This document shows positions 1-64,000 of a stretch of 64,000 bases of DNA, piece after piece. The DNA lies in NCBI GenBank assembly GCA_963841435.1, contig CAWJCS010000005.1, positions 1,312,001 to 1,376,000 of the forward strand, in the 5' to 3' direction. This DNA comes from an uncultured delta proteobacterium. Its GTDB lineage: Bacteria > Myxococcota_A > Polyangia > Polyangiales > Polyangiaceae. How positions within the stretch are numbered: the first letter of the stretch is position 1; each line of letters begins with the position of its first letter. Below the pieces are notes generated by a model, which was given only the letters and a program-made list of their open reading frames with translations, was not told the DNA's origin and did no database searches. The position numbers and the translations under genes are program-made.

Positions 1-2925
1 GGTCCGCTCCTCGAGAAGTTCGTCAAATCGCTCGTCATGCGCGGGCGCACCGTGGACTTCCTGGTGGAGCTCATTCGACGCCTGCACGAGTGCACCAAAT
101 ACGTGATTCGCCTCGAGCCCGGAGTGCAGACGCCCGAGCAAACGCTCGAGCTCGCTAGCGGCTCGTGCCGCGACTCCGGCTGGCTCCTCGTTCAAATCCT
201 GCGCCGCCTCGGGCTCGCCGCACGCTTTGCTTCCGGCTACCTGATCCAGCTCAAGCCCGATCAGAAGTCGCTCGATGGCCCCTCCGGCGCCGAGCAAGAC
301 TTCACCGATCTGCACGCGTGGGCGGAGGTCTACCTGCCGGGCGCCGGCTGGGTCGGGCTCGACGCGACCTCCGGCCTTTTCACCGGGGAAGGCCACATTC
401 CGCTCGCCTGCACGCCTGACCCCTGGGGTGCCGCGCCGCTCACGGGCGTGATGGACGAGTGCGAAGCCGATCTCGTCCACGAGATGAAGGTGACGCGCAT
501 CGAGGAGTCGCCGCGCGTCACGCTGCCCTACAGCGAGGAGCAGTGGGCGCGCGTCGAGGCGCTCGCCGAGCGCGTTGACCGGGATCTGGTCGCAGGGGAC
601 GTCAGGCTCACGATGGGCGGCGAGCCGACCTTCGTGTCCATCGACGACATGGACGGATTCGAATGGAACTATGGCGCGCTCGGCGACGACAAGCGGCGGC
701 TCGCCGGCGCGCTGTTCCGGCGCCTGGCCGGCCACTTCGCGCACGCACCGCTTCTGCACTACGGCATGGGCAAGTGGTACCCCGGTGAGCAGCTGCCGCG
801 CTGGGCACTCGGCTGCTACTGGCGGAAGGACGGCGAGGCCATTTGGTCGGACGACGCCCGCTACGCGCGCGACGGCGAGAACGACAACGCCAAGGAAGGG
901 GACGCGAGCCGCCTGCTCGCCGCGGTGTCGCGGCACCTCGGCGTCGACGACCGCCACGCCCAGGCCGCTTACGAAGACGTGTTCTGGTACTCGCTGCGCG
1001 AGCGCCGCTTGCCCGTGAACGTCAACATTTCCGACAGCCGTATCGAGGACGAGATCGAGCGGGCACGCATCGCCCGGGTCTTCGAGCAGGGCATCGGCAG
1101 CGCCGTCGGCCACACCCTGCCGCTCCGGCCGATCGGCGGCGGACGCTGGCAGTCCGGCCCCTGGTTTTTGCGGCGCGAGCGGCTCTTTCTGACACCCGGT
1201 GATTCGCCCATGGGCTACCGGCTGCCGCTCGACTCGCTGCCGTGGGTCGCGCCCGGCGACTACCCCTACGTGATCCCGCCCGATCCCTTTGCGCCGCGTG
1301 ACGCCCTACCGCCCTGGGGCGGCCGACGCCGGCGCCAGCAGCCCGGCGAGCCGCACCCCGTCGTACGCGAGACGCCACCGAAGCGTCTCGAGTCGGACGA
1401 TCAGTCGGTGCGCACGGCGCTCTGCGCCGAGCCGCGCGACGGCATCCTGCACCTGTTCATGCCGCCGATCGCCCACCTCGAAGACTATCTCGATCTCCTG
1501 TTCGCCATCGAGGAGAGCGCGAAAGAGCTCGGGGCCCGCGTGCGCATCGAGGGGTACCTGCCGCCGAGCGACCCGCGACTCGAGAAGTTCTCCGTCACCC
1601 CCGACCCGGGAGTGATCGAGGTCAACATCCACCCGTCGAAGACCTTTGCCGAGCTGTCGCACGTCACGACCACGCTCTACGAGGAAGCGCGGCAAACGCG
1701 GCTCGGTACCGAGAAGTTCCTGCTCGACGGGCGCCACACCGGCACGGGCGGCGGCAACCACGTCACCCTCGGCGGCGCGACCCTGGAAGACAGCCCGTTT
1801 TTGCGCCGGCCGGATCTGCTCGGCAGCTTGATCGGCTATTGGCTCGACCACCCGGCGCTAAGCTACCTGTTTTCGGGCATGTTCATCGGGCCCACGAGCC
1901 AGGCGCCGCGCGTTGACGAAGCGCGCAGCGAGGCCACGCACGAGCTCGAAATCGCGCTCGGCGTGATCAGGGAGCTCGGCGCGCGACCCGTCGCGCCCTG
2001 GCTCACCGATCGGGTGTTCCGTCACTTGCTCGCCGACGTGACGGGCAACACGCACCGCACCGAGTTCTGTATCGACAAGCTCTATTCGCCGGACGGACCT
2101 ACGGGCCGGAACGGGCTCGTGGAAATGCGCGCGTTCGAAATGCCGCCGCACGCTCGCATGAGCCTCGCGCAGCTGCTGCTCGTGCGCGCCTGCGTTGCGG
2201 CCTTCTGGCACAAGCCGTACCGGGCGCACCTCCCCCGCTGGGGCACGGATCTACACGATCGCTTCATGCTGCCGCACTTCGTGAACCAGGATTTCCGCGA
2301 CGTGCTCGCCGACCTGGGCGACCGGGGGTACGCCTTCGATCGGCGCTGGTTCGACGCGCACTTCGAGTTCCGCTTCCCACTCGTCGGAACCATCACGCAC
2401 GACTCCGTGCAGCTCGAGCTACGCCGGGCCCTCGAGCCGTGGCACGTGCTGCCCGAGGAGAACGACGCAGGCAGCACGGCACGCAACGTCAACTCCTCGC
2501 TCGAGCGCGTGCAAGTGATGGTGCGAGGGGCCGTTCCGGGGCGTCACCTGGTCGCCTGCAACGGCTTCGTCGCGCCCCTGCACCCGACGGGAACGCGCGG
2601 CGAAGCGGTCGCCGGCGTTCGCTTCCGCGCGTGGCGCCTGCCGTCGGCGCTGCACCCCACGGTCCCGCCTCATGCCCCGCTCGTTTTCTCGCTGATCGAC
2701 AGCTGGACCGAGCGGGCGCTCGGCGGGTGCACGCTTTCGGTGAGTCACCCGGGCGGCCTCTCGCACGAGCGCTTCCCCGTCAACGCGATGGAGGCGGAGT
2801 CGCGACGCGGCGTCTTGTTCGTCCCGCTCGGTCACGCCCACGGGCGCATCGATCCGCGCGAGCTCGCGCGCCCGGTCAACCCGGATTTCCCGCTCACGCT
2901 GGATCTCCGGCGCACGCATGTCTGA
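1..2925 (+). CDS. Transglutaminase-like + DUF2126 (putative amidoligase) fusion protein, 5'-truncated by the window edge
   Basis: Transglutaminase motifs GSCRD, DLHAWAEVYLPGAGW, GLDAT; DUF2126-type motifs LTMGGEPTFVS, TPDPGVIEVN, HTGTGGGNH, GNTHRTEFCIDKLY; frame is open to position 1. Confidence 0.9.
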   Translation, partial: GPLLEKFVKSLVMRGRTVDFLVELIRRLHECTKYVIRLEPGVQTPEQTLELASGSCRDSGWLLVQILRRLGLAARFASGYLIQLKPDQKSLDGPSGAEQDFTDLHAWAEVYLPGAGWVGLDATSGLFTGEGHIPLACTPDPWGAAPLTGVMDECEADLVHEMKVTRIEESPRVTLPYSEEQWARVEALAERVDRDLVAGDVRLTMGGEPTFVSIDDMDGFEWNYGALGDDKRRLAGALFRRLAGHFAHAPLLHYGMGKWYPGEQLPRWALGCYWRKDGEAIWSDDARYARDGENDNAKEGDASRLLAAVSRHLGVDDRHAQAAYEDVFWYSLRERRLPVNVNISDSRIEDEIERARIARVFEQGIGSAVGHTLPLRPIGGGRWQSGPWFLRRERLFLTPGDSPMGYRLPLDSLPWVAPGDYPYVIPPDPFAPRDALPPWGGRRRRQQPGEPHPVVRETPPKRLESDDQSVRTALCAEPRDGILHLFMPPIAHLEDYLDLLFAIEESAKELGARVRIEGYLPPSDPRLEKFSVTPDPGVIEVNIHPSKTFAELSHVTTTLYEEARQTRLGTEKFLLDGRHTGTGGGNHVTLGGATLEDSPFLRRPDLLGSLIGYWLDHPALSYLFSGMFIGPTSQAPRVDEARSEATHELEIALGVIRELGARPVAPWLTDRVFRHLLADVTGNTHRTEFCIDKLYSPDGPTGRNGLVEMRAFEMPPHARMSLAQLLLVRACVAAFWHKPYRAHLPRWGTDLHDRFMLPHFVNQDFRDVLADLGDRGYAFDRRWFDAHFEFRFPLVGTITHDSVQLELRRALEPWHVLPEENDAGSTARNVNSSLERVQVMVRGAVPGRHLVACNGFVAPLHPTGTRGEAVAGVRFRAWRLPSALHPTVPPHAPLVFSLIDSWTERALGGCTLSVSHPGGLSHERFPVNAMEAESRRGVLFVPLGHAHGRIDPRELARPVNPDFPLTLDLRRTHV

Positions 2926-2975
2926 TTCGCCATCGCCACCCCCCGCCATCCGTGCGATACCACGGTGTGCGTCGG

Positions 2976-3398
2976 ATGCCTCGCCCGTGGTTGCTGGCGC
3001 TCGCGCTCGTCCTTTCGGCGTGCGCGAGCAGCCGCGGCACCGAGCCGGTGCCCAACGATCGGGCGCGAGCCGACGATCGCTTGCAGGGCGAGTGGGTGCT
3101 GATGTCGTTCCAGCCAGCCATGGCGGTCGAGCCGATGCTCGCCTCGTTGCTGGCGGCGCAGATGGGCAAGCTCACGGTGACGTTCCGCGCGGGCGCCATG
3201 GGGGTGTCGGGTGTCGGGGTTGCAGGCGATCGGACTTACCGGGTCATCCAGGCGACGGAAGACGGTTTTTCAGGCGTCGTGACCGACCCCGAAGGAGTGG
3301 CATACCGAGTCACGGGGGGATTCGAAGGTCTCGACTTGCGCTTCGCGTCGGAAACCGACCCCTGGCGGGGAACCGGGCGATTGCACCGGGTGCGTTGA
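2976..3398 (+). CDS. Small lipoprotein, possible lipocalin-like beta-barrel
   Basis: ATG 2976, signal with lipobox LSAC, then LQGEW and beta-strand-rich sequence. Confidence 0.65.
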   Translation: MPRPWLLALALVLSACASSRGTEPVPNDRARADDRLQGEWVLMSFQPAMAVEPMLASLLAAQMGKLTVTFRAGAMGVSGVGVAGDRTYRVIQATEDGFSGVVTDPEGVAYRVTGGFEGLDLRFASETDPWRGTGRLHRVR

Positions 3399-3438
3399 CA
3401 CGCCGCCTGCGACACCTGACATTCGGGGGAGCGGACGC

Positions 3439-5976
3439 ATGAACGAGGCCCGCGCGCCCTCCTATCCGCCCGAAGGGTTCCGGTATGCCGTGAACCCGGC
3501 GGTCTACGACGAGGCGTTCACTCGGGAAGGCGTCCCTCGTTCCCATCACGCCGAGCTCTGGCGCGGTCTCGAAGCGCTGGGCACCGGAGAGCTCGGCAAG
3601 CGTTGGGAACAGGGGCGGCGTCTCGTCCGCGAGAACGGCGTCACCTACAACGTGTACGGGGACCCGCGCGGGATGGATCGGCCTTGGGTGCTCGACCCCA
3701 TCCCCTTGATGATCGGCGCCACGGAGTGGGCGAAGCTCGCGAGCGGCCTCGATCAGCGCGCGCGTGCGCTCGATGCCTTGCTTGCCGACCTCTACGGCCC
3801 CGCGCGCGTGCTCAGCGAGGGGCTCCTGCCGCCCGAGCTCGTGCTCGGATGTCCCGGTTTTTTGCGCCCACTCGTGGGTGCGACACCGACGGGCGGCGTG
3901 CACCTGCACCTTTACGCCGCTGACCTCGCACGCTCGCCCGACGGCACCTTCTGGGTGCTCGGTGATCGCACGCAGGCGCCCTCGGGAGCCGGCTATGCGC
4001 TCGAGAACCGCATCGTCGTGTCGCGGCTCTTGCCGCAGCTTTTCCGTGATTGCCGCGTCGAGCGCCTCGCCCCGTTCTTCAGCGCTTTGCGCGAATCCCT
4101 GGCGAATCTCGCGCCTCGCTCGCGCGAGCAGCCGCGCGTCGTGCTGCTGACGCCGGGCGCCTACAACGAAACGTACTTCGAGCACGCCTACCTCGCGCGT
4201 TACCTCGGCTACTCGCTCGTCGAGGGCGCGGATCTCACCGTGCGTGATCATACGGTGTATCTGAAGACGCTCGGTGGGCTCGAGCGCGTCGACGTCATCC
4301 TCAGGCGTATCGACGACGGCTTTTGCGATCCACTGAGTTTGCGCAGCGACTCGACGCTCGGCATCGCGGGCCTCGTGCGCGCCGTGCGGCACGGCAACGT
4401 CACCGTCGCGAACTCCCTCGGCAGCGGGCTCGTCGAATCGCCCGCCCTGCTGGCGTTCTTGCCGGCACTCTGCCAGTTCTTGCTCGACGAGCCGCTCGCC
4501 GTTCCGTCGGTCGCCACGTGGTGGTGCGGCGAGCAGCCGGCGCTCGACTACGTCATCGATCATCTGCCGGAGCTCGTCATCAAGCCGGCCTTCTTCGGGC
4601 CCTCCGCGCCGGAGCCCGTGTTCGGCGGCTCGCTCTCGACGGCGGAGCGAGCCGAGCTCGGCAAGCGCATCCGGGCTCGGCCGGGCGCTTTCGTGGGGCA
4701 GGAGCAGGTGGCGCTATCGACGGCACCGGTGTGGGCCGGCGAGGCCGTTCAGCCTCGGCACGTGTCGCTGCGCGCGTTCCTGGCGCTCGGCCCGAGCGGC
4801 TACGTCGCACTGCCGGGCGCCCTCACGCGCGTTTCGAGCTCGCGCAACTCGCTCGTGGTTTCGATGCAGCGCGGCGGCGGCAGCAAGGATACCTGGGTGC
4901 TGTCGAGCGGGCTGCCGAGCTCGCTGTCGCTCTTGCGTCCGCAGGGGGGTCGCGTCGCCATCGTGCGCAGCCGCGCCGATCTGCCGAGCCGCGTCGCCGA
5001 CAACATGTTCTGGCTCGGGCGCTACACCGAGCGCGCCGAAGGCACCGCGCGCCTGCTCCGCAGCGTCATTGCTCGGCTCACGGACGACGCGCTCGGCGGG
5101 CGCAGCCGCGAGCTAGAAGTGCTCATCAGCGCGCTCGAGAGCGGCACCGAGCTCCCCCCGGGCACGCTCACGGGCGGAGGCGCGCGGCTCGAGCGGCGCC
5201 TCTTCGAGCTGCTCGTCGCACCCACCCCGCCGCGCACGCTACGCGCAAGCATCGAGTCGGCGTTCCGCGCCGGGTCCCTCGCCCGCGACCGCCTCTCCTC
5301 GGACACCTGGCGCACCCTCGCGCAGCTGCACGAGCAGGTGCTCGAGTTCGAGCTGCGCCAGCGTCTGGAGCTCGGCGACGCGCTGGAGGCGCTCAATCGG
5401 CTCGTGCTCGGCTTCGCCGCCTTCAGCGGCCTCGTCATGGAAAACATGACGCACAACCCCGGCTGGAGCTTCGCGGACATCGGGCGGCGCATCGAACGCG
5501 CGATGCTCATCGCCCACCTGGTGCGCGCAACCCTCGTCGAGAGCAGCGACGAGACCACGTTCGACGGGCTCCTCGAGGTCGCCGACAGCACCATCACGTA
5601 CCGAGCGCGCTACCGCGGCCTCGTCGCCCTCGAGCCCGTGCTCGACCTCGTGCTCACCGACGAGACCAACCCCCGCTCGGTGGCCTACCAGCTCGTCGCG
5701 ATCGACGAGCACCTGAAGACGCTGCCAGGAACGGAGCGCGGCGCCGGCCTCACGCCGAGCGCGCGCACGGCACTGCGCGACCTCTCCTCCATCCGCCTCG
5801 CCGACCTCTCGACGCTCTCGCGCACCGGTCCCGACGGCAAACGGGAACGTCTCGACGAGCTCTGTGCCGCGCTCGAGAGCGACCTGCCGCTGCTCGCCGA
5901 CCAGCTCACGTTGGCGTACCTCGCCCACGCCGAGCCGTCCATCTCGCTCGGCAGCCTCGAAGAGCGCGCGGTCTAG
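3439..5976 (+). CDS. Circularly permuted type 2 ATP-grasp fused to alpha-E domain
   Basis: ENGVTYNVY, DRTQAPSGAGYALENR, NETYFEHAYLA, MQRGGGSKDTWV; C-terminal alpha-E motifs LPSRVADNMFWLGRYTERAE, GRRIER, NPRSVAYQ. Confidence 0.92.
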   Translation: MNEARAPSYPPEGFRYAVNPAVYDEAFTREGVPRSHHAELWRGLEALGTGELGKRWEQGRRLVRENGVTYNVYGDPRGMDRPWVLDPIPLMIGATEWAKLASGLDQRARALDALLADLYGPARVLSEGLLPPELVLGCPGFLRPLVGATPTGGVHLHLYAADLARSPDGTFWVLGDRTQAPSGAGYALENRIVVSRLLPQLFRDCRVERLAPFFSALRESLANLAPRSREQPRVVLLTPGAYNETYFEHAYLARYLGYSLVEGADLTVRDHTVYLKTLGGLERVDVILRRIDDGFCDPLSLRSDSTLGIAGLVRAVRHGNVTVANSLGSGLVESPALLAFLPALCQFLLDEPLAVPSVATWWCGEQPALDYVIDHLPELVIKPAFFGPSAPEPVFGGSLSTAERAELGKRIRARPGAFVGQEQVALSTAPVWAGEAVQPRHVSLRAFLALGPSGYVALPGALTRVSSSRNSLVVSMQRGGGSKDTWVLSSGLPSSLSLLRPQGGRVAIVRSRADLPSRVADNMFWLGRYTERAEGTARLLRSVIARLTDDALGGRSRELEVLISALESGTELPPGTLTGGGARLERRLFELLVAPTPPRTLRASIESAFRAGSLARDRLSSDTWRTLAQLHEQVLEFELRQRLELGDALEALNRLVLGFAAFSGLVMENMTHNPGWSFADIGRRIERAMLIAHLVRATLVESSDETTFDGLLEVADSTITYRARYRGLVALEPVLDLVLTDETNPRSVAYQLVAIDEHLKTLPGTERGAGLTPSARTALRDLSSIRLADLSTLSRTGPDGKRERLDELCAALESDLPLLADQLTLAYLAHAEPSISLGSLEERAV

Positions 5977-6028
5977 TCCGCACCGCGCTGCGAGCGCGAG
6001 CGGACGTCGTGGCGTGCAGCGCTGGACC

Positions 6029-7672
6029 CTACTTGCGTTCGGCAAACCAGATCCCGGCGGACGAACCGTGCGACACCGTGTAGAGCAGGCCTTCGGAGCT
6101 TTGCAAGAAGCTCGCGACGCCCTCGTTCACGAACCCCGTGAAACCGAGCTCGTAGTTGTAGTACTCGAGCCTGCCCGTTTCGGCGCCGTGCTCGTTCGCG
6201 ATCCACGCAATGCCGGGCAGCGTGTTGTCGATGAAACCGTGCCGAGGGTGGAGCGCGTGCATCGTCAGCACGCGACCGGGTTGCGCTCGATCGTCGAGTA
6301 GAGTGAGCGTGCCGCGGACGCCGTCGTAGTGGTCGAAGGTGACGCCGTGTCGAAGCTGGCCGTCGGCGTACCGGTATTGCGACGTCGGGACGCGCTCGAG
6401 CTCCGTCGCTGCGGAGCCGGCGACGAGCACCTGGAAATCGCCGACGACACCGTCGAAATTCGCAAGAAAGCCGGGCCCCGGGCTCGAGCGCCACACCCTT
6501 TGTGCGAGCAAGGTCGTCTCGCCGTGCGCCTCGCGACGCACGAAGTTACCCGTGTCGCTCTCGACATCGACGAGGGCGCGTACGTCGCCCTCGTCGTTTT
6601 CGAGATGGGCCCATTCGAGCGCCGCCCGCCGGCCCACCTCCACCTCTTCACCGTCCGGATCGCGGACCAAGAGCGTTCCGAGCGCCTCGTCCGCGTCGAC
6701 GTCTCTCAGGTACAGAAGCCACCACTTCGGTGGATCGACGAACGTGCGAATATTGAGGAAGCGCGGGTTGACGTCCGTTCCGAGCTCGAACACCCGCTCG
6801 GTGCCTTCCGTCCAGAGCTTGTCGTGCCCCGAGCCGCACGGATCCTCGTAGACGACGAGGAACGGCTGGCTCTGCGGAATGCCGAACCGACATCCAGCGG
6901 GAGCGATGTTGACGACCGAGCCGGTGGGCGTCGCCCGGTGAATGCCGTGGTCGTCCTCGAAAAACAGGGTGTCCAGCGACGCCGTGAGGCCCGCACGCTT
7001 CACCCCGTCCCCCAGCGTCGCGAGGTGTGACCCGTCCTTCGCAAAGAGCTCGAGCTTGCCGGATGCAACCACCGCCCAAGAGCCCTGGGCCGGCCGCAAC
7101 ACGAACGAGACGTTGTGACCCAACACGGCCGTGGTGCCCCGGGCCACGGCGACACGCAACAGATCGCCACCCGCGAACACGACGAGGTCGCCACCAGAAA
7201 ACGAGCCGATCGGCAGCGAGGCGTCGGGGATCGCGAGCTCGAACGTCTCGCACCGCGGGTCCGCGAAGCGCAGTGTGCCGCGCGGCCCCGGGCCGTCGAG
7301 GTACGCGAGCATGGGCTCGCCGGGCGCCGCAAACTGGATCTTGGAGTACGTGCCGACGTTCGGCACGCGACAGAGGTCGCCGTCCGTGTAGCCGAGCACG
7401 GTGAGCGAGGCGTCGCCCGGCGTTGCCGAGCGAGCCAGAAGGGAGAGCCTCGCCGCGATGACGGCGTCGCCGTCGCCGGCGATGAAGTCGAGCTCGCCGT
7501 ATTCGCCGGTCGCCAGGCGCGCGCCGGGCGCGTTCAGGTACGTGCCGGTCGAGGGGAGGATCGTCTCGCGCGCCTGGTCGAGCCCACTTAGGATGTCACA
7601 ACCCATGGCGAAAACGGCGAGCAAGCAGCCGCCGAACCCCCACGACGACGAAGGACGGGCCCGCGCGCGCAT
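6029..7672 (-). CDS. Hypothetical lipoprotein, beta-rich (possible propeller)
   Basis: 547-aa ORF with lipobox-like FAMGC; start overlaps the upstream gene's stop. Confidence 0.7.
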   Translation of the reverse strand: MRARARPSSSWGFGGCLLAVFAMGCDILSGLDQARETILPSTGTYLNAPGARLATGEYGELDFIAGDGDAVIAARLSLLARSATPGDASLTVLGYTDGDLCRVPNVGTYSKIQFAAPGEPMLAYLDGPGPRGTLRFADPRCETFELAIPDASLPIGSFSGGDLVVFAGGDLLRVAVARGTTAVLGHNVSFVLRPAQGSWAVVASGKLELFAKDGSHLATLGDGVKRAGLTASLDTLFFEDDHGIHRATPTGSVVNIAPAGCRFGIPQSQPFLVVYEDPCGSGHDKLWTEGTERVFELGTDVNPRFLNIRTFVDPPKWWLLYLRDVDADEALGTLLVRDPDGEEVEVGRRAALEWAHLENDEGDVRALVDVESDTGNFVRREAHGETTLLAQRVWRSSPGPGFLANFDGVVGDFQVLVAGSAATELERVPTSQYRYADGQLRHGVTFDHYDGVRGTLTLLDDRAQPGRVLTMHALHPRHGFIDNTLPGIAWIANEHGAETGRLEYYNYELGFTGFVNEGVASFLQSSEGLLYTVSHGSSAGIWFAERK

Positions 7673-8898
7673 CAGCCCACGATCCGCGAAACGGTCCAGA
7701 GCACGCCGAAGAGCGCAACGCCGAACGATCCCAACCGACGGACCCTGGGCTCGAGCCCGGCCCGCTTCGCGGCGAGCGCGAGCAGGGCGAGAGCGAGCAC
7801 CACCACGGCAAGCTGACCGAGCTCCACGCCCAGGTTGAACGAAAGGAGGGCGAGCAAGAACGACCCCGCGGGCAGCCCGGTCTCCGCGAGGGCGCCCGCG
7901 AACCCCTGCCCGTGAATCAGCCCGAAGGCGAGCACCACGAACGGGCGATAGCGCTCCCTACCCTCGGCAACGAGGTTCTCCACGCCGATGAACGCGATCG
8001 AGAGCGCGATGAGCGGCTCGACCACGCGGCTCGGCACGACGACCCAGCCGAGTGCTCCCAAACCAAGCGTCAGGGTATGAGCGAGCGTGAACAAGCTCAA
8101 GAGCAACAGGAGCCGCCTCGGGCGCAGGCCCGCGCCGAGCACGAGCCCGACCACGAACAGCACGTGATCGAAGCCGTTCGGTAGGATGTGGGTGATCCCG
8201 AGCGTCAGGTACCTGACGAACGTGCGCCCGGCGCTTTCCTCCGCGAAGCCGGTGGCCGGCGTGGCAGCGTTCGGCGGCGGGGGCCTCGGCATAGGCCCGG
8301 CACGTGACGCACTCGGCTCGGCGGGGGGCGACGCGCGACGGCGACCGGGGAGTGACAGCTCACCCGGGGGCACGGAGCGCCAGGCCACGTCGGCGGGCTC
8401 GTCGCCGAAGCGATAGGGCACGGTCCATTCGCCGCCGAGCACGAGCGTGCTGAGCGGCCCCGCGCTCGGGCCGCGATCGGCGCGCTCCACCGCCACGGCG
8501 AGCGCGCGAAACGGCTTGCCGGCGAACACGCGAAGCTCGCGCGGGTGCGGGGGCAGCGCCGCGTCGAGCATCACGGTGTCGCCGAGCGTGGCGCCGGCCG
8601 GGACCCAGAGCTCGCGCAGCTTGCGCCGGAGCCGGAGCGGCTGACCGTCGACCTCGACCACCAGGTTCCTCTCGAGGAAGGCGAGCACTCTCGGCTCGAG
8701 CAGGTCGCGGCGCACGGGGTCGCTCGGGTTGCGCGTGAGGGCCGGATCGAACGTGACCTGACCACGCAGCGTGCCGCGGGCCGGATCCGGCCGCAACGTC
8801 ACCTGGTCGATCTCGAGATCGTGCGCTCGTGCGCGACCGAGGACCGAAAGCACGAGCGCCGCGAGCAAAAGGGCGGCGCGTAGCGGCGCGGCGCTCAT
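7672..8898 (-). CDS. HupE/UreJ family membrane protein with N-terminal exported domain
   Basis: Signal ending ARAH; GITHILPNGFDHVLF, FTLAHTLTL, VEPLIALSI, FGLIHGQGFA, FNLGVELGQ. Confidence 0.88.
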   Translation of the reverse strand: MSAAPLRAALLLAALVLSVLGRARAHDLEIDQVTLRPDPARGTLRGQVTFDPALTRNPSDPVRRDLLEPRVLAFLERNLVVEVDGQPLRLRRKLRELWVPAGATLGDTVMLDAALPPHPRELRVFAGKPFRALAVAVERADRGPSAGPLSTLVLGGEWTVPYRFGDEPADVAWRSVPPGELSLPGRRRASPPAEPSASRAGPMPRPPPPNAATPATGFAEESAGRTFVRYLTLGITHILPNGFDHVLFVVGLVLGAGLRPRRLLLLLSLFTLAHTLTLGLGALGWVVVPSRVVEPLIALSIAFIGVENLVAEGRERYRPFVVLAFGLIHGQGFAGALAETGLPAGSFLLALLSFNLGVELGQLAVVVLALALLALAAKRAGLEPRVRRLGSFGVALFGVLWTVSRIVG

Positions 8899-9551
8899 CT
8901 TCTGGCGCGCTCCGCCGCGAGGGCGACCGACGCGATCCACGCCATGAACAACAGCGCCGTCACCTTCTGCAAGGCGGGCAACCAAGGGACGCAGGCCGCC
9001 GACGCCGCGACGGCCCACGCGTAGCCGGCAGCATTGCTCGCTCCTGCGATGACCCCGGAGGCTCCGAGCAGCCCGAGCAAGCGGTGCGAGCGTGCGAACA
9101 GGCCAGCGACGAAAGCGAGCGCCGCGGCGAGACCGGGTAAGGTCGCGATGAAAACGAGCGCGACGTGCAGAGACGGCGCGAGCGCGGACGGTGCCCAAGC
9201 GATGAGGTTGGTCGCCCCCGCGGAGACGAGGCCGAGGCCTCGCACCCAGGAGCCGATGCGCCGACTCGAAAGCCCGCCGGCGAGCCACCAGAAGGGCGCC
9301 GTCGCGGCGGAGAAACAGGCGAAGGCAAGGCGTGCGTAGGCCGCGCTGAGCGCGTTGTCCGCGCCGCGCCGCGTGACACGTGCCGTGAGGTCGCAGAAGA
9401 AGTTCCCCCAGAACCGATGACCGACCGCACCCGGCTCGCAGTAGGTCCCGCCGGGGTACGCGCGTGCGGCCAGCGCCATGAAAAGGACGAACAGCGCGAG
9501 GGTGAGAAGCGAAAGCGCGGCGAGAGCCCGGGAAAATCGCGCGCTTGCCAT
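8895..9551 (-). CDS. Hypothetical integral membrane protein (DUF998-like)
   Basis: About 5-6 hydrophobic segments, YPGG...FWGNFFCDL motif; 4-bp overlap with the next gene. Confidence 0.65.
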   Translation of the reverse strand: MASARFSRALAALSLLTLALFVLFMALAARAYPGGTYCEPGAVGHRFWGNFFCDLTARVTRRGADNALSAAYARLAFACFSAATAPFWWLAGGLSSRRIGSWVRGLGLVSAGATNLIAWAPSALAPSLHVALVFIATLPGLAAALAFVAGLFARSHRLLGLLGASGVIAGASNAAGYAWAVAASAACVPWLPALQKVTALLFMAWIASVALAAERARR

Positions 9552-9568
9552 GCTACGCTCGCCCTCGG

Positions 9569-10438
9569 ATGTACCGCATCACGCACCTGACCAGCTACGA
9601 GTACTCGGACGCCGTGTCGATCTGCCACAACGAAGCACGCCTCACTCCGCGAACCACCGAGCACCAGCAGGTCATCCGCAGCCAACTGTTGGTCGAGCCC
9701 GCCGTCGCCATGCTCGACCAGGATATCGACTACTTCGGCAACGTGGTGCATTGGTTCTCGCTGCAGGAGGCGCACTCGCACCTGTCGGTAACGGCGGTGA
9801 GCGAGGTCGACGTGTCCCCGTTCCAGGCGCCCGCGGCCGGCCTTTCGGGAGCCTGGGAGGTCACGCGCGACCACGTGCACGAGGATCGCAGCCCCGAATC
9901 CCTCGCCGCCTACGAGCTTACCTTCGAATCACCCCACGTGCGCTTCGATGCCGACCTCATCGCATACGCCAAAGTCTCGTTTTTGCCGGGGCGCCCCTTG
10001 CTCGAGGCGGCGCTCGACCTGACGCGCCGGATCCACGCCGAATTCCAGTACCAGCCGGGCTCCACCACGGTCGCGACGCCGCTCCGCGAGGTGCTGCGTG
10101 CGCGCCGCGGCGTCTGTCAGGACTTTGCGCACCTACAAATTGCCATGCTCCGTTCGCTGGGGCTCCCGGCCCGATACGTCTCCGGGTACGTGTTCAACCA
10201 GCCCCGTGCGGGCCAGCCGCGCCTCACGGGCGCCGATGCCTCGCATGCGTGGCTCGGCGTCTACGTGCCGAGCTTCGGCTACGTCGACTTCGACCCGACC
10301 AACGGCGTGATCCCTTCCGACGAGCACGTGACGGTGGCCTGGGGCCGCGACTTCAGCGACGCGAGCCCGCTCAAGGGCGTCATCCTCGGCGGCGGCGACC
10401 ACGTGCTGAAGGTCGCCGTGGACGTCTCCGAGGCCTGA
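9569..10438 (+). CDS. Transglutaminase-like protein (bacterial N-terminal domain + core)
   Basis: MYRITHLTSYEY; catalytic motifs GVCQDFAH, ARYVSGY, ASHAW, DFDPTN, GRDFSD. Confidence 0.92.
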   Translation: MYRITHLTSYEYSDAVSICHNEARLTPRTTEHQQVIRSQLLVEPAVAMLDQDIDYFGNVVHWFSLQEAHSHLSVTAVSEVDVSPFQAPAAGLSGAWEVTRDHVHEDRSPESLAAYELTFESPHVRFDADLIAYAKVSFLPGRPLLEAALDLTRRIHAEFQYQPGSTTVATPLREVLRARRGVCQDFAHLQIAMLRSLGLPARYVSGYVFNQPRAGQPRLTGADASHAWLGVYVPSFGYVDFDPTNGVIPSDEHVTVAWGRDFSDASPLKGVILGGGDHVLKVAVDVSEA

Positions 10439-10470
10439 GGCGCTAAGCGGCGCGGGCAAGCGTCGGGCGC

Positions 10471-11529
10471 TCAGGGTCTGGAGCTCGGCTCGAGCGCGAA
10501 GCAGTAGAGCGAGCCGCGGCCACCGCCCGACGTGACCGTGCCGGACTCGTAGTTCATCGAGGTGGCGGGTGCGCAGCCCACCGTGTGCGCGGCGTTGAAA
10601 TACGGCGGACGGCCGCCGCCCGTACGGTTCGAATGCCCGACCTGCGCGATGTCGCTCGCAGAGTCCGACGTCCAGTCGTTGCACGTCGCGGTCGGCTCGA
10701 CCGTGCCGTTGACCTTCGAGCCCGTGAGGATGTCGTGGACGCTGTTTTCGAGCGGGGCGCCCGTTTCGTCGAGGGCAATCGAGGTGTCGCCGGGCGGCCA
10801 CGTGTCGTCGAGCGCCTCGCCCGCCTCCTGGGCGTGGAGATCGTCGAGATTGTTCGCGATGACCACGCCGGCCTGGTTCCGCCAGGGACCTTCGCCGATG
10901 CGATCGCGTGCATCGACGCTCGAGGTGCTGAGGTACGCGCGCCAGGTCTTTTGGCCGAGCGTGGCGGACACCGCCGTTGCAAGCTCGGTGCAGAACGCGT
11001 CCGCAGCATCGAGCGAATCGATCTTGCCACCGCCGGGCCAGCCCTTGCTCGTGACGAAGAAGTTCATGCCGGGCTGGGGCGTCACGGCACCGCCGCTGCC
11101 GCTCGAGCCGGCGCTGCCGCTCGAGCCCGCGCTGCCGGCGTCGCCGGATGTGCCACCGCTTCCCGACGAGCCCGCGTCACCAGCCGCGCTTCCCCCCATG
11201 CCGCTTCCCGCCGAGCCGCCGTCCGCGCCGGCGCCACCGCCGCCGGATGCGCCTGCGCCCGACGCTGCACCCGCGCCGTCACCGCTCGTACCGCCTGCGC
11301 CGCCACCCGCGCTGCTGCCGGCGCTGCCTCCCACGCTCGCACCGCTGGATCCGCCCGCGCCGGCCCCTCCTGCCCCCGCACCGCTGCCGCCGCTGCCCGC
11401 GCCGCCGCCCACGGTCGAGCCCCCGGTGCCCGAGCTGCCGGCCGTCGAGCCCCCCGCACCGTCATCGGTCGAACAACCCCACGCGAGGGCCGCACACGAC
11501 AAGAGCCAAGCTGACGAGACGTGCTTCAT
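10471..11529 (-). CDS. Lipoprotein with Gly/Ser/Ala linker and C-terminal endostatin/DUF1554-like domain
   Basis: Lipobox AWGC, about 120-aa Gly-rich linker, then FFVTS, ADAFC, WRAYLS, ARDRIGEGPW, HDILTGS, GSLYCFA. Confidence 0.75.
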   Translation of the reverse strand: MKHVSSAWLLSCAALAWGCSTDDGAGGSTAGSSGTGGSTVGGGAGSGGSGAGAGGAGAGGSSGASVGGSAGSSAGGGAGGTSGDGAGAASGAGASGGGGAGADGGSAGSGMGGSAAGDAGSSGSGGTSGDAGSAGSSGSAGSSGSGGAVTPQPGMNFFVTSKGWPGGGKIDSLDAADAFCTELATAVSATLGQKTWRAYLSTSSVDARDRIGEGPWRNQAGVVIANNLDDLHAQEAGEALDDTWPPGDTSIALDETGAPLENSVHDILTGSKVNGTVEPTATCNDWTSDSASDIAQVGHSNRTGGGRPPYFNAAHTVGCAPATSMNYESGTVTSGGGRGSLYCFALEPSSRP

Positions 11530-11618
11530 GCTGACCTCACCTCGGGGATTCGGGTAGCGTTGGTCGCTCGGGAGTCCGTACCCTGTCTAGCAAACGATCA
11601 GGCTCTCGACGGGCGCCG

Positions 11619-12479
11619 ATGAAGAAAATCATTCTCGGCGAAAATCTGAGCGTGCTCGCGACGCTCCCGAAAGGCTTCGCCGAGCTCGTCTACATCGACC
11701 CGCCCTTCAACACGGGCAAGGAACAGGTGCGTGAGCGGCTGCGCGTCGTGGCCGACCCGGCCGCGCGACGCCGAGGCTTCGGCGACAAGACCTACCGCGT
11801 CGAGCGCGTTTCGAAGAGTGGGTACGCCGACTCGTTCGACGCCTACCTCGACTTTCTCTTGCCGCGCATCGAGGCGAGCCTTCGCTGCCTCACGCCGCGA
11901 GGCAGCCTCTTCGTCCACCTCGACGCGCGCGAGGTGCACTACGTGAAGGTCGCGCTCGATCGCCTGCTGGGCCGCGACTCTTTCATGAACGAAATCGTCT
12001 GGGCCTACGACTACGGCGGTCGCTCGAAGCGCCGCTGGCCGGAAAAGCACGACACCATCCTCTGGTACGCCAAAAACCCCCGCGACTACGTCTTCGACTA
12101 CGACGCCATCGATCGCATTCCGTATCTCGCCCCGTCGCTCGTCGGCGCAGAGAAGGCGGCGCGCGGCAAGACCCCGACGGACGTCTGGTGGCAAACCATC
12201 GTCCCGACGAACGGTCGCGAGAAGACCGGCTACGCGACGCAGAAGCCACTCGCCATCCTCGAGCGCATCGTGCGCGTCCACTCGACGCCCGGCGCCACCG
12301 TGCTCGACTTCTTCGCGGGCAGCGGCACGACGGGCGAGGCCGCCGCACGCCATGGCCGCGGGTTCGTGCTGATCGACGAGAGCCACGAAGCGGCGCGCGT
12401 GATGGCGAAGCGCCTTGCTCCCCATGCGCCAGAGCACGTGGGGTTCGGCCTCGGCCGCGCGCGGCAGCGGGAACACTGA
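11619..12479 (+). CDS. Orphan N6-adenine/N4-cytosine DNA methyltransferase (beta class)
   Basis: Motif IV YIDPPF precedes motif I DFFAGSGTTG; YATQKP. Confidence 0.92.
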   Translation: MKKIILGENLSVLATLPKGFAELVYIDPPFNTGKEQVRERLRVVADPAARRRGFGDKTYRVERVSKSGYADSFDAYLDFLLPRIEASLRCLTPRGSLFVHLDAREVHYVKVALDRLLGRDSFMNEIVWAYDYGGRSKRRWPEKHDTILWYAKNPRDYVFDYDAIDRIPYLAPSLVGAEKAARGKTPTDVWWQTIVPTNGREKTGYATQKPLAILERIVRVHSTPGATVLDFFAGSGTTGEAAARHGRGFVLIDESHEAARVMAKRLAPHAPEHVGFGLGRARQREH

Positions 12480-12527
12480 GCGCGGGCACCGGTGGGGAAC
12501 CGTGGAGGTGGGCCGTCGAAGCTCGGC

Positions 12528-12989
12528 TTAGGGGACGCCAGCGATCGTCACGACCGTCTTCACCGAATTCGAAATGAAGCACTCCTCGTGCGCCCGCGCG
12601 TGGAGCTCGTCGAGCTCGGCGCCGGTCGGTGGCGTGCCCTCGAACTCGATCTTGGGGTTCAGGCAGACCTCACTGACCCAGCGAACACCGCGCTCGTTCT
12701 TCGTCATGCTGCCGACAGCGCGGTCCTCGTAGCTTTTTACGACGAAGCCGCGACGCGATGCGAGGTGCAAGAAGGTCAGCAGGTGGCAGCTCGCAATCGA
12801 CGCCACGAACGCCTCCTCGGGATCCACGGCCGACGGATCCGTGAACGGCCGCGGCACGATGTGCGGCGATGCGGCAGCCCGCACGACGGCACCCCCGTCG
12901 AACTCCCAGCTGTGGCCACGCTGATAGTGGCCGCGCGTGAACGCCGCTCCCTCGAGTGTCCAACGGACCTCGGCAACGTGCTCGGACAT
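12528..12989 (-). CDS. OsmC/Ohr family protein
   Basis: VDPEEAFVASIASCHLLTFL and AHEECFISNSV (two conserved Cys). Confidence 0.9.
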   Translation of the reverse strand: MSEHVAEVRWTLEGAAFTRGHYQRGHSWEFDGGAVVRAAASPHIVPRPFTDPSAVDPEEAFVASIASCHLLTFLHLASRRGFVVKSYEDRAVGSMTKNERGVRWVSEVCLNPKIEFEGTPPTGAELDELHARAHEECFISNSVKTVVTIAGVP

Positions 12990-13050
12990 GGCGGGCCAAG
13001 CGTGACGCGGCGCGACGGGGGACGCCAGGCACGCGTCACGAGCCGCCGAC

Positions 13051-14007
13051 TTACTGCTGTTGCTGTTGCTGTTGCTGCGCCAGGTCGCTCAGGTTCATGC
13101 GGCGCTCGACGATGGGCCCTTCGAGGAAGCTCGGCACGTCGAGTGAGCTCGGAGAGAGCGGCGCGTGAGCGGCGAGGCGCTCGTCGAGCTTGTCCATCGT
13201 CACCTTGACGCGAATGGTCTCTTCGGCTTCGCCGCGGTAGACGCCGCGATTCGGCGGCACGTCGGCGTAGCTGCGTCCGATGGCGACCGCGACGTGGCCG
13301 TCACCCGCGAGCTCGCCATGGGTCGGATCGAGTCCCACCCAGCCGACCGACGGCAAGTACGCCTCGCACCAGGCGTGCGTCTCGAGCTCACGCACGTCAT
13401 CGTGATAGAGGTAGCCGGAGACGTAGCGCGAGGGGATGCCCAGCATGCGCAGGAGCGCGAGCCCCACGTGCGAAAAGTCCTGGCAAACGCCCTGCCCGAT
13501 GTCGAGCGCGTGGGCAACGGTCGTGGCGCTCGAGGTGACGCCCTTCTTGTACTCCAGGCGCTGCCTCAAGCCCGTCATGACGAGCAGCACGGCCTCGGCC
13601 GCACGCTGGCACCGGAACAGACCGACCTCTTCGGCGTACTGCACGAGGCGCGGGTCGCGCTGCACGGGCCCCGAGAAATCCAGGAAATCCTGGAAGCGAT
13701 GACTCAGATCGGCGAGAGGCAGCGGGTCCGTTGCGGCCGCGAGCTCGACGAGCTTCGGGTGCGTCTCGACGGTGGCGCCCGCGACGATCAGCACGCGGTC
13801 GTGCAGCGGCACGATCGTGAAGTGGTGCGCCTGGTTGTCGTTCCAGTCGCGATGCGTGTAAACCGGCGCCTCGGGCCCGACTCTGAGGCTGAAAGCGCGG
13901 AGGGTTTGGTTCTTGTCGCTGCGAGGCGTGACCCGAAGCTCCATGACCGACTCGCTGACGCGGGTCCCGTAGCTGAGCTCCGTCCGATGCTGAATGCCGA
14001 GCAACAT
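13051..14007 (-). CDS. Transglutaminase-like protein with C-terminal poly-Gln
   Basis: GVCQDFSH, SRYVSGY, ETHAW, GLDPT, GRSYADVPP; ends in AQQQQQQQQ-stop. Confidence 0.92.
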   Translation of the reverse strand: MLLGIQHRTELSYGTRVSESVMELRVTPRSDKNQTLRAFSLRVGPEAPVYTHRDWNDNQAHHFTIVPLHDRVLIVAGATVETHPKLVELAAATDPLPLADLSHRFQDFLDFSGPVQRDPRLVQYAEEVGLFRCQRAAEAVLLVMTGLRQRLEYKKGVTSSATTVAHALDIGQGVCQDFSHVGLALLRMLGIPSRYVSGYLYHDDVRELETHAWCEAYLPSVGWVGLDPTHGELAGDGHVAVAIGRSYADVPPNRGVYRGEAEETIRVKVTMDKLDERLAAHAPLSPSSLDVPSFLEGPIVERRMNLSDLAQQQQQQQQ

Positions 14008-14025
14008 GAATCCTCCAGTATACTG

Positions 14026-14934
14026 CTATTGCAAAAAATATGCGCGCTGCAGGTGCGCGCCCGCTTCGCCGAGCTCCTCCACGAGGCTCTGGGTGAATTC
14101 CATGGGGCTTTCGCGTTCCACCTGGTCAACGTCAGCGTACTCGAGGCGGGAGGCGAGCTTGCCGAAGGCACGCTCCACGTTCTTGCCGCGTGACCCGTGC
14201 ATTTCGGCCAAGCGCTTCGAGAAGTCGGCCGCCACGAACGCCGCGTAGCGTACGGAGCGCGGAAAATGCTGATCGAAGAGCAAGAAATCGAGCACGTGCC
14301 GGCGGTCAACGCGCTGCGGGTGAAGCTTCTTGTACGCCTCCATCGAGCACAGGCAGCGCAATAGTGCGAGCCAGTGCACGTTCTCTGCGCTCTGCCTGGA
14401 GGCACGGGGCGCCGATTCCGCGCGCTCCCGGATGAGGCGGTTGGCCCCGTCGAACCGTTCGACGAACTTGCCGAGCTTGAGGAACAGCCACCCCTCGTCG
14501 CGGGCCGTGGTGCCGTCGGCGACGCCGTCCCAGAGAAAGCTCGCGGTCACGATGCCACCGAGAGCCTGGGAGAGCTGGCTCTCGTGGACGCCGCGCGCGT
14601 GAGCCTCGTGCAGAGACCAGTAGGCCTGGTTGAGGTGCTCCCACATTTCGGTGCTGATGACCTCGCGCACCTGCCGCGCGTTCTCGCGCGCGCGAGAGAT
14701 CACGCACACGAGCGAGGTCGCGGCCGTCTGGTCGAAGAGTAGGGCCTCGGTGGGGGCGTCAGGCAAGGAAAGTGCCGCAAGCGCGCCTTGCCACTGGTTC
14801 TTCGCCGCGAGCGGATCGACCTGCTCGAGGTCCACGAGGATGGCCCGTGTCACCTCGAGCACCCGCGCGACGTGCTCGGCGCGCTCGAGGTAGCGACCCA
14901 TCCAAAAGAGGCTGTCCGCGACCCGGCTCAGCAT
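14026..14934 (-). CDS. Alpha-E domain protein
   Basis: [41 protein letters not shown]. Confidence 0.92.
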
Positions 14935-16400
14935 GGCGCGCCGTTCTTCGGCGAGCGCTCCCCGGTGCCCGCGAGCACCCAGGTGTCCTTGTACCCACCG
15001 CCCTGGCTCGAATTGACGACGAGCGACCCCTTCTTCAGCGCGACGCGCGTGAGGCCGCCCGGAATCACGCGCACCTTCTCACCGACGAGCACGTAGGGGC
15101 GAAGATCGACGCAGCGCCCTTCGAGGTGGTCTTCCACGATCGTGGGATGACGGCCGAGGTTGATCACGGGCTGCGCGATGTAGGAGCGCGGCCGGGCCTC
15201 GATGCGCCTTTTGAACTCCTCGCGCTGCTCTGCGGTGCTCTGCGTGCCGATGAGCATGCCGTAGCCGCCGGAAGCGTCCGTCTGCTTGACGCACAATTCG
15301 CCGATGTTCTCGAGGATGTACTTTCGGTCGTCCTCACGCGTCGCAATGTACGTGCGCACGTTCTCGAGAATCGGCTCTTCCCCGAGGTAGTAGCGAATCA
15401 TGTCGGGGACGAAGGGGTAGATGGCTTTGTCGTCGGCGACGCCCGTACCGGGCGCGTTGGCGAGCGCCACGGCGCCGCTTCGATACGCCGCAAAAAGCCC
15501 CGCACAGCCGAGGATCGAGTCCGGGCGGAACACCACCGGGTCGAGGTAGTCGTCGTCGATGCGGCGGTAGATCACGTCGACGCGCTGCAGGCCGTGCGTC
15601 GTGCGCATGCACACGGCGCCTTCCGTCACGACGAGGTCGCGACCTTCGACGAGCGTCGCGCCCATCCGCCTCGCGAGCAGGCTGTGCTCGAAGTACGCCG
15701 AGTTGTACATGCCCGGGCTGAGCAGCACGATGGTTGCGTCGTCGCTGCTTCTCGGCGCCACGTGCAAGAGCGCCTCCCTGAGCCAGTCCGCGTAGTCGTC
15801 GAGCGGGCGTACGCCGTACTCCTCGAACAGCACGCGGAACACGCGCTTCAACACCTCGCGGCACTCGAGCACGTAGGAGGCCCCGCTCGGGCTGCGCACG
15901 TTGTCCTCGAGTACGCGAAAATGGCCCTTTTCGTCGCGGATCAGGTCGGTGCCCACGATGTGGGTGTAGACGCCTTTCGGCGGCAGCATGCCGATCATCT
16001 CACGGCGGAAGCCGCTGGCGCCGTACACGAGGCTCGCGTCGACGACGCCGTCGTTCAGGATGCGCTGTTCGCCGTAAACGTCGCGCAAGAAGAGGTTCAG
16101 GGCCTCCACGCGCTGCACGAGGCCGCGCTCGACCTCGTGCCATTCCGGCGCCGTGATGAGGCGCGGGATCGGATCGAACGGGAACACCTTCTCGATGCCC
16201 GCATTGTCGGAATAGACCGTAAACGTGACACCCTGGTTCCTGAGGAGGAGGTCGGCGAGCTTTTGCCGCTGCTCCACCTCGGGGGGCGTCATTTCGGCGA
16301 GCCGGTGCGCGAGGGGACGGTACTCCGGCCGGATCACGCCCCCTTCGGTGAACATCTCGTCGTAGCTCTTCCCATCGAGCTCGTAGCCATCGAGATTCAC
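14928..16400 (-). CDS. Circularly permuted type 2 ATP-grasp protein
   Basis: [56 protein letters not shown] start at 16400 is inferred. Confidence 0.92.
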
Positions 16401-16637
16401 GTCCCTATCTAACCCCCGGCATGGATTCTGTTGTGTTTCGGCGGCGTCACGGTCCTCGGAAGATCGCTGTGGCACACCGCAGCGCAATGGGGAAGTGCGG
16501 GGGAATGGCACCGTACGGGTGTTCAGATCCCCGGCTCGCGGCTGGCACCCTCGCGGGCGCTACTCGATGGCGCGCGCCGCTCCAGCGGCGAGGGAAAGTG
16601 GCCGAGCGAGCTACTTTTCTGCGCCAGCGCAGCGTTT

Positions 16638-17483
16638 TCAATCCGTTCGCGCAGCGAGGCGACTCAGACGATCCGTCACGTCAGCCGTGAGGCCGGAAAC
16701 GAGCTCGCGCACGTACGAAAGGGCGTCGCCGCCGCCGTGAGCGAGGGCCGTGAGGTCCATCGCCCAAACGAGACCGTCGTGACGGTCGGGCTGCCGCGCC
16801 TCGTCGAGCACGGCGTTGGCGCGCCGGCGACCGAGCGCCGCGAGATCGTAGCGCTTGCCGCCTCGGAGCTGCGAAGCGAACACGGCGAGGAGCGATGCTT
16901 GGAGGTCGGCGTACCCGTCGAGCGGGAGCGCGACCTTGTCGGCGTCAGCAAGCCAATCGAGCCCACGCCACACCTCGCAGCCGAGGACGCGCGGCGGTCG
17001 CACTTCGGGCGAAAGCTTGCGGCACGCGTCGAGCACGCGGAGCGTCACCGCGACGTGGGTGTCGTGCGTGTCGGTCAGGGCGTGGGTGTAAACGACCTCG
17101 GGCTTCGTCGCCAGAAGGAGCGCGACGAGATCGTCGACGACGCTCGATGCCGCCGGATCTTTCAGGGCCTCGCTCGTGTAGTCGAGGAGCACTTGCGCGC
17201 CGTAGCGACCGAGCGTCGCCGCCCGCTTCTGCTCGGAACGGCGCCGTTCGGCGAGCTCGGCGCGTGACGTATCGCCGCGGATGATGCTGCCAGCGCCGTC
17301 CGTGACGACGACGCCGGTAAACGAGCGCTCGCCCGGCTCGTAACAAGCCAAAATGCCGTGGATTGCCATGATCTCGAGGTCGTCGGCGTGCGCGCCGATG
17401 CCGAGGTGCGTCGTGCGCGCGAGGGCGGCCGCCGCGGGCACGGCGTCCGGAACGAACACCTCGGAGCCCGCGCGCGAGAACAT
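16638..17483 (-). CDS. PIG-L/LmbE family deacetylase
   Basis: GAHADDLE metal motif, VVTDGAG, RRSEQ, YTH..DTHDTH, FASQ. Confidence 0.88.
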   Translation of the reverse strand: MFSRAGSEVFVPDAVPAAAALARTTHLGIGAHADDLEIMAIHGILACYEPGERSFTGVVVTDGAGSIIRGDTSRAELAERRRSEQKRAATLGRYGAQVLLDYTSEALKDPAASSVVDDLVALLLATKPEVVYTHALTDTHDTHVAVTLRVLDACRKLSPEVRPPRVLGCEVWRGLDWLADADKVALPLDGYADLQASLLAVFASQLRGGKRYDLAALGRRRANAVLDEARQPDRHDGLVWAMDLTALAHGGGDALSYVRELVSGLTADVTDRLSRLAARTD

Positions 17484-17653
17484 GGAACGTCAGCGTATCA
17501 CGCCGAGGGCCACCTGCCGGACGGCGCGCTCAGGATGCCTTCGGGCGCCCGCGGGGGTGGTGGAACGGCGTGGCGGAACGGCGCCGCGCGCCGACGTGCT
17601 CGCCGCGGCCCGGCGGTCGCCTCCCAGTCCAAGAAAGCTCTCGGCGTACACCG

Positions 17654-17772
17654 CCGCTCGACTTCGGACGCCGCTCGACTTCGGACGCCGCTCGACTTCG
17701 GACGCTGCTCGATTTCGGACGCCGTTCGACCTCAGGCGCCCGTCAACTTCAGGTACCGTGCGACTTCGGAGA
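17654..17772. repeat. 17-bp tandem repeat (CCGCTCGACTTCGGACG), about 7 copies, 3 perfect then degenerating
   Basis: Units at 17654, 17671, 17688 (perfect) and 17705, 17722, 17739, 17756 (diverged); no spacers. Confidence 0.9.
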
Positions 17773-17776
17773 GGCA

Positions 17777-19654
17777 CTAGCGACGCTTGGCGGCGGGGCG
17801 GTTCGAGCAAGCGAGCGAGTAGCGAAGGGCTCCTTTGCGCTCCAGTGTGAGCACGAAGAGGCGCTTGCCGTTCGCCACCAGGTCCGTTTCGGCGACGCGC
17901 GCGGGCTCGCCCTCGTCGAATCGGATCTCGCAGCTTGCCCCCTTTTCGTCGAAGCGCGCGCGTCGCTCGTCGACCTCCGGCCTTTGCCCTTCGGGGACGA
18001 GGACCGGTAGCACTTCTTCGAAGGCGCCTTCGTGCTTCACCTGCACGTCGATGCCACGGCGGCCGAACGTGAGCGATTTCTCGCCTGCGGTCCCGAGCTC
18101 GTAGCGAGCGACGAGAGTGCCGTTGCCGAGCTCGTGAATGCCGGGATCGGGCGGATCGATGGGCTTATTGCGCTCGGTGAAGGTGACGTCGAGGTCGCCG
18201 CTCTCGTAGGTGGCCTTGGCGTCGGCGGCGCGCGTGCCAAAGGCGCGCTCTTTCGAGTCCGTCTGGTTCTGGAGCAGCGTGCCGTAGGCTGGAGAGAAGA
18301 ACAGGCCGAGCCCGAAGCGCTGCTGGGCGGTGGCCTTCTTGCCGGAGTCGAACGCGGCGTAGTAGCCGGGGCGACGCACGAAGGTGAAGGTCGCGTCCGT
18401 GCGCGAGTCGCGACGCTGCTGGGTCCTCGAGCCAGGCGCGACGGCCGGCAGCGTCGCGCGAGCGCGATCGCGGTCCGCCGTGAGCGGCAGCCAGCTCGGC
18501 AGGCGCTGGTTCAAAAAGACGTACGGCGAGTACACGCTCCGCAAGCCCACGCGCAGCGGCGAGATGTGAGGAAAGCTCGCCCTGAGGGCACCGCGCTCGT
18601 GCGCCACGCGAACGGCGTTTTCCTCGCGCGATTCGGAGAGGGCGGCCGCGAAAGGGATCTGCTCGGCGAGGGGCGTCTCGTAGCTCTCGAAGCCAGCCTG
18701 CTCTTGCCGGGTCTCGACCGCTCGGTTCAAGAAGAAGCCCTTGCCGCCCGGCTCGGGCGCGACGTTGAACGCGAGCCAGTCGAAAAATGCTCGCTCTCGC
18801 TCGACGAGCTCCTGCTCGAACGCGCCGCCCTTGGCGTAGCGGTAGGCTTGGGCCGTGCTGGGACCGTGCGTGTAGAGCGTGTAGCCGAAGTCGGGGCCAC
18901 CGCTCTCGTAGTAGAAGCCCGCCGGGCTCAAGAAGTCGTCGCGGCTGCCACGTAGCCGCGCGAAAAGGAAGCGCCGCAGCGCTGGCTCCGGCCGGAGCTC
19001 GAGCAGCACGAGGCCGCCACCCCAGACGTTGCCGAACTGGTTCGTGTAGGTACGCCCTCCCTCGTAGAGGTTGACGCTCGTGAGCACGACGAGCACGGCG
19101 CGCCGCAGCGCGGCGATGGCGCGGGCGTAGAGCGCTTCGTCGATGGGTGGGCCGTCACGCAAGACCAGCAGCGCTTCGCCGATGAACTTCGTGGCGAACG
19201 CCGTCGGGGGGAGCGCCCAGCCCTTCCGCGAGTACTCCGAGAAGCGCCCGTCGGGCGCCTGGGAACGACACCAGAAGTCGAGCGCTGCCTCGAGCCGTGC
19301 GCGCAGCGCGCGGTTACCGTAGTACTGATTCCAGGGGCGCTTCGTGGCGTAAAACCACGAAAGCGCGAGGATGTTTTCCATCACGCGGGCGTTCCACGGC
19401 CCCTGGTTTCGGCGCCACACGAAAAGCCGGATGTAGCCCCGCGTCGGGCCGCGATCGTCGATGGCGTTCGCGAGCTCGTGGAGGTGCGCGTAATAAAACG
19501 GGAGGTTCAGCTCGTCGTCGGCGAAGTCCTCGAGCTTTACTCGCGAGAAATCCACGGGGGCGACCTCGGGCAGGCGGCTCCGGGCGAGCGCGGCGCGCGG
19601 CACGCCCAGCGCGCCAAGCACGCCGAGCAGCAGGACGACGAAAAGGGGTCTCAC
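17777..19654 (-). CDS. Secreted hypothetical protein (helical N-terminal part, beta-rich C-terminal part)
   Basis: GTG 19654 followed by a signal peptide (RPLFVVLLLGVLGALGVPRAALA); 625 aa; the upstream part of the listed ORF is shadow overlap with glgB. Confidence 0.75.
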   Translation of the reverse strand: MRPLFVVLLLGVLGALGVPRAALARSRLPEVAPVDFSRVKLEDFADDELNLPFYYAHLHELANAIDDRGPTRGYIRLFVWRRNQGPWNARVMENILALSWFYATKRPWNQYYGNRALRARLEAALDFWCRSQAPDGRFSEYSRKGWALPPTAFATKFIGEALLVLRDGPPIDEALYARAIAALRRAVLVVLTSVNLYEGGRTYTNQFGNVWGGGLVLLELRPEPALRRFLFARLRGSRDDFLSPAGFYYESGGPDFGYTLYTHGPSTAQAYRYAKGGAFEQELVERERAFFDWLAFNVAPEPGGKGFFLNRAVETRQEQAGFESYETPLAEQIPFAAALSESREENAVRVAHERGALRASFPHISPLRVGLRSVYSPYVFLNQRLPSWLPLTADRDRARATLPAVAPGSRTQQRRDSRTDATFTFVRRPGYYAAFDSGKKATAQQRFGLGLFFSPAYGTLLQNQTDSKERAFGTRAADAKATYESGDLDVTFTERNKPIDPPDPGIHELGNGTLVARYELGTAGEKSLTFGRRGIDVQVKHEGAFEEVLPVLVPEGQRPEVDERRARFDEKGASCEIRFDEGEPARVAETDLVANGKRLFVLTLERKGALRYSLACSNRPAAKRR

Positions 19655-19704
19655 GCCCCACGCTTTCGCACCAGAAGGGGCGGGGCGCCAGGTGCGACGG
19701 CCGC

Positions 19705-21904
19705 TCAGCCCGTGGGCTCGAGGATCAACGCGCCGAGCGGCGGCAGCTCCAGGCGCAGCGAGAACGGGTGCCCGTGCTGCGGCACCGGATCCGCCTCGAC
19801 GACGGCGAGCGTCGAAAATTCGCTGCCTCCGAAGCGCTGGTCGTCGCTCGACAGCTTTTCCACGTAGCGCCCGGAGGCGGGCACACCGATGCGGTACTCG
19901 CGGCGCGGCACCGGCGTGAAGTTCAACACCACGACGACGAAACGCTCGCCGTCGCTGCGAATGTACGCAAGCACGGTGTTTTCCTTGTCGGAGCAGTCGA
20001 TCCACCGAAAGCCGTGGGGGTCGTGGTCGGAACGGTAGAGCGCGGGCGTTCGCTTGTAGCAACGCGAGAGCTCGGCGATGAAATCCATCAGCTCGACGCG
20101 CGGGGGGTGATTGGCAATGTGCCAGTCGAGGCTCGCGTCGTGGTTCCACTCGGCGTGCTGAGCGAACTCCGTGCCCATGAACAGGAGCTGCTTGCCGGGA
20201 CGCGTGAATTGATACGCAATGAGCAGCCTGAGGTTCGCGAGTCGCTGCCAGAAGTCGCCGGGCATCTTCTCGATGACGGCGCCTTTGCCGTACACGACTT
20301 CGTCGTGCGAGATCGAATTGACGAAGTTCTCGGTGTACTCGTAGAGCATCGAGAACGTGAGCTGATCGACGTGGAATTTCCGATGCACCGGCTCCTTCGT
20401 GAAGAAGTTCAAGGTGTCGTGCATCCAGCCCATGTTCCACTTGAAGGTGAAGCCCAGCCCACCTTCGCTCGGGGGCCGCGTGACGCCGCCCCAGGCCGTG
20501 GACTCCTCGGCAATCGTGATCGCGCCGGGCGCGTCCTCGGCGATGGCCGTGTTCACCGCGCGCAAGAACTCGATGGCCTCGACGTTCTCGCGCCCGCCGT
20601 AGGGATTGGGCATCCACTCGCCCTCCTTGCGGCTGTAGTCGAGGTACAGCATCGACGCGACGGCGTCAACGCGTAGCGCGTCAACGTGAAACTCTTGGAG
20701 CCAGTAGAGCGCGTTCGCGATCAGGAAGTTTTTGACCTCGTTGCGCCCGAAGTTGAAGATCAGCGTGCCCCAGTCGGGGTGCTCGCCACGACGCACGTCG
20801 GCGTGCTCGTAGAGCGCCGTCCCGTCGAAGCGCCGCAAGGAGAAATCGTCCTTGGGAAAGTGGGCGGGCACCCAGTCGACGATCACGCCGATGCCGTGCT
20901 GGTGGAGATAATCGACGAAGTAGCGAAAATCGTCGGGCGTGCCGTAGCGCGCGGTCGGCGCGAAGTAGCCCGTCACCTGGTAACCCCATGAGGGGTAGTA
21001 GGCGTGCTCGGCGACGGGCAAGAGCTCGACATGGGTGAAGCCGAGCCGCGTCATGTGCTCGACGAGCCGCGGCGCGAGCTCGCGATAGCTGAGCCAGCGG
21101 TTGTTCTCTTCAGGTACCCGCAGAAACGAACCGAGATGAACCTCGTACATGGAAACGGGCTCGCGCCGTAGGTCCTTCTTCGCGCGCGCTTCCATCCACG
21201 CGGCGTCGCCCCACTCGTAGTGCGACTCGTTGACGCGCGTCGCGGTCGCCGGAGGGTGCTCCATCTCCTTGCCGAGCGGGTCGCACTTGACGCGCAGCGC
21301 GCCCTCCCGCGTGCGGAATCTCGTACTTGTAGAGCGCGCCTGGACCGACACCGGGAACGAAGAGCTCCCACACACCCGAGCTGCCGAGCGAGCGCATCGG
21401 GAAGATGCGACCGTCCCAGCGGTTGAAGTCGCCGACCAGGCTCACGCTGGCGGCGCTCGGCGCCCACACGGCAAAGGCCGTACCGGCCGTGCCGTCGATC
21501 ACCCGAGGCTGGGAGCCGAGCACGGTCCACAGGCGCCGGTGCGTCCCTTCGCCGATGAGATGCAGGTCGAGCTCACCGAGGGTCGGTAGGAAGCGATACG
21601 GGTCGTCGCGCTCCCAGGTGCCGGTGCCGTCGAAGTGAAAACGCAGCCGATACGCGAACGGCACCCTCACGTCGGGAACGAACGCGACGTACACGCCGCC
21701 GCCGATGCCGCTCATGGGTAGCGGCTCCGCGTCGCCGACGAGCAGGTCGACGGCCACGGCGTCCGGGTGGAACGCCCGCACGAGCACGCCTCGCTTGCCG
21801 CCGACCTCGACCGCATGCGCACCGAGGACGCTGTGAGGATCGTGACTGTGGCCCGAACGCAACGCTTCGATCCCGGGGTCCCCGCTGAGCGTCTTCAGAT
21901 CCAT
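19705..21904 (-). CDS. glgB: 1,4-alpha-glucan branching enzyme, interrupted by one extra base near 21317
   Basis: [66 protein letters not shown]; removing one base joins YKYEI to RTREG. Confidence 0.93.
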
Positions 21905-24021
21905 CACTCGGTCTCGTAGCACAGCAGGACGAGCGAATGCGCCGCGACGTTCACGCCGGCCTTGGGCACTCGCCGGGCGGCGCGTCCGGCCGGCTGGGCC
22001 GTATTGACCGCCTCGCTCCAGTGACCTCGCTCGGGTAGCTCGGGCAGAACGTAATGCACCTGCTTTACACCGGCATTCAAAAGCAAGAGCAGGGTCCGGC
22101 CGCGCGTCGGCTGGCCGCGCTCGTCAACGTCATCCGATGCGTCACCGTGGATCAGCATCCCGAGACTTTGCGTCTTCGGATTGCTCCAGTCGGCGAGTGT
22201 CATCTCCCCTCCCGCCGGCCGCACCCAGGAAACGTCCTTCGCGTCACCGTCACCCACGGGTCCGCCACTGAAGAAGCGGCGCCTGCGAAACACGGGATTG
22301 TCGCGCATCACCTCGAACACGTCTTGCGAGAACATGAGAAGCTCGTCCTCGCGCGGCCCGAGGTCCCAGTCGATCCACGAGATGGTGTTGTCCTGGCAGT
22401 AGGCGTTGTTGTTGCCCTGCTGCGTGCGCCCGAGCTCGTCCCCATGTGACAGCATGGGGACGCCCTGGGAGAACGCCAGCGTGGCGATTAGGTTCTTGCG
22501 CATCCGATCGCGCAACTTGAGCACGCTCGGCGTGGTCGTTTCGCCCTCCACGCCCCAGTTGCGGGAAAAGTTCTCACTCGTGCCGTCGCGATTGTCCTCG
22601 CCATTCGCGACGTTGTGCTTCTGGTCGTACGAGACCAGGTCCTCGAGCGTGAAGCCATCGTGGCAGGTGACGAAGTTGATGCTCGAGAACGGGTTCCGGT
22701 CGGGGCCATGGAAGATGTCGCTCGAGCCGGAAAGTCGCGAAGCGAGCTCCGAGACCTGGCCTTCGTCGCCTCGCCAGAAGCGGCGCACGCAATCGCGGTA
22801 GCGCGCATTCCACTCGGCCCACCCCGGCGGAAATCCACCGAGGCGGTAGCCACCGGGCCCGAGGTCCCACGGCTCGGCGATGAGCTTCACCTGCGACAAG
22901 GTCGGATCTTGCTGCGCGATCGCGAAGAAGCGCGAGAACGCGTCGAAATCGTGCGGGTCGCGCGCGAGCGTCGTCGCAAGATCGAAGCGGAAGCCGTCAA
23001 CGTGCATGTCCTCGACCCAGTAGCGCAGACTGTCGAGCACGAGCTGCAGGCTCCGCGGGTGCAGCACGTTGTAGCTGTTGCCGCAGCCCGTGAAATCCTC
23101 GTAGCGGCGCCCGTCCCCGGTGAGCAGGCGGTAGTAGGCCGCGTTGTCAACGCCGCGAAAGCACAGCGTGGGGCCCAGGTGGCTCCCCTCGCCCGTGTGG
23201 TTGTAGACAACGTCGAGAATCACTTCGATGCCGGCGCGGTGCAGCGCCTTGACCATCGTCTTGAATTCGGTGACCTGCTCGCCGAGGGCACCGGTCGCGA
23301 AGCGGGGGTCCGGCGCGAAGAAGCCAATCGTGTTGTAGCCCCAGTAGTTGACGAGCCCCATGTCCATGAGGCGGCGCTCGGTCAGGGCGTGTTGCACGGG
23401 CAGAAGCTCGACGGCCGTCACGCCGAGCGAGCGCAAGTGGTCGAGCACGGGCTGCGACGCGAGCCCGAGGTAGGTGCCGCGCAGGTGCCCCGGAAGCGCG
23501 GGGTGAAGCCGGGTCATGCCGCCCACGTGGCACTCGTAGATGACGGTGCGGCTCCACGGCACGTTCGGCGGGCAATCGTCGCCCCAGGTGAAGGCGCTCT
23601 CGACGACGAGCGACTTCGGCACGACGGCGGCGCTGTCGGTGGTGCTCAAGACGGACGCGTCGGTGGTGCCCGCGGGGAAGCCGAACGTCTCGTCGGCGCA
23701 CACGATCTCGCCGGCGATCGCCTTGGCGTACGGATCGATGAGGAGCTTGTGCGGGTTGAAGCGGTGGCCGACCTCGGGAGCGAAGGGGCCGTGGACTCGA
23801 TACCCGTAGAGCTGGCCCGGACGGAGATCCGGAAAATACGAATGGAAGATGCCGTGCGTGCGCTCCTTGAGCGGGATGCGCAACGACTCTTCCGCCGAGC
23901 CGGGCGCTTCGAACAGGCACAGCTCGACGCTCGTCGCGTGCTGTGAAAAGAGAGCGAAGTTGACGCCCTGGCCGTCCCAGGTAGCGCCGAGCGGTTGAGG
24001 AACGCCGGGTCGAAGCCGCAC
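21904..24021 (-). CDS. glgX: Glycogen debranching enzyme
   Basis: PLGATWDGQGVNFALFS, NYWGYNT, DVVYNHT, DGFRFDLA, IAEPWD, NFVTCHDGFTL, GNNNAYCQDN. Confidence 0.96.
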   Translation of the reverse strand: MRLRPGVPQPLGATWDGQGVNFALFSQHATSVELCLFEAPGSAEESLRIPLKERTHGIFHSYFPDLRPGQLYGYRVHGPFAPEVGHRFNPHKLLIDPYAKAIAGEIVCADETFGFPAGTTDASVLSTTDSAAVVPKSLVVESAFTWGDDCPPNVPWSRTVIYECHVGGMTRLHPALPGHLRGTYLGLASQPVLDHLRSLGVTAVELLPVQHALTERRLMDMGLVNYWGYNTIGFFAPDPRFATGALGEQVTEFKTMVKALHRAGIEVILDVVYNHTGEGSHLGPTLCFRGVDNAAYYRLLTGDGRRYEDFTGCGNSYNVLHPRSLQLVLDSLRYWVEDMHVDGFRFDLATTLARDPHDFDAFSRFFAIAQQDPTLSQVKLIAEPWDLGPGGYRLGGFPPGWAEWNARYRDCVRRFWRGDEGQVSELASRLSGSSDIFHGPDRNPFSSINFVTCHDGFTLEDLVSYDQKHNVANGEDNRDGTSENFSRNWGVEGETTTPSVLKLRDRMRKNLIATLAFSQGVPMLSHGDELGRTQQGNNNAYCQDNTISWIDWDLGPREDELLMFSQDVFEVMRDNPVFRRRRFFSGGPVGDGDAKDVSWVRPAGGEMTLADWSNPKTQSLGMLIHGDASDDVDERGQPTRGRTLLLLLNAGVKQVHYVLPELPERGHWSEAVNTAQPAGRAARRVPKAGVNVAAHSLVLLCYETE

Positions 24022-24088
24022 GGAAAGTGCCGGAGTCTACTTCAGGGCGGTCACGCTCGAACAGCGTCCCGCGCACCCCGCTCGCGGG

Positions 24089-25090
24089 TCACGGCCGCGC
24101 GGGCGGCGAGCCGGAAGCCGCGGGGGCCGCGTCCCGACGCAGGAACGAAACGTCATCGATCCATACGTCGAACGGGGTGTCCTCGGCCGCGACGCCGAAC
24201 TCGATGAAGCGGATGCGCCGCGGGTCGAAGGGCGTGGGCGGCCCGCCATCGAAAAGCTGGTGGAGCTCCTCCCAGCGCACGCTCTTGTGCTCGAAGGTCT
24301 TGCCGAGGGAGACGCGCGCGCGGTGGCTGTTGTAACAATCCCTCTGGCAGAGCCCGCCGTACTTCACGTCCTGCACGTCAATCATCTGCAGGCCGACGAG
24401 CAGCGTGCCCGGGCCCTTGGCCCAGAAGTGAACGCCCGCGTACGCCGAAGCGTCGTAGCAGCTCGCGTCGGCGAGCTCGGCGCCGAAGGTGACGCCCCAG
24501 AGCGTGAACTTCCCGCCCGTGACGTGAAGCCCGTAGTGGCTCTTGCCGCGACCACCCGGGATCTTCGAGGGGAAGAGCGCCGAGCGGCCGGGCGGCGACT
24601 GCGTGCCGGTCTCGTCGTCGTAGGTCATCCAGCCGCCGGAGCGGCCGTCGCGCGGCAGCACACGCGAGTCGTTGCCCTCGAAGTCCTCGATGAGCGGCGC
24701 GTCGCCGCGGGCGATGACGAGCTCGGGGCATGCGAGGACGGGGGGCGGCAGCGCCGGACGCGTGGGACCGGCGCTCGGCGCGGGGGGCTCCGGCGGTGGC
24801 ACGATTTCCCGAGCAGCGAAGCGCGGTGCCTTGGGCGCGAGCGAAAGCGCCACCGCTGCGGCAGCCGCGAGCACGACGCCGGCGCCCGCCAGCTTGACGA
24901 GCCCGCCTCGCGGTTTCGCGAGCGCTTCGAGCCCCGCGCCGAGCGCGCGCTCCTTCGCGCGTGCGCCACCGACATCGAGCGTGGCCGAACGCAAAAGGAG
25001 CCGCTCGACCTCCGCCGTCTCGCCGCTCGCGGCGTCCGGCGCCGCGCCCTGGTCGGCGGCGTCCGGCGTGGAGGGTTCGTCGTCGCTCAT
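24089..25090 (-). CDS. Putative anti-sigma-like membrane protein with C-terminal CBM11-like carbohydrate-binding domain
   Basis: ATG 25090 overlaps the sigma stop; TM helix, Pro-rich linker, then LIEDFE..DGRSGGW, DASAYAGVHFWAKG, FDVWIDDVSF. Confidence 0.7.
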   Translation of the reverse strand: MSDDEPSTPDAADQGAAPDAASGETAEVERLLLRSATLDVGGARAKERALGAGLEALAKPRGGLVKLAGAGVVLAAAAAVALSLAPKAPRFAAREIVPPPEPPAPSAGPTRPALPPPVLACPELVIARGDAPLIEDFEGNDSRVLPRDGRSGGWMTYDDETGTQSPPGRSALFPSKIPGGRGKSHYGLHVTGGKFTLWGVTFGAELADASCYDASAYAGVHFWAKGPGTLLVGLQMIDVQDVKYGGLCQRDCYNSHRARVSLGKTFEHKSVRWEELHQLFDGGPPTPFDPRRIRFIEFGVAAEDTPFDVWIDDVSFLRRDAAPAASGSPPARP

Positions 25091-25704
25091 CGTTTCCTCC
25101 AGGAGAAGGCTTCGCGCGAAAGCAGTCGTTTGACTCCCTGCGAGAACACTTCGCGCGCCGCGCGCAAGCGCGAGCTCACGGTGCCGAGCGGCACGCCCAG
25201 CATGTCGGCGATCGAGCGAACGGGCTCGTCTTCGAGCTCGGCAAGCACGAACACGACGCGCTGCTCTTCGCTCATGCTTTCGAGGATGCTCTGCAGCAAC
25301 GCGCGAGCTTGAGCGAGCTCGGCGAGGGCTTCGGGGTCGAGCCCTTCGGGGGTCGGCTGCGAATCCAGGGATTCGGCCGGGTCTTCGGGGTGGCGTCAAC
25401 GCGTGCGACGCCGCGTCGACGCGACACGCACGGCCGTACCGAACAGGAACGACCGCTCGCGCTCCGGCTCCAGCGCGTCGAGCTTGCGCGCCGCCACGAC
25501 GAACACCTCCTGCGCGGCGTCGTCGGCGTCGCCCGGCGGCACACCGAGCCGCCGCACGCTGCGCCAGACGAACTCGAAGTGGCGATCGACGAGCGCGCGG
25601 AAGCGTCGCGAACGTTCGTCGAGCGTGCGCGCCACGATCAGCCCCGCGGAACGCTCGCCGCGGAGCACGCCCGTGCGCCCGGGAGGGTCGTCCAATCGCA
25701 GCAC
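25087..25704 (-). pseudogene. ECF RNA polymerase sigma factor with in-frame TGA at 25396-25398; start uncertain
   Basis: Region 2 (HFEFVWRSVRRLGV, DADDAAQEVF) and region 4 (IADMLGVPLGTVSSRLRAAR) share one frame, separated by a single TGA. Confidence 0.85.
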
Positions 25705-25962
25705 AAATGTCCCATGGCCGGGGGTTGACGTTTGATCGTCGCAAACGCCACGTGGTGGGGAAAATTCCGACGGCTGCCGAGTAGCCTTGCCCCACTCGCG
25801 CGCGAGCCGAACGACATCGTTGGAGAATTTCGACGGCCCGGCGCGTCACGGACGAGCGTCGGACTGGCTGCCTGCCTTCGGTTCGAAGGGTGCGGGCACT
25901 GTACCTTCGTGCCAGCCCTTCCGGCCGAGGCTACGCCCCCAAGACGGGTCCGCGCGAAGCGG

Positions 25963-26289
25963 ATGCGCGTGCGCCGCCTGGGCTCGCGTGTGGCGACGCG
26001 CTTCTCGGTGTTCGTGGGGCAAGGCGCGGAGCGCCTCCGAGGTCGGGCCGCGGAGCTTTCGACCACGGGCGTGCTGCTCGATCTCAGACACGCCGAACGA
26101 CGTCTCTTGCTCGGGCTGCAGCAGCTCGAGCTCGCCGTGCCGGGTGTGCCGCGTCCCATTCGCGTCGTGGCGCGTCCCGTGCGCGAGGTCGGAAGGCTTC
26201 GCGCGTTCGAGTTCTTGTCGATCGATCCGGTCGATCGACTGACGCTCGCGGAATACATCGACAAGCTCGGAAGGCCTGGCTGGCGCTGA
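25963..26289 (+). CDS. Stand-alone PilZ-like domain protein
   Basis: RRLGSR (RxxxR), ELSTTG, closing helix DRLTLAEYID. Confidence 0.7.
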   Translation: MRVRRLGSRVATRFSVFVGQGAERLRGRAAELSTTGVLLDLRHAERRLLLGLQQLELAVPGVPRPIRVVARPVREVGRLRAFEFLSIDPVDRLTLAEYIDKLGRPGWR

Positions 26290-26335
26290 GCTCCGGCGGC
26301 GCCGAGCCCCCGGGTCACGGCGCCGAGCGGCACGT

Positions 26336-27511
26336 TCAGCGCGAGGGCACCGCGGCGCCCAGCGCCACCGCTTCGCGCGACAACACACCCCCGCGACACC
26401 CGAAGCGCGTCACGCCGAGCGCCTCGCCGAGCGCCGAAGCAACGAGCAGCGCCCGCCCTGACCACGCGGCGCGAGAGCGCGGCGGCGCGACCTCGGGCGG
26501 CAAGAGCGGCGTGAGGCCGCCGCGCGGCTCGTCGAGTCGAAGATCGAGGCCCGCGCCGCGGATGCGCGCGCCGTCCCCCTCGCACACGAAGTGCGTGCTC
26601 CGCAGATCGAGGTATTCCGCAGCATCCTCGCGTCCACCGACGCGCGCTGCTCGACGGCTGCCCTGGCAATCGCCGACCAGCCAGAGCGCACCGCCGAACG
26701 TCGGCATGCCGAGCGGCTTGCAGCCCGCGAGCAAGCGATCGGCTCGCGCGTACTCGGGGCTTCGCTCGATCGTGAACATCGTCGTGAGCGGCGCGCCGTC
26801 CGCTTCGGTGCACACGCCGTAGTGGAAGCGATCGCCGCGCACCGTGAGCAACGCCGAGTCGTCCGTGCAGGGCACGGGCACCGTGAGCGGCAAGCCGCCC
26901 TTCTTCGTCTCGGTCGCCGAGATCTCGTGAAACGCGAAGCCGAAGCAGCCCTTCTGTCCGGCGTCGAGGCAGGGCGCCGGCTCACCACGCGCGAACACGA
27001 GCGCGGCGTCGCCGCGCGCGGCGACGGCCACGTTGCCGCGCGCCATGCGCGGACCCGCCCAGGCGCCCCCGAGGTCGAGCACCGCCGGCTCGGCATTTCC
27101 CGCGCGCTCCCTCGGCACGAACGCCGCTCGCACACGCGCTTTCGGGCCCTGGCGCTCCACCCAGGCGAGCCCGAGCCTGTCGCCGACCCACGCCGCCGCG
27201 AGGTCGGACGGCTCCGCGCCCCCGGGACGCCGGCCGAGCACGGGGGTGGGCACGCCCGTGACCGCCCCGTCGCCGTCGAGCTCGAGCTTTTCGATCGCGC
27301 CGCTTTGGGCGCTCGCGAAGACGAGCGTTGCGCCCGCGCGGCTCGGTACGAGCTCGAAGGCCGTGGGCGTCACGAGCGCGACCGCACCCGGCGCCGCGGG
27401 GACGCTGGTGCGAGCGGAGGCCGACGCCACCCCGCCGCCCGTCGCCGTCTTCTTCTCGCAACCGAGCGACGCGATGGCGGCGAGCACGGCGAGCGCCGAT
27501 AGGCGGAGCAT
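26336..27511 (-). CDS. Hypothetical Cys-containing lipoprotein
   Basis: MLRLSALAVLAAIASLGC lipobox; several Cys. Confidence 0.7.
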   Translation of the reverse strand: MLRLSALAVLAAIASLGCEKKTATGGGVASASARTSVPAAPGAVALVTPTAFELVPSRAGATLVFASAQSGAIEKLELDGDGAVTGVPTPVLGRRPGGAEPSDLAAAWVGDRLGLAWVERQGPKARVRAAFVPRERAGNAEPAVLDLGGAWAGPRMARGNVAVAARGDAALVFARGEPAPCLDAGQKGCFGFAFHEISATETKKGGLPLTVPVPCTDDSALLTVRGDRFHYGVCTEADGAPLTTMFTIERSPEYARADRLLAGCKPLGMPTFGGALWLVGDCQGSRRAARVGGREDAAEYLDLRSTHFVCEGDGARIRGAGLDLRLDEPRGGLTPLLPPEVAPPRSRAAWSGRALLVASALGEALGVTRFGCRGGVLSREAVALGAAVPSR

Positions 27512-27662
27512 GGCGAGCACCGAGCGACGCTAACACGCGCGGCGCGGCGCTCCACCGACCGCGGACGCCGCGCCACTCGTGGAACGGCACGCCCCGCGGC
27601 CGTCCGCACCCGACGCCCGAAGGTCGCCGCCAAAACTCCCTCTCGCTCGAAAAACCGTGCGC

Positions 27663-28043
27663 TCAGGGCCGCGCGCCCACGGCGAGCTCGGTCGCGGCGG
27701 CTTGCGAGCCGTTCGCCGACGTGGCTTCGAGGCGCACGTAGCGCGCGGCGGCGGGGCCGAACGTCGCGACTTTCATCTTGCCGTTGACGGGCCAGGTGCC
27801 GCGCGTCGCCTCGCTGAAGCTCGTGCCGTCGGTGCTGAGCGAGACGGTATAGCCCGTGATGGCGCCGCTCGTGCTCGGCCCCATGTTGGCGACGTAGCGC
27901 GGCACGTAGAGCAGGATGCCCACGTCCGGCTTGGTTGCGCCAAGATCGAGCGTCACCGATTGCGGCAGCGAGCCGCTCGATGTGGCGCAGAGAACGCTCG
28001 CGACGAAGCGCCACGCGCAGTCGGCGGCGCCCGAACGAGTCAC
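27663..28043 (-). pseudogene. Orphan C-terminal part of an F5/8 type C (discoidin/CBM32-like) domain
   Basis: LPQSVTLDLG, YVPR, ITGYTVSLSTDG, ARYVRLEA; N-terminal part of the domain and a convincing start are missing. Confidence 0.6.
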
Positions 28044-28059
28044 CGACCGGCGCGCGCGC

Positions 28060-30082
28060 TCAGCGCTCTCTCTGTAGGCGACGCGTGGGCGAGCGCGGCG
28101 GCGCGGGCGCGAGATCACGCGCGAGCGCCGGCCCCTGAAACGGCGCCGTGAACGCCGGCTTGGGAGGCAGCTCGCCCGATGCGAGGCGGTCTTGCCACTC
28201 CTCGTCCGTGAGTCGCTTGCCGCCTGGGGACTTGAACTCGTAGTACGAGTACGCGGGGCCGACGTACGCCGTGCGATGGGGCCCGTTGTCGACGGCCACG
28301 ACGAGGAGCTCGGCGTCACCGACACCCTCTTCGAGCACGTTCCCGCTGACCGAATCGGTGTGAACGTCCGCGACGACGGGCGCGTAGGACGAGGGCGACG
28401 TGCCGTAGAACAGCGACGGGTACCAGCCATCGTAGCGCGGTGGGCCGCTGCCGCCGCCACGAATGTCGATGGTCTTTTTGATGAAGGCGCGCTCCGCCGC
28501 CGAAAACGGCTTGGCCGCGAGCTCTTTCGTCGCAAGGCCCTCCAGCTTCCGCATCACCCCGGCGAAGCGCTCGAAGAACGCCGCCTGCTCGGCTTGGACG
28601 CCCGGGTCTCCCTTCCAACGCGCCGGAGCGTGAGCGAGCGGGGGCATCCTGCCGGTGCGGGTCGAGAGCGTCGCGGAGAGATCCGCGAGCGCGGCGAAGA
28701 AGCGCGGGTAGGGCTCGACGAACCCCTCCGGATACTCGCACGAGGTCGATGCGGTGTACGACTGCTTCGCGTAGAGCACTGTGTCGTGGCGAAGCTCCGT
28801 CCACGAGCCAAGCGCCGTGCGGAGCTTTTTCGCCTGCCAGGCTCCGCGTTGCATCACCTGGGGCAGACCCTCGTCGGGCGGCACCTCCTTGACGAGCGTG
28901 CGAAGCGTCGCAAGCCACTGATCGTAGGCGCTCCCGCGCCACGCCTCGGGCGGCCGAGTGTCGACGACGCGGCGCGCCGCGAGCAGGTTCGACGCGTAGT
29001 GGTACCGCTCGAGCTCCGGCGCGAGCGCGCGGACGGCGTGATTGCTCCCGAGCGCGGCCATGGCGTCGAGCCCCGTCGGCATGCGACGCTGGACTTTCTC
29101 GCCGCGGTACTCGATCGAGTCGTAAACGACGCGCGAAAGAACGAACGAGTCGATCACGAAACGCTGCCCGAAGAGCTGCAGCTCCTTCGGGATCGCCACG
29201 GGCACGGTGCCCGGCGCGTCGCCGTTGATGGCCTGGCTGCGGATCTGCTGCCCGCGCCCGCCGGACGCGGAGAGCGCCTCGTCGAAGCGCGCGAGCGCGG
29301 CCGGATCGACGAGCTCTTCAGGGCGCGAAATGCGCGCCGTCTGGAGTGCCCGCGCCGCATCGTCAACCGTGACGTTGTCGGCGCGCCCCACCATGAAGTC
29401 GACGACGTGGCTCGCCGCGGCGAGTCGCCCGAGCTCGCCGCTCACGTCGAGCAGCATCGTGAGCAGGAGGGCGTCGCGCCGCTCCCGCTCGACGTTCACC
29501 GCGAGCGTCGTGGCCGGGTCGACCCTGGCGAGCGTGAAACCGAGGTCGGCGCGGCCGAGCCACATCATCGCCCGAAAGTAGCGGCGGAGCTCGGTCGAGT
29601 GCGTGTAGTGTCCGCGAGGGCGAAACTGCGACCAGTCGACGTAGCGCTTGCCGCCGTACAGGTTGGTGTGGACGCCCGAGTGCGGATCCTCCGTACGGAG
29701 CGACGCTGCCTTGCCGAGGAGCACGCCGACGAGCTTCGGGTCGCCGACGCGTGGCGCGACGGAAAGCTCGCCGGGCTTCGGTGTTTGACCGAGGGCGGCG
29801 AGCCGATACCCGGGAACCGCGGGCTCGTCGGTCGGCGCGCCTGCGCCGGCGAGCAGGTTACGAGCGACCCTCGACCGCCGCGATCACGGCGTGCGCCGAG
29901 GCGTCGGATCCCGACGGCGCCATGGGCCCCGGGCTCGCGTTGCTCGCCGGGGGAGGAGGGGCCCGTGGCGGAGCGCTGCCCGCCGGGTCACGCGCCGGAT
30001 GCTGGAGCGAGGTCGCGCCTGCACAGGCGGCCAGGAGTGCACACCAAACCCACCACCAGCCTCGCTGCCAGGCCATCTCCAC
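28060..30082 (-). pseudogene. DUF3160 family lipoprotein, broken near 29865
   Basis: DWSQFRPRGHYT, YFRAMMWLGR, GQRFVIDS, LGSWTELRHDTVLYAKQSY, VADVHTD; the signal segment (LLAAC) is in a different frame. Confidence 0.8.
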
Positions 30083-30199
30083 CGCCTTTGACGAAAACCC
30101 AGGCTACGCCTTGGCTCGCCAAGAGCTTCCCTCACCGATCGCCGGCCGCCGCGAGCCACGTCGAGCGGGGGCTGCAGCACCCGGGAACCCTGGCGTCCG

Positions 30200-32155
30200 T
30201 CAGACGCGCTTCTGCACGCTGAGCACGTGGGCCACGCGCTCGGCGGGGTCGAGCTTCACGTAGTTCCTGCGCCCCGTCCACGCGAAGCGCGAGCCGCTCA
30301 GCATGTCGAGAAGATCGTAAGTCTCGGTCTCGCCGATGCCGAGCTGCTCGATGGGAACGTCAACCATGGTTTCGTGCGTGGCGTGAGGGTCGAGATTGAC
30401 GATCACGAGGATGTCGTTGCCCGGCGCGTGGCGGCGATAGGCGAGAATGCCGGCGAAGTCGGACGGAAAAAATTCGAGGTTCGTGAGCGTTCGTAGGGCG
30501 GCGTTCTCGCGACGGATGCGGTTGAGCCGCGCGATGTCCTTTTTGATGTTGCCGGGCGCGTTCCAGTCGCGCACGCGCACCTCGTATTTCTCACTGTCGA
30601 GGTATTCCTCGCTACCGGGCTGGACGGCCACGTTCTCGCAGAGCTCGTAGCCGCTGTAGATGCCGTAGAGCGGCGAAAGCGTCGCCGCGAGCACGAGGCG
30701 CACACGAAACGCGGGGCGCCCGCCATGCTGCAGGTACTCGTGCAGAATGTCCGGCGTGTTGGTAAAGCAGTTCGCTCGGTAGTACTCCGCCATCTCCGTC
30801 TGCGTGAGCTCGGTGAAGTACTCTCGGAGCTCCTCCGAGGATGTCTTCCAGGTGAAATAGGTGTAGCTCTGGTTGAACCCGAGCTTCGCGAGCGCCTTCA
30901 TGCGGTTCGGCCGCGTGAAGGACTCGCTCAGAAAGACCACGTCGGGGTACCGCTGGTGCATGTCGCGAATGACCCACTCCCAGAACGAGAGGGGTTTCGT
31001 GTGCGGGTTGTCGACGCGGAACGTCCGAACCCCGCGCTCGGCCCAAAAGACGAGGATGTCGCGGCAGGCGTTCCACATCGCCTCGCGGTCCTTGCACCAG
31101 AAGTTGAGCGGCACGATGTCTTCGTACTTCTTGGGCGGGTTCTCCGCGTAGCGGATGGTGCCGTCGGGCCGCACGAAGAACCAGTCCGGGTGCTCCGTGA
31201 GCCAGGGATGATCCGGCGAGCACTGGAGCGCGTAGTCGAGCGCGACCTCGAGCCCGAGCTCGCGGGCGCTCGCCACGAAGGCCGCGAAGTCTTCGAGCGT
31301 GCCGAGCGCGGGGTGAACCGCCGTGTGGCCGCCCTCCTTGCCGCCGATGGCCCAAGGGCTCCCCACGTCGCCGGGCTCGGCCGTAGGAGCGTTGTTCTTG
31401 CCCTTGCGGTGCGAGACGCCGATCGGATGAATCGGCGGCAAGTAGATCACGTCGAAGCCGAGCGCGGCGATCTCGGGTAGGCGGCGCGCGGCGTCCGCGA
31501 ACGTGCCGTGCACGCCCGGCGTCGGGCTTTGCGAGCGCGGGAATAGCTCGTACCACGCAGCGAAGGTGGCTTCCTCGCGGTCGACGAGCACCTCGTAGAG
31601 CGGAGAGCGCGAGAGATCGCGCGCCGCGAGTGGCCCGACGACGTCACGCACGAGATCCTGGGACAGCGCCGCGCGCACCCGATCGTCGAGCGGCGCCTTC
31701 GTGTCGGCGATCAACGTCGCGAGCCCACGCACGCGCCGCGCGGCTTCGGCAACGAGGCGGGGCGCATAGGCCTCGAGCAATTCTGCACCGGCGACGAGCT
31801 CGGGGCTCACGTCCTGACCTGCCTTCAAGCGCTTCTCGAGCTCGGAGCGGAAGGTGCCGAAGTGATCTGGCCACGCCTCGATGCCGAAGTGGAAGCGTCC
31901 GAGCCGGTCGACGGGGAACGAGCCGGACCAGCGATCGGGATTGAAGTCGTAGCCGAGGGGGACCGCTCGCCACTGGGGCTCGCCCGGCGGCAGATACACG
32001 ATGCGCGCCGCGATGAGGTCGTGACCATCTTTGAAAATGGCGGCGCCAACGTCAACACGACTGCCGATCGAGCGTTTGACCGGATAGCGCCCGCCATCGA
32101 CGATTGGCGTCACCTGCTCGATTACGACGTGAGGCGGCTCGGAGGCAGGGCTCAT
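30200..32155 (-). CDS. glgE: Alpha-1,4-glucan:maltose-1-phosphate maltosyltransferase
   Basis: WYELFPRS, YLPPIHPIG, GSPWAIG, ALQCSPDHP, AENPPKKYEDI, FRVDNPHTKP, EEYLDSEKYE. Confidence 0.96.
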   Translation of the reverse strand: MSPASEPPHVVIEQVTPIVDGGRYPVKRSIGSRVDVGAAIFKDGHDLIAARIVYLPPGEPQWRAVPLGYDFNPDRWSGSFPVDRLGRFHFGIEAWPDHFGTFRSELEKRLKAGQDVSPELVAGAELLEAYAPRLVAEAARRVRGLATLIADTKAPLDDRVRAALSQDLVRDVVGPLAARDLSRSPLYEVLVDREEATFAAWYELFPRSQSPTPGVHGTFADAARRLPEIAALGFDVIYLPPIHPIGVSHRKGKNNAPTAEPGDVGSPWAIGGKEGGHTAVHPALGTLEDFAAFVASARELGLEVALDYALQCSPDHPWLTEHPDWFFVRPDGTIRYAENPPKKYEDIVPLNFWCKDREAMWNACRDILVFWAERGVRTFRVDNPHTKPLSFWEWVIRDMHQRYPDVVFLSESFTRPNRMKALAKLGFNQSYTYFTWKTSSEELREYFTELTQTEMAEYYRANCFTNTPDILHEYLQHGGRPAFRVRLVLAATLSPLYGIYSGYELCENVAVQPGSEEYLDSEKYEVRVRDWNAPGNIKKDIARLNRIRRENAALRTLTNLEFFPSDFAGILAYRRHAPGNDILVIVNLDPHATHETMVDVPIEQLGIGETETYDLLDMLSGSRFAWTGRRNYVKLDPAERVAHVLSVQKRV

Positions 32156-32296
32156 TCGCCCGCTCTTAACACGAACCGGTGCTCTCGCGCGCCCCCGTGC
32201 CGGGCCCGTGCCCGGAGCACGCCGCCACGCCGCCAACACGGCACCGTCACTTTCCCCGCTTCGCTCGGCAGTTACGCCGGATCGGCGGGGGGGGTG

Positions 32297-34007
32297 CTAG
32301 GGCGTCACACGGAAACCGTACAGGCGAAGCTTCGTGGGCGGCGGGATCGTGGATCGGGGCATGTCGCGGTTCGAGGGCAACGTTTCCCAACGGAGCATGT
32401 ACAGGATGGTCGGATCGGGGCTCGCGCCGTCGTCCTTGCGAAAGCGCACCTCCATCTCGGCCGTGCTCGACTCCACTCTCGCAAGCTCGGAAGGGTACGG
32501 CACCGGCTGTGGGATCGTCGCCTCGGCGGCGAGCGTCGTCGGATTCAAGCGAAACGCGCCGAGCCCACCGTACTGCGAGTGGTAAAAGTTCTGCGTGAGC
32601 GTGCCGCCGGGCTGCACTTCGACCGGCTCCACCTCGATTTCGAACACGAGCGTGCCGCCACCACCGAAGTCCCAGCGGTAATCCCACTGCGACGTCTGAT
32701 GAACGACCCAGCTGCCGTTCTCGAAGCGCGCGTTGTAAAGCTGCGTCTTCCCGTTCTGATCGTACTTGTGATACGCGATGATCGGTCGGTTCTGCGTGTC
32801 GAAGCCGACCTTCGTGTTGTTGTTGATCATGCCGCCGCCGGCCGGCACGGGGTCGACGACCTCGCTCGTGCCGAGCGTGATGGGCAACGTCAGCGCCTGG
32901 CCGCTCGCCTTCGTCCAGCTCAGGAGATCGGCGCTGCGCGCGTACGAGAGGTCGTGGTTCGTGGCGGCGTCGGGCGTGTCTCGCCACACCCACACGAGGT
33001 GAAAGAGGTCGTCGGGTCCCTTGATGGGGCCGACGGGGTAGGCGTTGCGCTGCCCCTCGCCGTCGGTGAGCGGTGTGCCGAGCAGGCGTGACCAGGTTTT
33101 CGTGCCCGTCGAGTACTCGTTGAAGATGTGGTTACCGTTGCCGCTCGAGCCGTCACGGTAGATGAACACGAGCTTGCCGCCGGGACCCCGGAAGAACTGC
33201 GGGTACGTGCAGCTCTGCTCGTTTTGCCCCGTCATCGAGAGCTGCTGGAAGGTGTCGATGTCGAGCGGCGCCGAGGTGCGGAAGTAAATGAGAGGCGAGC
33301 TGTGCATGTTGCCCGCCACGTGGATGTAGCCGTCGTCGTCGATGGCCATCACGATGTCGTTGTGGCTGTCCCAGCCGACCGAGGTCGGCAGCCGCACGAG
33401 CTTCCAGGTGGACGATCCGAGCGTCCGATCGGCAACCGTGAGCGCACGGTTCGCATCGTAGAACGCCGCGAACTGGCGATCCTGCCGCGTGATGAGGAAG
33501 AAGCCGACGGGATGCCCGGACCAGAACGTCGGTGATGTCGAGAGCTTCGGCGATCACCGAAGGCGTGCCGCCGCCACCACCCGCACCTGCGCCCGCATCA
33601 CCGCCCGCTCCCGCACCGGCGGAACCGCTCGCGCCGCCGCTCGCTCCGGAAGCGCCCGCACCCGCGCTGCCCGCCTGGCCGGCACCGGCCGCCTCGGTGC
33701 CGGCATCGCCGCCGGAACCTGCGACCTCGCCCGCGCTGCCACCCGCGCCCGCACCCGCCGCCGGTGCTCCGGCGCTGCCACCTTCACCGCCACCACTCAC
33801 CCCGGCAGCGGGACCAGCCCCCGCTCCAGCGCTGCCGCCAACGTCTGCGCCGCCCTGGGCTCCCGCAAGCCCCGCGGAGCCCGCCGTGCTCGAGCCGCCC
33901 ATCCCGGATTGGCCCGACGAAGCGGACTCGGACGACTCGCAAGCAAGCAGGGTGCACGCGAGCAAAGTGACCGACAGGCGCCACCGCGGGCCACTAATGC
34001 TGCACAT
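32297..34007 (-). CDS. Lipoprotein with Gly-rich linker and BNR_4-type beta-propeller (lyase-like), one extra base near 33525
   Basis: Lipobox LLAC; after removing one base: DVWSGHPVGF, GWDSHN, IHVAGNMH, TYPQFF, YRDGSSGNG, NAY, TNHDLSYARS. Confidence 0.8.
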
Positions 34008-34083
34008 GCCTCGGCTCAAGGTATCCGATGCCTTCTCACACTGCCAGCGAGGGCCACGATGTGCATGGTATCTTCATGACTCG

Positions 34084-35682
34084 TTGCGCAAGCGTCCGGC
34101 GCCAATCACGACTCGTACAGCGTCGATTATCTCGACGCTGCTATTTTGCTTTGCTTGCGGCAACGGGGGCGGCGAGCCGAGCGGCGTCGCGGGCAGCGCG
34201 GGCACGGTGGGCGGCGCCGCCGGGTCCGGTGGGTCCGGCGTGTCGGGAACGGCGGGCGCTCAGGCGGGCGCCGGTGGAGCAGCGGGCTCGAGCGGTGGCG
34301 TCAGCGGAGGATCGAGCAGCGGCGGCACAGCGGGCACGGCGGCCGGCGGCGATGGCGGCGGACCGGCGGGTGGCGCCGCGGGAGCAATTGGCATGGCGGG
34401 TAGCACGGCAGCGGGCACGGGCGGCGCGGCGGGCACGGGCGGTCAAGCGGGCGCCGCAGGCAACGCCGGAGCCGCCGGCAGCAGTGGCGCAAGTGGCGCA
34501 AGTGGCGCGAGCGGCGCGGCGGGCAGCTCGGGTGCCGGCGCTGGAGGCGCCGGGGGCGTACACGCAGCGGACGCAGCGTTCTGTCTCGCAGAGCTCGACC
34601 GCGCCGCCGACCAGTACGCCGGCTTTCGCACGGCGTACACCGATGCGACCCAAGTGCCACGCTCCGCAAAGAACGGCAGCGTGCGTCGCGTCGCCACGAG
34701 CGACTGGACGAGCGGCTTCCCCGCCGGCAGCTTCTGGCTGCTCTACGAGCACACCGAAGACACGGCGTTCCGCACCGCAGCACAGACTTTCACGGAGGCG
34801 CTCCGGGGAGAGCGCACGCGCACCGACAGCCATGACGTAGGCTTCATGATCAACGACAGCTTCGGCAACGGCTACCGCCTCACGGGCGACGCCGGCTACG
34901 CGAGCGTCGTGCGCGACGCCGCGGCTTCGCTCGCGACGCGCTTCAATGCCACCGTGGGGGCCACGCGCTCGTGGGATTTCGGCAGCTGGAGCTTCCCCGT
35001 GATCATCGACAACATGATGAATCTGGAGCTCCTGTTCCACGCGACGGAGCTCGGCGGCGACGCGAGCTTTCGGCAGATGGCCATCACGCACGCGCTCACC
35101 ACTCGGAAGAACCACTTCCGCGCCGACATGAGCTCCTATCACGTCGTCGACTACGACCCGAGCACGGGCGCGGTCATCAAGAAGCAGACCAACCAGGGCG
35201 TGGCCGACGAGTCCGCGTGGGCTCGCGGCCAGGCGTGGGGCCTCTACGGTTTCACGATGTGCTTTCGCGAGACGGACGACCAGAGCTTCCTCGATCAGGC
35301 CATCGGCATTGCGGACTTTTACACTCAGAGCCCCGCGATGCCGTCCGACGGCGTGCCCTACTTCGACTTCGACACCGCCGACGACGACACGATTCCCGAC
35401 TACCGGGACGCTTCGGCCGGCGCCATCGCGGCGAGCGCGCTCTTCGAGCTCGCCGGCTACGCACCCGCCGAGGCGTCCGAGCGCTACCTCGCGTTCGCCG
35501 TCAAGGCCATCCGCTCCCTCTCGTCAGCGAGCTACCGGGCGGCGCTGGGTCAAAACTCCCATTTTTTGCTGATGCACAGCGTCGGCAACTACCCACAGAA
35601 CGACGAGATCAACGTCGCCATCAACTACGCCGACTACTACTACCTCGAAGCCCTGCTTCGTTGCTCCAAGCTCGGCGGTTGA
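34084..35682 (+). CDS. GH88 unsaturated glucuronyl hydrolase lipoprotein with Gly-rich linker
   Basis: DWTSGF, HDVGF, VIIDNMMNLELL, SAWARGQAWGLYGF, DASAGAI, YADYYYLEAL; TTG start inferred before the CFAC lipobox. Confidence 0.9.
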   Translation: MRKRPAPITTRTASIISTLLFCFACGNGGGEPSGVAGSAGTVGGAAGSGGSGVSGTAGAQAGAGGAAGSSGGVSGGSSSGGTAGTAAGGDGGGPAGGAAGAIGMAGSTAAGTGGAAGTGGQAGAAGNAGAAGSSGASGASGASGAAGSSGAGAGGAGGVHAADAAFCLAELDRAADQYAGFRTAYTDATQVPRSAKNGSVRRVATSDWTSGFPAGSFWLLYEHTEDTAFRTAAQTFTEALRGERTRTDSHDVGFMINDSFGNGYRLTGDAGYASVVRDAAASLATRFNATVGATRSWDFGSWSFPVIIDNMMNLELLFHATELGGDASFRQMAITHALTTRKNHFRADMSSYHVVDYDPSTGAVIKKQTNQGVADESAWARGQAWGLYGFTMCFRETDDQSFLDQAIGIADFYTQSPAMPSDGVPYFDFDTADDDTIPDYRDASAGAIAASALFELAGYAPAEASERYLAFAVKAIRSLSSASYRAALGQNSHFLLMHSVGNYPQNDEINVAINYADYYYLEALLRCSKLGG

Positions 35683-35772
35683 GCGCTCGGCAAACGGGCA
35701 CGGCCGCGGGCGGCGGCGGATCGTTTTGGGACCGAAAGCTTCGTGATAGACATCGCTCGCCGGAGCGCAAGC

Positions 35773-36207
35773 ATGGGCCGAATCAACGTCTCTCTGCTTT
35801 CGGGTTGGCTCGCGTTTCTCGGCTGCGGCCGGCCCGAGCCGGCCGAGCCCCCCGCCAGCGCGGGCGCCGCGCGCGCGACGCCGGGCTCGCGCGCTCCGTC
35901 GCGCGTCGCTCCGGCGGGGTCTCCGCGCGACATCAATGGCTCGACTCCCGACGACGCGCACACGATGAGAAGCGGAGCACCCGACGGGGTGAGGCCGCGC
36001 GAGGAACGGGCGACCGAGAACGCGCTCTCCCCGCACGATGCGCACGATGGCGCCGCCAGCGGCGAGGAGCGCACACCCGCCTACACGCGAACCGTGGCGC
36101 GATGGCACCAGCTGCACGCGAGTGCGGGCGACACACGGACAAACCCGGTCGGACCTCACCCCGAACGCTTGACACCCACGAAGGGGTGGCGTTTCAATTT
36201 GGGTTAA
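35773..36207 (+). CDS. Possible small lipoprotein or gene remnant
   Basis: MGRINVSLLSGWLAFLGC lipobox-like start; remainder is low complexity. Confidence 0.3.
   Translation: MGRINVSLLSGWLAFLGCGRPEPAEPPASAGAARATPGSRAPSRVAPAGSPRDINGSTPDDAHTMRSGAPDGVRPREERATENALSPHDAHDGAASGEERTPAYTRTVARWHQLHASAGDTRTNPVGPHPERLTPTKGWRFNLG
36169..36198 (+). promoter_or_regulatory. Candidate sigma70-type promoter for the EAL gene
   Basis: TTGACA at 36169, 18-bp spacer, TTCAAT; about 165 nt upstream of AAGGAGG and the TTG start. Confidence 0.4.
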
Positions 36208-36361
36208 TGCGACACGACGTTTTCGTCCGGCAGCGGATCGCGGCCTAACCGGTGGAACGGGGGTTCATGGCAGGGTTTCACTCGGGTAAGGGGGCGCCGG
36301 GGCGGACGGCTACGCAGGGCTACCCCTCGCGCATCACCAGGCAGCAAAGTAAGGAGGGGGG

Positions 36362-38971
36362 TTGAGCGCCAGCGCCGCGCCGCAGCGGGAGCGGGTGCTC
36401 CTCGTCGACGACGAGCCTCAGGTGCTGGTCGCGCTCGAGGATCTGTTGTCGGACGAGTTCGTCGTCATGACTTGCGGCTCGGGGGAGCGCGCCCTCGAGA
36501 TCCTGGAAACGGACGGCAACGTCGCCGTCGTCGTCAGCGACCAGCGCATGCCTCGCATGCCGGGCGACGCGCTACTCGCGGAGGTGGGACGGCGCACGAC
36601 GGCGTCCCGCATCCTCGTCACCGGCTTCGCCGATCTCACCGCCGTGATCCGGGCCGTGAACAGCGGCCACCTGTTCGCCTACATCGCCAAGCCCTGGGAG
36701 CCGAAGGACCTGAAGCTCAAGGTCCAGCTCGCCGCACACCATTTCCGGCTGAGCCAGGAGCTCGCCCACGAGCGGCGACTCTTGAACGACCTTCTCACGA
36801 GCACCCCTGACGCCATCTTCTTCAAGGACGCCGAGCTACGCTTTCTGCGAGCCAATCGGGCGTTCGCCGAGCTCCTCGACTCCGCGCCCGAAAAGCTCGT
36901 CGGCAGGCGCCTGGAAGATCTCGCCCCCGACCCCGCCGAGGCGGCGCGCGTCGCGGCCGAGGAACGGCGCATCGTCGCAACGGGCGAGCCCCTGCTCGAC
37001 GTCGTGCGCAGGCACGAGCGGCAGGGCGTCACACGCTACCTTTCGGAGAGCAAGGCCCCGATTCGAGAAGCGGACGGCCGCGTCGTCGGCATCGTGGGGA
37101 TTGCCCGCGACGTGACCCAGCGTGTCGCTCAAGAGGCGAGCATCGCCCGGCTCACTCGCGTGCGAGGCATCCTGAGCGGTGTCAACGCCGCCATCCTGCG
37201 CGCCTCCGACGGCACCGCGCTACTCCGCGAATGCTGTCGCGTCGCAATCGAGCACGGCGAGCTCTCGCTCGCCGGAGTCAGCGTGGTGGACCCGAGCGGG
37301 CAGCTCGAGGCCCTGGCGATGGAGCCGGCTGGCGTGCGTGTTCCCACGCGGGTGCGCAGGTTCCTCCTGAACGGCGCGGTTCATCCCACGCTCGCCGGCG
37401 TGATCGACCGGGGGCAGCCCGTGGTGCTCGACGCGGTCCCTGACGCGCCCTTGGAGCCGGGCTCCGAGCCGCCGCCTCGGCGCCGCGAGATTCGTTCGCT
37501 CGCGCTCGTCCCCATCGCGCGGCCCGGCGAGCATCCCGTACTGCTCTGGCTCTGTTCGCCCAAGCCCGATCAATTCGACGCCGAGGAGCTGATGCTGCTC
37601 GGCGAAACGGCCGACAACGTGTCGTTCGCGCTTGCGAGCATGGGCCGCAGCAGGCGCCTCGACTTCCTCGCGTATTTCGACGAGACGACACGCCTGCCGA
37701 ACCGTCAGCTCCTGTTCGATCGCACGGGGCAACAGCTCGGAGCGGCGAGCCTCGACGCGCCGCTCGCACTCGTGGTGGTCAACGTCGCTCGCATGCGCCA
37801 GGTCAACGAGTCGTTCGGCCGGCGAGGCGGCGACGACCTCTTGCTGCAGATCGCCCAGCGCATCGAGCCCCTCGTGGGCAAGAAGGGCACGGCTGCTCGC
37901 CTCGACGGCAACGTGTTCGCGCTACTCGTGCCGGCCGTGGACGCCGAGGCGGCGGCGGCGTCGTTCGCCGAGCACGAAGTTCTCGCGGCGTTTCGACAGC
38001 CCTTCGTGGTAAACGACGCCGAGGTGCGCGTTGCCGTGCGCCTCGGCATCGCCCTCGCGCCCGGCGACGGTGACAGTGCCGAGCTCCTGGTCTCCAACGC
38101 CGAGGCCGCGCTCAAGAAGGCGAAGGCGACCGGGCAGCCCTACCTCTTTTACTCGCCGGACATGAACGCACGCGTCGCCGAGCAGCTCGCGCTCGAAACG
38201 AAGCTTCGCCGCGCGGTCGACCACGGGGAGTTCCTGCTTCACTACCAGCCGAAGACCGACCTCACGACGGGGGAGCTCGTGGGTCTGGAAGCGCTCATCC
38301 GCTGGCAGGAGCCCGGCGGGGCGCTCGTCCCTCCCGGCCGCTTCATCCCGGTGCTCGAGGAGACCGGGCTCATCCGGGAGGTCGGCCGCTGGGTCCTCGA
38401 GCGGGCCGCGCTGCAGTACCACGAGTGGTCGCGCGCCGGGCGCTCGCCGCCGCGTATCGCGGTCAACGTCTCCGCGCTCCAGCTCGCCGCGCGCGACTTC
38501 GCGGGAAACGTGGAGCGCGTGTTGCGCCACTATCCGGACGGTAGCGGCATCGACCTCGAGATCACCGAAAGCGTGTTCCTCGACGACCTGGCGGGCAGCA
38601 TAAAGAAGCTCGAGGGGGCGCGGCGCCAAGGGCTGCGCGTCGCGATCGACGACTTCGGAACGGGTTACTCCTGCCTTTCCTATCTGGGGCGCCTGCCCAT
38701 CGACACCATCAAGATCGATCGCTCGTTCGTGGTGCGCCTGAGCACGGATCCGCAGGCGACCTCGATCGTCGATACCATCATCTCGCTGGCGCACGCGTTC
38801 GGGCTCGAGGTCGTTGCCGAAGGTGTCGAGACCGCGGAGCAGGCGCAACTCCTCCGCAAGCTCGGCTGCGACCAGGCGCAGGGCTACCTGTTTGCACGGC
38901 CCGAGCCTGCCGCGGCGACCGAAAAGCGACTCGGCTCGCGCTTCGATCTCGACGCCCTGCTTCGGAACTGA
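36362..38971 (+). CDS. REC-PAS-GAF-GGDEF(degenerate)-EAL protein, probable c-di-GMP phosphodiesterase
   Basis: REC (LVDDEP, SDQRMP, KPW); PAS (AIFFKD, RDVT); GGDEF site reads RLDGNVF; EAL intact ([40 protein letters not shown]). Confidence 0.93.
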
Positions 38972-39037
38972 GTACCTCACCCGACGAGCGCAGCGACGCT
39001 GTCGCGCGACTCGAAATATCCGTGAGGAGTTAGAAAT

Positions 39038-39079
39038 AGGAGTCTGGACACTGGTCCGGACTCCTGGCCATTTGGCCAG
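39038..39079. promoter_or_regulatory. Two adjoining inverted repeats in the intergenic region (operator or terminator candidates)
   Basis: AGGAGTCTGGAC-actg-GTCCGGACTCCT (12-bp stem, one non-Watson-Crick pair) and CTGGCCA-tt-TGGCCAG. Confidence 0.5.
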
Positions 39080-39252
39080 TTCACCGTCCCGTCACACAAC
39101 GTCACAGGCCTGGGTCGTCCTGACCCAGCCACCTTTGCACTTACTTTATCCCACAGTGTGCCGTCTTTTGATCTGACAGCCCGCCACCGGGTACCCTCCG
39201 GCCAAAATCACCTCAGCTCGTTCACCGTCCGCTCCCCCCATCGTGCCCTCGA

Positions 39253-41334
39253 ATGGCCGCCTCAGACCGCCGCTTCACTTACCGACTGGACCTCCTCGAG
39301 GATCAGGTCCGCGTTTCGTCGCCGAGCTCGACGCGCATCGTCGTTGCAGATCTGAGCGCCAGCGGAAGCGGGCTCATCGTCAACCCCGACGATCTCGACA
39401 GGGTGACCGCGGAGCCCGCCACTTTCGACATCGGCGGCGGGCAGTCGTTCGTGGTGCGGCTCGCCCCCGTGCGCGTCTCCCAGCTCGACCGGCAACTTCG
39501 GGTCGGTGCGAGATTCCAGGATCTGCCTCTGTCTGGCATGCGAGTCCTGTCGGAATTCTTGATACGCGAGTTTCTGGAAGAGACCCGAGCGCTCGGCCGA
39601 CTACTGGAGGACCCGCGCACCATCACGACCACGAGCCCCGTCTCCATTCGTCGGCACCTCAAGCGTTGCCTCGTCGTCGAGCGCCGTCCGCTCCGCGTGT
39701 ACGACCACGGGACGGTGCTGCCCCTCACCGTGCGCGTCGAGCGTATCGTGGATCTGGGGGGGCGACCGATGCTCGAGGTCGTGATCGGCGCACCGGGTCT
39801 CGAGATCGGCCGGGAGTACACGTTCGCCGTCGCTCGCCCTGGCGCCGTAACGCACTTCCGTGCTCGCCCAGAGCTCCGTTCCGAGAACACGTTCCTCGTC
39901 CCACTTCCCGATCAGCTCTGCCATGGAGGGTTCCGCGACTCGGTCCGAACGTCCTTGGACGGCGGCGGTGACGCGTTCGTGCGCTTTGAGCATCCGCGCT
40001 TGCCCGGGGTGCCCATCGGGCGCCCTCTTTTGGATCTTTCGGCCCGAGGCTTCGCTTTCGCCTCGGACCCCGAGAGCGACCTGCTGTTCCCTGGCGACCG
40101 GCTAGCTCGCGTCGAGCTGTTCTTGGGCGGAGAAACCTATCAGGTCATCGGGGCCATCCGCAGCATCGCGCCGCACCGGCGCTCGGACGTGTACACGTGC
40201 GGTGTCGAGGTGCTCGAGTTCGCCGACGTCGGTCAGGAAGTCCGCTTCCAGACCGCGGTCTTCCAGCGCACTCATCCGCGAGCCGTGATGGCGGAACCGC
40301 CGCAAGCCGCTGGCATGGCCTGGGACGTGCTGCAAGCCTCCGGCTATGTGGAGCTCTGGACCCGCGCCGGAGCGCGGCAGCGACTACAAGGCGAGTACGC
40401 GAGAAGCTGGACCGGCGCGACGCAAACCACCGGGCGACTGATGCTGGTGGAGAGCGGAGGCAAGGCCGTGGGGACCGTCGCCGCGAGCCTGCTCTACCCT
40501 AAAACTTGGCTCGTGCACCAGCTCGGTGTCGACCGGCGCGAAAGCACGGGACCCGCCCAGGTCTTGAGCCTCGCGCACGAGCTGTACTCGGGCGTGCTCT
40601 ACCTCTTCCAGAACCAGCAAGAGGCGGACTACTTCGCGATCTTCGCGGAGCGCGACCGCCGCTGGAGCCAGACCCTCTACGATGGCTTCGTCGCCGAGTA
40701 CCCGGACCGTAGCGCGTTCGCCTACGACCAGAATCGCGTTTTTCGCTGTGACGTGACGACGCCCGTCAGCCGGCAGCTGGGAGCCGAGCCAGGAATCACG
40801 GTCGTACGTGCCGACGCCGCTCGCCTGTTGCTCGCTTCGGAAGCCCTGCGGGCGTCTTCGTCGCCCCTTCTCTGCGATGCCATGGCCTACGGCGCCGGCG
40901 AGATCGGGCTCGAGGACTTCGCCCGCACGTGCCGTGAGCTCGGCTGTGAGCGAGAACGACACGTCTACGTCGCGCTCGAAAACGACACGCCGATAGCTGC
41001 GCTGATCGCCGAGAGCGGAGGTGAAGGGGTGAACATCTTCGGACTGATGAACCACTGCACGATCGCGAGCCTTGGCACGGGTCCCGTCAGCGCGAACGCG
41101 AAGAGGGCGCTCCTGCGCGAAGCGATGGACCACTTCTTGCGACAGAACCGGCACCAGTTCCTCTTCTTCGACGAGACCGACGCCGACGTCCCTGCCGTCG
41201 AGCTACTCGGGTTCGAATACGTGTCGGAAGGCATGCGCTTCATCGCAAGCAAGCGGGTAGTGCCTGCATGGCTGAGCTATCTGGAAGCCGCCTTCACGGT
41301 CCGCGCCGCGTCGCAGGTTGGCCGTGATGGCTGA
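39253..41334 (+). CDS. Double-PilZ protein with C-terminal putative GNAT-like acyltransferase region
   Basis: PilZ1 RRFTYR + DLSASG; PilZ2 RDSVR + DLSARG; C-terminal alpha/beta region (VGTVAA, TWLVHQLGV, LGFEY) resembles GNAT folds. Confidence 0.75.
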   Translation: MAASDRRFTYRLDLLEDQVRVSSPSSTRIVVADLSASGSGLIVNPDDLDRVTAEPATFDIGGGQSFVVRLAPVRVSQLDRQLRVGARFQDLPLSGMRVLSEFLIREFLEETRALGRLLEDPRTITTTSPVSIRRHLKRCLVVERRPLRVYDHGTVLPLTVRVERIVDLGGRPMLEVVIGAPGLEIGREYTFAVARPGAVTHFRARPELRSENTFLVPLPDQLCHGGFRDSVRTSLDGGGDAFVRFEHPRLPGVPIGRPLLDLSARGFAFASDPESDLLFPGDRLARVELFLGGETYQVIGAIRSIAPHRRSDVYTCGVEVLEFADVGQEVRFQTAVFQRTHPRAVMAEPPQAAGMAWDVLQASGYVELWTRAGARQRLQGEYARSWTGATQTTGRLMLVESGGKAVGTVAASLLYPKTWLVHQLGVDRRESTGPAQVLSLAHELYSGVLYLFQNQQEADYFAIFAERDRRWSQTLYDGFVAEYPDRSAFAYDQNRVFRCDVTTPVSRQLGAEPGITVVRADAARLLLASEALRASSSPLLCDAMAYGAGEIGLEDFARTCRELGCERERHVYVALENDTPIAALIAESGGEGVNIFGLMNHCTIASLGTGPVSANAKRALLREAMDHFLRQNRHQFLFFDETDADVPAVELLGFEYVSEGMRFIASKRVVPAWLSYLEAAFTVRAASQVGRDG

Positions 41335-43630
41335 GCGGGCGGAGTGGCCGGATCTCGCTCCGCTCCTCGAAGGCCTCGACGACAACAGCGCGGAATTCGA
41401 GCCGCTCCGTTTTTTCTGCGACCAAGCAGCGGACGCGGAAGCACTGAAACGGCTGCTACTGGGCAAGGGGCGGCCGCTTTTTCGTCGCGACGACCTCGAG
41501 AGCCAGGTCCGCGAGCTTGTCCGCTCCCGTACACCGACCCTCACGGACGCCTCCAAGCTGGACGCGGCGGCGCGGGAGTTCATGCTCGAGCGCGGTGAGG
41601 CACGTTACGGCGTGTGGGTCTACTACCCATGGCGCCGTCTGCTCGTGCGTGTCCTGCCGCCGGAGGAGTTCGCGGAGCTTCGAACGACGCGCAACCGCTT
41701 CAAGATCACTCGAGAAGAGCAGGCGCGTCTCGCCGAATGCACGCTGGGCCTGGTGGGGCTCTCTGCGGGTCACGCCATCGCGACGGGCCTGGCGCTCGAG
41801 CGGATAGGCACGCGCATTCGACTCGCGGACTTCGACTCCATGGAGCTTTCCAACACCAATCGCGTCGCGTGCGGCATCAGCGTGCTCGGGATGAACAAGA
41901 CGCTGGTGGCGGCGCGACAGCTCTATGAAATCGACCCGTTCCTCTCCTTGTCGGTATTTCCCGAGGGGATCACCGACGACAACCTCGTAACGTTCCTCGA
42001 GGGCGGCGGTAAGGTCGATCTTCTGATCGAAGAGTGCGACGATCTGGAGCAGAAGGTCCGGCTCCGCGAGGCGGCGCGCGCCCGGCGGATCCCGGTGCTC
42101 ATGGAGACCAACGACCGAGGGCTTTTGGACGTGGAGCGCTTCGACTTGGAGCCGTCGCGCCCCGTGTTTCACGGGTTGCTCGGAGGCACGCGGGCAGCTG
42201 AGCTGAAAGGCCTGGGCGTGGCGGAAAAGATCACCCACTCGCTACGCATCGTGGGCAGCGAGGTCTCGCCACGCCTCGGGGCGTCGCTCGTCGAGATCGG
42301 ACGGACGATCGCGGCTTGGCCGCAGCTGGGATCAGGGAACATGCTCGGCGGCGCCGTCACGACGCACGCGGCCCGCCGGATTCTACTGGGCCAACCGCTT
42401 TCATCGGGGCGCTACCGAGTGGACCTCGACGAGCTCCTGGATGGATCCGGCCGCGTCGAGCTCGGACGCGAAGTGGGCCAACCGCCAGAACCTGCGGGCA
42501 CCGAAGCGCAACCCTCTGTGCCCGATCCACCGCCGCCTGCGGCGCGCGGGGCACCGCCGTCGCGCGCCGAGATCGAGTGGCTGGTGAGCCACGCGGCGCT
42601 CGCGCCGTCCGGCGGCAACCAGCAGCCGTGGCGCTTCGTCTGGCGCAAGGACGCGCGACTCGACGGCTACCTCGACCGCACCCGCGCCGGAGACCTGCTC
42701 GACTATGCGTGCTCGGCCAGCTACCTCGCGCTGGGAGCCGCCGCGGAGAACGCCAGCATCGCCGCCAGTGTCCTCGGGCGTGACGCGAGCGTCAACCTCT
42801 TTCCAGACGCTTCCGAACCCGACCTGGTGTTTCGTCTGAAGCTCGGGCAAGCCTCCGGCACCGTGACGCCTAGTCCGCTCCACGCTTGCCTTGCGATGCG
42901 CACCACCAACCGCCGCCCCGGCGACGGTCGATCGCTCTCCGCGGACCACACGCGGCGCCTCGAGCAGGCCGCACGCGCACGCGATGCCGAGGTTTCGTTG
43001 GTATGCGACGCGCCCACCCTGTCACGGCTCGGCGGATTGCTCGGCGCCGTCGATCGGTTTCGCCTCCTCAACGAGGGCCTGTACGAGGCCATGATGGCAG
43101 AGCTGCGCTGGGATCTCGACTCTGTGCTCACGACACGCGACGGCATCGACGTGGCGACCCTGGAGCTCGATGCGCTCGGGCTCGCCGCATTGCGACTCCT
43201 GACCGACGCGCGCACCGCGCGGTTCCTTCACTTTCTAGATCTCGGTTCCGGGCTCGAACGGCCGACACAGCGCCTCGTCGAGTCGGCGGCCGCCGTGGGG
43301 CTCGTCACCGTGAACGGGGTCGGCCCGCGCGCCTACGCGCAGGCCGGTCGGGCCTTCGAGCACGTCTGGCTGGTCGCGACCGAGCTAGGTCTCGGCGTGC
43401 AACCGATGACGGTCGCTCCCTACCTGTTCGCCAGGCTCACGCGAGGCGAGGGGGAAGGGCTTTCCCCTCGTGATGTCGAGCACCTCTGGACCCTCGAGCG
43501 GCGCTTCCGCGAGTTCTTTCCGACGCCGGATGGACGCGCCGAAGCGATGTTGTTTAGGATCGCGCACGCGCCTGCCCCACGAGCACGCGCCTTGCGGCGC
43601 CCCCTCGACGACATCCTGAGCGAGAGCTGA
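41327..43630 (+). CDS. Rv1355c/MoeY family ThiF-adenylyltransferase + nitroreductase fusion (OxzB-like)
   Basis: WVYYPW, LRTTRNRFKIT, GLVGLSAG, ADFDSMELSNTNR, EECDD, DVERFDLEP, WPQL; nitroreductase APSGGNQQPW, RTTNR. Confidence 0.92.
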   Translation: MAERAEWPDLAPLLEGLDDNSAEFEPLRFFCDQAADAEALKRLLLGKGRPLFRRDDLESQVRELVRSRTPTLTDASKLDAAAREFMLERGEARYGVWVYYPWRRLLVRVLPPEEFAELRTTRNRFKITREEQARLAECTLGLVGLSAGHAIATGLALERIGTRIRLADFDSMELSNTNRVACGISVLGMNKTLVAARQLYEIDPFLSLSVFPEGITDDNLVTFLEGGGKVDLLIEECDDLEQKVRLREAARARRIPVLMETNDRGLLDVERFDLEPSRPVFHGLLGGTRAAELKGLGVAEKITHSLRIVGSEVSPRLGASLVEIGRTIAAWPQLGSGNMLGGAVTTHAARRILLGQPLSSGRYRVDLDELLDGSGRVELGREVGQPPEPAGTEAQPSVPDPPPPAARGAPPSRAEIEWLVSHAALAPSGGNQQPWRFVWRKDARLDGYLDRTRAGDLLDYACSASYLALGAAAENASIAASVLGRDASVNLFPDASEPDLVFRLKLGQASGTVTPSPLHACLAMRTTNRRPGDGRSLSADHTRRLEQAARARDAEVSLVCDAPTLSRLGGLLGAVDRFRLLNEGLYEAMMAELRWDLDSVLTTRDGIDVATLELDALGLAALRLLTDARTARFLHFLDLGSGLERPTQRLVESAAAVGLVTVNGVGPRAYAQAGRAFEHVWLVATELGLGVQPMTVAPYLFARLTRGEGEGLSPRDVEHLWTLERRFREFFPTPDGRAEAMLFRIAHAPAPRARALRRPLDDILSES

Positions 43631-43635
43631 AACCG

Positions 43636-46279
43636 ATGGAGCTCATCGGGAGCCTACTCATCGTTTACGCAGGCGTGCTCTCGATCAACGTCGGGCTTTC
43701 CGCACTGCTGTGGGCGCGCGATCGCACGCCTCTCAATCGGAGCCTGCTGATCCTGTGGGCTTCCGAGGTGCTCGCGTTTCTCGCCCAAGGCGTGGCGCAA
43801 GGCAACACGCTCGCAATCGTCTACGGGTTTTCAGCAACCTTCGTAGGCACCCTCGCGGCGGCATTTCTCTTGGCGCGCCTCGCCGGGCTCACCGTGCCGT
43901 GGCGCGCCCACACCGCATTCTTCGCGTTGAGCTGCTTGGCGAGCGCGGGCGCATACGCGTTGGGTGGGTCGTTCTGGATGGTCGCGCTGCCGGTGTGCGT
44001 GGCCGTCGCCATGCCGCAGCTCCACGCCGCGCTCCGGGCACTTCAGACGAAAGTGCTGACCACGACCGGACGTGCACTGGCCGTGACGTGCCTGGCACTT
44101 TCCGCCCACAACGTGGACTTCGCCTTCCTCAGGAATCGCCCCGAGTTCGCGGTTTTCGGCTTCATCATCGCCATTCTTCTGGCCTTTGCCCTCAGCACCA
44201 CGGCGCCAGCCGTCGTGCTGGAGCGCGTGGCCGCGGAGCGTGCCCGGGTGGAGGAGCTCGAGCGCTTCAAGTCCAAGTTTTTCGCCAACATCACGCACGA
44301 GCTTAAGACACCGCTCACGATGGTTCTCGCCCCGATCGAGCTTCTGCTCGACGGCGAGATCGGAGTGATCACGCCGCAGCAGCGCAGCACGCTGCTCGCC
44401 ATGTCGCGCAGCGGCGTCAAGCTCCTCAAGCTGATCGGGGACCTCCTCGATCTATCGAAGCTCGAGGAATCGCGTTTGCGTCTGCGCGTGGAGGAGCACG
44501 ACCTCGTCGTCTACCTGCGTGGGCTGCTCGAACAGACCACACCGCTCGCAGAGCGCAAGCGCCTCGGGCTGACCTTCGTTGCAAACTGCGAGGAAGCGCG
44601 CGTGTTCTGCGATCTCGATCGACTGGAGCGCGTGTTCGTCAACCTGCTTTCGAATGCGTTCAAGTTCACGCCCATGGGTGGATCCGTGATCGTGCGCGTC
44701 CGCGACGATGGCAACGCCATCGTGGCCGATGTGCACGACACCGGTCGCGGCTTTGCCCCGCGGCTGTCCGAACGCTTGTTCGAGCGATTCTACCAGGTCG
44801 ACGACGACACCCACAGTCGAGGAGGTGCCGGTATCGGGCTCGCGCTCGCCCGCGAACTCGTCGAGCTGCACGGGGGCAGGATCTGGGCCGACAGCGTGCC
44901 CGGAGAAGGGGCCACGTTCCACGTTAGGCTGCTAAAAGGCCGGGAGCATTTCGACCAGGCGGTGCTCGATCGACGCGAGCGCCGGACCGACCAGCAACGC
45001 GGCCAGCGCGAGAGCGATGTGGGGCTCTCCGGCTGGGATGTCGGATTCGAGGACCGGCATCGTTTCATCGACCTCGACCATGCCACCGAGAAGCGTGTCG
45101 TCCAGCGCGACCTCGACGAGCACCGGCGCGCCCACACGGTGCTCGTCGTCGAGGACACCCCTGACGTCGTGCGCGTGATCCACCTTGCCCTGCACCAGCA
45201 CTTCCGGATCTACAGCGCTCCCGATGGCGCCAAGGGCTTCGATCTCGCCGTCGAGCGCCGACCCACGCTCATCATCACCGATCTCGGCATGCCCATCGTC
45301 AACGGTCTCGAGCTGACGCGCAAGCTGCGCGCGGACCCGAGGACGCGCCACACGCCGATCGTCATGCTGACGGCGCGCACCGACCTCGACGACCGGGTCC
45401 TCGGCCTCGACACGGGGGTCAACGCGTACCTCACCAAGCCCTTCGCCCCGCGGGAGCTGCTCTCGACGGTCCGTTCGCTCTTGAGCACTCAGGAGCACAC
45501 GGCAGAGCTTCTGCTCAGTCAGCAAACCACGTCGCTCGAATCGATCGCCGGTGGCTTGGCTCACGAGATCAAGAACCCGCTCAATTACATCAAGAACGCC
45601 GTCGCAAGCATCCAGCGCGACGTCCAGGGCTCCGTGGAAAAGCTCAAGGCAGGAAAGCCGCTGTCCGACGCCGAGCAGGCCGAGCTCGGCAAGGTCGCCG
45701 GTCGGCTCGGTCGCATGGCGGACACGGCGCAGTCCGGCGTGAAGCGCATCACCGGCACGGTTGACCTCATGCTGCGCTATGCGCGCGAGGGCTACACGCG
45801 CGTGCACCAGCCGTACGACGTGTACGCCGCCATCAGCGACGTGCTCGGCGTCGTCGTCCCGGCGACGGGGTCGCGCGCACGGATCGAAACCACGCTCCAG
45901 GACGACGGCACGATCGAGTGCGTGCCTGACGAGCTGAATCAGATCGCGACCAACCTGATCCAGAACGCACTCGAGGCGGTACCCGCCGAGAACGGCGTCG
46001 TCGCGATCGGGGGGCGCGTTCAACGGCGGCGACCTCGTGCTCACGTTCCGCGACAATGGAGTCGGCATGTCGCCCGAGGTGCAGAGCCAGATCTTCACGG
46101 CGTTTTTCACCACCAAGGACGTCGGCCGCGGCCTCGGCATGGGCCTCACCATCACGCGGCGCTGCGTCGTAGCGCTCGGCGGAGCGATCAGCGTGCAGAG
46201 CCAGCTCGGCGAGGGGACCGAGTTCACCGTGCGTTTGCCCCGCAAACCGCGGCTCGGCGTGCCCGCGCCGGCCCCCTGA
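43636..46279 (+). CDS. Multi-TM hybrid sensor kinase (TM-HisKA-HATPase-REC-HisKA-HATPase), one extra G at 46009-46014
   Basis: About 6-7 TM helices; THELKTPL, NLLSNAFKFT, DTGRG, GAGIGL; REC ITDLGMP; AHEIKNPL, NLIQNA; after the shift DNGVGM, FFTTK, GLGMGL. Confidence 0.9.
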
Positions 46280-46364
46280 CACGCCTCGCGGGTGCTGCCC
46301 CGGCGCGGGGCAGGTGCTCGAGTAGCGTCGATTTTTGGCGCTCATCGCGTAGAATGGTTGAGCT

Positions 46365-47450
46365 GTGGGCCTTCTGTCCGATGGCGACCCGCATTCGGTG
46401 GGCTCGTCAACCGATTTTGCGAGCGGTGAACGCGCACCAGGGCTCCGCCCTGTTCCGCGCAACCGCGCCACTTCGCAGCGCGCCCTGGGGCCTTTTGCGA
46501 CGACGCTGCTCGTGGGTTCGATCGCCACGGCGGCCTGCTCTTTGATCACGCCGCTCGACTTCACGGGCGGCCTGGGGGGGACGAGCGGCAGCGCGGGCAC
46601 TGGCGCGACCGAAGGCGGCGCCCTGGGCGAGGGCGGCGAAGGCGAGGGCGCAACCGGCGGTGGCGGTACGCCCGCGCTCGGCGGCAACGGGGGGGCGACC
46701 GCGGGGGGGCGTGGCGGCGGTGCCGGAGAGGCCGGGCGCGGTGGTGACGGCGCGACGGGCGGCGACGGCGGTTCGAGCGCGACGGGCGGCAGCAGCGGCG
46801 ACGGCGGCAACGGGGGCACGAGCGGCGACGGCGGCTCGTCCGGTGCCGGCAATGGGGGCACGAGCGGCGACGGCGGCTCGTCCGGTGCCGGCAATGGGGG
46901 TGTGGCGGGCGGTGGCAATGCCGGCATGTCCGGCGGCGGCAACGCGGGCAGCTCGGGCGCCGGCGACGGTGGCACCGCTGGCGCCCCCCCCACCTCGTGC
47001 TCGATGGTCGACGCGAACGCCAAGGCGTTTGGAGGTCACTGCTACCTGCTCGTGACCACACCCACGACCTGGCCGCAGGCACGCACGGCGTGCCCGGCCC
47101 GCTATGCAGGGGGTCACCTCGTGACGATCACGTCCGAGTCAGAGCAAATGTTCGTCTGGCAGACGGTCGTGCTCGGCGGCACCGAACCTTGGCTCGGATG
47201 CACCGACGGCCTCACGGACATGCAAGCCGGGGACGGCTCCATCTTCGAGTGGATCACGGGTGAGGACATCCAGCAATATCACGGCTGGGCGGGCGGCGAG
47301 CCGAACAACTTCATGAAGACCTGCCCGTCGGGCACGGGCACCTGCTACGAGCACTGCGGCTTTTTGCAGTCTTTGACGCAAGGCTACTGGAACGACGAAG
47401 TCTGCAGCGCGAACAAAGCGTCTATTTGCGAGTGGGACACCGGCGGCTAG
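46365..47450 (+). CDS. Lipoprotein with Gly-rich linker and C-type lectin domain; start uncertain
   Basis: TAAC lipobox; FGGHCY, WPQARTAC, GHLVTITSESEQ, WLG, GEPNN, WND, ICE. Confidence 0.85.
   Translation: MGLLSDGDPHSVGSSTDFASGERAPGLRPVPRNRATSQRALGPFATTLLVGSIATAACSLITPLDFTGGLGGTSGSAGTGATEGGALGEGGEGEGATGGGGTPALGGNGGATAGGRGGGAGEAGRGGDGATGGDGGSSATGGSSGDGGNGGTSGDGGSSGAGNGGTSGDGGSSGAGNGGVAGGGNAGMSGGGNAGSSGAGDGGTAGAPPTSCSMVDANAKAFGGHCYLLVTTPTTWPQARTACPARYAGGHLVTITSESEQMFVWQTVVLGGTEPWLGCTDGLTDMQAGDGSIFEWITGEDIQQYHGWAGGEPNNFMKTCPSGTGTCYEHCGFLQSLTQGYWNDEVCSANKASICEWDTGG
46812..46895. repeat. 42-bp perfect tandem duplication encoding GGTSGDGGSSGAGN twice
   Basis: Identical units at 46812-46853 and 46854-46895. 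Confidence 0.85.
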
Positions 47451-47649
47451 TCGCGCCCACGCTCACCGTCGATTGAACGCTGCCCCGGCCGGCGCCCCGG
47501 CCGCGACCGCGAGCGAGCCGGCGCCGATCGGGGGCGTCGGGCTTCTCGCACACCGACACTGCGAGTCGCGCGTTTCGAGTCGTCGAACGATACGACGGGT
47601 CTCGCTGGAAGAAATGAGAAGCAGAGCGAGGGCATCGTCGGAAAGTCAC

Positions 47650-47677
47650 TTTGGGCGAATGCGTTTGGGCGAATGCG
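47650..47677. repeat. 14-bp direct repeat TTTGGGCGAATGCG x2 upstream of the GH6 gene
   Basis: Perfect tandem copies; partial third copy (CGAATGCG) near 47727. Confidence 0.75.
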
Positions 47678-47815
47678 ATGTTCCTCTGAACAAATACTCA
47701 TCCCGATTTCCCTTGGCGCAAGCGGCCGAATGCGGCAAGAGCAGTGACGACTCATCTGGGAGGGGCTGGGTGGTCGAGGATGAGTGTTCGTTTACAAGCC
47801 ACAAAAGGAAACACA

Positions 47816-49138
47816 ATGTCTTCGCGACCCACACACACCGCCAAGCTGGGGCAGCTGGCGGTCGCAGCCGTCGTCCTCGCGGGCTGCGGCGCAAGCCCCG
47901 GCGAGCCTTTCGATTCCGCCGAAGAGCCCCTGACGCTCACCAACGAGACGAAGCTCTTCATTCCCAAGCCGAACCCCGATGCCGTCAAGCAGATCGCCAG
48001 GTTGAAGGCACGCCACCGTAGGGTCGAGGCCGCCCGCATCAATCACATGATCGAAACGCCGCAGGCGGTGTGGCTAACCAACGGCTCGCGTGGGGACGTG
48101 GTCGCTCAAACGCGAGAGGTCGTCAGGCTTGCCGACGACAAGGGCCGGGTGCCCGTGCTCGTGGCCTACAACATCCCGTTCCGCGATTGCTCGCAGTTCT
48201 CCGCCGGCGGCGCCACCACCAAGGAAGAATACCATGCGTGGGTTGACGGCATTGCCGACGGCATCGGGCGTAAGGACGCCATCGTGATTCTCGAGCCGGA
48301 CAGCCTCGGCATCATTCCCTGGTACAACCCGCTCGCCGATCGCGACGACTGGCTGCCCGATCCCAACGTGCTCGAGTGGTGCCAACCCACCGATGCCGAT
48401 CCTGCGACCGCGGCTCAGGACCGCTTCGACATGCTCAAGGACGCGGTCGAGACGCTGAAGAGCCTCCCCAACACGAAGGTTTACCTCGACGGCACGCACA
48501 CCGCATGGCTCGCCGCGGGTGACGCGGCCGATCGTCTGCTCCAGGCCGGCGTGACGGAGGCCGACGGCTTCTTCCTGAATGCCTCGAACTATCAGGACGA
48601 CCCGCGTCTCGAGAAGTACGGCGCGTGGGTTGCCAAGTGCATCTGGTTCGCAGATCCGACCTCCGGCTCCTGGGGCGCTGGCCACGCCGAGTGGTGCAAC
48701 AGCCAGTACTACCCGGCAACGTTCGACGACCTGTCGACGTGGGCTCTCACCGACCAGTGGTACACCGACAACGTCGAGAGCCAGACGTGGGTGCCGTATC
48801 CGGGCGACGAAGGCATCAGCCACTTCGTCATCGATACGAGCCGCAACGGCGTCGGGCCTTGGCAGGCGACGCCCGAGCAGCTCGCGCTCGGTGACGTTCA
48901 GGATTGGTGCAACCCGCCGGGCCGTGGCCTCGGCAAGCGCCCCACCACCAACACGGGCAACCCGCTCATCGACGCGTACCTGTGGATCAAGCTGCCGGGC
49001 GAGTCCGACGGGCAGTGCAACCGCTGGGACCCCGTCGGTTCGCCGGATCCGGTGCGCAACACGATGGACCCGGCTGCGGGCGCCTGGTTCCCCCAGATGG
49101 CGCTCGAGCTGACGGCCAACGCCAATCCGCCGTTCTGA
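47816..49138 (+). CDS. Glycoside hydrolase family 6 cellulase, lipoprotein
   Basis: AAAAGGA RBS, LAGC lipobox, YNIPFRDC, ILEPDSL, YLDGTH, NASNY, VIDTSRNG, WCNPPGRGLG, WIKLPGESDG, AGAWF. Confidence 0.93.
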   Translation: MSSRPTHTAKLGQLAVAAVVLAGCGASPGEPFDSAEEPLTLTNETKLFIPKPNPDAVKQIARLKARHRRVEAARINHMIETPQAVWLTNGSRGDVVAQTREVVRLADDKGRVPVLVAYNIPFRDCSQFSAGGATTKEEYHAWVDGIADGIGRKDAIVILEPDSLGIIPWYNPLADRDDWLPDPNVLEWCQPTDADPATAAQDRFDMLKDAVETLKSLPNTKVYLDGTHTAWLAAGDAADRLLQAGVTEADGFFLNASNYQDDPRLEKYGAWVAKCIWFADPTSGSWGAGHAEWCNSQYYPATFDDLSTWALTDQWYTDNVESQTWVPYPGDEGISHFVIDTSRNGVGPWQATPEQLALGDVQDWCNPPGRGLGKRPTTNTGNPLIDAYLWIKLPGESDGQCNRWDPVGSPDPVRNTMDPAAGAWFPQMALELTANANPPF

Positions 49139-49232
49139 CCGAACGTGACGTCAGCCGGGTCGTGGCGCTCCCGTGAACGCCACGCCCGGCTTGGTCACTC
49201 GTGCCAGGCACCGCGATGGCGAGCCGTTCGGC

Positions 49233-49772
49233 CTACGGCTTGCTCCAAGCGCGTCCCTTCCGATACTCGGCGAGCGCTGCGAGCACCACCTGGTCGGCAC
49301 GATCGCGGGAGTACAAGTCCTCGACGACGCTGAGCTTGTTTTCGAGCACCTTGTAGTCCTCGAAGAAGCGCCGGATCTCGCGCGTCGTGTGCAGGGGCAG
49401 CTCGCTCACGTCGTGCAAGTGCGCGTACGCCGGGTCGTCGATGGCCACGGCGACGATCTTGTCGTCGATGCCCTTGTCGTCCTTCATCGAAAAGCCGCCG
49501 ATCGGGCGCGCACGCACGATCGTGAGCGGCACGACCGGCTCCTGCATGAGCACGAGAATGTCCAGCGGGTCGCCGTCGTCGGCGTGTGACTGCGGAATGA
49601 AGCCGTAGTTGGCGGGGTAATGCACCGACGAGTAGAGCACCCGATCGAGCATCAACAGGCCTGTCCGCTTGTCGAGCTCGTATTTGAGCTTCGAGCCCTT
49701 GGGGATCTCGATGACCGCGGGAAGGAACTCCGCGGGGCTCTCTGGTACCAAAATGTCGTGGAGCGGGTGCAT
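49233..49772 (-). CDS. ppa: Soluble inorganic pyrophosphatase (family I)
   Basis: [40 protein letters not shown]. Confidence 0.95.
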
Positions 49773-49982
49773 GACGCCCGCACAAGCTTGCGCGGCGCGC
49801 ACGCGTTGGCAAGCGCGGGGCGCCGACCCCGGTGTCGGGCGCGACCCACGCGCGTGATGAACCGGAAACACACCGTCAGCCGGGCATCGGGAAGGACGCC
49901 GCCCGGCAAACAGCGCGAGAGAGATCGCCGGCGGCGGCGCGCGCGCCAAGGTCGCACGCGCGCCGCACGATCACACGCAGGT

Positions 49983-51011
49983 CTACTTGAACGCGATGGC
50001 GGCGCTCGTCGGGCCGGCGAGCGGCAGGATGCTCACGTCCTTGAAACCAGCCTGCTTGGCCCAGCGGGCGAAGTCCGACCCCGTGTAGTCGAAGCCGCCG
50101 GGCGTTTCGATCAGCATGTTGAGCGACATCAGAAGGCCGAAGGCGTTCTGGCGTCGATCGTCGTCGATGATGTTTTCGATCGCGATGAGGGCGCCGCCGC
50201 TCGGCAGCGCCGCGTACGCCGCCTTCAGGAGCGAAAGCTTCTGCTCGGAATCCCAGTCGTGCAGGACGTTGCCCATCGTGATCACGTCGGCCTTTGGCAG
50301 CGGGTCGCGGAAAAAGTCACCGCTCGCCACCTTGATGCGCTCTCCGAATCCGGCCGCCGAGACGTTGCGCTTGGCGATCGGTGCGACCGCAGGCAAGTCG
50401 AACGTCGTGAGAGCGAGCTCGGGATACTTCGACGCGAGAACGACACTGAGCGCTGCACCCGCACCGCCGGCGTCGCAAACGCTCTTTCGTTTGGAAAAGT
50501 CGAACTTCTCGGCGAGAGCCATGAAGGCGCCCATCTGCACGCCGCTCATGGCGCGGAGGAAGCCTTCGAGCCGCTGCTCATCGGCGTAGAGCGCCGCGAA
50601 GAGGTCCTCGCCGCGTTTGGCCTCGTTCTGGGGCTCGCCCGTACGGAGCGCTTCGGTGAGGGTACCCCAGAAGCCATACAGGCGGTGGTTCGCCATTTCG
50701 AGGATGCCCCCGACGTACGAACGCTTGTTGCGATCGAGGAACAGGTCTGCATCGGGGGCGTTCTGATACGTCCCGGAGAAACTCGGCCCCGAGCGCTCGA
50801 GCATGCCGATGGCGACGAGCGCGTCGAGAAAATCGGCCGCCGAGCGCGCGTGGAGCCCGAGCTCCTTCTGGATGACGGGGCCCGTCTTCGGCTCCTTGGC
50901 AAGCAACGTGAAAAGGCCGAGCTCGACCGCCGACAAGAACGTCTTGGTCGCGAAAAAGCCCGTGCCGAGTTGGAGAATGCGGCCTGGATCGAGGTGCGTG
51001 TGCGTGGACAT
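49983..51011 (-). CDS. SAM-dependent O-methyltransferase with dimerisation domain
   Basis: SAVELGLF, CDAGGAG, FDLP, GDFF, GNVLHDW, MSLNMLIET. Confidence 0.92.
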   Translation of the reverse strand: MSTHTHLDPGRILQLGTGFFATKTFLSAVELGLFTLLAKEPKTGPVIQKELGLHARSAADFLDALVAIGMLERSGPSFSGTYQNAPDADLFLDRNKRSYVGGILEMANHRLYGFWGTLTEALRTGEPQNEAKRGEDLFAALYADEQRLEGFLRAMSGVQMGAFMALAEKFDFSKRKSVCDAGGAGAALSVVLASKYPELALTTFDLPAVAPIAKRNVSAAGFGERIKVASGDFFRDPLPKADVITMGNVLHDWDSEQKLSLLKAAYAALPSGGALIAIENIIDDDRRQNAFGLLMSLNMLIETPGGFDYTGSDFARWAKQAGFKDVSILPLAGPTSAAIAFK

Positions 51012-51188
51012 CGGTGAAGCTCCTTGGAGTGCGACCAAAAGTGCGCGCCCCGAAGAGAGGTGTACCGAGTTGCGGACGGCGAGAACGCTAAGAGATGGGC
51101 AACCAAGTTGCTAAATGAATGCTAAGAGCGGCGCCGCGACGCCGGACTCCACCAGCGCCGAGACGAGCGGGCGTCTATTTCTGCGCCT

Positions 51189-52524
51189 TCACGGAAAAGC
51201 AGCCGTGGCCGTCACGATCTCGAATGGCCGATCCACTTGAAGCGCCAGCCGCCCGCGCCCGGCAGGGACGATCTGCACGCCCGGAAAGCGCTCGGCGAGG
51301 CGCCGACGCAACAGAATGATTCGCGTATCCAGGTTATCGCGTACCGGCGGGAGCTTGAGCGACGTGTCGAGGCGCAGCTCCTTCTTCGTGAACTCGTGGC
51401 GACCGGTCGCCCCCTGGATCGTCAGCAACCGAAAGAGGATGCGGCCGGGAAGCGACTTGATCACGTATTCGTCGTCGAAGAAGACGCTGTCGTCGGCCGG
51501 ATAGTAACGCACTCGAAGAGGTGGTCCCCCCGCGCGGGCGGCCCTCGCCGTGGGAGTCATCGTGTCGGCTTCGTCCGTCGCGTCGCGCATCGCAAGCGCC
51601 AGGAGACCGGCAACGACCGAAAGCACGTGTGCGTCATCCTCTCCGAAGCGCCCGCACTCCTCGTCCTCGACGTAGAGAACGAGCGCGAGCCTGTCGTCGA
51701 GCGACGCGGGCACCGCTGCCTGGCTGCCCGCGTTCGGGAGCCCCGGCAGCGGGATCAGCTTGTCGGATGCCTGCACGCCGGCCATCGCACGGAACAGGTC
51801 AATCTCGCGCGGCACGTTGTTCACTCTGAGCGCGCGACGGCGTTCGCCCGCGACGCCGATGATGCCCTGCCCGAGCACGACGCTGGCGCCCACTCCGCCG
51901 GGATACCCGTGACACGCGAGCATCGTGAGCTCCTGCCCCTCGTCCGACGGGACGAGCAGCATGCAATGCCGGTAACCGAAGTAGCGCTCGAGGCTCCCGA
52001 GCAGCTCCGTGATGCGCGCGTCGAGATCGGCAATCGCGAGCACCTCGGAGCTCAGGCGCGAAAGGGCCTCGAGCTTCGTCGGCAACGCCAACGTGGGCTC
52101 GGCCGGCTCAGCCATCGAGATCGGAGCGAACGACCTCGCCGGAGTGGACGGCGTAGACATCCGCCGAGTGAAGCCGAAAAACTCCCTGCATGCTCATGAG
52201 CGACGCGATTGCGTCAACCTCGGCGCGCAGTTGCTCGAACAGCTCACCGCTCGTCTCGCTGCGCACGAATCGTACGGCGAGCCGCAATTGCCGTCCATTC
52301 TTCGGTCCGAACAGCGTGATCTGCGCTCTTGGATTCTCGCGGATGTTGGCGACCGTCTTGGTGAAGAACTGGTTCGAGAGCGCCACGTGTCGGTCATCGA
52401 CGCGCACGACCTTGGAAAGGTACGTCACGTTGGGCGTCCCATCGGCGGAGACGGTCGCGATCACGGCAGGCATGATGCCCTCGAAGCAATCGCGATAGGC
52501 CGAGAGGTCGATTGGCGCTGCCAT
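51189..52524 (-). CDS. PNPOx-like + GAF + putative winged-helix regulator; appears as two ORFs, probably one gene with an extra base near 52129
   Basis: CFEGIMPAVIAT, DGTPNV, NQFFTKT; GAF GQGIIGVA; C-terminal DDSVFFDDEYVIK, FTKKELRLD, DNLDTRIILLRRRL, GRGR. Confidence 0.8.
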
Positions 52525-52526
52525 GG

Positions 52527-52991
52527 TCAAAGGGGTGCACCCGCGCCGGGACCGGGCGTCTGATTGAAGACATGCTCGGGCCGCATCCGCACCCAGCGCG
52601 CGCCACCGTGACCATGGAAGAAGCCGCGCAGCTGCGCTGCCTGGAACCCGACGCGCGCGAGGGTCGCCCCGAACGCTCCGAAGTACGTGTTCGCGGCCGC
52701 TCGGGCGTCGTTCGACGCTTCCTCGATCGCCACGAGCGGCCCCTTGAGCTGCAGGCCGCGAAACGTCAGTGGGTCGGTCAAATTCACGGCGAAGGTGCCG
52801 GCGCGTGCCGCGGCCTCGCGAAACGCCACGGACTGCTCGTCGAGCACGATGAGGGAGAGCACGCCCGCCTCGGCGTCCAACACCGCACCGAAGCCGCGCA
52901 CGGACTCGGGCACGAGGCCCGGCCCGGCGGCGGCCAGCTGAACGGCAACGACGCCCTCGAGCAGGTCACGAAGCGGAGCAATGTCCGTCAT
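52527..52991 (-). CDS. Pyridoxamine 5'-phosphate oxidase-like split-barrel protein
   Basis: FAVNLTDPLTFRGLQLKG and VFNQTPGPGAG; ATG 52991; abuts the next gene. Confidence 0.75.
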   Translation of the reverse strand: MTDIAPLRDLLEGVVAVQLAAAGPGLVPESVRGFGAVLDAEAGVLSLIVLDEQSVAFREAAARAGTFAVNLTDPLTFRGLQLKGPLVAIEEASNDARAAANTYFGAFGATLARVGFQAAQLRGFFHGHGGARWVRMRPEHVFNQTPGPGAGAPL

Positions 52992-53204
52992 CGTCGTCTG
53001 CCAACCCTGCCCGAGCACCGGGCGCAGCACAAGGTGGCCCGCCTTCCCAGCGAGCACCAAGCTCGCTTCGACCATTTGCTCGGCGCTCACGTCACTTCCG
53101 CGCGTCGTGTTGCGAGAGGCTACACCCCGGCCGCACGGTGGCTTCTGACGCTTGCCTCGGGCCCGACGGTTCTGGGCGTTTCTCGTCGAAGAATTCGCGA
53201 AGTA

Positions 53205-53480
53205 CATTAGCTCGATCGTGAGCGCCTCTCGCTCCTGGTAGAGCTCGGGGAACGAGAACTTCGCCTTCGACGCCTCGAGCGTCACGAGCGACTGCGCGAG
53301 CGCACCGGTGCGAAGCTCGGCGCGTGCTTTCTCGAGCAGGCGCACCTCTTCTTCGAGCTCGCTTTGGCGCACGCGTGCCGGAGCATCCCAAACGGGGAAC
53401 GCGGCGACCGAGCTTTCCGGGCGCGAGGGAGCGGGCGCCCTCTGCTCGGCGGGGCTCCTAGCGCCGCGAATCTTGGGATC
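53205..53480 (-). pseudogene. Internal remnant of a myxobacterial anti-sigma-like/TPR protein
   Basis: SSVAAFP...ELEEEVRLLEKARAELRTG...FPELYQEREALTIEL with no N-terminal domains or normal C-terminus. Confidence 0.5.
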
Positions 53481-53582
53481 CTTGGCGCCTTGCCGCCGGG
53501 CCCGGCACGGTCGGTGGCCCGGTCCGCCAGGCGCACGAAATGCAATCTTCGAGAAAACCGGTTAAGTTGCGCGCCGCACCCC

Positions 53583-55718
53583 ATGCCCGCCGCCGAACCT
53601 TACAAAAACCACGAGCTTCCGCTCGAAGCGCGCGTCGACGACCTCATTGCACGTCTGACCTTGGCGGAGAAGATCGACTGTCTTTCGACCAACCCGAGCG
53701 TGCCGCGGCTCGGCATCGTTGCGAGCGGGCATGTCGAGGGACTGCACGGGCTCGCGCAGGGCACGCCGGGCGCTTGGGGTGGCGACAGTCCGATTCCAAC
53801 GACGACGTTCCCCCAAGCGATCGGGCTTGGCGAAACATGGGACCCGAAGCTCGTTCGAAAGGCGGCGGCGCTCGAAGGCAAGGAGGCGCGCTGGATCTTC
53901 CACCAGCACGGGGGCAAGCGTGGTGGCCTGGTGATTCGCGCACCGAACGCCGACCTCGGGCGTGACCCGCGCTGGGGGCGCACGGAGGAGTGCTTCGGTG
54001 AGGATGCGTTCTATTGCGGCGTGATGACGCAGGCGGTCGTGCGCGGGCTGCAGGGCGACCACCCGACGTACTGGCAGAGCGCGTCGCTCATGAAGCATTT
54101 TCTCGCGAACAGCAACGAGGTCGGGCGCGAGCGCGGAAACTCCGGCTTCGATGAGCGGATGTTCCGCGAATACTATTCGGTGCCCTTCCGGAAGGGGATC
54201 GAGGCGGGATCACGCGCGTTCATGGCGGCGTACAACAAGTACAACGGCGTGCCTTGCTGCCTGCACCCCGTGCTCGAGGAAGTGACGCGCGCGGAGTGGG
54301 GGCACGATGGGATCATTTGTACCGACGGCGGCGCGTTCCGGCTGCTCGTCGAGGAGCATCGCTACTTTCCGACGCTCATCGACGCGGCGGGGCCCGTCCT
54401 CGGCGCAGGCATCACCCAGTTTCTCGACGAGTATCGCGAGGCCGTCGAGGGAGCGCTCGAGGAGGGCTCGCTCACCGAGGCGGAGATCGACCGGGCAATC
54501 CGACCGAACTTTCGCGTGATGATCCGACTGGGGTTGCTCGATCCGCCGGAGCGCGTGCCCTACACGCGCATCGACGCGACGCCGCCGTGGGAGACTGACG
54601 AGGCACGTGCGCTCGCACGTGAGGTGACCGAGGCGTCCATCGTGCTCCTGAAGAACGAGGGCGCGCTCTTGCCGCTTGCGGCGGACGGGCTCCGGTCGGT
54701 GGCGGTGATCGGGCCGCGCGCCGACGAGGTGCTCTTCGACTGGTACAGCGGGTCGCCTCCGTATGCGGTGTCGCCGCTCGAGGGGATCCGCGCGCGGCTC
54801 GGCCCGGGCGTCGAGGTGCGTCACGCGCGCGAGGGCGCGGAGGCGATCGCCGCAGCGAAGGCGTCGGACGTTGCGATCGTGTGCGTGGGGAATCATCCGA
54901 CGGGCGAAGGGCCGTTCGGCAAATCCGCTCATCCGAGCTACGGTAAGGAATCGGTGGACCGGCTCGATCTCGCGCTGCCGGACGAGCCGTTCCTCGCCGA
55001 GGTGCTCGCGGCGAATCCGAAGACGGTCGTCGTTCTCCTGGCGAGCTTTCCGTATTCGATCGTCGAGACCACGGAGCGGGCGCCGGCCATCGTGAAGATG
55101 ACGCACAACAGTCAGGAGCTCGGAACCGCGCTTGCCGGCGTGCTTTTCGGCGACCTGAACCCGGGGGGGCGCCTCGTGCAAACGTGGCACCGGTCGGTGA
55201 GCGAGCTGCCGCCCATGCTCGACTACGACCTGCGGCTCGGAAGAACGTACATGTTCTTCGAGGGCGAGCCGCTGTTCGCCTTCGGGTTCGGGCTTTCGTA
55301 CACGACGTTCGGATACGAGGCGTTTCGCATTGAGCGCGCATCGGGCGGCGACGCTCGCGAGTCCCGCGGCGCGGCGGCAGGCGGTGGAGCGACGGCGGGG
55401 CCCGGCGACGTGATCGAAGCGAGCGTTCGGGTGACGAACACCGGGAAGCGCGCGGGTGATGACGTCGTGCAGCTTTACGCGCGCTACGCGCGGTCGCACG
55501 TGACGCGGGCAAAGAAGCAGCTCGTCGCCTTCGAGCGCCTGCGGCTCGCGCCGGGAGAGACGACGCTCGTTTCGTTGTCGTTCCCGGTGTCGGAGCTTGC
55601 TTTCTGGGACGTGACGCGGCGGGCGTTCGTCGTCGAGGCGGGGAAGGTGGAGCTCGAGCTCGGGAGGTCGGCGGCCGAGGTCGTCGCTGGCGCGAGCCTC
55701 GAGATCGCGGCGGCGTAG
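53583..55718 (+). CDS. Glycoside hydrolase family 3 (beta-glucosidase/xylosidase) with Fn3-like domain
   Basis: EGLHG, TTFPQAIG, RDPRWGRTEE, MKHF, FMAAYN, ICTDG, SIVLLKN, FGFGLSYT, DVVQLY; no signal peptide seen. Confidence 0.93.
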   Translation: MPAAEPYKNHELPLEARVDDLIARLTLAEKIDCLSTNPSVPRLGIVASGHVEGLHGLAQGTPGAWGGDSPIPTTTFPQAIGLGETWDPKLVRKAAALEGKEARWIFHQHGGKRGGLVIRAPNADLGRDPRWGRTEECFGEDAFYCGVMTQAVVRGLQGDHPTYWQSASLMKHFLANSNEVGRERGNSGFDERMFREYYSVPFRKGIEAGSRAFMAAYNKYNGVPCCLHPVLEEVTRAEWGHDGIICTDGGAFRLLVEEHRYFPTLIDAAGPVLGAGITQFLDEYREAVEGALEEGSLTEAEIDRAIRPNFRVMIRLGLLDPPERVPYTRIDATPPWETDEARALAREVTEASIVLLKNEGALLPLAADGLRSVAVIGPRADEVLFDWYSGSPPYAVSPLEGIRARLGPGVEVRHAREGAEAIAAAKASDVAIVCVGNHPTGEGPFGKSAHPSYGKESVDRLDLALPDEPFLAEVLAANPKTVVVLLASFPYSIVETTERAPAIVKMTHNSQELGTALAGVLFGDLNPGGRLVQTWHRSVSELPPMLDYDLRLGRTYMFFEGEPLFAFGFGLSYTTFGYEAFRIERASGGDARESRGAAAGGGATAGPGDVIEASVRVTNTGKRAGDDVVQLYARYARSHVTRAKKQLVAFERLRLAPGETTLVSLSFPVSELAFWDVTRRAFVVEAGKVELELGRSAAEVVAGASLEIAAA

Positions 55719-55722
55719 CCGC

Positions 55723-57321
<1,599 letters not shown>

Positions 57322-57469
57322 TGGGGAGAGACGACCATAGCGCCCCAGGGCCCGCGACGCACCCGGATGCCGCACAAACACAGCCAGACTGTACCGGCCC
57401 GCGGGATACTGCAGCGGTTACACGAGGCGCGTGCAGACGCGTCGGGTGTGAGGTACCCCCAGTCGGACC

Positions 57470-58156
57470 ATGCAAGGCAAGCGAACCGTGGTCCGGGGCG
57501 CGGAGTTTTCGCTCGCGGCAGCGCGCGCCATTGCAGAGCTCTTGCGCGTCGAGGCATCGCCGGGAGGGATGGCGTCACTCGCGCTCGCGGGAGGAACGAC
57601 ACCGCGCGCCGTCTACGAAACGCTCGCGGGGCAAGACAGTATTCCCTGGGAGCGCATCGAAATCTTCTTCGGTGACGAGCGGTGCGTGCCACCCGACGAC
57701 CCCGAGAGCAACTTCCGGATGGCGAAGGAGGCGCTACTCGACCGCGTGGGTGTCCTCCCCGGGAACGTGCACCGGCCGCGCGCCGAGAGCGCCGATCGCG
57801 ACGCGGCGGCACGCGACTACGAAAAGGAGCTCCCCGCGTCACTCGATGTCTTGGTGTTGGGGATTGGGGAAGATGGGCACACGGCGTCCCTTTTTCCGAG
57901 CTCGGCCGCGCTCGCCGAAGGCACGCGGCGCTACGTGGCCGTCATGGGGCCGAAGCCGCCGCCGGAGCGCCTCACGTTGACCCCCATCGCCATCGCAGCG
58001 GCGCGCGACGTGGTGATGCTAGCCAAGGGACGCGGCAAGGCGGAGGCGGTGAAGCGCGCGCTCGAGGGCGACTTCGATCCACGAGAAACGCCGGCATCGC
58101 TCGTGCGCCACGCGTTCTGGATCCTCGACGAGGAAGCGGCGAGCCTGCTTTCGTGA
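57470..58156 (+). CDS. pgl: 6-phosphogluconolactonase
   Basis: LAGGTTP, FFGDERCVP..DPESN, LGIGEDGHTASLFP, PKPPPERLTLT. Confidence 0.95.
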   Translation: MQGKRTVVRGAEFSLAAARAIAELLRVEASPGGMASLALAGGTTPRAVYETLAGQDSIPWERIEIFFGDERCVPPDDPESNFRMAKEALLDRVGVLPGNVHRPRAESADRDAAARDYEKELPASLDVLVLGIGEDGHTASLFPSSAALAEGTRRYVAVMGPKPPPERLTLTPIAIAAARDVVMLAKGRGKAEAVKRALEGDFDPRETPASLVRHAFWILDEEAASLLS

Positions 58157-58173
58157 CGGTGGCAAGAGCCCGT

Positions 58174-58947
58174 TCAGCTCCCCGTGCTCTGGTAGTGCGA
58201 AAGCGCGCGCTCCCACGCCACGAAAGCGAGCGCGGCGCTCGCGACGGCCGCGACGGGAGGGGCGACGAGCGCCGGCGCCATCGGTAGATCGCCGCGCAGC
58301 CACGACACGGGCACGAAAATCGCTGCGCCGAACGGGAAGACGAACAAGATGAGGCCGCCGAGCCAGCGCGGGTAGATCGACGCCGGGTAGCGCGCGGCGT
58401 TGAGCAGGTGATGCACGGCCATCATGTGCATCGTCCACGGACCCGTGACGCGGATCGTGAGCGAGCCGACGAGCACGAGCGCGGCCGTGTAGATGACGGC
58501 GCCGGAGAGCACCCAGAGCGGCAGACAAACGAGCGTCCAGGCCGGTGCGCCGAGGCCCGAGAAGCCGATCGCGAAGGTGACCACCCCCGTCGTGAAGTTG
58601 CCGAGCGAATGCAGCTCGGGCCGTGAGAAGAGCACGAAGAAAAGGCTCCGCACGGGATACACCAAGAGGCGATCGAGCTGACCGTCGAGGACGTACCAGG
58701 GCAGCCACCAGATACCGTTGAAGGCCATCTCCGAAAGGCCGAGCACCATCGCGGTGAGCCCGAACAACGAGAGCACGGACGCGCTCGTCCAGCCGCCAAG
58801 CGAAGGGACGTGGCTCGTCACCACCCAGAAGAAGGTGAACGCCGCGAGCTGCATCGAGACGGCGGTGACGATGCCGACCAGGAAATCGACGCGATATTCG
58901 GCGCGAGATTTTAGCGCCATGCGAAAAAGCGTGAGGTAAAAGCGCAT
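58174..58947 (-). CDS. ABC-2 type permease (DUF990 family)
   Basis: EYRVDF, LGGW, GQLDRLLVYP, YPASIY, YQSTGS. Confidence 0.9.
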   Translation of the reverse strand: MRFYLTLFRMALKSRAEYRVDFLVGIVTAVSMQLAAFTFFWVVTSHVPSLGGWTSASVLSLFGLTAMVLGLSEMAFNGIWWLPWYVLDGQLDRLLVYPVRSLFFVLFSRPELHSLGNFTTGVVTFAIGFSGLGAPAWTLVCLPLWVLSGAVIYTAALVLVGSLTIRVTGPWTMHMMAVHHLLNAARYPASIYPRWLGGLILFVFPFGAAIFVPVSWLRGDLPMAPALVAPPVAAVASAALAFVAWERALSHYQSTGS

Positions 58948-58985
58948 GATCGAAAGTCCTTCGGAGCCCGCAGGTGCCGGTTCCG

Positions 58986-59813
58986 CTAACCTCCTTGCAC
59001 CTGGTGGCGGCGCATGACGGCGCCGAAGATCAGCGAGGAAAAAGCCAGCAACCCGGCGCCCCACGCCGCCTGCTCCGCGAGCAGAACGGGCGCCGCGGCA
59101 CTCGGTGCCATGCCGAGCCAGAGCACGACCGGCGTCTCGATGACGTGCCGAAACGGCAGGTAGCGCGCCGCCGCGCGCAGACCCGCGGGAAACATCACGA
59201 GCGGCGCCGCGAGGCCCGAGAACACCTGATGCAAAGCCGCACGCGCGAACAAGACGCCGTAGCCCGACTGCAGCACGAACGAAGCCTGCACGATGAGATA
59301 GCTGATGCCGAACGTCACGAGGAACGCGAGCCCGGCGCTCACGAGGCCGAGCAGCATGGAAAGGGGGCTCGCGGGCAGGAGCGCCGAGCCGAGCAAGACG
59401 TAGCCCACGACGAAAATCGGCACGACGAACGCCAGGTTCACGAGCGCGTCGCCCACGGCCTGCGCCATCTGCATGCTCATGAAACCGAGGGGGCGAACGA
59501 GATCCGAGGTCACGAGCCCCAGGCGCACACGCTGCAAGAACCTGAGCTCGATGAACAGCGTGAGCACGGCGTTGAGCAGGAACGCCGAGACGAGGTAGGC
59601 CATCATGGGCGCTTCTTCGATCGGCCCTGGATGCGGGTTTTGCCGATAGACCTCGCGCCACACGAGCAAAAACACGCAATAGGCGAAGCCGCTCGCCACG
59701 AGCGACACGAGCGTCGAAAGCCGGTAGGTGAGCTTGGCCTGCGCCGTGCAGAGCGAAAGCGCGCGGAACCCGCGCACGGCTTGCAAGAGAGTCGGCGTGG
59801 GGAGCGTGCTCAC
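58986..59813 (-). CDS. ABC-2 type permease (DUF990 family)
   Basis: LTYR, GLVTSDLVRP, FSGLAAPLVMFP, LPF, QVQGG end; GTG overlaps the ATPase stop. Confidence 0.9.
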   Translation of the reverse strand: MSTLPTPTLLQAVRGFRALSLCTAQAKLTYRLSTLVSLVASGFAYCVFLLVWREVYRQNPHPGPIEEAPMMAYLVSAFLLNAVLTLFIELRFLQRVRLGLVTSDLVRPLGFMSMQMAQAVGDALVNLAFVVPIFVVGYVLLGSALLPASPLSMLLGLVSAGLAFLVTFGISYLIVQASFVLQSGYGVLFARAALHQVFSGLAAPLVMFPAGLRAAARYLPFRHVIETPVVLWLGMAPSAAAPVLLAEQAAWGAGLLAFSSLIFGAVMRRHQVQGG

Positions 59814-60856
59814 GAAGCCACCGCCTTCAGCGTGGGCGCGTCGAGCCCCTTGCCGCCGCTTCGGTAGAGGCGCGTGACGATGGCGTCGAGCTCGACGCTC
59901 TGCAACGTGAGATCGCGCACCGGCAGGCGGCGCAGCACCTCCGCCGTGACGCGCGGCGTGCTGGCGGCGCGCGGGCATTCGACGCGCAGCCGCGAGTGTC
60001 CTTCCCAGTGCATTTGCACCGCTTCCGCGGCAAGCTCGTGTTCGAGCGCGCGTTTCGCTTCGTCGCTCACCTCGCCCTCGAGCTCGACCACGAGCGTGCG
60101 CTCGTCGGCGAAGCGCGCGTGGAAGCCCTCGCGGCTGCCGTCGTAGAGCAGCGCTCCCTTGTCGAGCACGAGCAGCCGCTCGCAAGTGGCCGAAATGTCC
60201 TTCAAATCGTGCGTCGTCAGCAAGATGGTCGTGCCGAAGCGCCGCCGCATCTCGACGAGGTGCTCACGCACGCGCTCCTTGACGAGCACGTCGAGGCCGA
60301 TCGTCGGCTCGTCGAGGAAAGCAACGGCCGGCGCGTGGAGCAAGCTCGCCGCGAGGTCGCAGCGCATGCGCTGGCCGAGCGAGAGCAGCCGCACGGGTGT
60401 GTCCAAGAACTCGCCGAGCTCGAGACGCTCGACGGCCTCGCCGTAGGTGAAGCGATAGACGTCGTCCGGAATCGCGTACATCGCCTTCAGGAGCTCGAAG
60501 CTGTGCCGCGCGGGGATGTCCCAGAGGATCTGCGGCTTCTGCCCGAAGACGACGCCGATGCTCTGCGAAAGAACGCGACGCGATTGGTGCGGCACGAGAC
60601 CGAGCGTTTCGAGACGCCCGCCGCTCGGCACGAGGATGCCCGTCAGCATCTTCACGGTCGTCAACTTGCCCGCACCGTTTTCGCCGATGAGCCCCACACT
60701 CTCGCCACGCCGGATCGTGAAGGAGAGATCGTGGACGGCGCGGACGTGCTCGCTCTCCACGGAGAAATAGCCGCGCAGCCCCGCCCAGAAACCGTTCACG
60801 CGCTTTCGGCGCTGGTAGGTCTTTTCGAGTCCCTCGGTGACGATTGCGATGTCCAT
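59810..60856 (-). CDS. ABC transporter ATP-binding protein
   Basis: Walker A GENGAGKLT (variant), VVFGQ, LSLGQRMR, FLDEPTIGLD, TTHD. Confidence 0.93.
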   Translation of the reverse strand: MDIAIVTEGLEKTYQRRKRVNGFWAGLRGYFSVESEHVRAVHDLSFTIRRGESVGLIGENGAGKLTTVKMLTGILVPSGGRLETLGLVPHQSRRVLSQSIGVVFGQKPQILWDIPARHSFELLKAMYAIPDDVYRFTYGEAVERLELGEFLDTPVRLLSLGQRMRCDLAASLLHAPAVAFLDEPTIGLDVLVKERVREHLVEMRRRFGTTILLTTHDLKDISATCERLLVLDKGALLYDGSREGFHARFADERTLVVELEGEVSDEAKRALEHELAAEAVQMHWEGHSRLRVECPRAASTPRVTAEVLRRLPVRDLTLQSVELDAIVTRLYRSGGKGLDAPTLKAVAS

Positions 60857-61238
60857 GGTCGATTCCAAAGCCAGAAATGAGAAAAGCCGCCGTGGCGTGG
60901 GCCAGGGCGGCTTTTCGACGGTTGCGTCGCGGTGCCCTAGCCGGAGCCCCCCTCGTGGATGAACGCCGCCCACGCTCGGAGAGCGCGCGGGGTGTGGCGG
61001 CGGTTCGTGATGCTCTGCTTCATGGCCGGTCGGAGGATGGCGCGCCGTGTTTTCGGCGTCAAGACAGGCCCGCGCGGCGCCACCTCCGGGCTGAACGGGC
61101 GGGGGGCTAAAGTGGCCATCGCGCCGGCCGTTGGGTAGGGCGATGACTGTCCTCCGACGCCCAGCGTCTACCGAGGACCCGGCTGGCAGCTCCAGCGAGC
61201 AGCCGCGGGTCAACCGATGGCCAGGCGATGAAGGGACA

Positions 61239-61454
61239 CTGCCGACTCGATGCCCTCACATGGGCGGGTGCGAGATGTTCCCCTTGTTCTCGCTCGCGGG
61301 TGCCCTCTCGGTCTGGAAGACGAACTACTGTTCTGCCGACTACACGCGCTGCGAGCGGTATCAGCGTTCTCGCGAAGGTCAACCCGTGCCGACCAACTTG
61401 ATGCCAAACGGAGCGCTGCTCAGGAAGTGGACCCCACCGGCGAGCAAGCCGTGA
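61239..61454 (+). CDS. Small Cys-rich protein; start CTG 61239 or ATG 61260
   Basis: CPHMGGC...YC...CERY...VPTNLMPNG; stop overlaps the yeeE start. Confidence 0.6.
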   Translation: MPTRCPHMGGCEMFPLFSLAGALSVWKTNYCSADYTRCERYQRSREGQPVPTNLMPNGALLRKWTPPASKP

Positions 61455-62062
61455 GCTACTGGCCGGCGTGGCTCGGTGGGCTGTCGCTCGCCACCGTCAT
61501 GGTCCTGCACTGGTTCGGAGTGGGCCGGATGATGGCCGTCTCGGGCCGCGTCACGGCGATCATCGATCGCCTGCGGCTCGGGCCGCGCGAGCCCGCCGCG
61601 CACCTGTCCGAGGACGAGCTCGTCGCCGCCTTGCGCGCGGCGACGGAAGCGGAGTTCGGCACGGCGTCCTTACCCGAGCCCGCCCCGTCGTCGGAGTCGA
61701 GCGCGCGTGGGGAGAGCCGGCGACCGGCGCGACGCGCACCCCAGCCGTTCGCTGCTCATCTCGTGATGTTCGTCTTCCTCGGGCTCGGCGGGTTGCTCGC
61801 CACGCGTTCGAGCTGGTCGACGAGCGCCACGTTGCGCGGCCAAGGCTTCGCGACGCTGGCCGGTGGTTCCCCGTGGGTGTCGGCCGGCTTGCTACTGGTC
61901 GGTGGCATCTTGGTCGGGTTCGGGACGCGCATGGCAGGCGGCTGCACGTCCGGCCACGGCCTGTGTGGTGCGAGTCGCCTCCAGCGCGGCAGCTTGCTCG
62001 CGACGGTGGGTTTTTTCGGAGCCGGCGTCGTCACGTCGTTCGTCCTCGGGAGGTTCTTGTGA
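61451..62062 (+). CDS. YeeE/YedE family sulfur-compound transporter subunit
   Basis: GRMMAVSG, GGILVGFGTRMAGGCTSGHGLCG. Confidence 0.9.
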   Translation: MSYWPAWLGGLSLATVMVLHWFGVGRMMAVSGRVTAIIDRLRLGPREPAAHLSEDELVAALRAATEAEFGTASLPEPAPSSESSARGESRRPARRAPQPFAAHLVMFVFLGLGGLLATRSSWSTSATLRGQGFATLAGGSPWVSAGLLLVGGILVGFGTRMAGGCTSGHGLCGASRLQRGSLLATVGFFGAGVVTSFVLGRFL

Positions 62063-62493
62063 CGCTCGAGCGTGTGCGCGATTTTGCAGGCGTGGCGTTC
62101 ATCGGGCTCTTCTTCGGCTATGCGCTGAGCCGCATCGGCTTCAGCTCGTGGGACGAAGTGCACGCGATGTTCACCTTCCGCCATTTCAACCTGCTCCTCG
62201 CGTTCGTGATCGCGCTCGCGGTGCTCGGGCCGGCGTGGGCGCTCATCGCGAAGCTCTCCCGCCCACACTGGACGCCCCGCCCGATCCACAAGGGAACGCT
62301 CGTCGGCGGCATCCTGTTCGGCGCCGGCTGGGCGCTCTCGGGCGCGTGTCCGAGCATCGCGGCGGTGCAGGTCGGCGAAGGGCAGCTCGGCGGCATCGTG
62401 ACGTTCGCCGGCATCTTCGCCGGGAATTTTCTCTACGCGCTCGCGCACGAGCGCTACTTCCGCTGGACGGCGGGCAGCTGCCTCGACGACTGA
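62059..62493 (+). CDS. YeeE/YedE family partner subunit
   Basis: GLFFGYAL, MFTF, GGILFGAGWALSGACP. Confidence 0.88.
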   Translation: MTLERVRDFAGVAFIGLFFGYALSRIGFSSWDEVHAMFTFRHFNLLLAFVIALAVLGPAWALIAKLSRPHWTPRPIHKGTLVGGILFGAGWALSGACPSIAAVQVGEGQLGGIVTFAGIFAGNFLYALAHERYFRWTAGSCLDD

Positions 62494-62767
62494 CGCGACG
62501 ACGCGAGGCGCGCTCGGCGACGCGCCCCATTTCCATGGGCTCGACCCTACCCGGCGGCGCGGAGCGGCTGAGGAGCGCGGTTATATAACCCGCGGGGAGC
62601 AACGGCGGGGTGAAGGGCACGCCACATCTGCGCTCTTCGGAAGATGCGGGTTGCGCTCCACCATCTCGTTTTGATTGGATGACGTGCCGAAACATGACCG
62701 GTGCCACCATCGGGACCGGAGACTCTGCCGAACGCGGATGGGGGCCGAACCGAAACGAGATGACCCC

Positions 62768-63895
62768 ATGACCTGCGACGTACTCTTCGTCGATGACGAG
62801 CCCGAGAACCGCATCGTGTTCGAGGCCGCCTGCGCGGGTCATTTCGACGTGATGACGGCCGCGTCCGCCAAGGAGGCGCTGGAGATTCTGCGCGAGCACG
62901 AGGTTTTCGTGTTGATCGCCGATCAGCGCATGCCGGAGATGACCGGCCTCGAGCTGCTCGAACGGGTGCGCGACGAGTTCCCGAACGTCGTGCGGATGCT
63001 CGTCACCGCTTTCGCTGACTTGCAGAGCGCCATCGACGCCATCAACCGCGGACAGGTGCGCCGCTACCTCAGAAAGCCCTGGGAGCACGCCGAGCTCTTG
63101 TCGGTGCTCGGCGAAGGCGTCGAGTACCACCACATGCGCTCGAAGGTCTGGGCGCTCGAGCGGCGGCTGCTCGAGACCGAACGGGTGTACGCGCTCGGCG
63201 TGATCACGGCGGGCCTCGCGCGCGAGCTCGACGGCCCAGTGTCGGCGCTGCGCGGGCACGTCACTCGCGCACGCGACCTCTTGCGCGTTGCGTTCGAGTC
63301 GGTGAACGCCACGACGCCGGGCGGCTCGCCGCTGCGCGCACACTTGGTCGACGCCGACGAGGAGCTCGCCGAAGCCCTGGCACGCGGCCAGAGCGTGCTC
63401 GACGTCGTACGCGGCGTCGGCATTCCGACGGGCCCCGCCGCGCGGCAAAACGTGAATGCGAGCGAGGTCTTGCGCCTCACGATGAAGCTCATCCAGAGCG
63501 AGCTCAGGGCGGCGGGCAGCGTCGTCATCGACGTGCGGCCCGTTCCGCTCGTGTCGGGGTCGCCCGCCCAGGTCGGGCACGTGATGTTGAATCTGCTCGT
63601 GGGCGCGCTCGACGGCATGACGAATCTGCCACGCGAGCGGCGCGAGCTCGGTATCCGGCTCGCCCACGAGGAGCCGTGGGTGGTGTTCGAGGTCAAGGCC
63701 TCCGGCAGCCCACAAGCACCCGAAGGCGGCCAGCGTACGCCGGGCTCCGCACCGCCGGATCTCGGTCCCGGCCTCGGGCTCGCCATCTCGCATTCCATCG
63801 TGTCCGAGCTCGGCGGCGAGCTCGACTCCGAGCACCCACCGGATGCGAGCGCGGTCTTTCGCATGCGGCTCCGCCGGGGCACGACCGACACCTGA
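62768..63895 (+). CDS. Receiver domain fused to a degenerate histidine kinase
   Basis: REC FVDDEP, ADQRMP, RKPW; H-box reads AGLARELDGP, N-box NLLVGA, no DxGxG; GLGLAIS retained. Confidence 0.85.
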   Translation: MTCDVLFVDDEPENRIVFEAACAGHFDVMTAASAKEALEILREHEVFVLIADQRMPEMTGLELLERVRDEFPNVVRMLVTAFADLQSAIDAINRGQVRRYLRKPWEHAELLSVLGEGVEYHHMRSKVWALERRLLETERVYALGVITAGLARELDGPVSALRGHVTRARDLLRVAFESVNATTPGGSPLRAHLVDADEELAEALARGQSVLDVVRGVGIPTGPAARQNVNASEVLRLTMKLIQSELRAAGSVVIDVRPVPLVSGSPAQVGHVMLNLLVGALDGMTNLPRERRELGIRLAHEEPWVVFEVKASGSPQAPEGGQRTPGSAPPDLGPGLGLAISHSIVSELGGELDSEHPPDASAVFRMRLRRGTTDT

Positions 63896-64000
63896 AGGAA
63901 CCGAGCGTCCGCCGCGCGAGCCGTTTGGACGAGCCCCGCTACGCGGGCGGCGGCACGCTCTTGTGCACGGCGGCGCGCCGGAAGCCGCGCGCGAGCGCCT

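Follow-up and report, generated by a model that had tools for sequence, protein, structure and literature searches.

The window, a stretch of 64,000 nucleotides from a myxobacterium of the Polyangiaceae, carries plus-strand open reading frames at 36362-38971, 39253-41334, 41318/41327-43630 and from 43636 onward, here called genes 1 to 4. In translation, the ATG at 41327 overlaps the end of gene 2 (stop codon 41332-41334) by 8 bp, and the ATG of gene 4 at 43636 follows the stop of gene 3 at 43630 after a gap of 5 bp. Coordinates and translation thus bear out the first-pass annotation, which had described four co-oriented genes with this overlap and gap. As read from the sequence, gene 3 is translationally coupled to gene 2 via the overlap. 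The last three genes, referred to as the trio, are separated from gene 1 by 281 bp. The following features were assigned.

36362-38971, plus strand: gene 1, REC-PAS-GAF-GGDEF (degenerate)-EAL c-di-GMP phosphodiesterase (Pfam, NCBIfam, motifs read in the translation)
39253-39585, plus strand: gene 2, PilZ domain 1 (aa 1-111) with N-terminal RRxxxR (R6, R7, R11) and DxSxxG (D33, S35, G38)
39622-39927, plus strand: gene 2, middle beta-barrel (aa 124-225), YcgR-N/PilZN-like (AF2 model, Foldseek)
39928-40272, plus strand: gene 2, PilZ domain 2 (aa 226-340) with RxxxR (R228, R232) and DxSxxG (D261, S263, G266); Pfam PilZ at aa 258-337
40285-41334, plus strand: gene 2, tandem-GNAT acyltransferase domain (aa 345-693), proposed N-acyl amino acid synthase (AF2, Foldseek, VIA-align)
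41327-43630, plus strand: gene 3, ThiF-like cyclase and FMN nitroreductase-type oxidase, TrzS/OxzB-type oxazolone synthetase (NCBIfam, Pfam ThiF and Nitroreductase)
43636-44250, plus strand: gene 4, compact hydrophobic multi-TM sensor domain (aa 1-205), no match in Pfam
44251-46279, plus strand: gene 4, HisKA-HATPase-REC-HisKA-HATPase core (HK-REC-HK), with a frame change in the G6 run at 46010-46015 (Pfam, NCBIfam)
46313-46337, plus strand: terminator-like hairpin and T-run, 34 nt past the read-through stop at 46279 (consensus match only)

The end of the locus had been placed at 46279. The second HATPase domain of gene 4 really ends there only when the single-base frame change in the G6 run is read through; without read-through, the frame opened at 43636 extends to 46545 and adds an Arg/Pro-rich tail that is out of frame. 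The orthologue on the metagenome contig L067 aligns to frame +1 up to ..VVAIGGR and to frame +2 from GAFNGGDLV.., and intact orthologues have 881-901 aa. If the frame change is real, the window kinase may be inactive. Sites matching the terminator-like consensus were found three times, against 4.7 expected in shuffles.

Domain composition of the gene products

Gene 1 matched the EAL domain of Pfam at 9.8e-74 and a DibA-like family of NCBIfam at 2.4e-119. In the translation its GGDEF motif is degenerate (..LDGNVF..), and an 11-residue motif and EGVE are kept. The annotation had grouped this gene with the trio, but it is not kept with the trio in the closest relative, L067, where no EAL-protein match was found in the 8 kb upstream. 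We therefore treat gene 1 as a neighbour outside the conserved core, whose receiver domain might possibly accept phosphate from the gene 4 kinase.

The N-terminal part of gene 2 is a predicted c-di-GMP receptor composed of a PilZ domain, a PilZN-like barrel and a second PilZ domain. The region was modelled by AF2 with a pLDDT of 89.1, and the whole protein scored 26 bits for PilZ against a cut-off of 22.5 (Pfam). PilZ domain 1 was matched by Pfam at aa 6-103 (E 0.006); its motif residues are at least 90% conserved among 39 sequences, and Foldseek matched it to the Alg44 PilZ domain and YcgR-type receptors. The middle barrel, modelled as a helix followed by strands at 147-225, resembles the two-domain receptors MrkH, PP4397, YcgR and MotI (4e-10 to 1e-8). 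Across 27 aligned sequences PilZ domain 2 always has R228, R232, D261 and G266 and almost always S263; in an alignment of 39, R228, R232 and G266 never vary. Both PilZ domains retain RxxxR and DxSxxG, in agreement with the double PilZ fusion noted before.

For the C-terminal half, an acyltransferase had been suspected, and the fold is indeed that of an acyl-CoA N-acyltransferase-type tandem GNAT. The AF2 model had a pLDDT of 88.9 and a pTM of 0.89, and the best match by VIA-align was the histidine N-acetyltransferase 9emd_A (Z 16.1, rmsd 4.2 over 275 residues). Foldseek returned VipF, the CBG tandem GNAT, glucosamine N-acetyltransferase, histidine acyltransferase and glycine N-acyltransferase at 1e-12 to 1e-8. 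The leading structural neighbours comprise not only amino-acid acyltransferases but also acetyltransferases for sugars, proteins and aminoglycosides. The histidine (9emd/9emp) and glycine (7pk0) enzymes share the two-lobed GNAT fold with gene 2 (Z 16.1 to 9emd and 10.7 to 7pk0) and transfer acyl groups from acyl-CoA to the alpha-amino group of a free amino acid; one entry contains N-myristoyl-histidine. However, they lack PilZ modules and are only 8-14% identical to gene 2 in sequence, and their substrates are not transferable to it. The fold identifies this half as an acyltransferase but does not specify the acceptor, for which we propose an amino acid. At the sequence level no homology to OxzA, TyzA or FeeM was detectable. 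Pfam gave a weak Acetyltransf_1 match (E 0.007) and none to FeeM or Acetyltransf_5 in the gene 2 protein, and hhalign against a myxobacterial FeeM-type neighbour returned a probability of 0.3%. Neither FeeM (PF21926) nor Acetyltransf_5 (PF13444) had a match across the window's own genome (95% complete).

Gene 3 scored 731.6 bits against the NCBIfam model NF005901 (Rv1355c family; cut-off 476), which confirms its reading as a ThiF-nitroreductase fusion and places it in the TrzS/Rv1355c family. Among 16 homologues, 77 residues are invariant, including G144/S146/G148, D168/D170, N176/N178/R179, E236-C237-D238 and P427/N431/Q433/W435. In a comparison of sequences, the PDB proteins nearest to it are TcdA and the Acg nitroreductase. 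The characterised relatives OxzB, TyzB/C and TrzS all take N-acyl aromatic amino acids from an adjacent acyltransferase, and the sole acyltransferase-fold protein adjoining gene 3 is the PilZ-GNAT fusion encoded by gene 2. Members of the Rv1355c family have been shown to make tryptazolones (PMC12856293).

In gene 4, H221, D549 and H643 are invariant among 14 orthologues. A match to the LuxN model in NCBIfam was restricted to the generic HATPase part. Homologues combine the TM domain with an HK-REC-HK, a SpoIIE/PP2C or a PF00211 cyclase output; in L060 the gene of one TM-SpoIIE protein, 39% identical over this domain (1e-38), lies roughly 1.6 kb from one for a ThiF-nitroreductase. The TM domain occurs beside a ThiF-nitroreductase gene that has no PilZ-GNAT neighbour.

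Conservation of the trio in Myxococcota

Synteny was surveyed in 401 Myxococcota genomes, of which 26 carry a PilZ-GNAT gene and 22 a TrzS-family gene above the cut-off. Both occur together in 16 genomes, at most 6 kb apart on one contig in 14; in the other two each gene lies at a contig end. The order of the trio is unchanged in the closest relatives, the metagenome contigs L067 (51%, 51% and 70% identity for the three proteins) and L077. The same ordered trio on two contigs and the gene pairs linked across Myxococcota put the arrangement far from chance, and the co-conservation expected by the annotation is thereby upheld.

Among the 25 PilZ-GNAT loci other than the window's own, a ThiF-nitroreductase gene lies within three genes in 13 and an HK-REC-type partner within two genes in 18; a kinase is lacking in five loci. 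The middle enzyme can be exchanged: a B12 radical-SAM protein replaces the ThiF-nitroreductase in four loci (two of the 25 and the MAG loci L001 and L002) and a methyltransferase in three (two of the 25 and L080). When 39 GNAT domains were placed on a tree, the ThiF link fell into two clades, each with its own support (98 and 96), and the B12 radical-SAM loci nest beside the clade of the window. Such exchange is compatible with one shared acylated intermediate that receives different modifications. Since ThiF-nitroreductase is missing from 12 of the 25 loci, some of which have radical-SAM or methyltransferase genes instead, an oxazolone is not the general product of the PilZ-GNAT family. The sensor regions of the partner kinases are unlike one another: a compact TM domain in the window and elsewhere about 260 unannotated residues with GAF, a 7TM region with GAF, or a MASE8-like region. 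A kinase also adjoins a canonical FeeM-type/ThiF-nitroreductase pair in L063.

Proposed pathway, relatives and alternatives

The observations are the order and coupling of the genes, the folds of their domains, the conserved c-di-GMP motifs, the assignment of gene 3 to its family and the conserved neighbourhood. From them we propose that genes 2 to 4 probably form one operon-like module for the regulated synthesis of an acylated amino-acid lipid. The best reading, to which we give rather better than even chances, is a synthesis of N-acyl amino acid and then oxazolone that is licensed by c-di-GMP and coupled to a dedicated kinase; the earlier interpretation as a whole is partly supported. The tandem GNAT, under control of its fused c-di-GMP receptor, would N-acylate an amino acid, probably an aromatic one. 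The ThiF domain of gene 3 would adenylate and cyclise the N-acyl amino acid, and the FMN oxidase domain would desaturate it to an N-acyl oxazolone. The membrane HK-REC-HK protein would be the signalling partner of the module. Its sensor may detect the product or an intermediate, in a feedback or autoinducer loop, and a role of gene 4 as receptor of the pathway product is plausible. Alternatively it may set the conditions under which the pathway runs, perhaps altering c-di-GMP through phosphorylation of the receiver domain of the adjacent EAL protein. In systems of the LuxM/LuxN type, a GNAT-superfamily synthase makes an acylated amino-acid derivative and a multi-TM hybrid histidine kinase detects that product. 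The likeness to the trio is an analogy of working only; the sensor domains are without homology, and ligand sensing by gene 4 is putative.

Two-gene N-acyl oxazolone pathways are known as TrzA/TrzS (Rv1356c/Rv1355c, mycobacteria) and OxzA/OxzB (Pseudoalteromonas rubra), and what the annotation stated of OxzAB, TyzACB and the c-di-GMP genes beside Rv1355c is correct against the papers. Gene 3 is directly preceded on its own strand by a gene for an acyltransferase fold, an arrangement shared with oxzAB and trzAS, and as in trzAS genes of c-di-GMP turnover are nearby. In contrast to the FeeM/AHL-synthase-like single domain of TrzA and OxzA, gene 2 has a tandem GNAT behind three N-terminal PilZ-type barrels; unlike those systems, the module includes a conserved HK-REC-HK kinase and its host is a myxobacterium. 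The consulted sections of the oxazolone-pathway literature contain no mention of PilZ, histidine kinase or Myxococc* (PMC10404671 being covered for FeeM, GNAT and c-di-GMP only).

The statement that no circuit of this form is described in myxobacteria overlooked PixB and MXAN_2606 of Myxococcus xanthus. According to the sections consulted of its report, PixB (MXAN_2604) is a PilZ-PilZ-GNAT protein that binds c-di-GMP and needs its acetyltransferase domain, and its gene probably shares an operon with two others downstream (PMC8316039). By locus tag, MXAN_2606 sits two genes downstream; it is an orphan hybrid HK-RR-HK (bioRxiv 10.64898/2026.08.28.747804), with the architecture of gene 4 and the position of the kinase in the radical-SAM and methyltransferase loci. 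PixB is likened to gene 2 on the basis of its published description; its PilZ domains lack the Ser of DxSxxG (PMC8316039), whereas both PilZ domains of gene 2 keep it, and neither a small-molecule product nor a ThiF-nitroreductase link has been proposed for it. A PilZ domain fused to an N-acylating enzyme had likewise been reported before: the metagenomic N-acyl amino acid synthases Nas354 and Nas343 carry a fused PilZ domain and make N-acyl amino acids, and the authors proposed control of their activity by c-di-GMP (Thies et al. 2016; PMC4897644). In contrast to gene 2 they are FeeM-type (NAS type I) with a single PilZ, and the consulted part of that report describes no ThiF-nitroreductase or kinase partner.

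Information might also flow in the opposite direction through the same enzymes, a reading that we hold possible, if on the unlikely side. The kinase would then act upstream, sensing a cue from the envelope or the environment; a phosphorelay to the REC-EAL protein, or to REC-HATPase proteins in relatives, would set local c-di-GMP and open or close the PilZ gate, and the oxazolone or acyl amino acid would be an output, be it a membrane lipid, an antibiotic or a stress metabolite, and would not be sensed back. A phosphorylatable REC-EAL phosphodiesterase does lie directly upstream of the window trio, and in L087 the genes of PilZ, kinase and GGDEF-EAL proteins follow one another. In L035 the partner sensor ends in HD_5 (HD-GYP-type) in place of a second kinase, which points to sensors acting on c-di-GMP. 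Loci sharing one tailoring enzyme differ in their sensor regions, and bacteria exposed to oxazolones gave no phenotype in the consulted part of a preprint (10.1101/2020.06.11.147165). However, the L067 trio has no adjoining EAL gene, and the gene 4 TM domain occurs beside ThiF-nitroreductase genes with no PilZ protein nearby, which ties the sensor to the pathway and not to c-di-GMP. Both directions can, moreover, coexist with each other.

It is improbable that gene 2 encodes a protein acetyltransferase under c-di-GMP control, as suggested for PixB. Such an enzyme would modify the adjacent kinase or other signalling proteins, while the ThiF-nitroreductase, radical-SAM and methyltransferase neighbours would work on something else. 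The HK-REC-type kinase is the most constant PilZ-GNAT neighbour (18/25), a tailoring enzyme is absent from some loci, Eis and VipF, both protein acetyltransferases, are among the structural neighbours, and PixB alters Frz-dependent reversals via its acetyltransferase domain (PMC8316039). Yet tailoring enzymes lie between or directly after the two genes (13 ThiF-nitroreductase, two radical-SAM and two methyltransferase of 25), the top structural match is an amino-acid N-acyltransferase, and in Myxococcota the TrzS-family enzyme usually has no other acyltransferase partner, the PilZ-GNAT being present instead in 16/22 genomes. We consider it very unlikely that gene 3 acts on a peptide or other carboxylate to form a different heterocycle, like the E1-like/FMN-dehydrogenase pairs of azole-forming RiPP pathways. 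Its myxobacterial relatives have no described product, but it scores well above the equivalog cut-off of a tryptazolone-making family (PMC12856293), and Pfam scans of the sampled neighbours, in which short ORFs were not systematically covered, revealed no precursor-peptide or YcaO-like gene.

On the preferred reading of a c-di-GMP-licensed oxazolone pathway, an unstudied acyltransferase family is joined to an enzyme type known to form oxazolone lipids. The trio offers a testable route to the roles of these lipids and of the PixB-type proteins of Myxococcus.

Organization of the locus and its surroundings

ORF calling in the window returned four plus-strand ORFs at the locus, an EAL gene followed by a trio encoding a PilZ-GNAT protein, a ThiF-nitroreductase protein and a hybrid kinase. 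The tight packing of the trio described in the first-pass annotation was borne out. The ThiF-nitroreductase ATG at 41327 overlaps the end of the PilZ-GNAT gene (stop codon 41332-41334) by 8 bp, and a gap of 5 bp separates the stop at 43630 from the ATG of the kinase at 43636. The end of the EAL gene is separated from the trio by 281 bp; a sigma-70 promoter scan, which does not cover myxobacterial promoter types, found no promoter in this interval.

Features of the locus and its surroundings
37-2925, transglutaminase/DUF2126 amidoligase
3439-5976, circularly permuted ATP-grasp plus Alpha-E
14928-16511, second circularly permuted ATP-grasp
21904-24021, minus strand, isoamylase-type enzyme, further upstream of the module
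30200-32239, minus strand, GlgE maltosyltransferase, further upstream of the module
33532-35682, GH88-like glycoside hydrolase, flanking the module
36362, plus strand, EAL gene, REC-PAS-GAF-GGDEF-EAL (Pfam and NCBIfam)
39253, plus strand, PilZ-GNAT gene
41327, plus strand, ThiF-nitroreductase gene, Pfam ThiF at aa 129-261 and Nitroreductase from aa 413 in one polypeptide
43636, plus strand, kinase gene, HisKA-HATPase-REC-HisKA-HATPase after ~200 hydrophobic residues (Pfam/NCBIfam)
46313, terminator-like hairpin after the read-through stop of the kinase gene
46365-47450, plus strand, long Gly/Ala/Ser-rich low-complexity region, then C-type lectin domain (Pfam 3.2e-11)
47744-49138, GH6 glycoside hydrolase (1.4e-63), flanking the module
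53364-55718, GH3 glycoside hydrolase, flanking the module

In translation, the GGDEF motif of the EAL protein is degenerate (..LDGNVF..); EGVE, an 11-residue motif (sequence not shown) and the receiver Asp are all in place. The lectin-domain ORF, which starts just past the kinase gene, has a local GC content of 0.744 and shows no connection with the module in relatives. The grouping of transglutaminase/DUF2126 amidoligase, ATP-grasp and Alpha-E proteins is a known, poorly understood gene association.

Domain composition of the trio proteins

Pfam and NCBIfam searches of the PilZ-GNAT protein gave PilZ signals and a sub-threshold GNAT match only. In an alignment of 27 relatives both PilZ modules keep their c-di-GMP motifs, R6-R7-x-x-x-R11 and D33-x-S35-x-x-G38 in module 1 and R228-x-x-x-R232 and D261-x-S263-x-x-G266 in module 2. 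Adding sequences of as little as 23% identity left most of these residues invariant or conserved to at least 90%. An AF2 model of residues 1-346 (pLDDT 89.1) contains three beta-barrel modules and was matched by Foldseek to MrkH, PP4397, YcgR, MotI and VCA0042 (4e-10 to 3e-6), the c-di-GMP-bound forms of the first four at 4e-10 to 1e-8; the PilZ domain of Alg44 matched at 7e-4. From the three-barrel model and the matches to c-di-GMP receptors, the N-terminal half is therefore modelled as a PilZ domain followed by a YcgR-like PilZN-PilZ pair. A PDB sequence search with the family profile gave marginal matches to Alg44 PilZ only. Motifs and predicted beta-barrel fold together mark the protein as a putative c-di-GMP receptor.

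The C-terminal half (AF2 model of residues 340-693, pLDDT 88.9, pTM 0.89) is predicted to be a tandem GNAT, with secondary structure and matches of two consecutive lobes spanning model residues 1-336. Foldseek matched this model to VipF, a clavulanate tandem GNAT, a glucosamine N-acetyltransferase, a histidine acyltransferase and a glycine N-acyltransferase. In VIA-align the top rank was histidine N-acetyltransferase 9emd (Z 16.1, rmsd 4.2, 275 residues); tandem GNATs scored 13-16, and FeeM (2g0b) reached Z 10.8, the same level as many generic single-domain GNATs. Against FeeM PF21926 and Acetyltransf_5 PF13444 there was no Pfam match at E up to 10 in this half, and hhalign of the family profile with a myxobacterial FeeM-type protein from locus L063 gave a probability of 0.3%. 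The acyltransferase suspected here in the first-pass annotation was recovered as a predicted GNAT fold, and kinship with OxzA/TyzA/FeeM, against which that annotation proposed a search, was not borne out: by sequence, the domain is no relative of these enzymes. In an Atlas search, clusters of FeeM/PilZ fusions appeared at 0.81-0.83 and ranked under the family's own clusters; these values lie below the trusted level and serve as a lead only.

The family comprises 33 clusters including the window's own protein in a word-indexed search, and 583 representatives at E<=1e-3 (97 at E<=1e-30) in an exhaustive one. Most representatives are ~690 aa long with the same architecture, and some consist of the C-terminal domain alone. 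The genome from which the window derives has one PilZ-GNAT copy. A FeeM or Acetyltransf_5 match was not found in it, which we do not call absent because the genome is 95% complete.

The ThiF-nitroreductase protein scored 731.6 bits against the NCBIfam equivalog NF005901 'Rv1355c family protein' (cut-off 476) over model positions 7-718 of 722, and the genome search agrees. Among 16 homologues 77 residues are invariant, including the nucleotide loop G144/S146/G148, D-x-D (D168/D170), N-x-N-R and E236-C237-D238 and, in the oxidase domain, a P-x-x-x-N-x-Q-x-W stretch and several Arg. The nearest PDB sequences are TcdA and the nitroreductase Acg; TcdA is a ThiF-like enzyme that makes an oxazolone ring on tRNA. 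Domain fusion and equivalog score mark it as a member of the Rv1355c/TrzS/OxzB type, a putative oxazolone synthetase. In TrzS, mutagenesis identified as catalytic Asp217 of the adenylation motif and Arg540 and Gln651 of the oxidase, in TrzS numbering (PMC12856293). The characterised relatives OxzB (preprint 10.1101/2020.06.11.147165), TyzB/C (PMC10404671) and TrzS (PMC12856293) are all reported to act on N-acyl aromatic amino acids provided by an adjacent acyltransferase.

In the kinase, the H-box His (H221), the receiver Asp (D549) and the second DHp His (H643) are invariant among 14 orthologues. The 43636 frame continues to 46545 with an Arg/Pro-rich nonsense tail of ~170 residues, and a clean HATPase C-terminus is encoded in another frame at 45959-46279. 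The orthologue at metagenome locus L067 matches one frame as far as ..VVAIGGR; between GAFNGGDLV.. and the stop at 46279 it matches the next. The switch lies at a G6 run (46010-46015) and splits the second HATPase; intact orthologues have 881-901 aa. It may be a real lesion or an error of the assembly. Among sequencing runs, one from a soil metagenome contained 0.09 of the words sampled, too small a share to bear on the frame change or on expression, and no RNA run matched. Comparable splits were seen in a PilZ-GNAT gene spread across three frames in a Chloroflexia MAG (L003:7902-10762) and in a B12 radical-SAM gene split over two (L034:7361-8994); these are probably assembly indels, and the change in the G run may be another.

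The 205-residue transmembrane domain of the kinase matched no Pfam model. Its homologues carry HK-REC-HK, SpoIIE/PP2C or PF00211 cyclase modules behind it, and such varied outputs are typical of an input domain that is portable. At other loci the inputs of the partner kinases differ: a stretch of ~260 unannotated residues followed by GAF, HisKA_7TM with GAF, or a MASE8-like domain. When kinase residues 495-790 were paired with full-length PilZ-GNAT in a complex prediction, the score was 0.00, which has no bearing for or against binding.

Linkage of the genes across Myxococcota

In a sample of 401 Myxococcota genomes, including the window's own, the PilZ-GNAT profile matched 26 genomes at E<=1e-10 (64 at E<=1e-3), and the Rv1355c model scored above cut-off in 22. 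Both occurred in 16 genomes, and in 14 of these they lie within 6 kb on one contig; in the remaining two (G212, G274) both genes are located at contig ends. These linkage counts rule out a chance adjacency of the trio genes. Six genomes have a TrzS-family gene without a PilZ-GNAT match.

We then considered ~20 kb around all 25 PilZ-GNAT matches outside the own genome, using BLAST and HMM scores of stop-to-stop ORFs, with Pfam added; a separate pattern scan of genome contigs gave 3 loci. An HK-REC-type partner was found at most two genes downstream at 18 of the 25 loci (one truncated by the end of its contig beyond the 7TM region, another with HD_5 replacing the second kinase). Five had no kinase, and contig ends left 2/25 not judgeable. 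A ThiF-nitroreductase lies within three genes at 13 loci, 11 of them in the order PilZ-GNAT, kinase, ThiF-nitroreductase and two with the enzymes directly adjacent and no kinase. Two loci, together with the MAG loci L001 and L002, have a B12 radical-SAM enzyme between acyltransferase and kinase, and a methyltransferase is present at two of the 25 loci and at L080. The HD_5 case is the PilZ-GNAT-adjacent sensor L035:125-3370 (minus strand), a HisKA-HATPase-REC-HD_5 protein of HD-GYP type, whose output is likely a c-di-GMP phosphodiesterase in place of the second kinase elsewhere.

Synteny, the check suggested in the first-pass annotation, showed the trio to be conserved: the metagenome contigs L067 and L077 keep the window's order, and the gene pairs are linked across the Myxococcota sample. 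The trio proteins of L067 are 51%, 51% and 70% identical to those of the window. Three further contigs (L068, L070, L071) show PilZ-GNAT, then ThiF-nitroreductase, then the contig end.

A quick maximum-likelihood tree was built from 39 GNAT-domain rows, omitting rows with <200 matched model positions (L003, L046, L054, L057, L075, L078, L085-L087) and two L001 duplicates. In it, ThiF-linked loci form two separately supported clades. Of the 15 rows in clade 98*, 11 are ThiF-linked; clade 96* holds the window, L067/L068, L070/L071/L077 and the three closest radical-SAM loci. Since the ThiF-linked loci fall into two clades, one shared with radical-SAM loci, the tailoring enzyme has been exchanged between closely related acyltransferases.

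ThiF-nitroreductase genes also occur in other settings. At L063, which has no PilZ-GNAT match, a FeeM-type synthase (PF21926, 9e-14) and a kinase lie beside the ThiF-nitroreductase. The PilZ-GNAT-bearing genome G392 has at L066 a second copy of ThiF-nitroreductase, with a FeeM-like gene alongside. This canonical oxazolone-type pair (L066:8296-12318, plus strand) is followed by an LPG_synthase_TM membrane protein, and the same genome additionally has a PilZ-GNAT/kinase/ThiF-nitroreductase set. At L060, L061 and L062, likewise in genomes that gave no PilZ-GNAT match, a short kinase is directly upstream of the ThiF-nitroreductase, with an unannotated ~400-aa gene further upstream at L060 and L062; the 410-aa protein of L060 was considered as a GNAT-family relative and rejected, being unrelated to the family profile. 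A TM-SpoIIE protein is nearby at L060:5813-7240 and L061:5866-7323 (both plus strand). The TM domain of the L060 protein, ~1.6 kb from the ThiF-nitroreductase gene, is 39% identical to the sensor of the window kinase (1e-38).

One or two REC-HATPase or REC-HisKA-HATPase proteins of ~380-480 aa lie upstream of PilZ-GNAT at L037, L038, L040-L045, L048, L050 and L054, and downstream of the kinase at L001, L002, L034, L036, L053 and L055. The window is without these proteins; the place upstream that corresponds to theirs is taken by the REC-...-EAL protein.

A possible function of the module and its relation to known systems

The module is real and conserved, and it is a variant of already known kinds. 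It resembles in architecture PixB (MXAN_2604) of M. xanthus, which is reported to have two PilZ domains and a GNAT domain, to bind c-di-GMP and possibly to form an operon with two downstream genes (PMC8316039). The window's protein likewise has two PilZ domains followed by GNAT; it differs by an added PilZN-like barrel and a second GNAT lobe, and the likeness is one of domain architecture. Names of the genes next to PixB were not found in the supplement text of PMC8316039. Two locus tags downstream of PixB, MXAN_2606 is described in a preprint as an orphan hybrid HK-RR-HK whose insertion mutants are developmental cheaters (bioRxiv 10.64898/2026.08.28.747804). Fusions of PilZ with FeeM-type synthases have been on record since 2016 (PMC4897644). 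The TrzAS paper points to c-di-GMP genes adjoining trzAS and raises a role in signalling (PMC12856293). In our literature search no paper came up that brings a PilZ/tandem-GNAT enzyme together with a ThiF-nitroreductase and a kinase.

The most economical reading is a scheme of three steps. The PilZ-gated tandem-GNAT enzyme would supply an N-acyl amino acid, the TrzS-type enzyme would convert it to an oxazolone, and a dedicated kinase would be functionally tied to the pathway. By analogy, the chemistry of the second step is known from characterised relatives. For the first step and its c-di-GMP gate, the indications are the fold, the motifs, the coupling of the genes and the lack of any other acyltransferase partner. 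The kinase may sense the product, or control c-di-GMP upstream, possibly via the REC-EAL neighbour, or both. PilZ-GNAT proteins could instead be protein acetyltransferases, the reading offered for PixB; we consider this less likely because small-molecule enzymes are wedged into the operons. The acylation/oxazolone scheme can be carried further, along the lines of the signal synthase and kinase receptor proposed in the first-pass annotation, to a new lipid-signal circuit. Here c-di-GMP would license N-acyl amino acid synthesis by the tandem GNAT, maturation would proceed to an oxazolone (at sister loci via B12 radical-SAM enzyme or methyltransferase), and the co-inherited HK-REC-HK would be the dedicated receptor. 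This full circuit seems to us rather unlikely.

The locus joins three questions of the field. The biosynthesis of oxazolone lipids is known (OxzAB 2020/21, TyzACB 2023, TrzAS 2025) and their function and receptor are sought; the c-di-GMP effector PixB has clear phenotypes in motility and development, and its substrate is sought; and PilZ-fused acyltransferases are widespread, with their enzymology sought. It suggests that the PilZ/tandem-GNAT family may make N-acyl amino acids, and that myxobacterial oxazolone synthesis may be under c-di-GMP control via an enzyme that stands in for OxzA/TrzA without being homologous. A small TM domain, which recurs with kinase, PP2C and cyclase outputs, is put forward as candidate sensor. 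Oxazolone function and the substrate of PixB-type proteins thereby become directly testable by expression, LC-MS and phosphorylation assays. If the lipid-signal circuit were true, PixB and MXAN_2606 would be its genetically characterised representative, with a free amino acid as the substrate of PixB, and oxazolones and related products would act in Myxococcota as signals resembling autoinducers.
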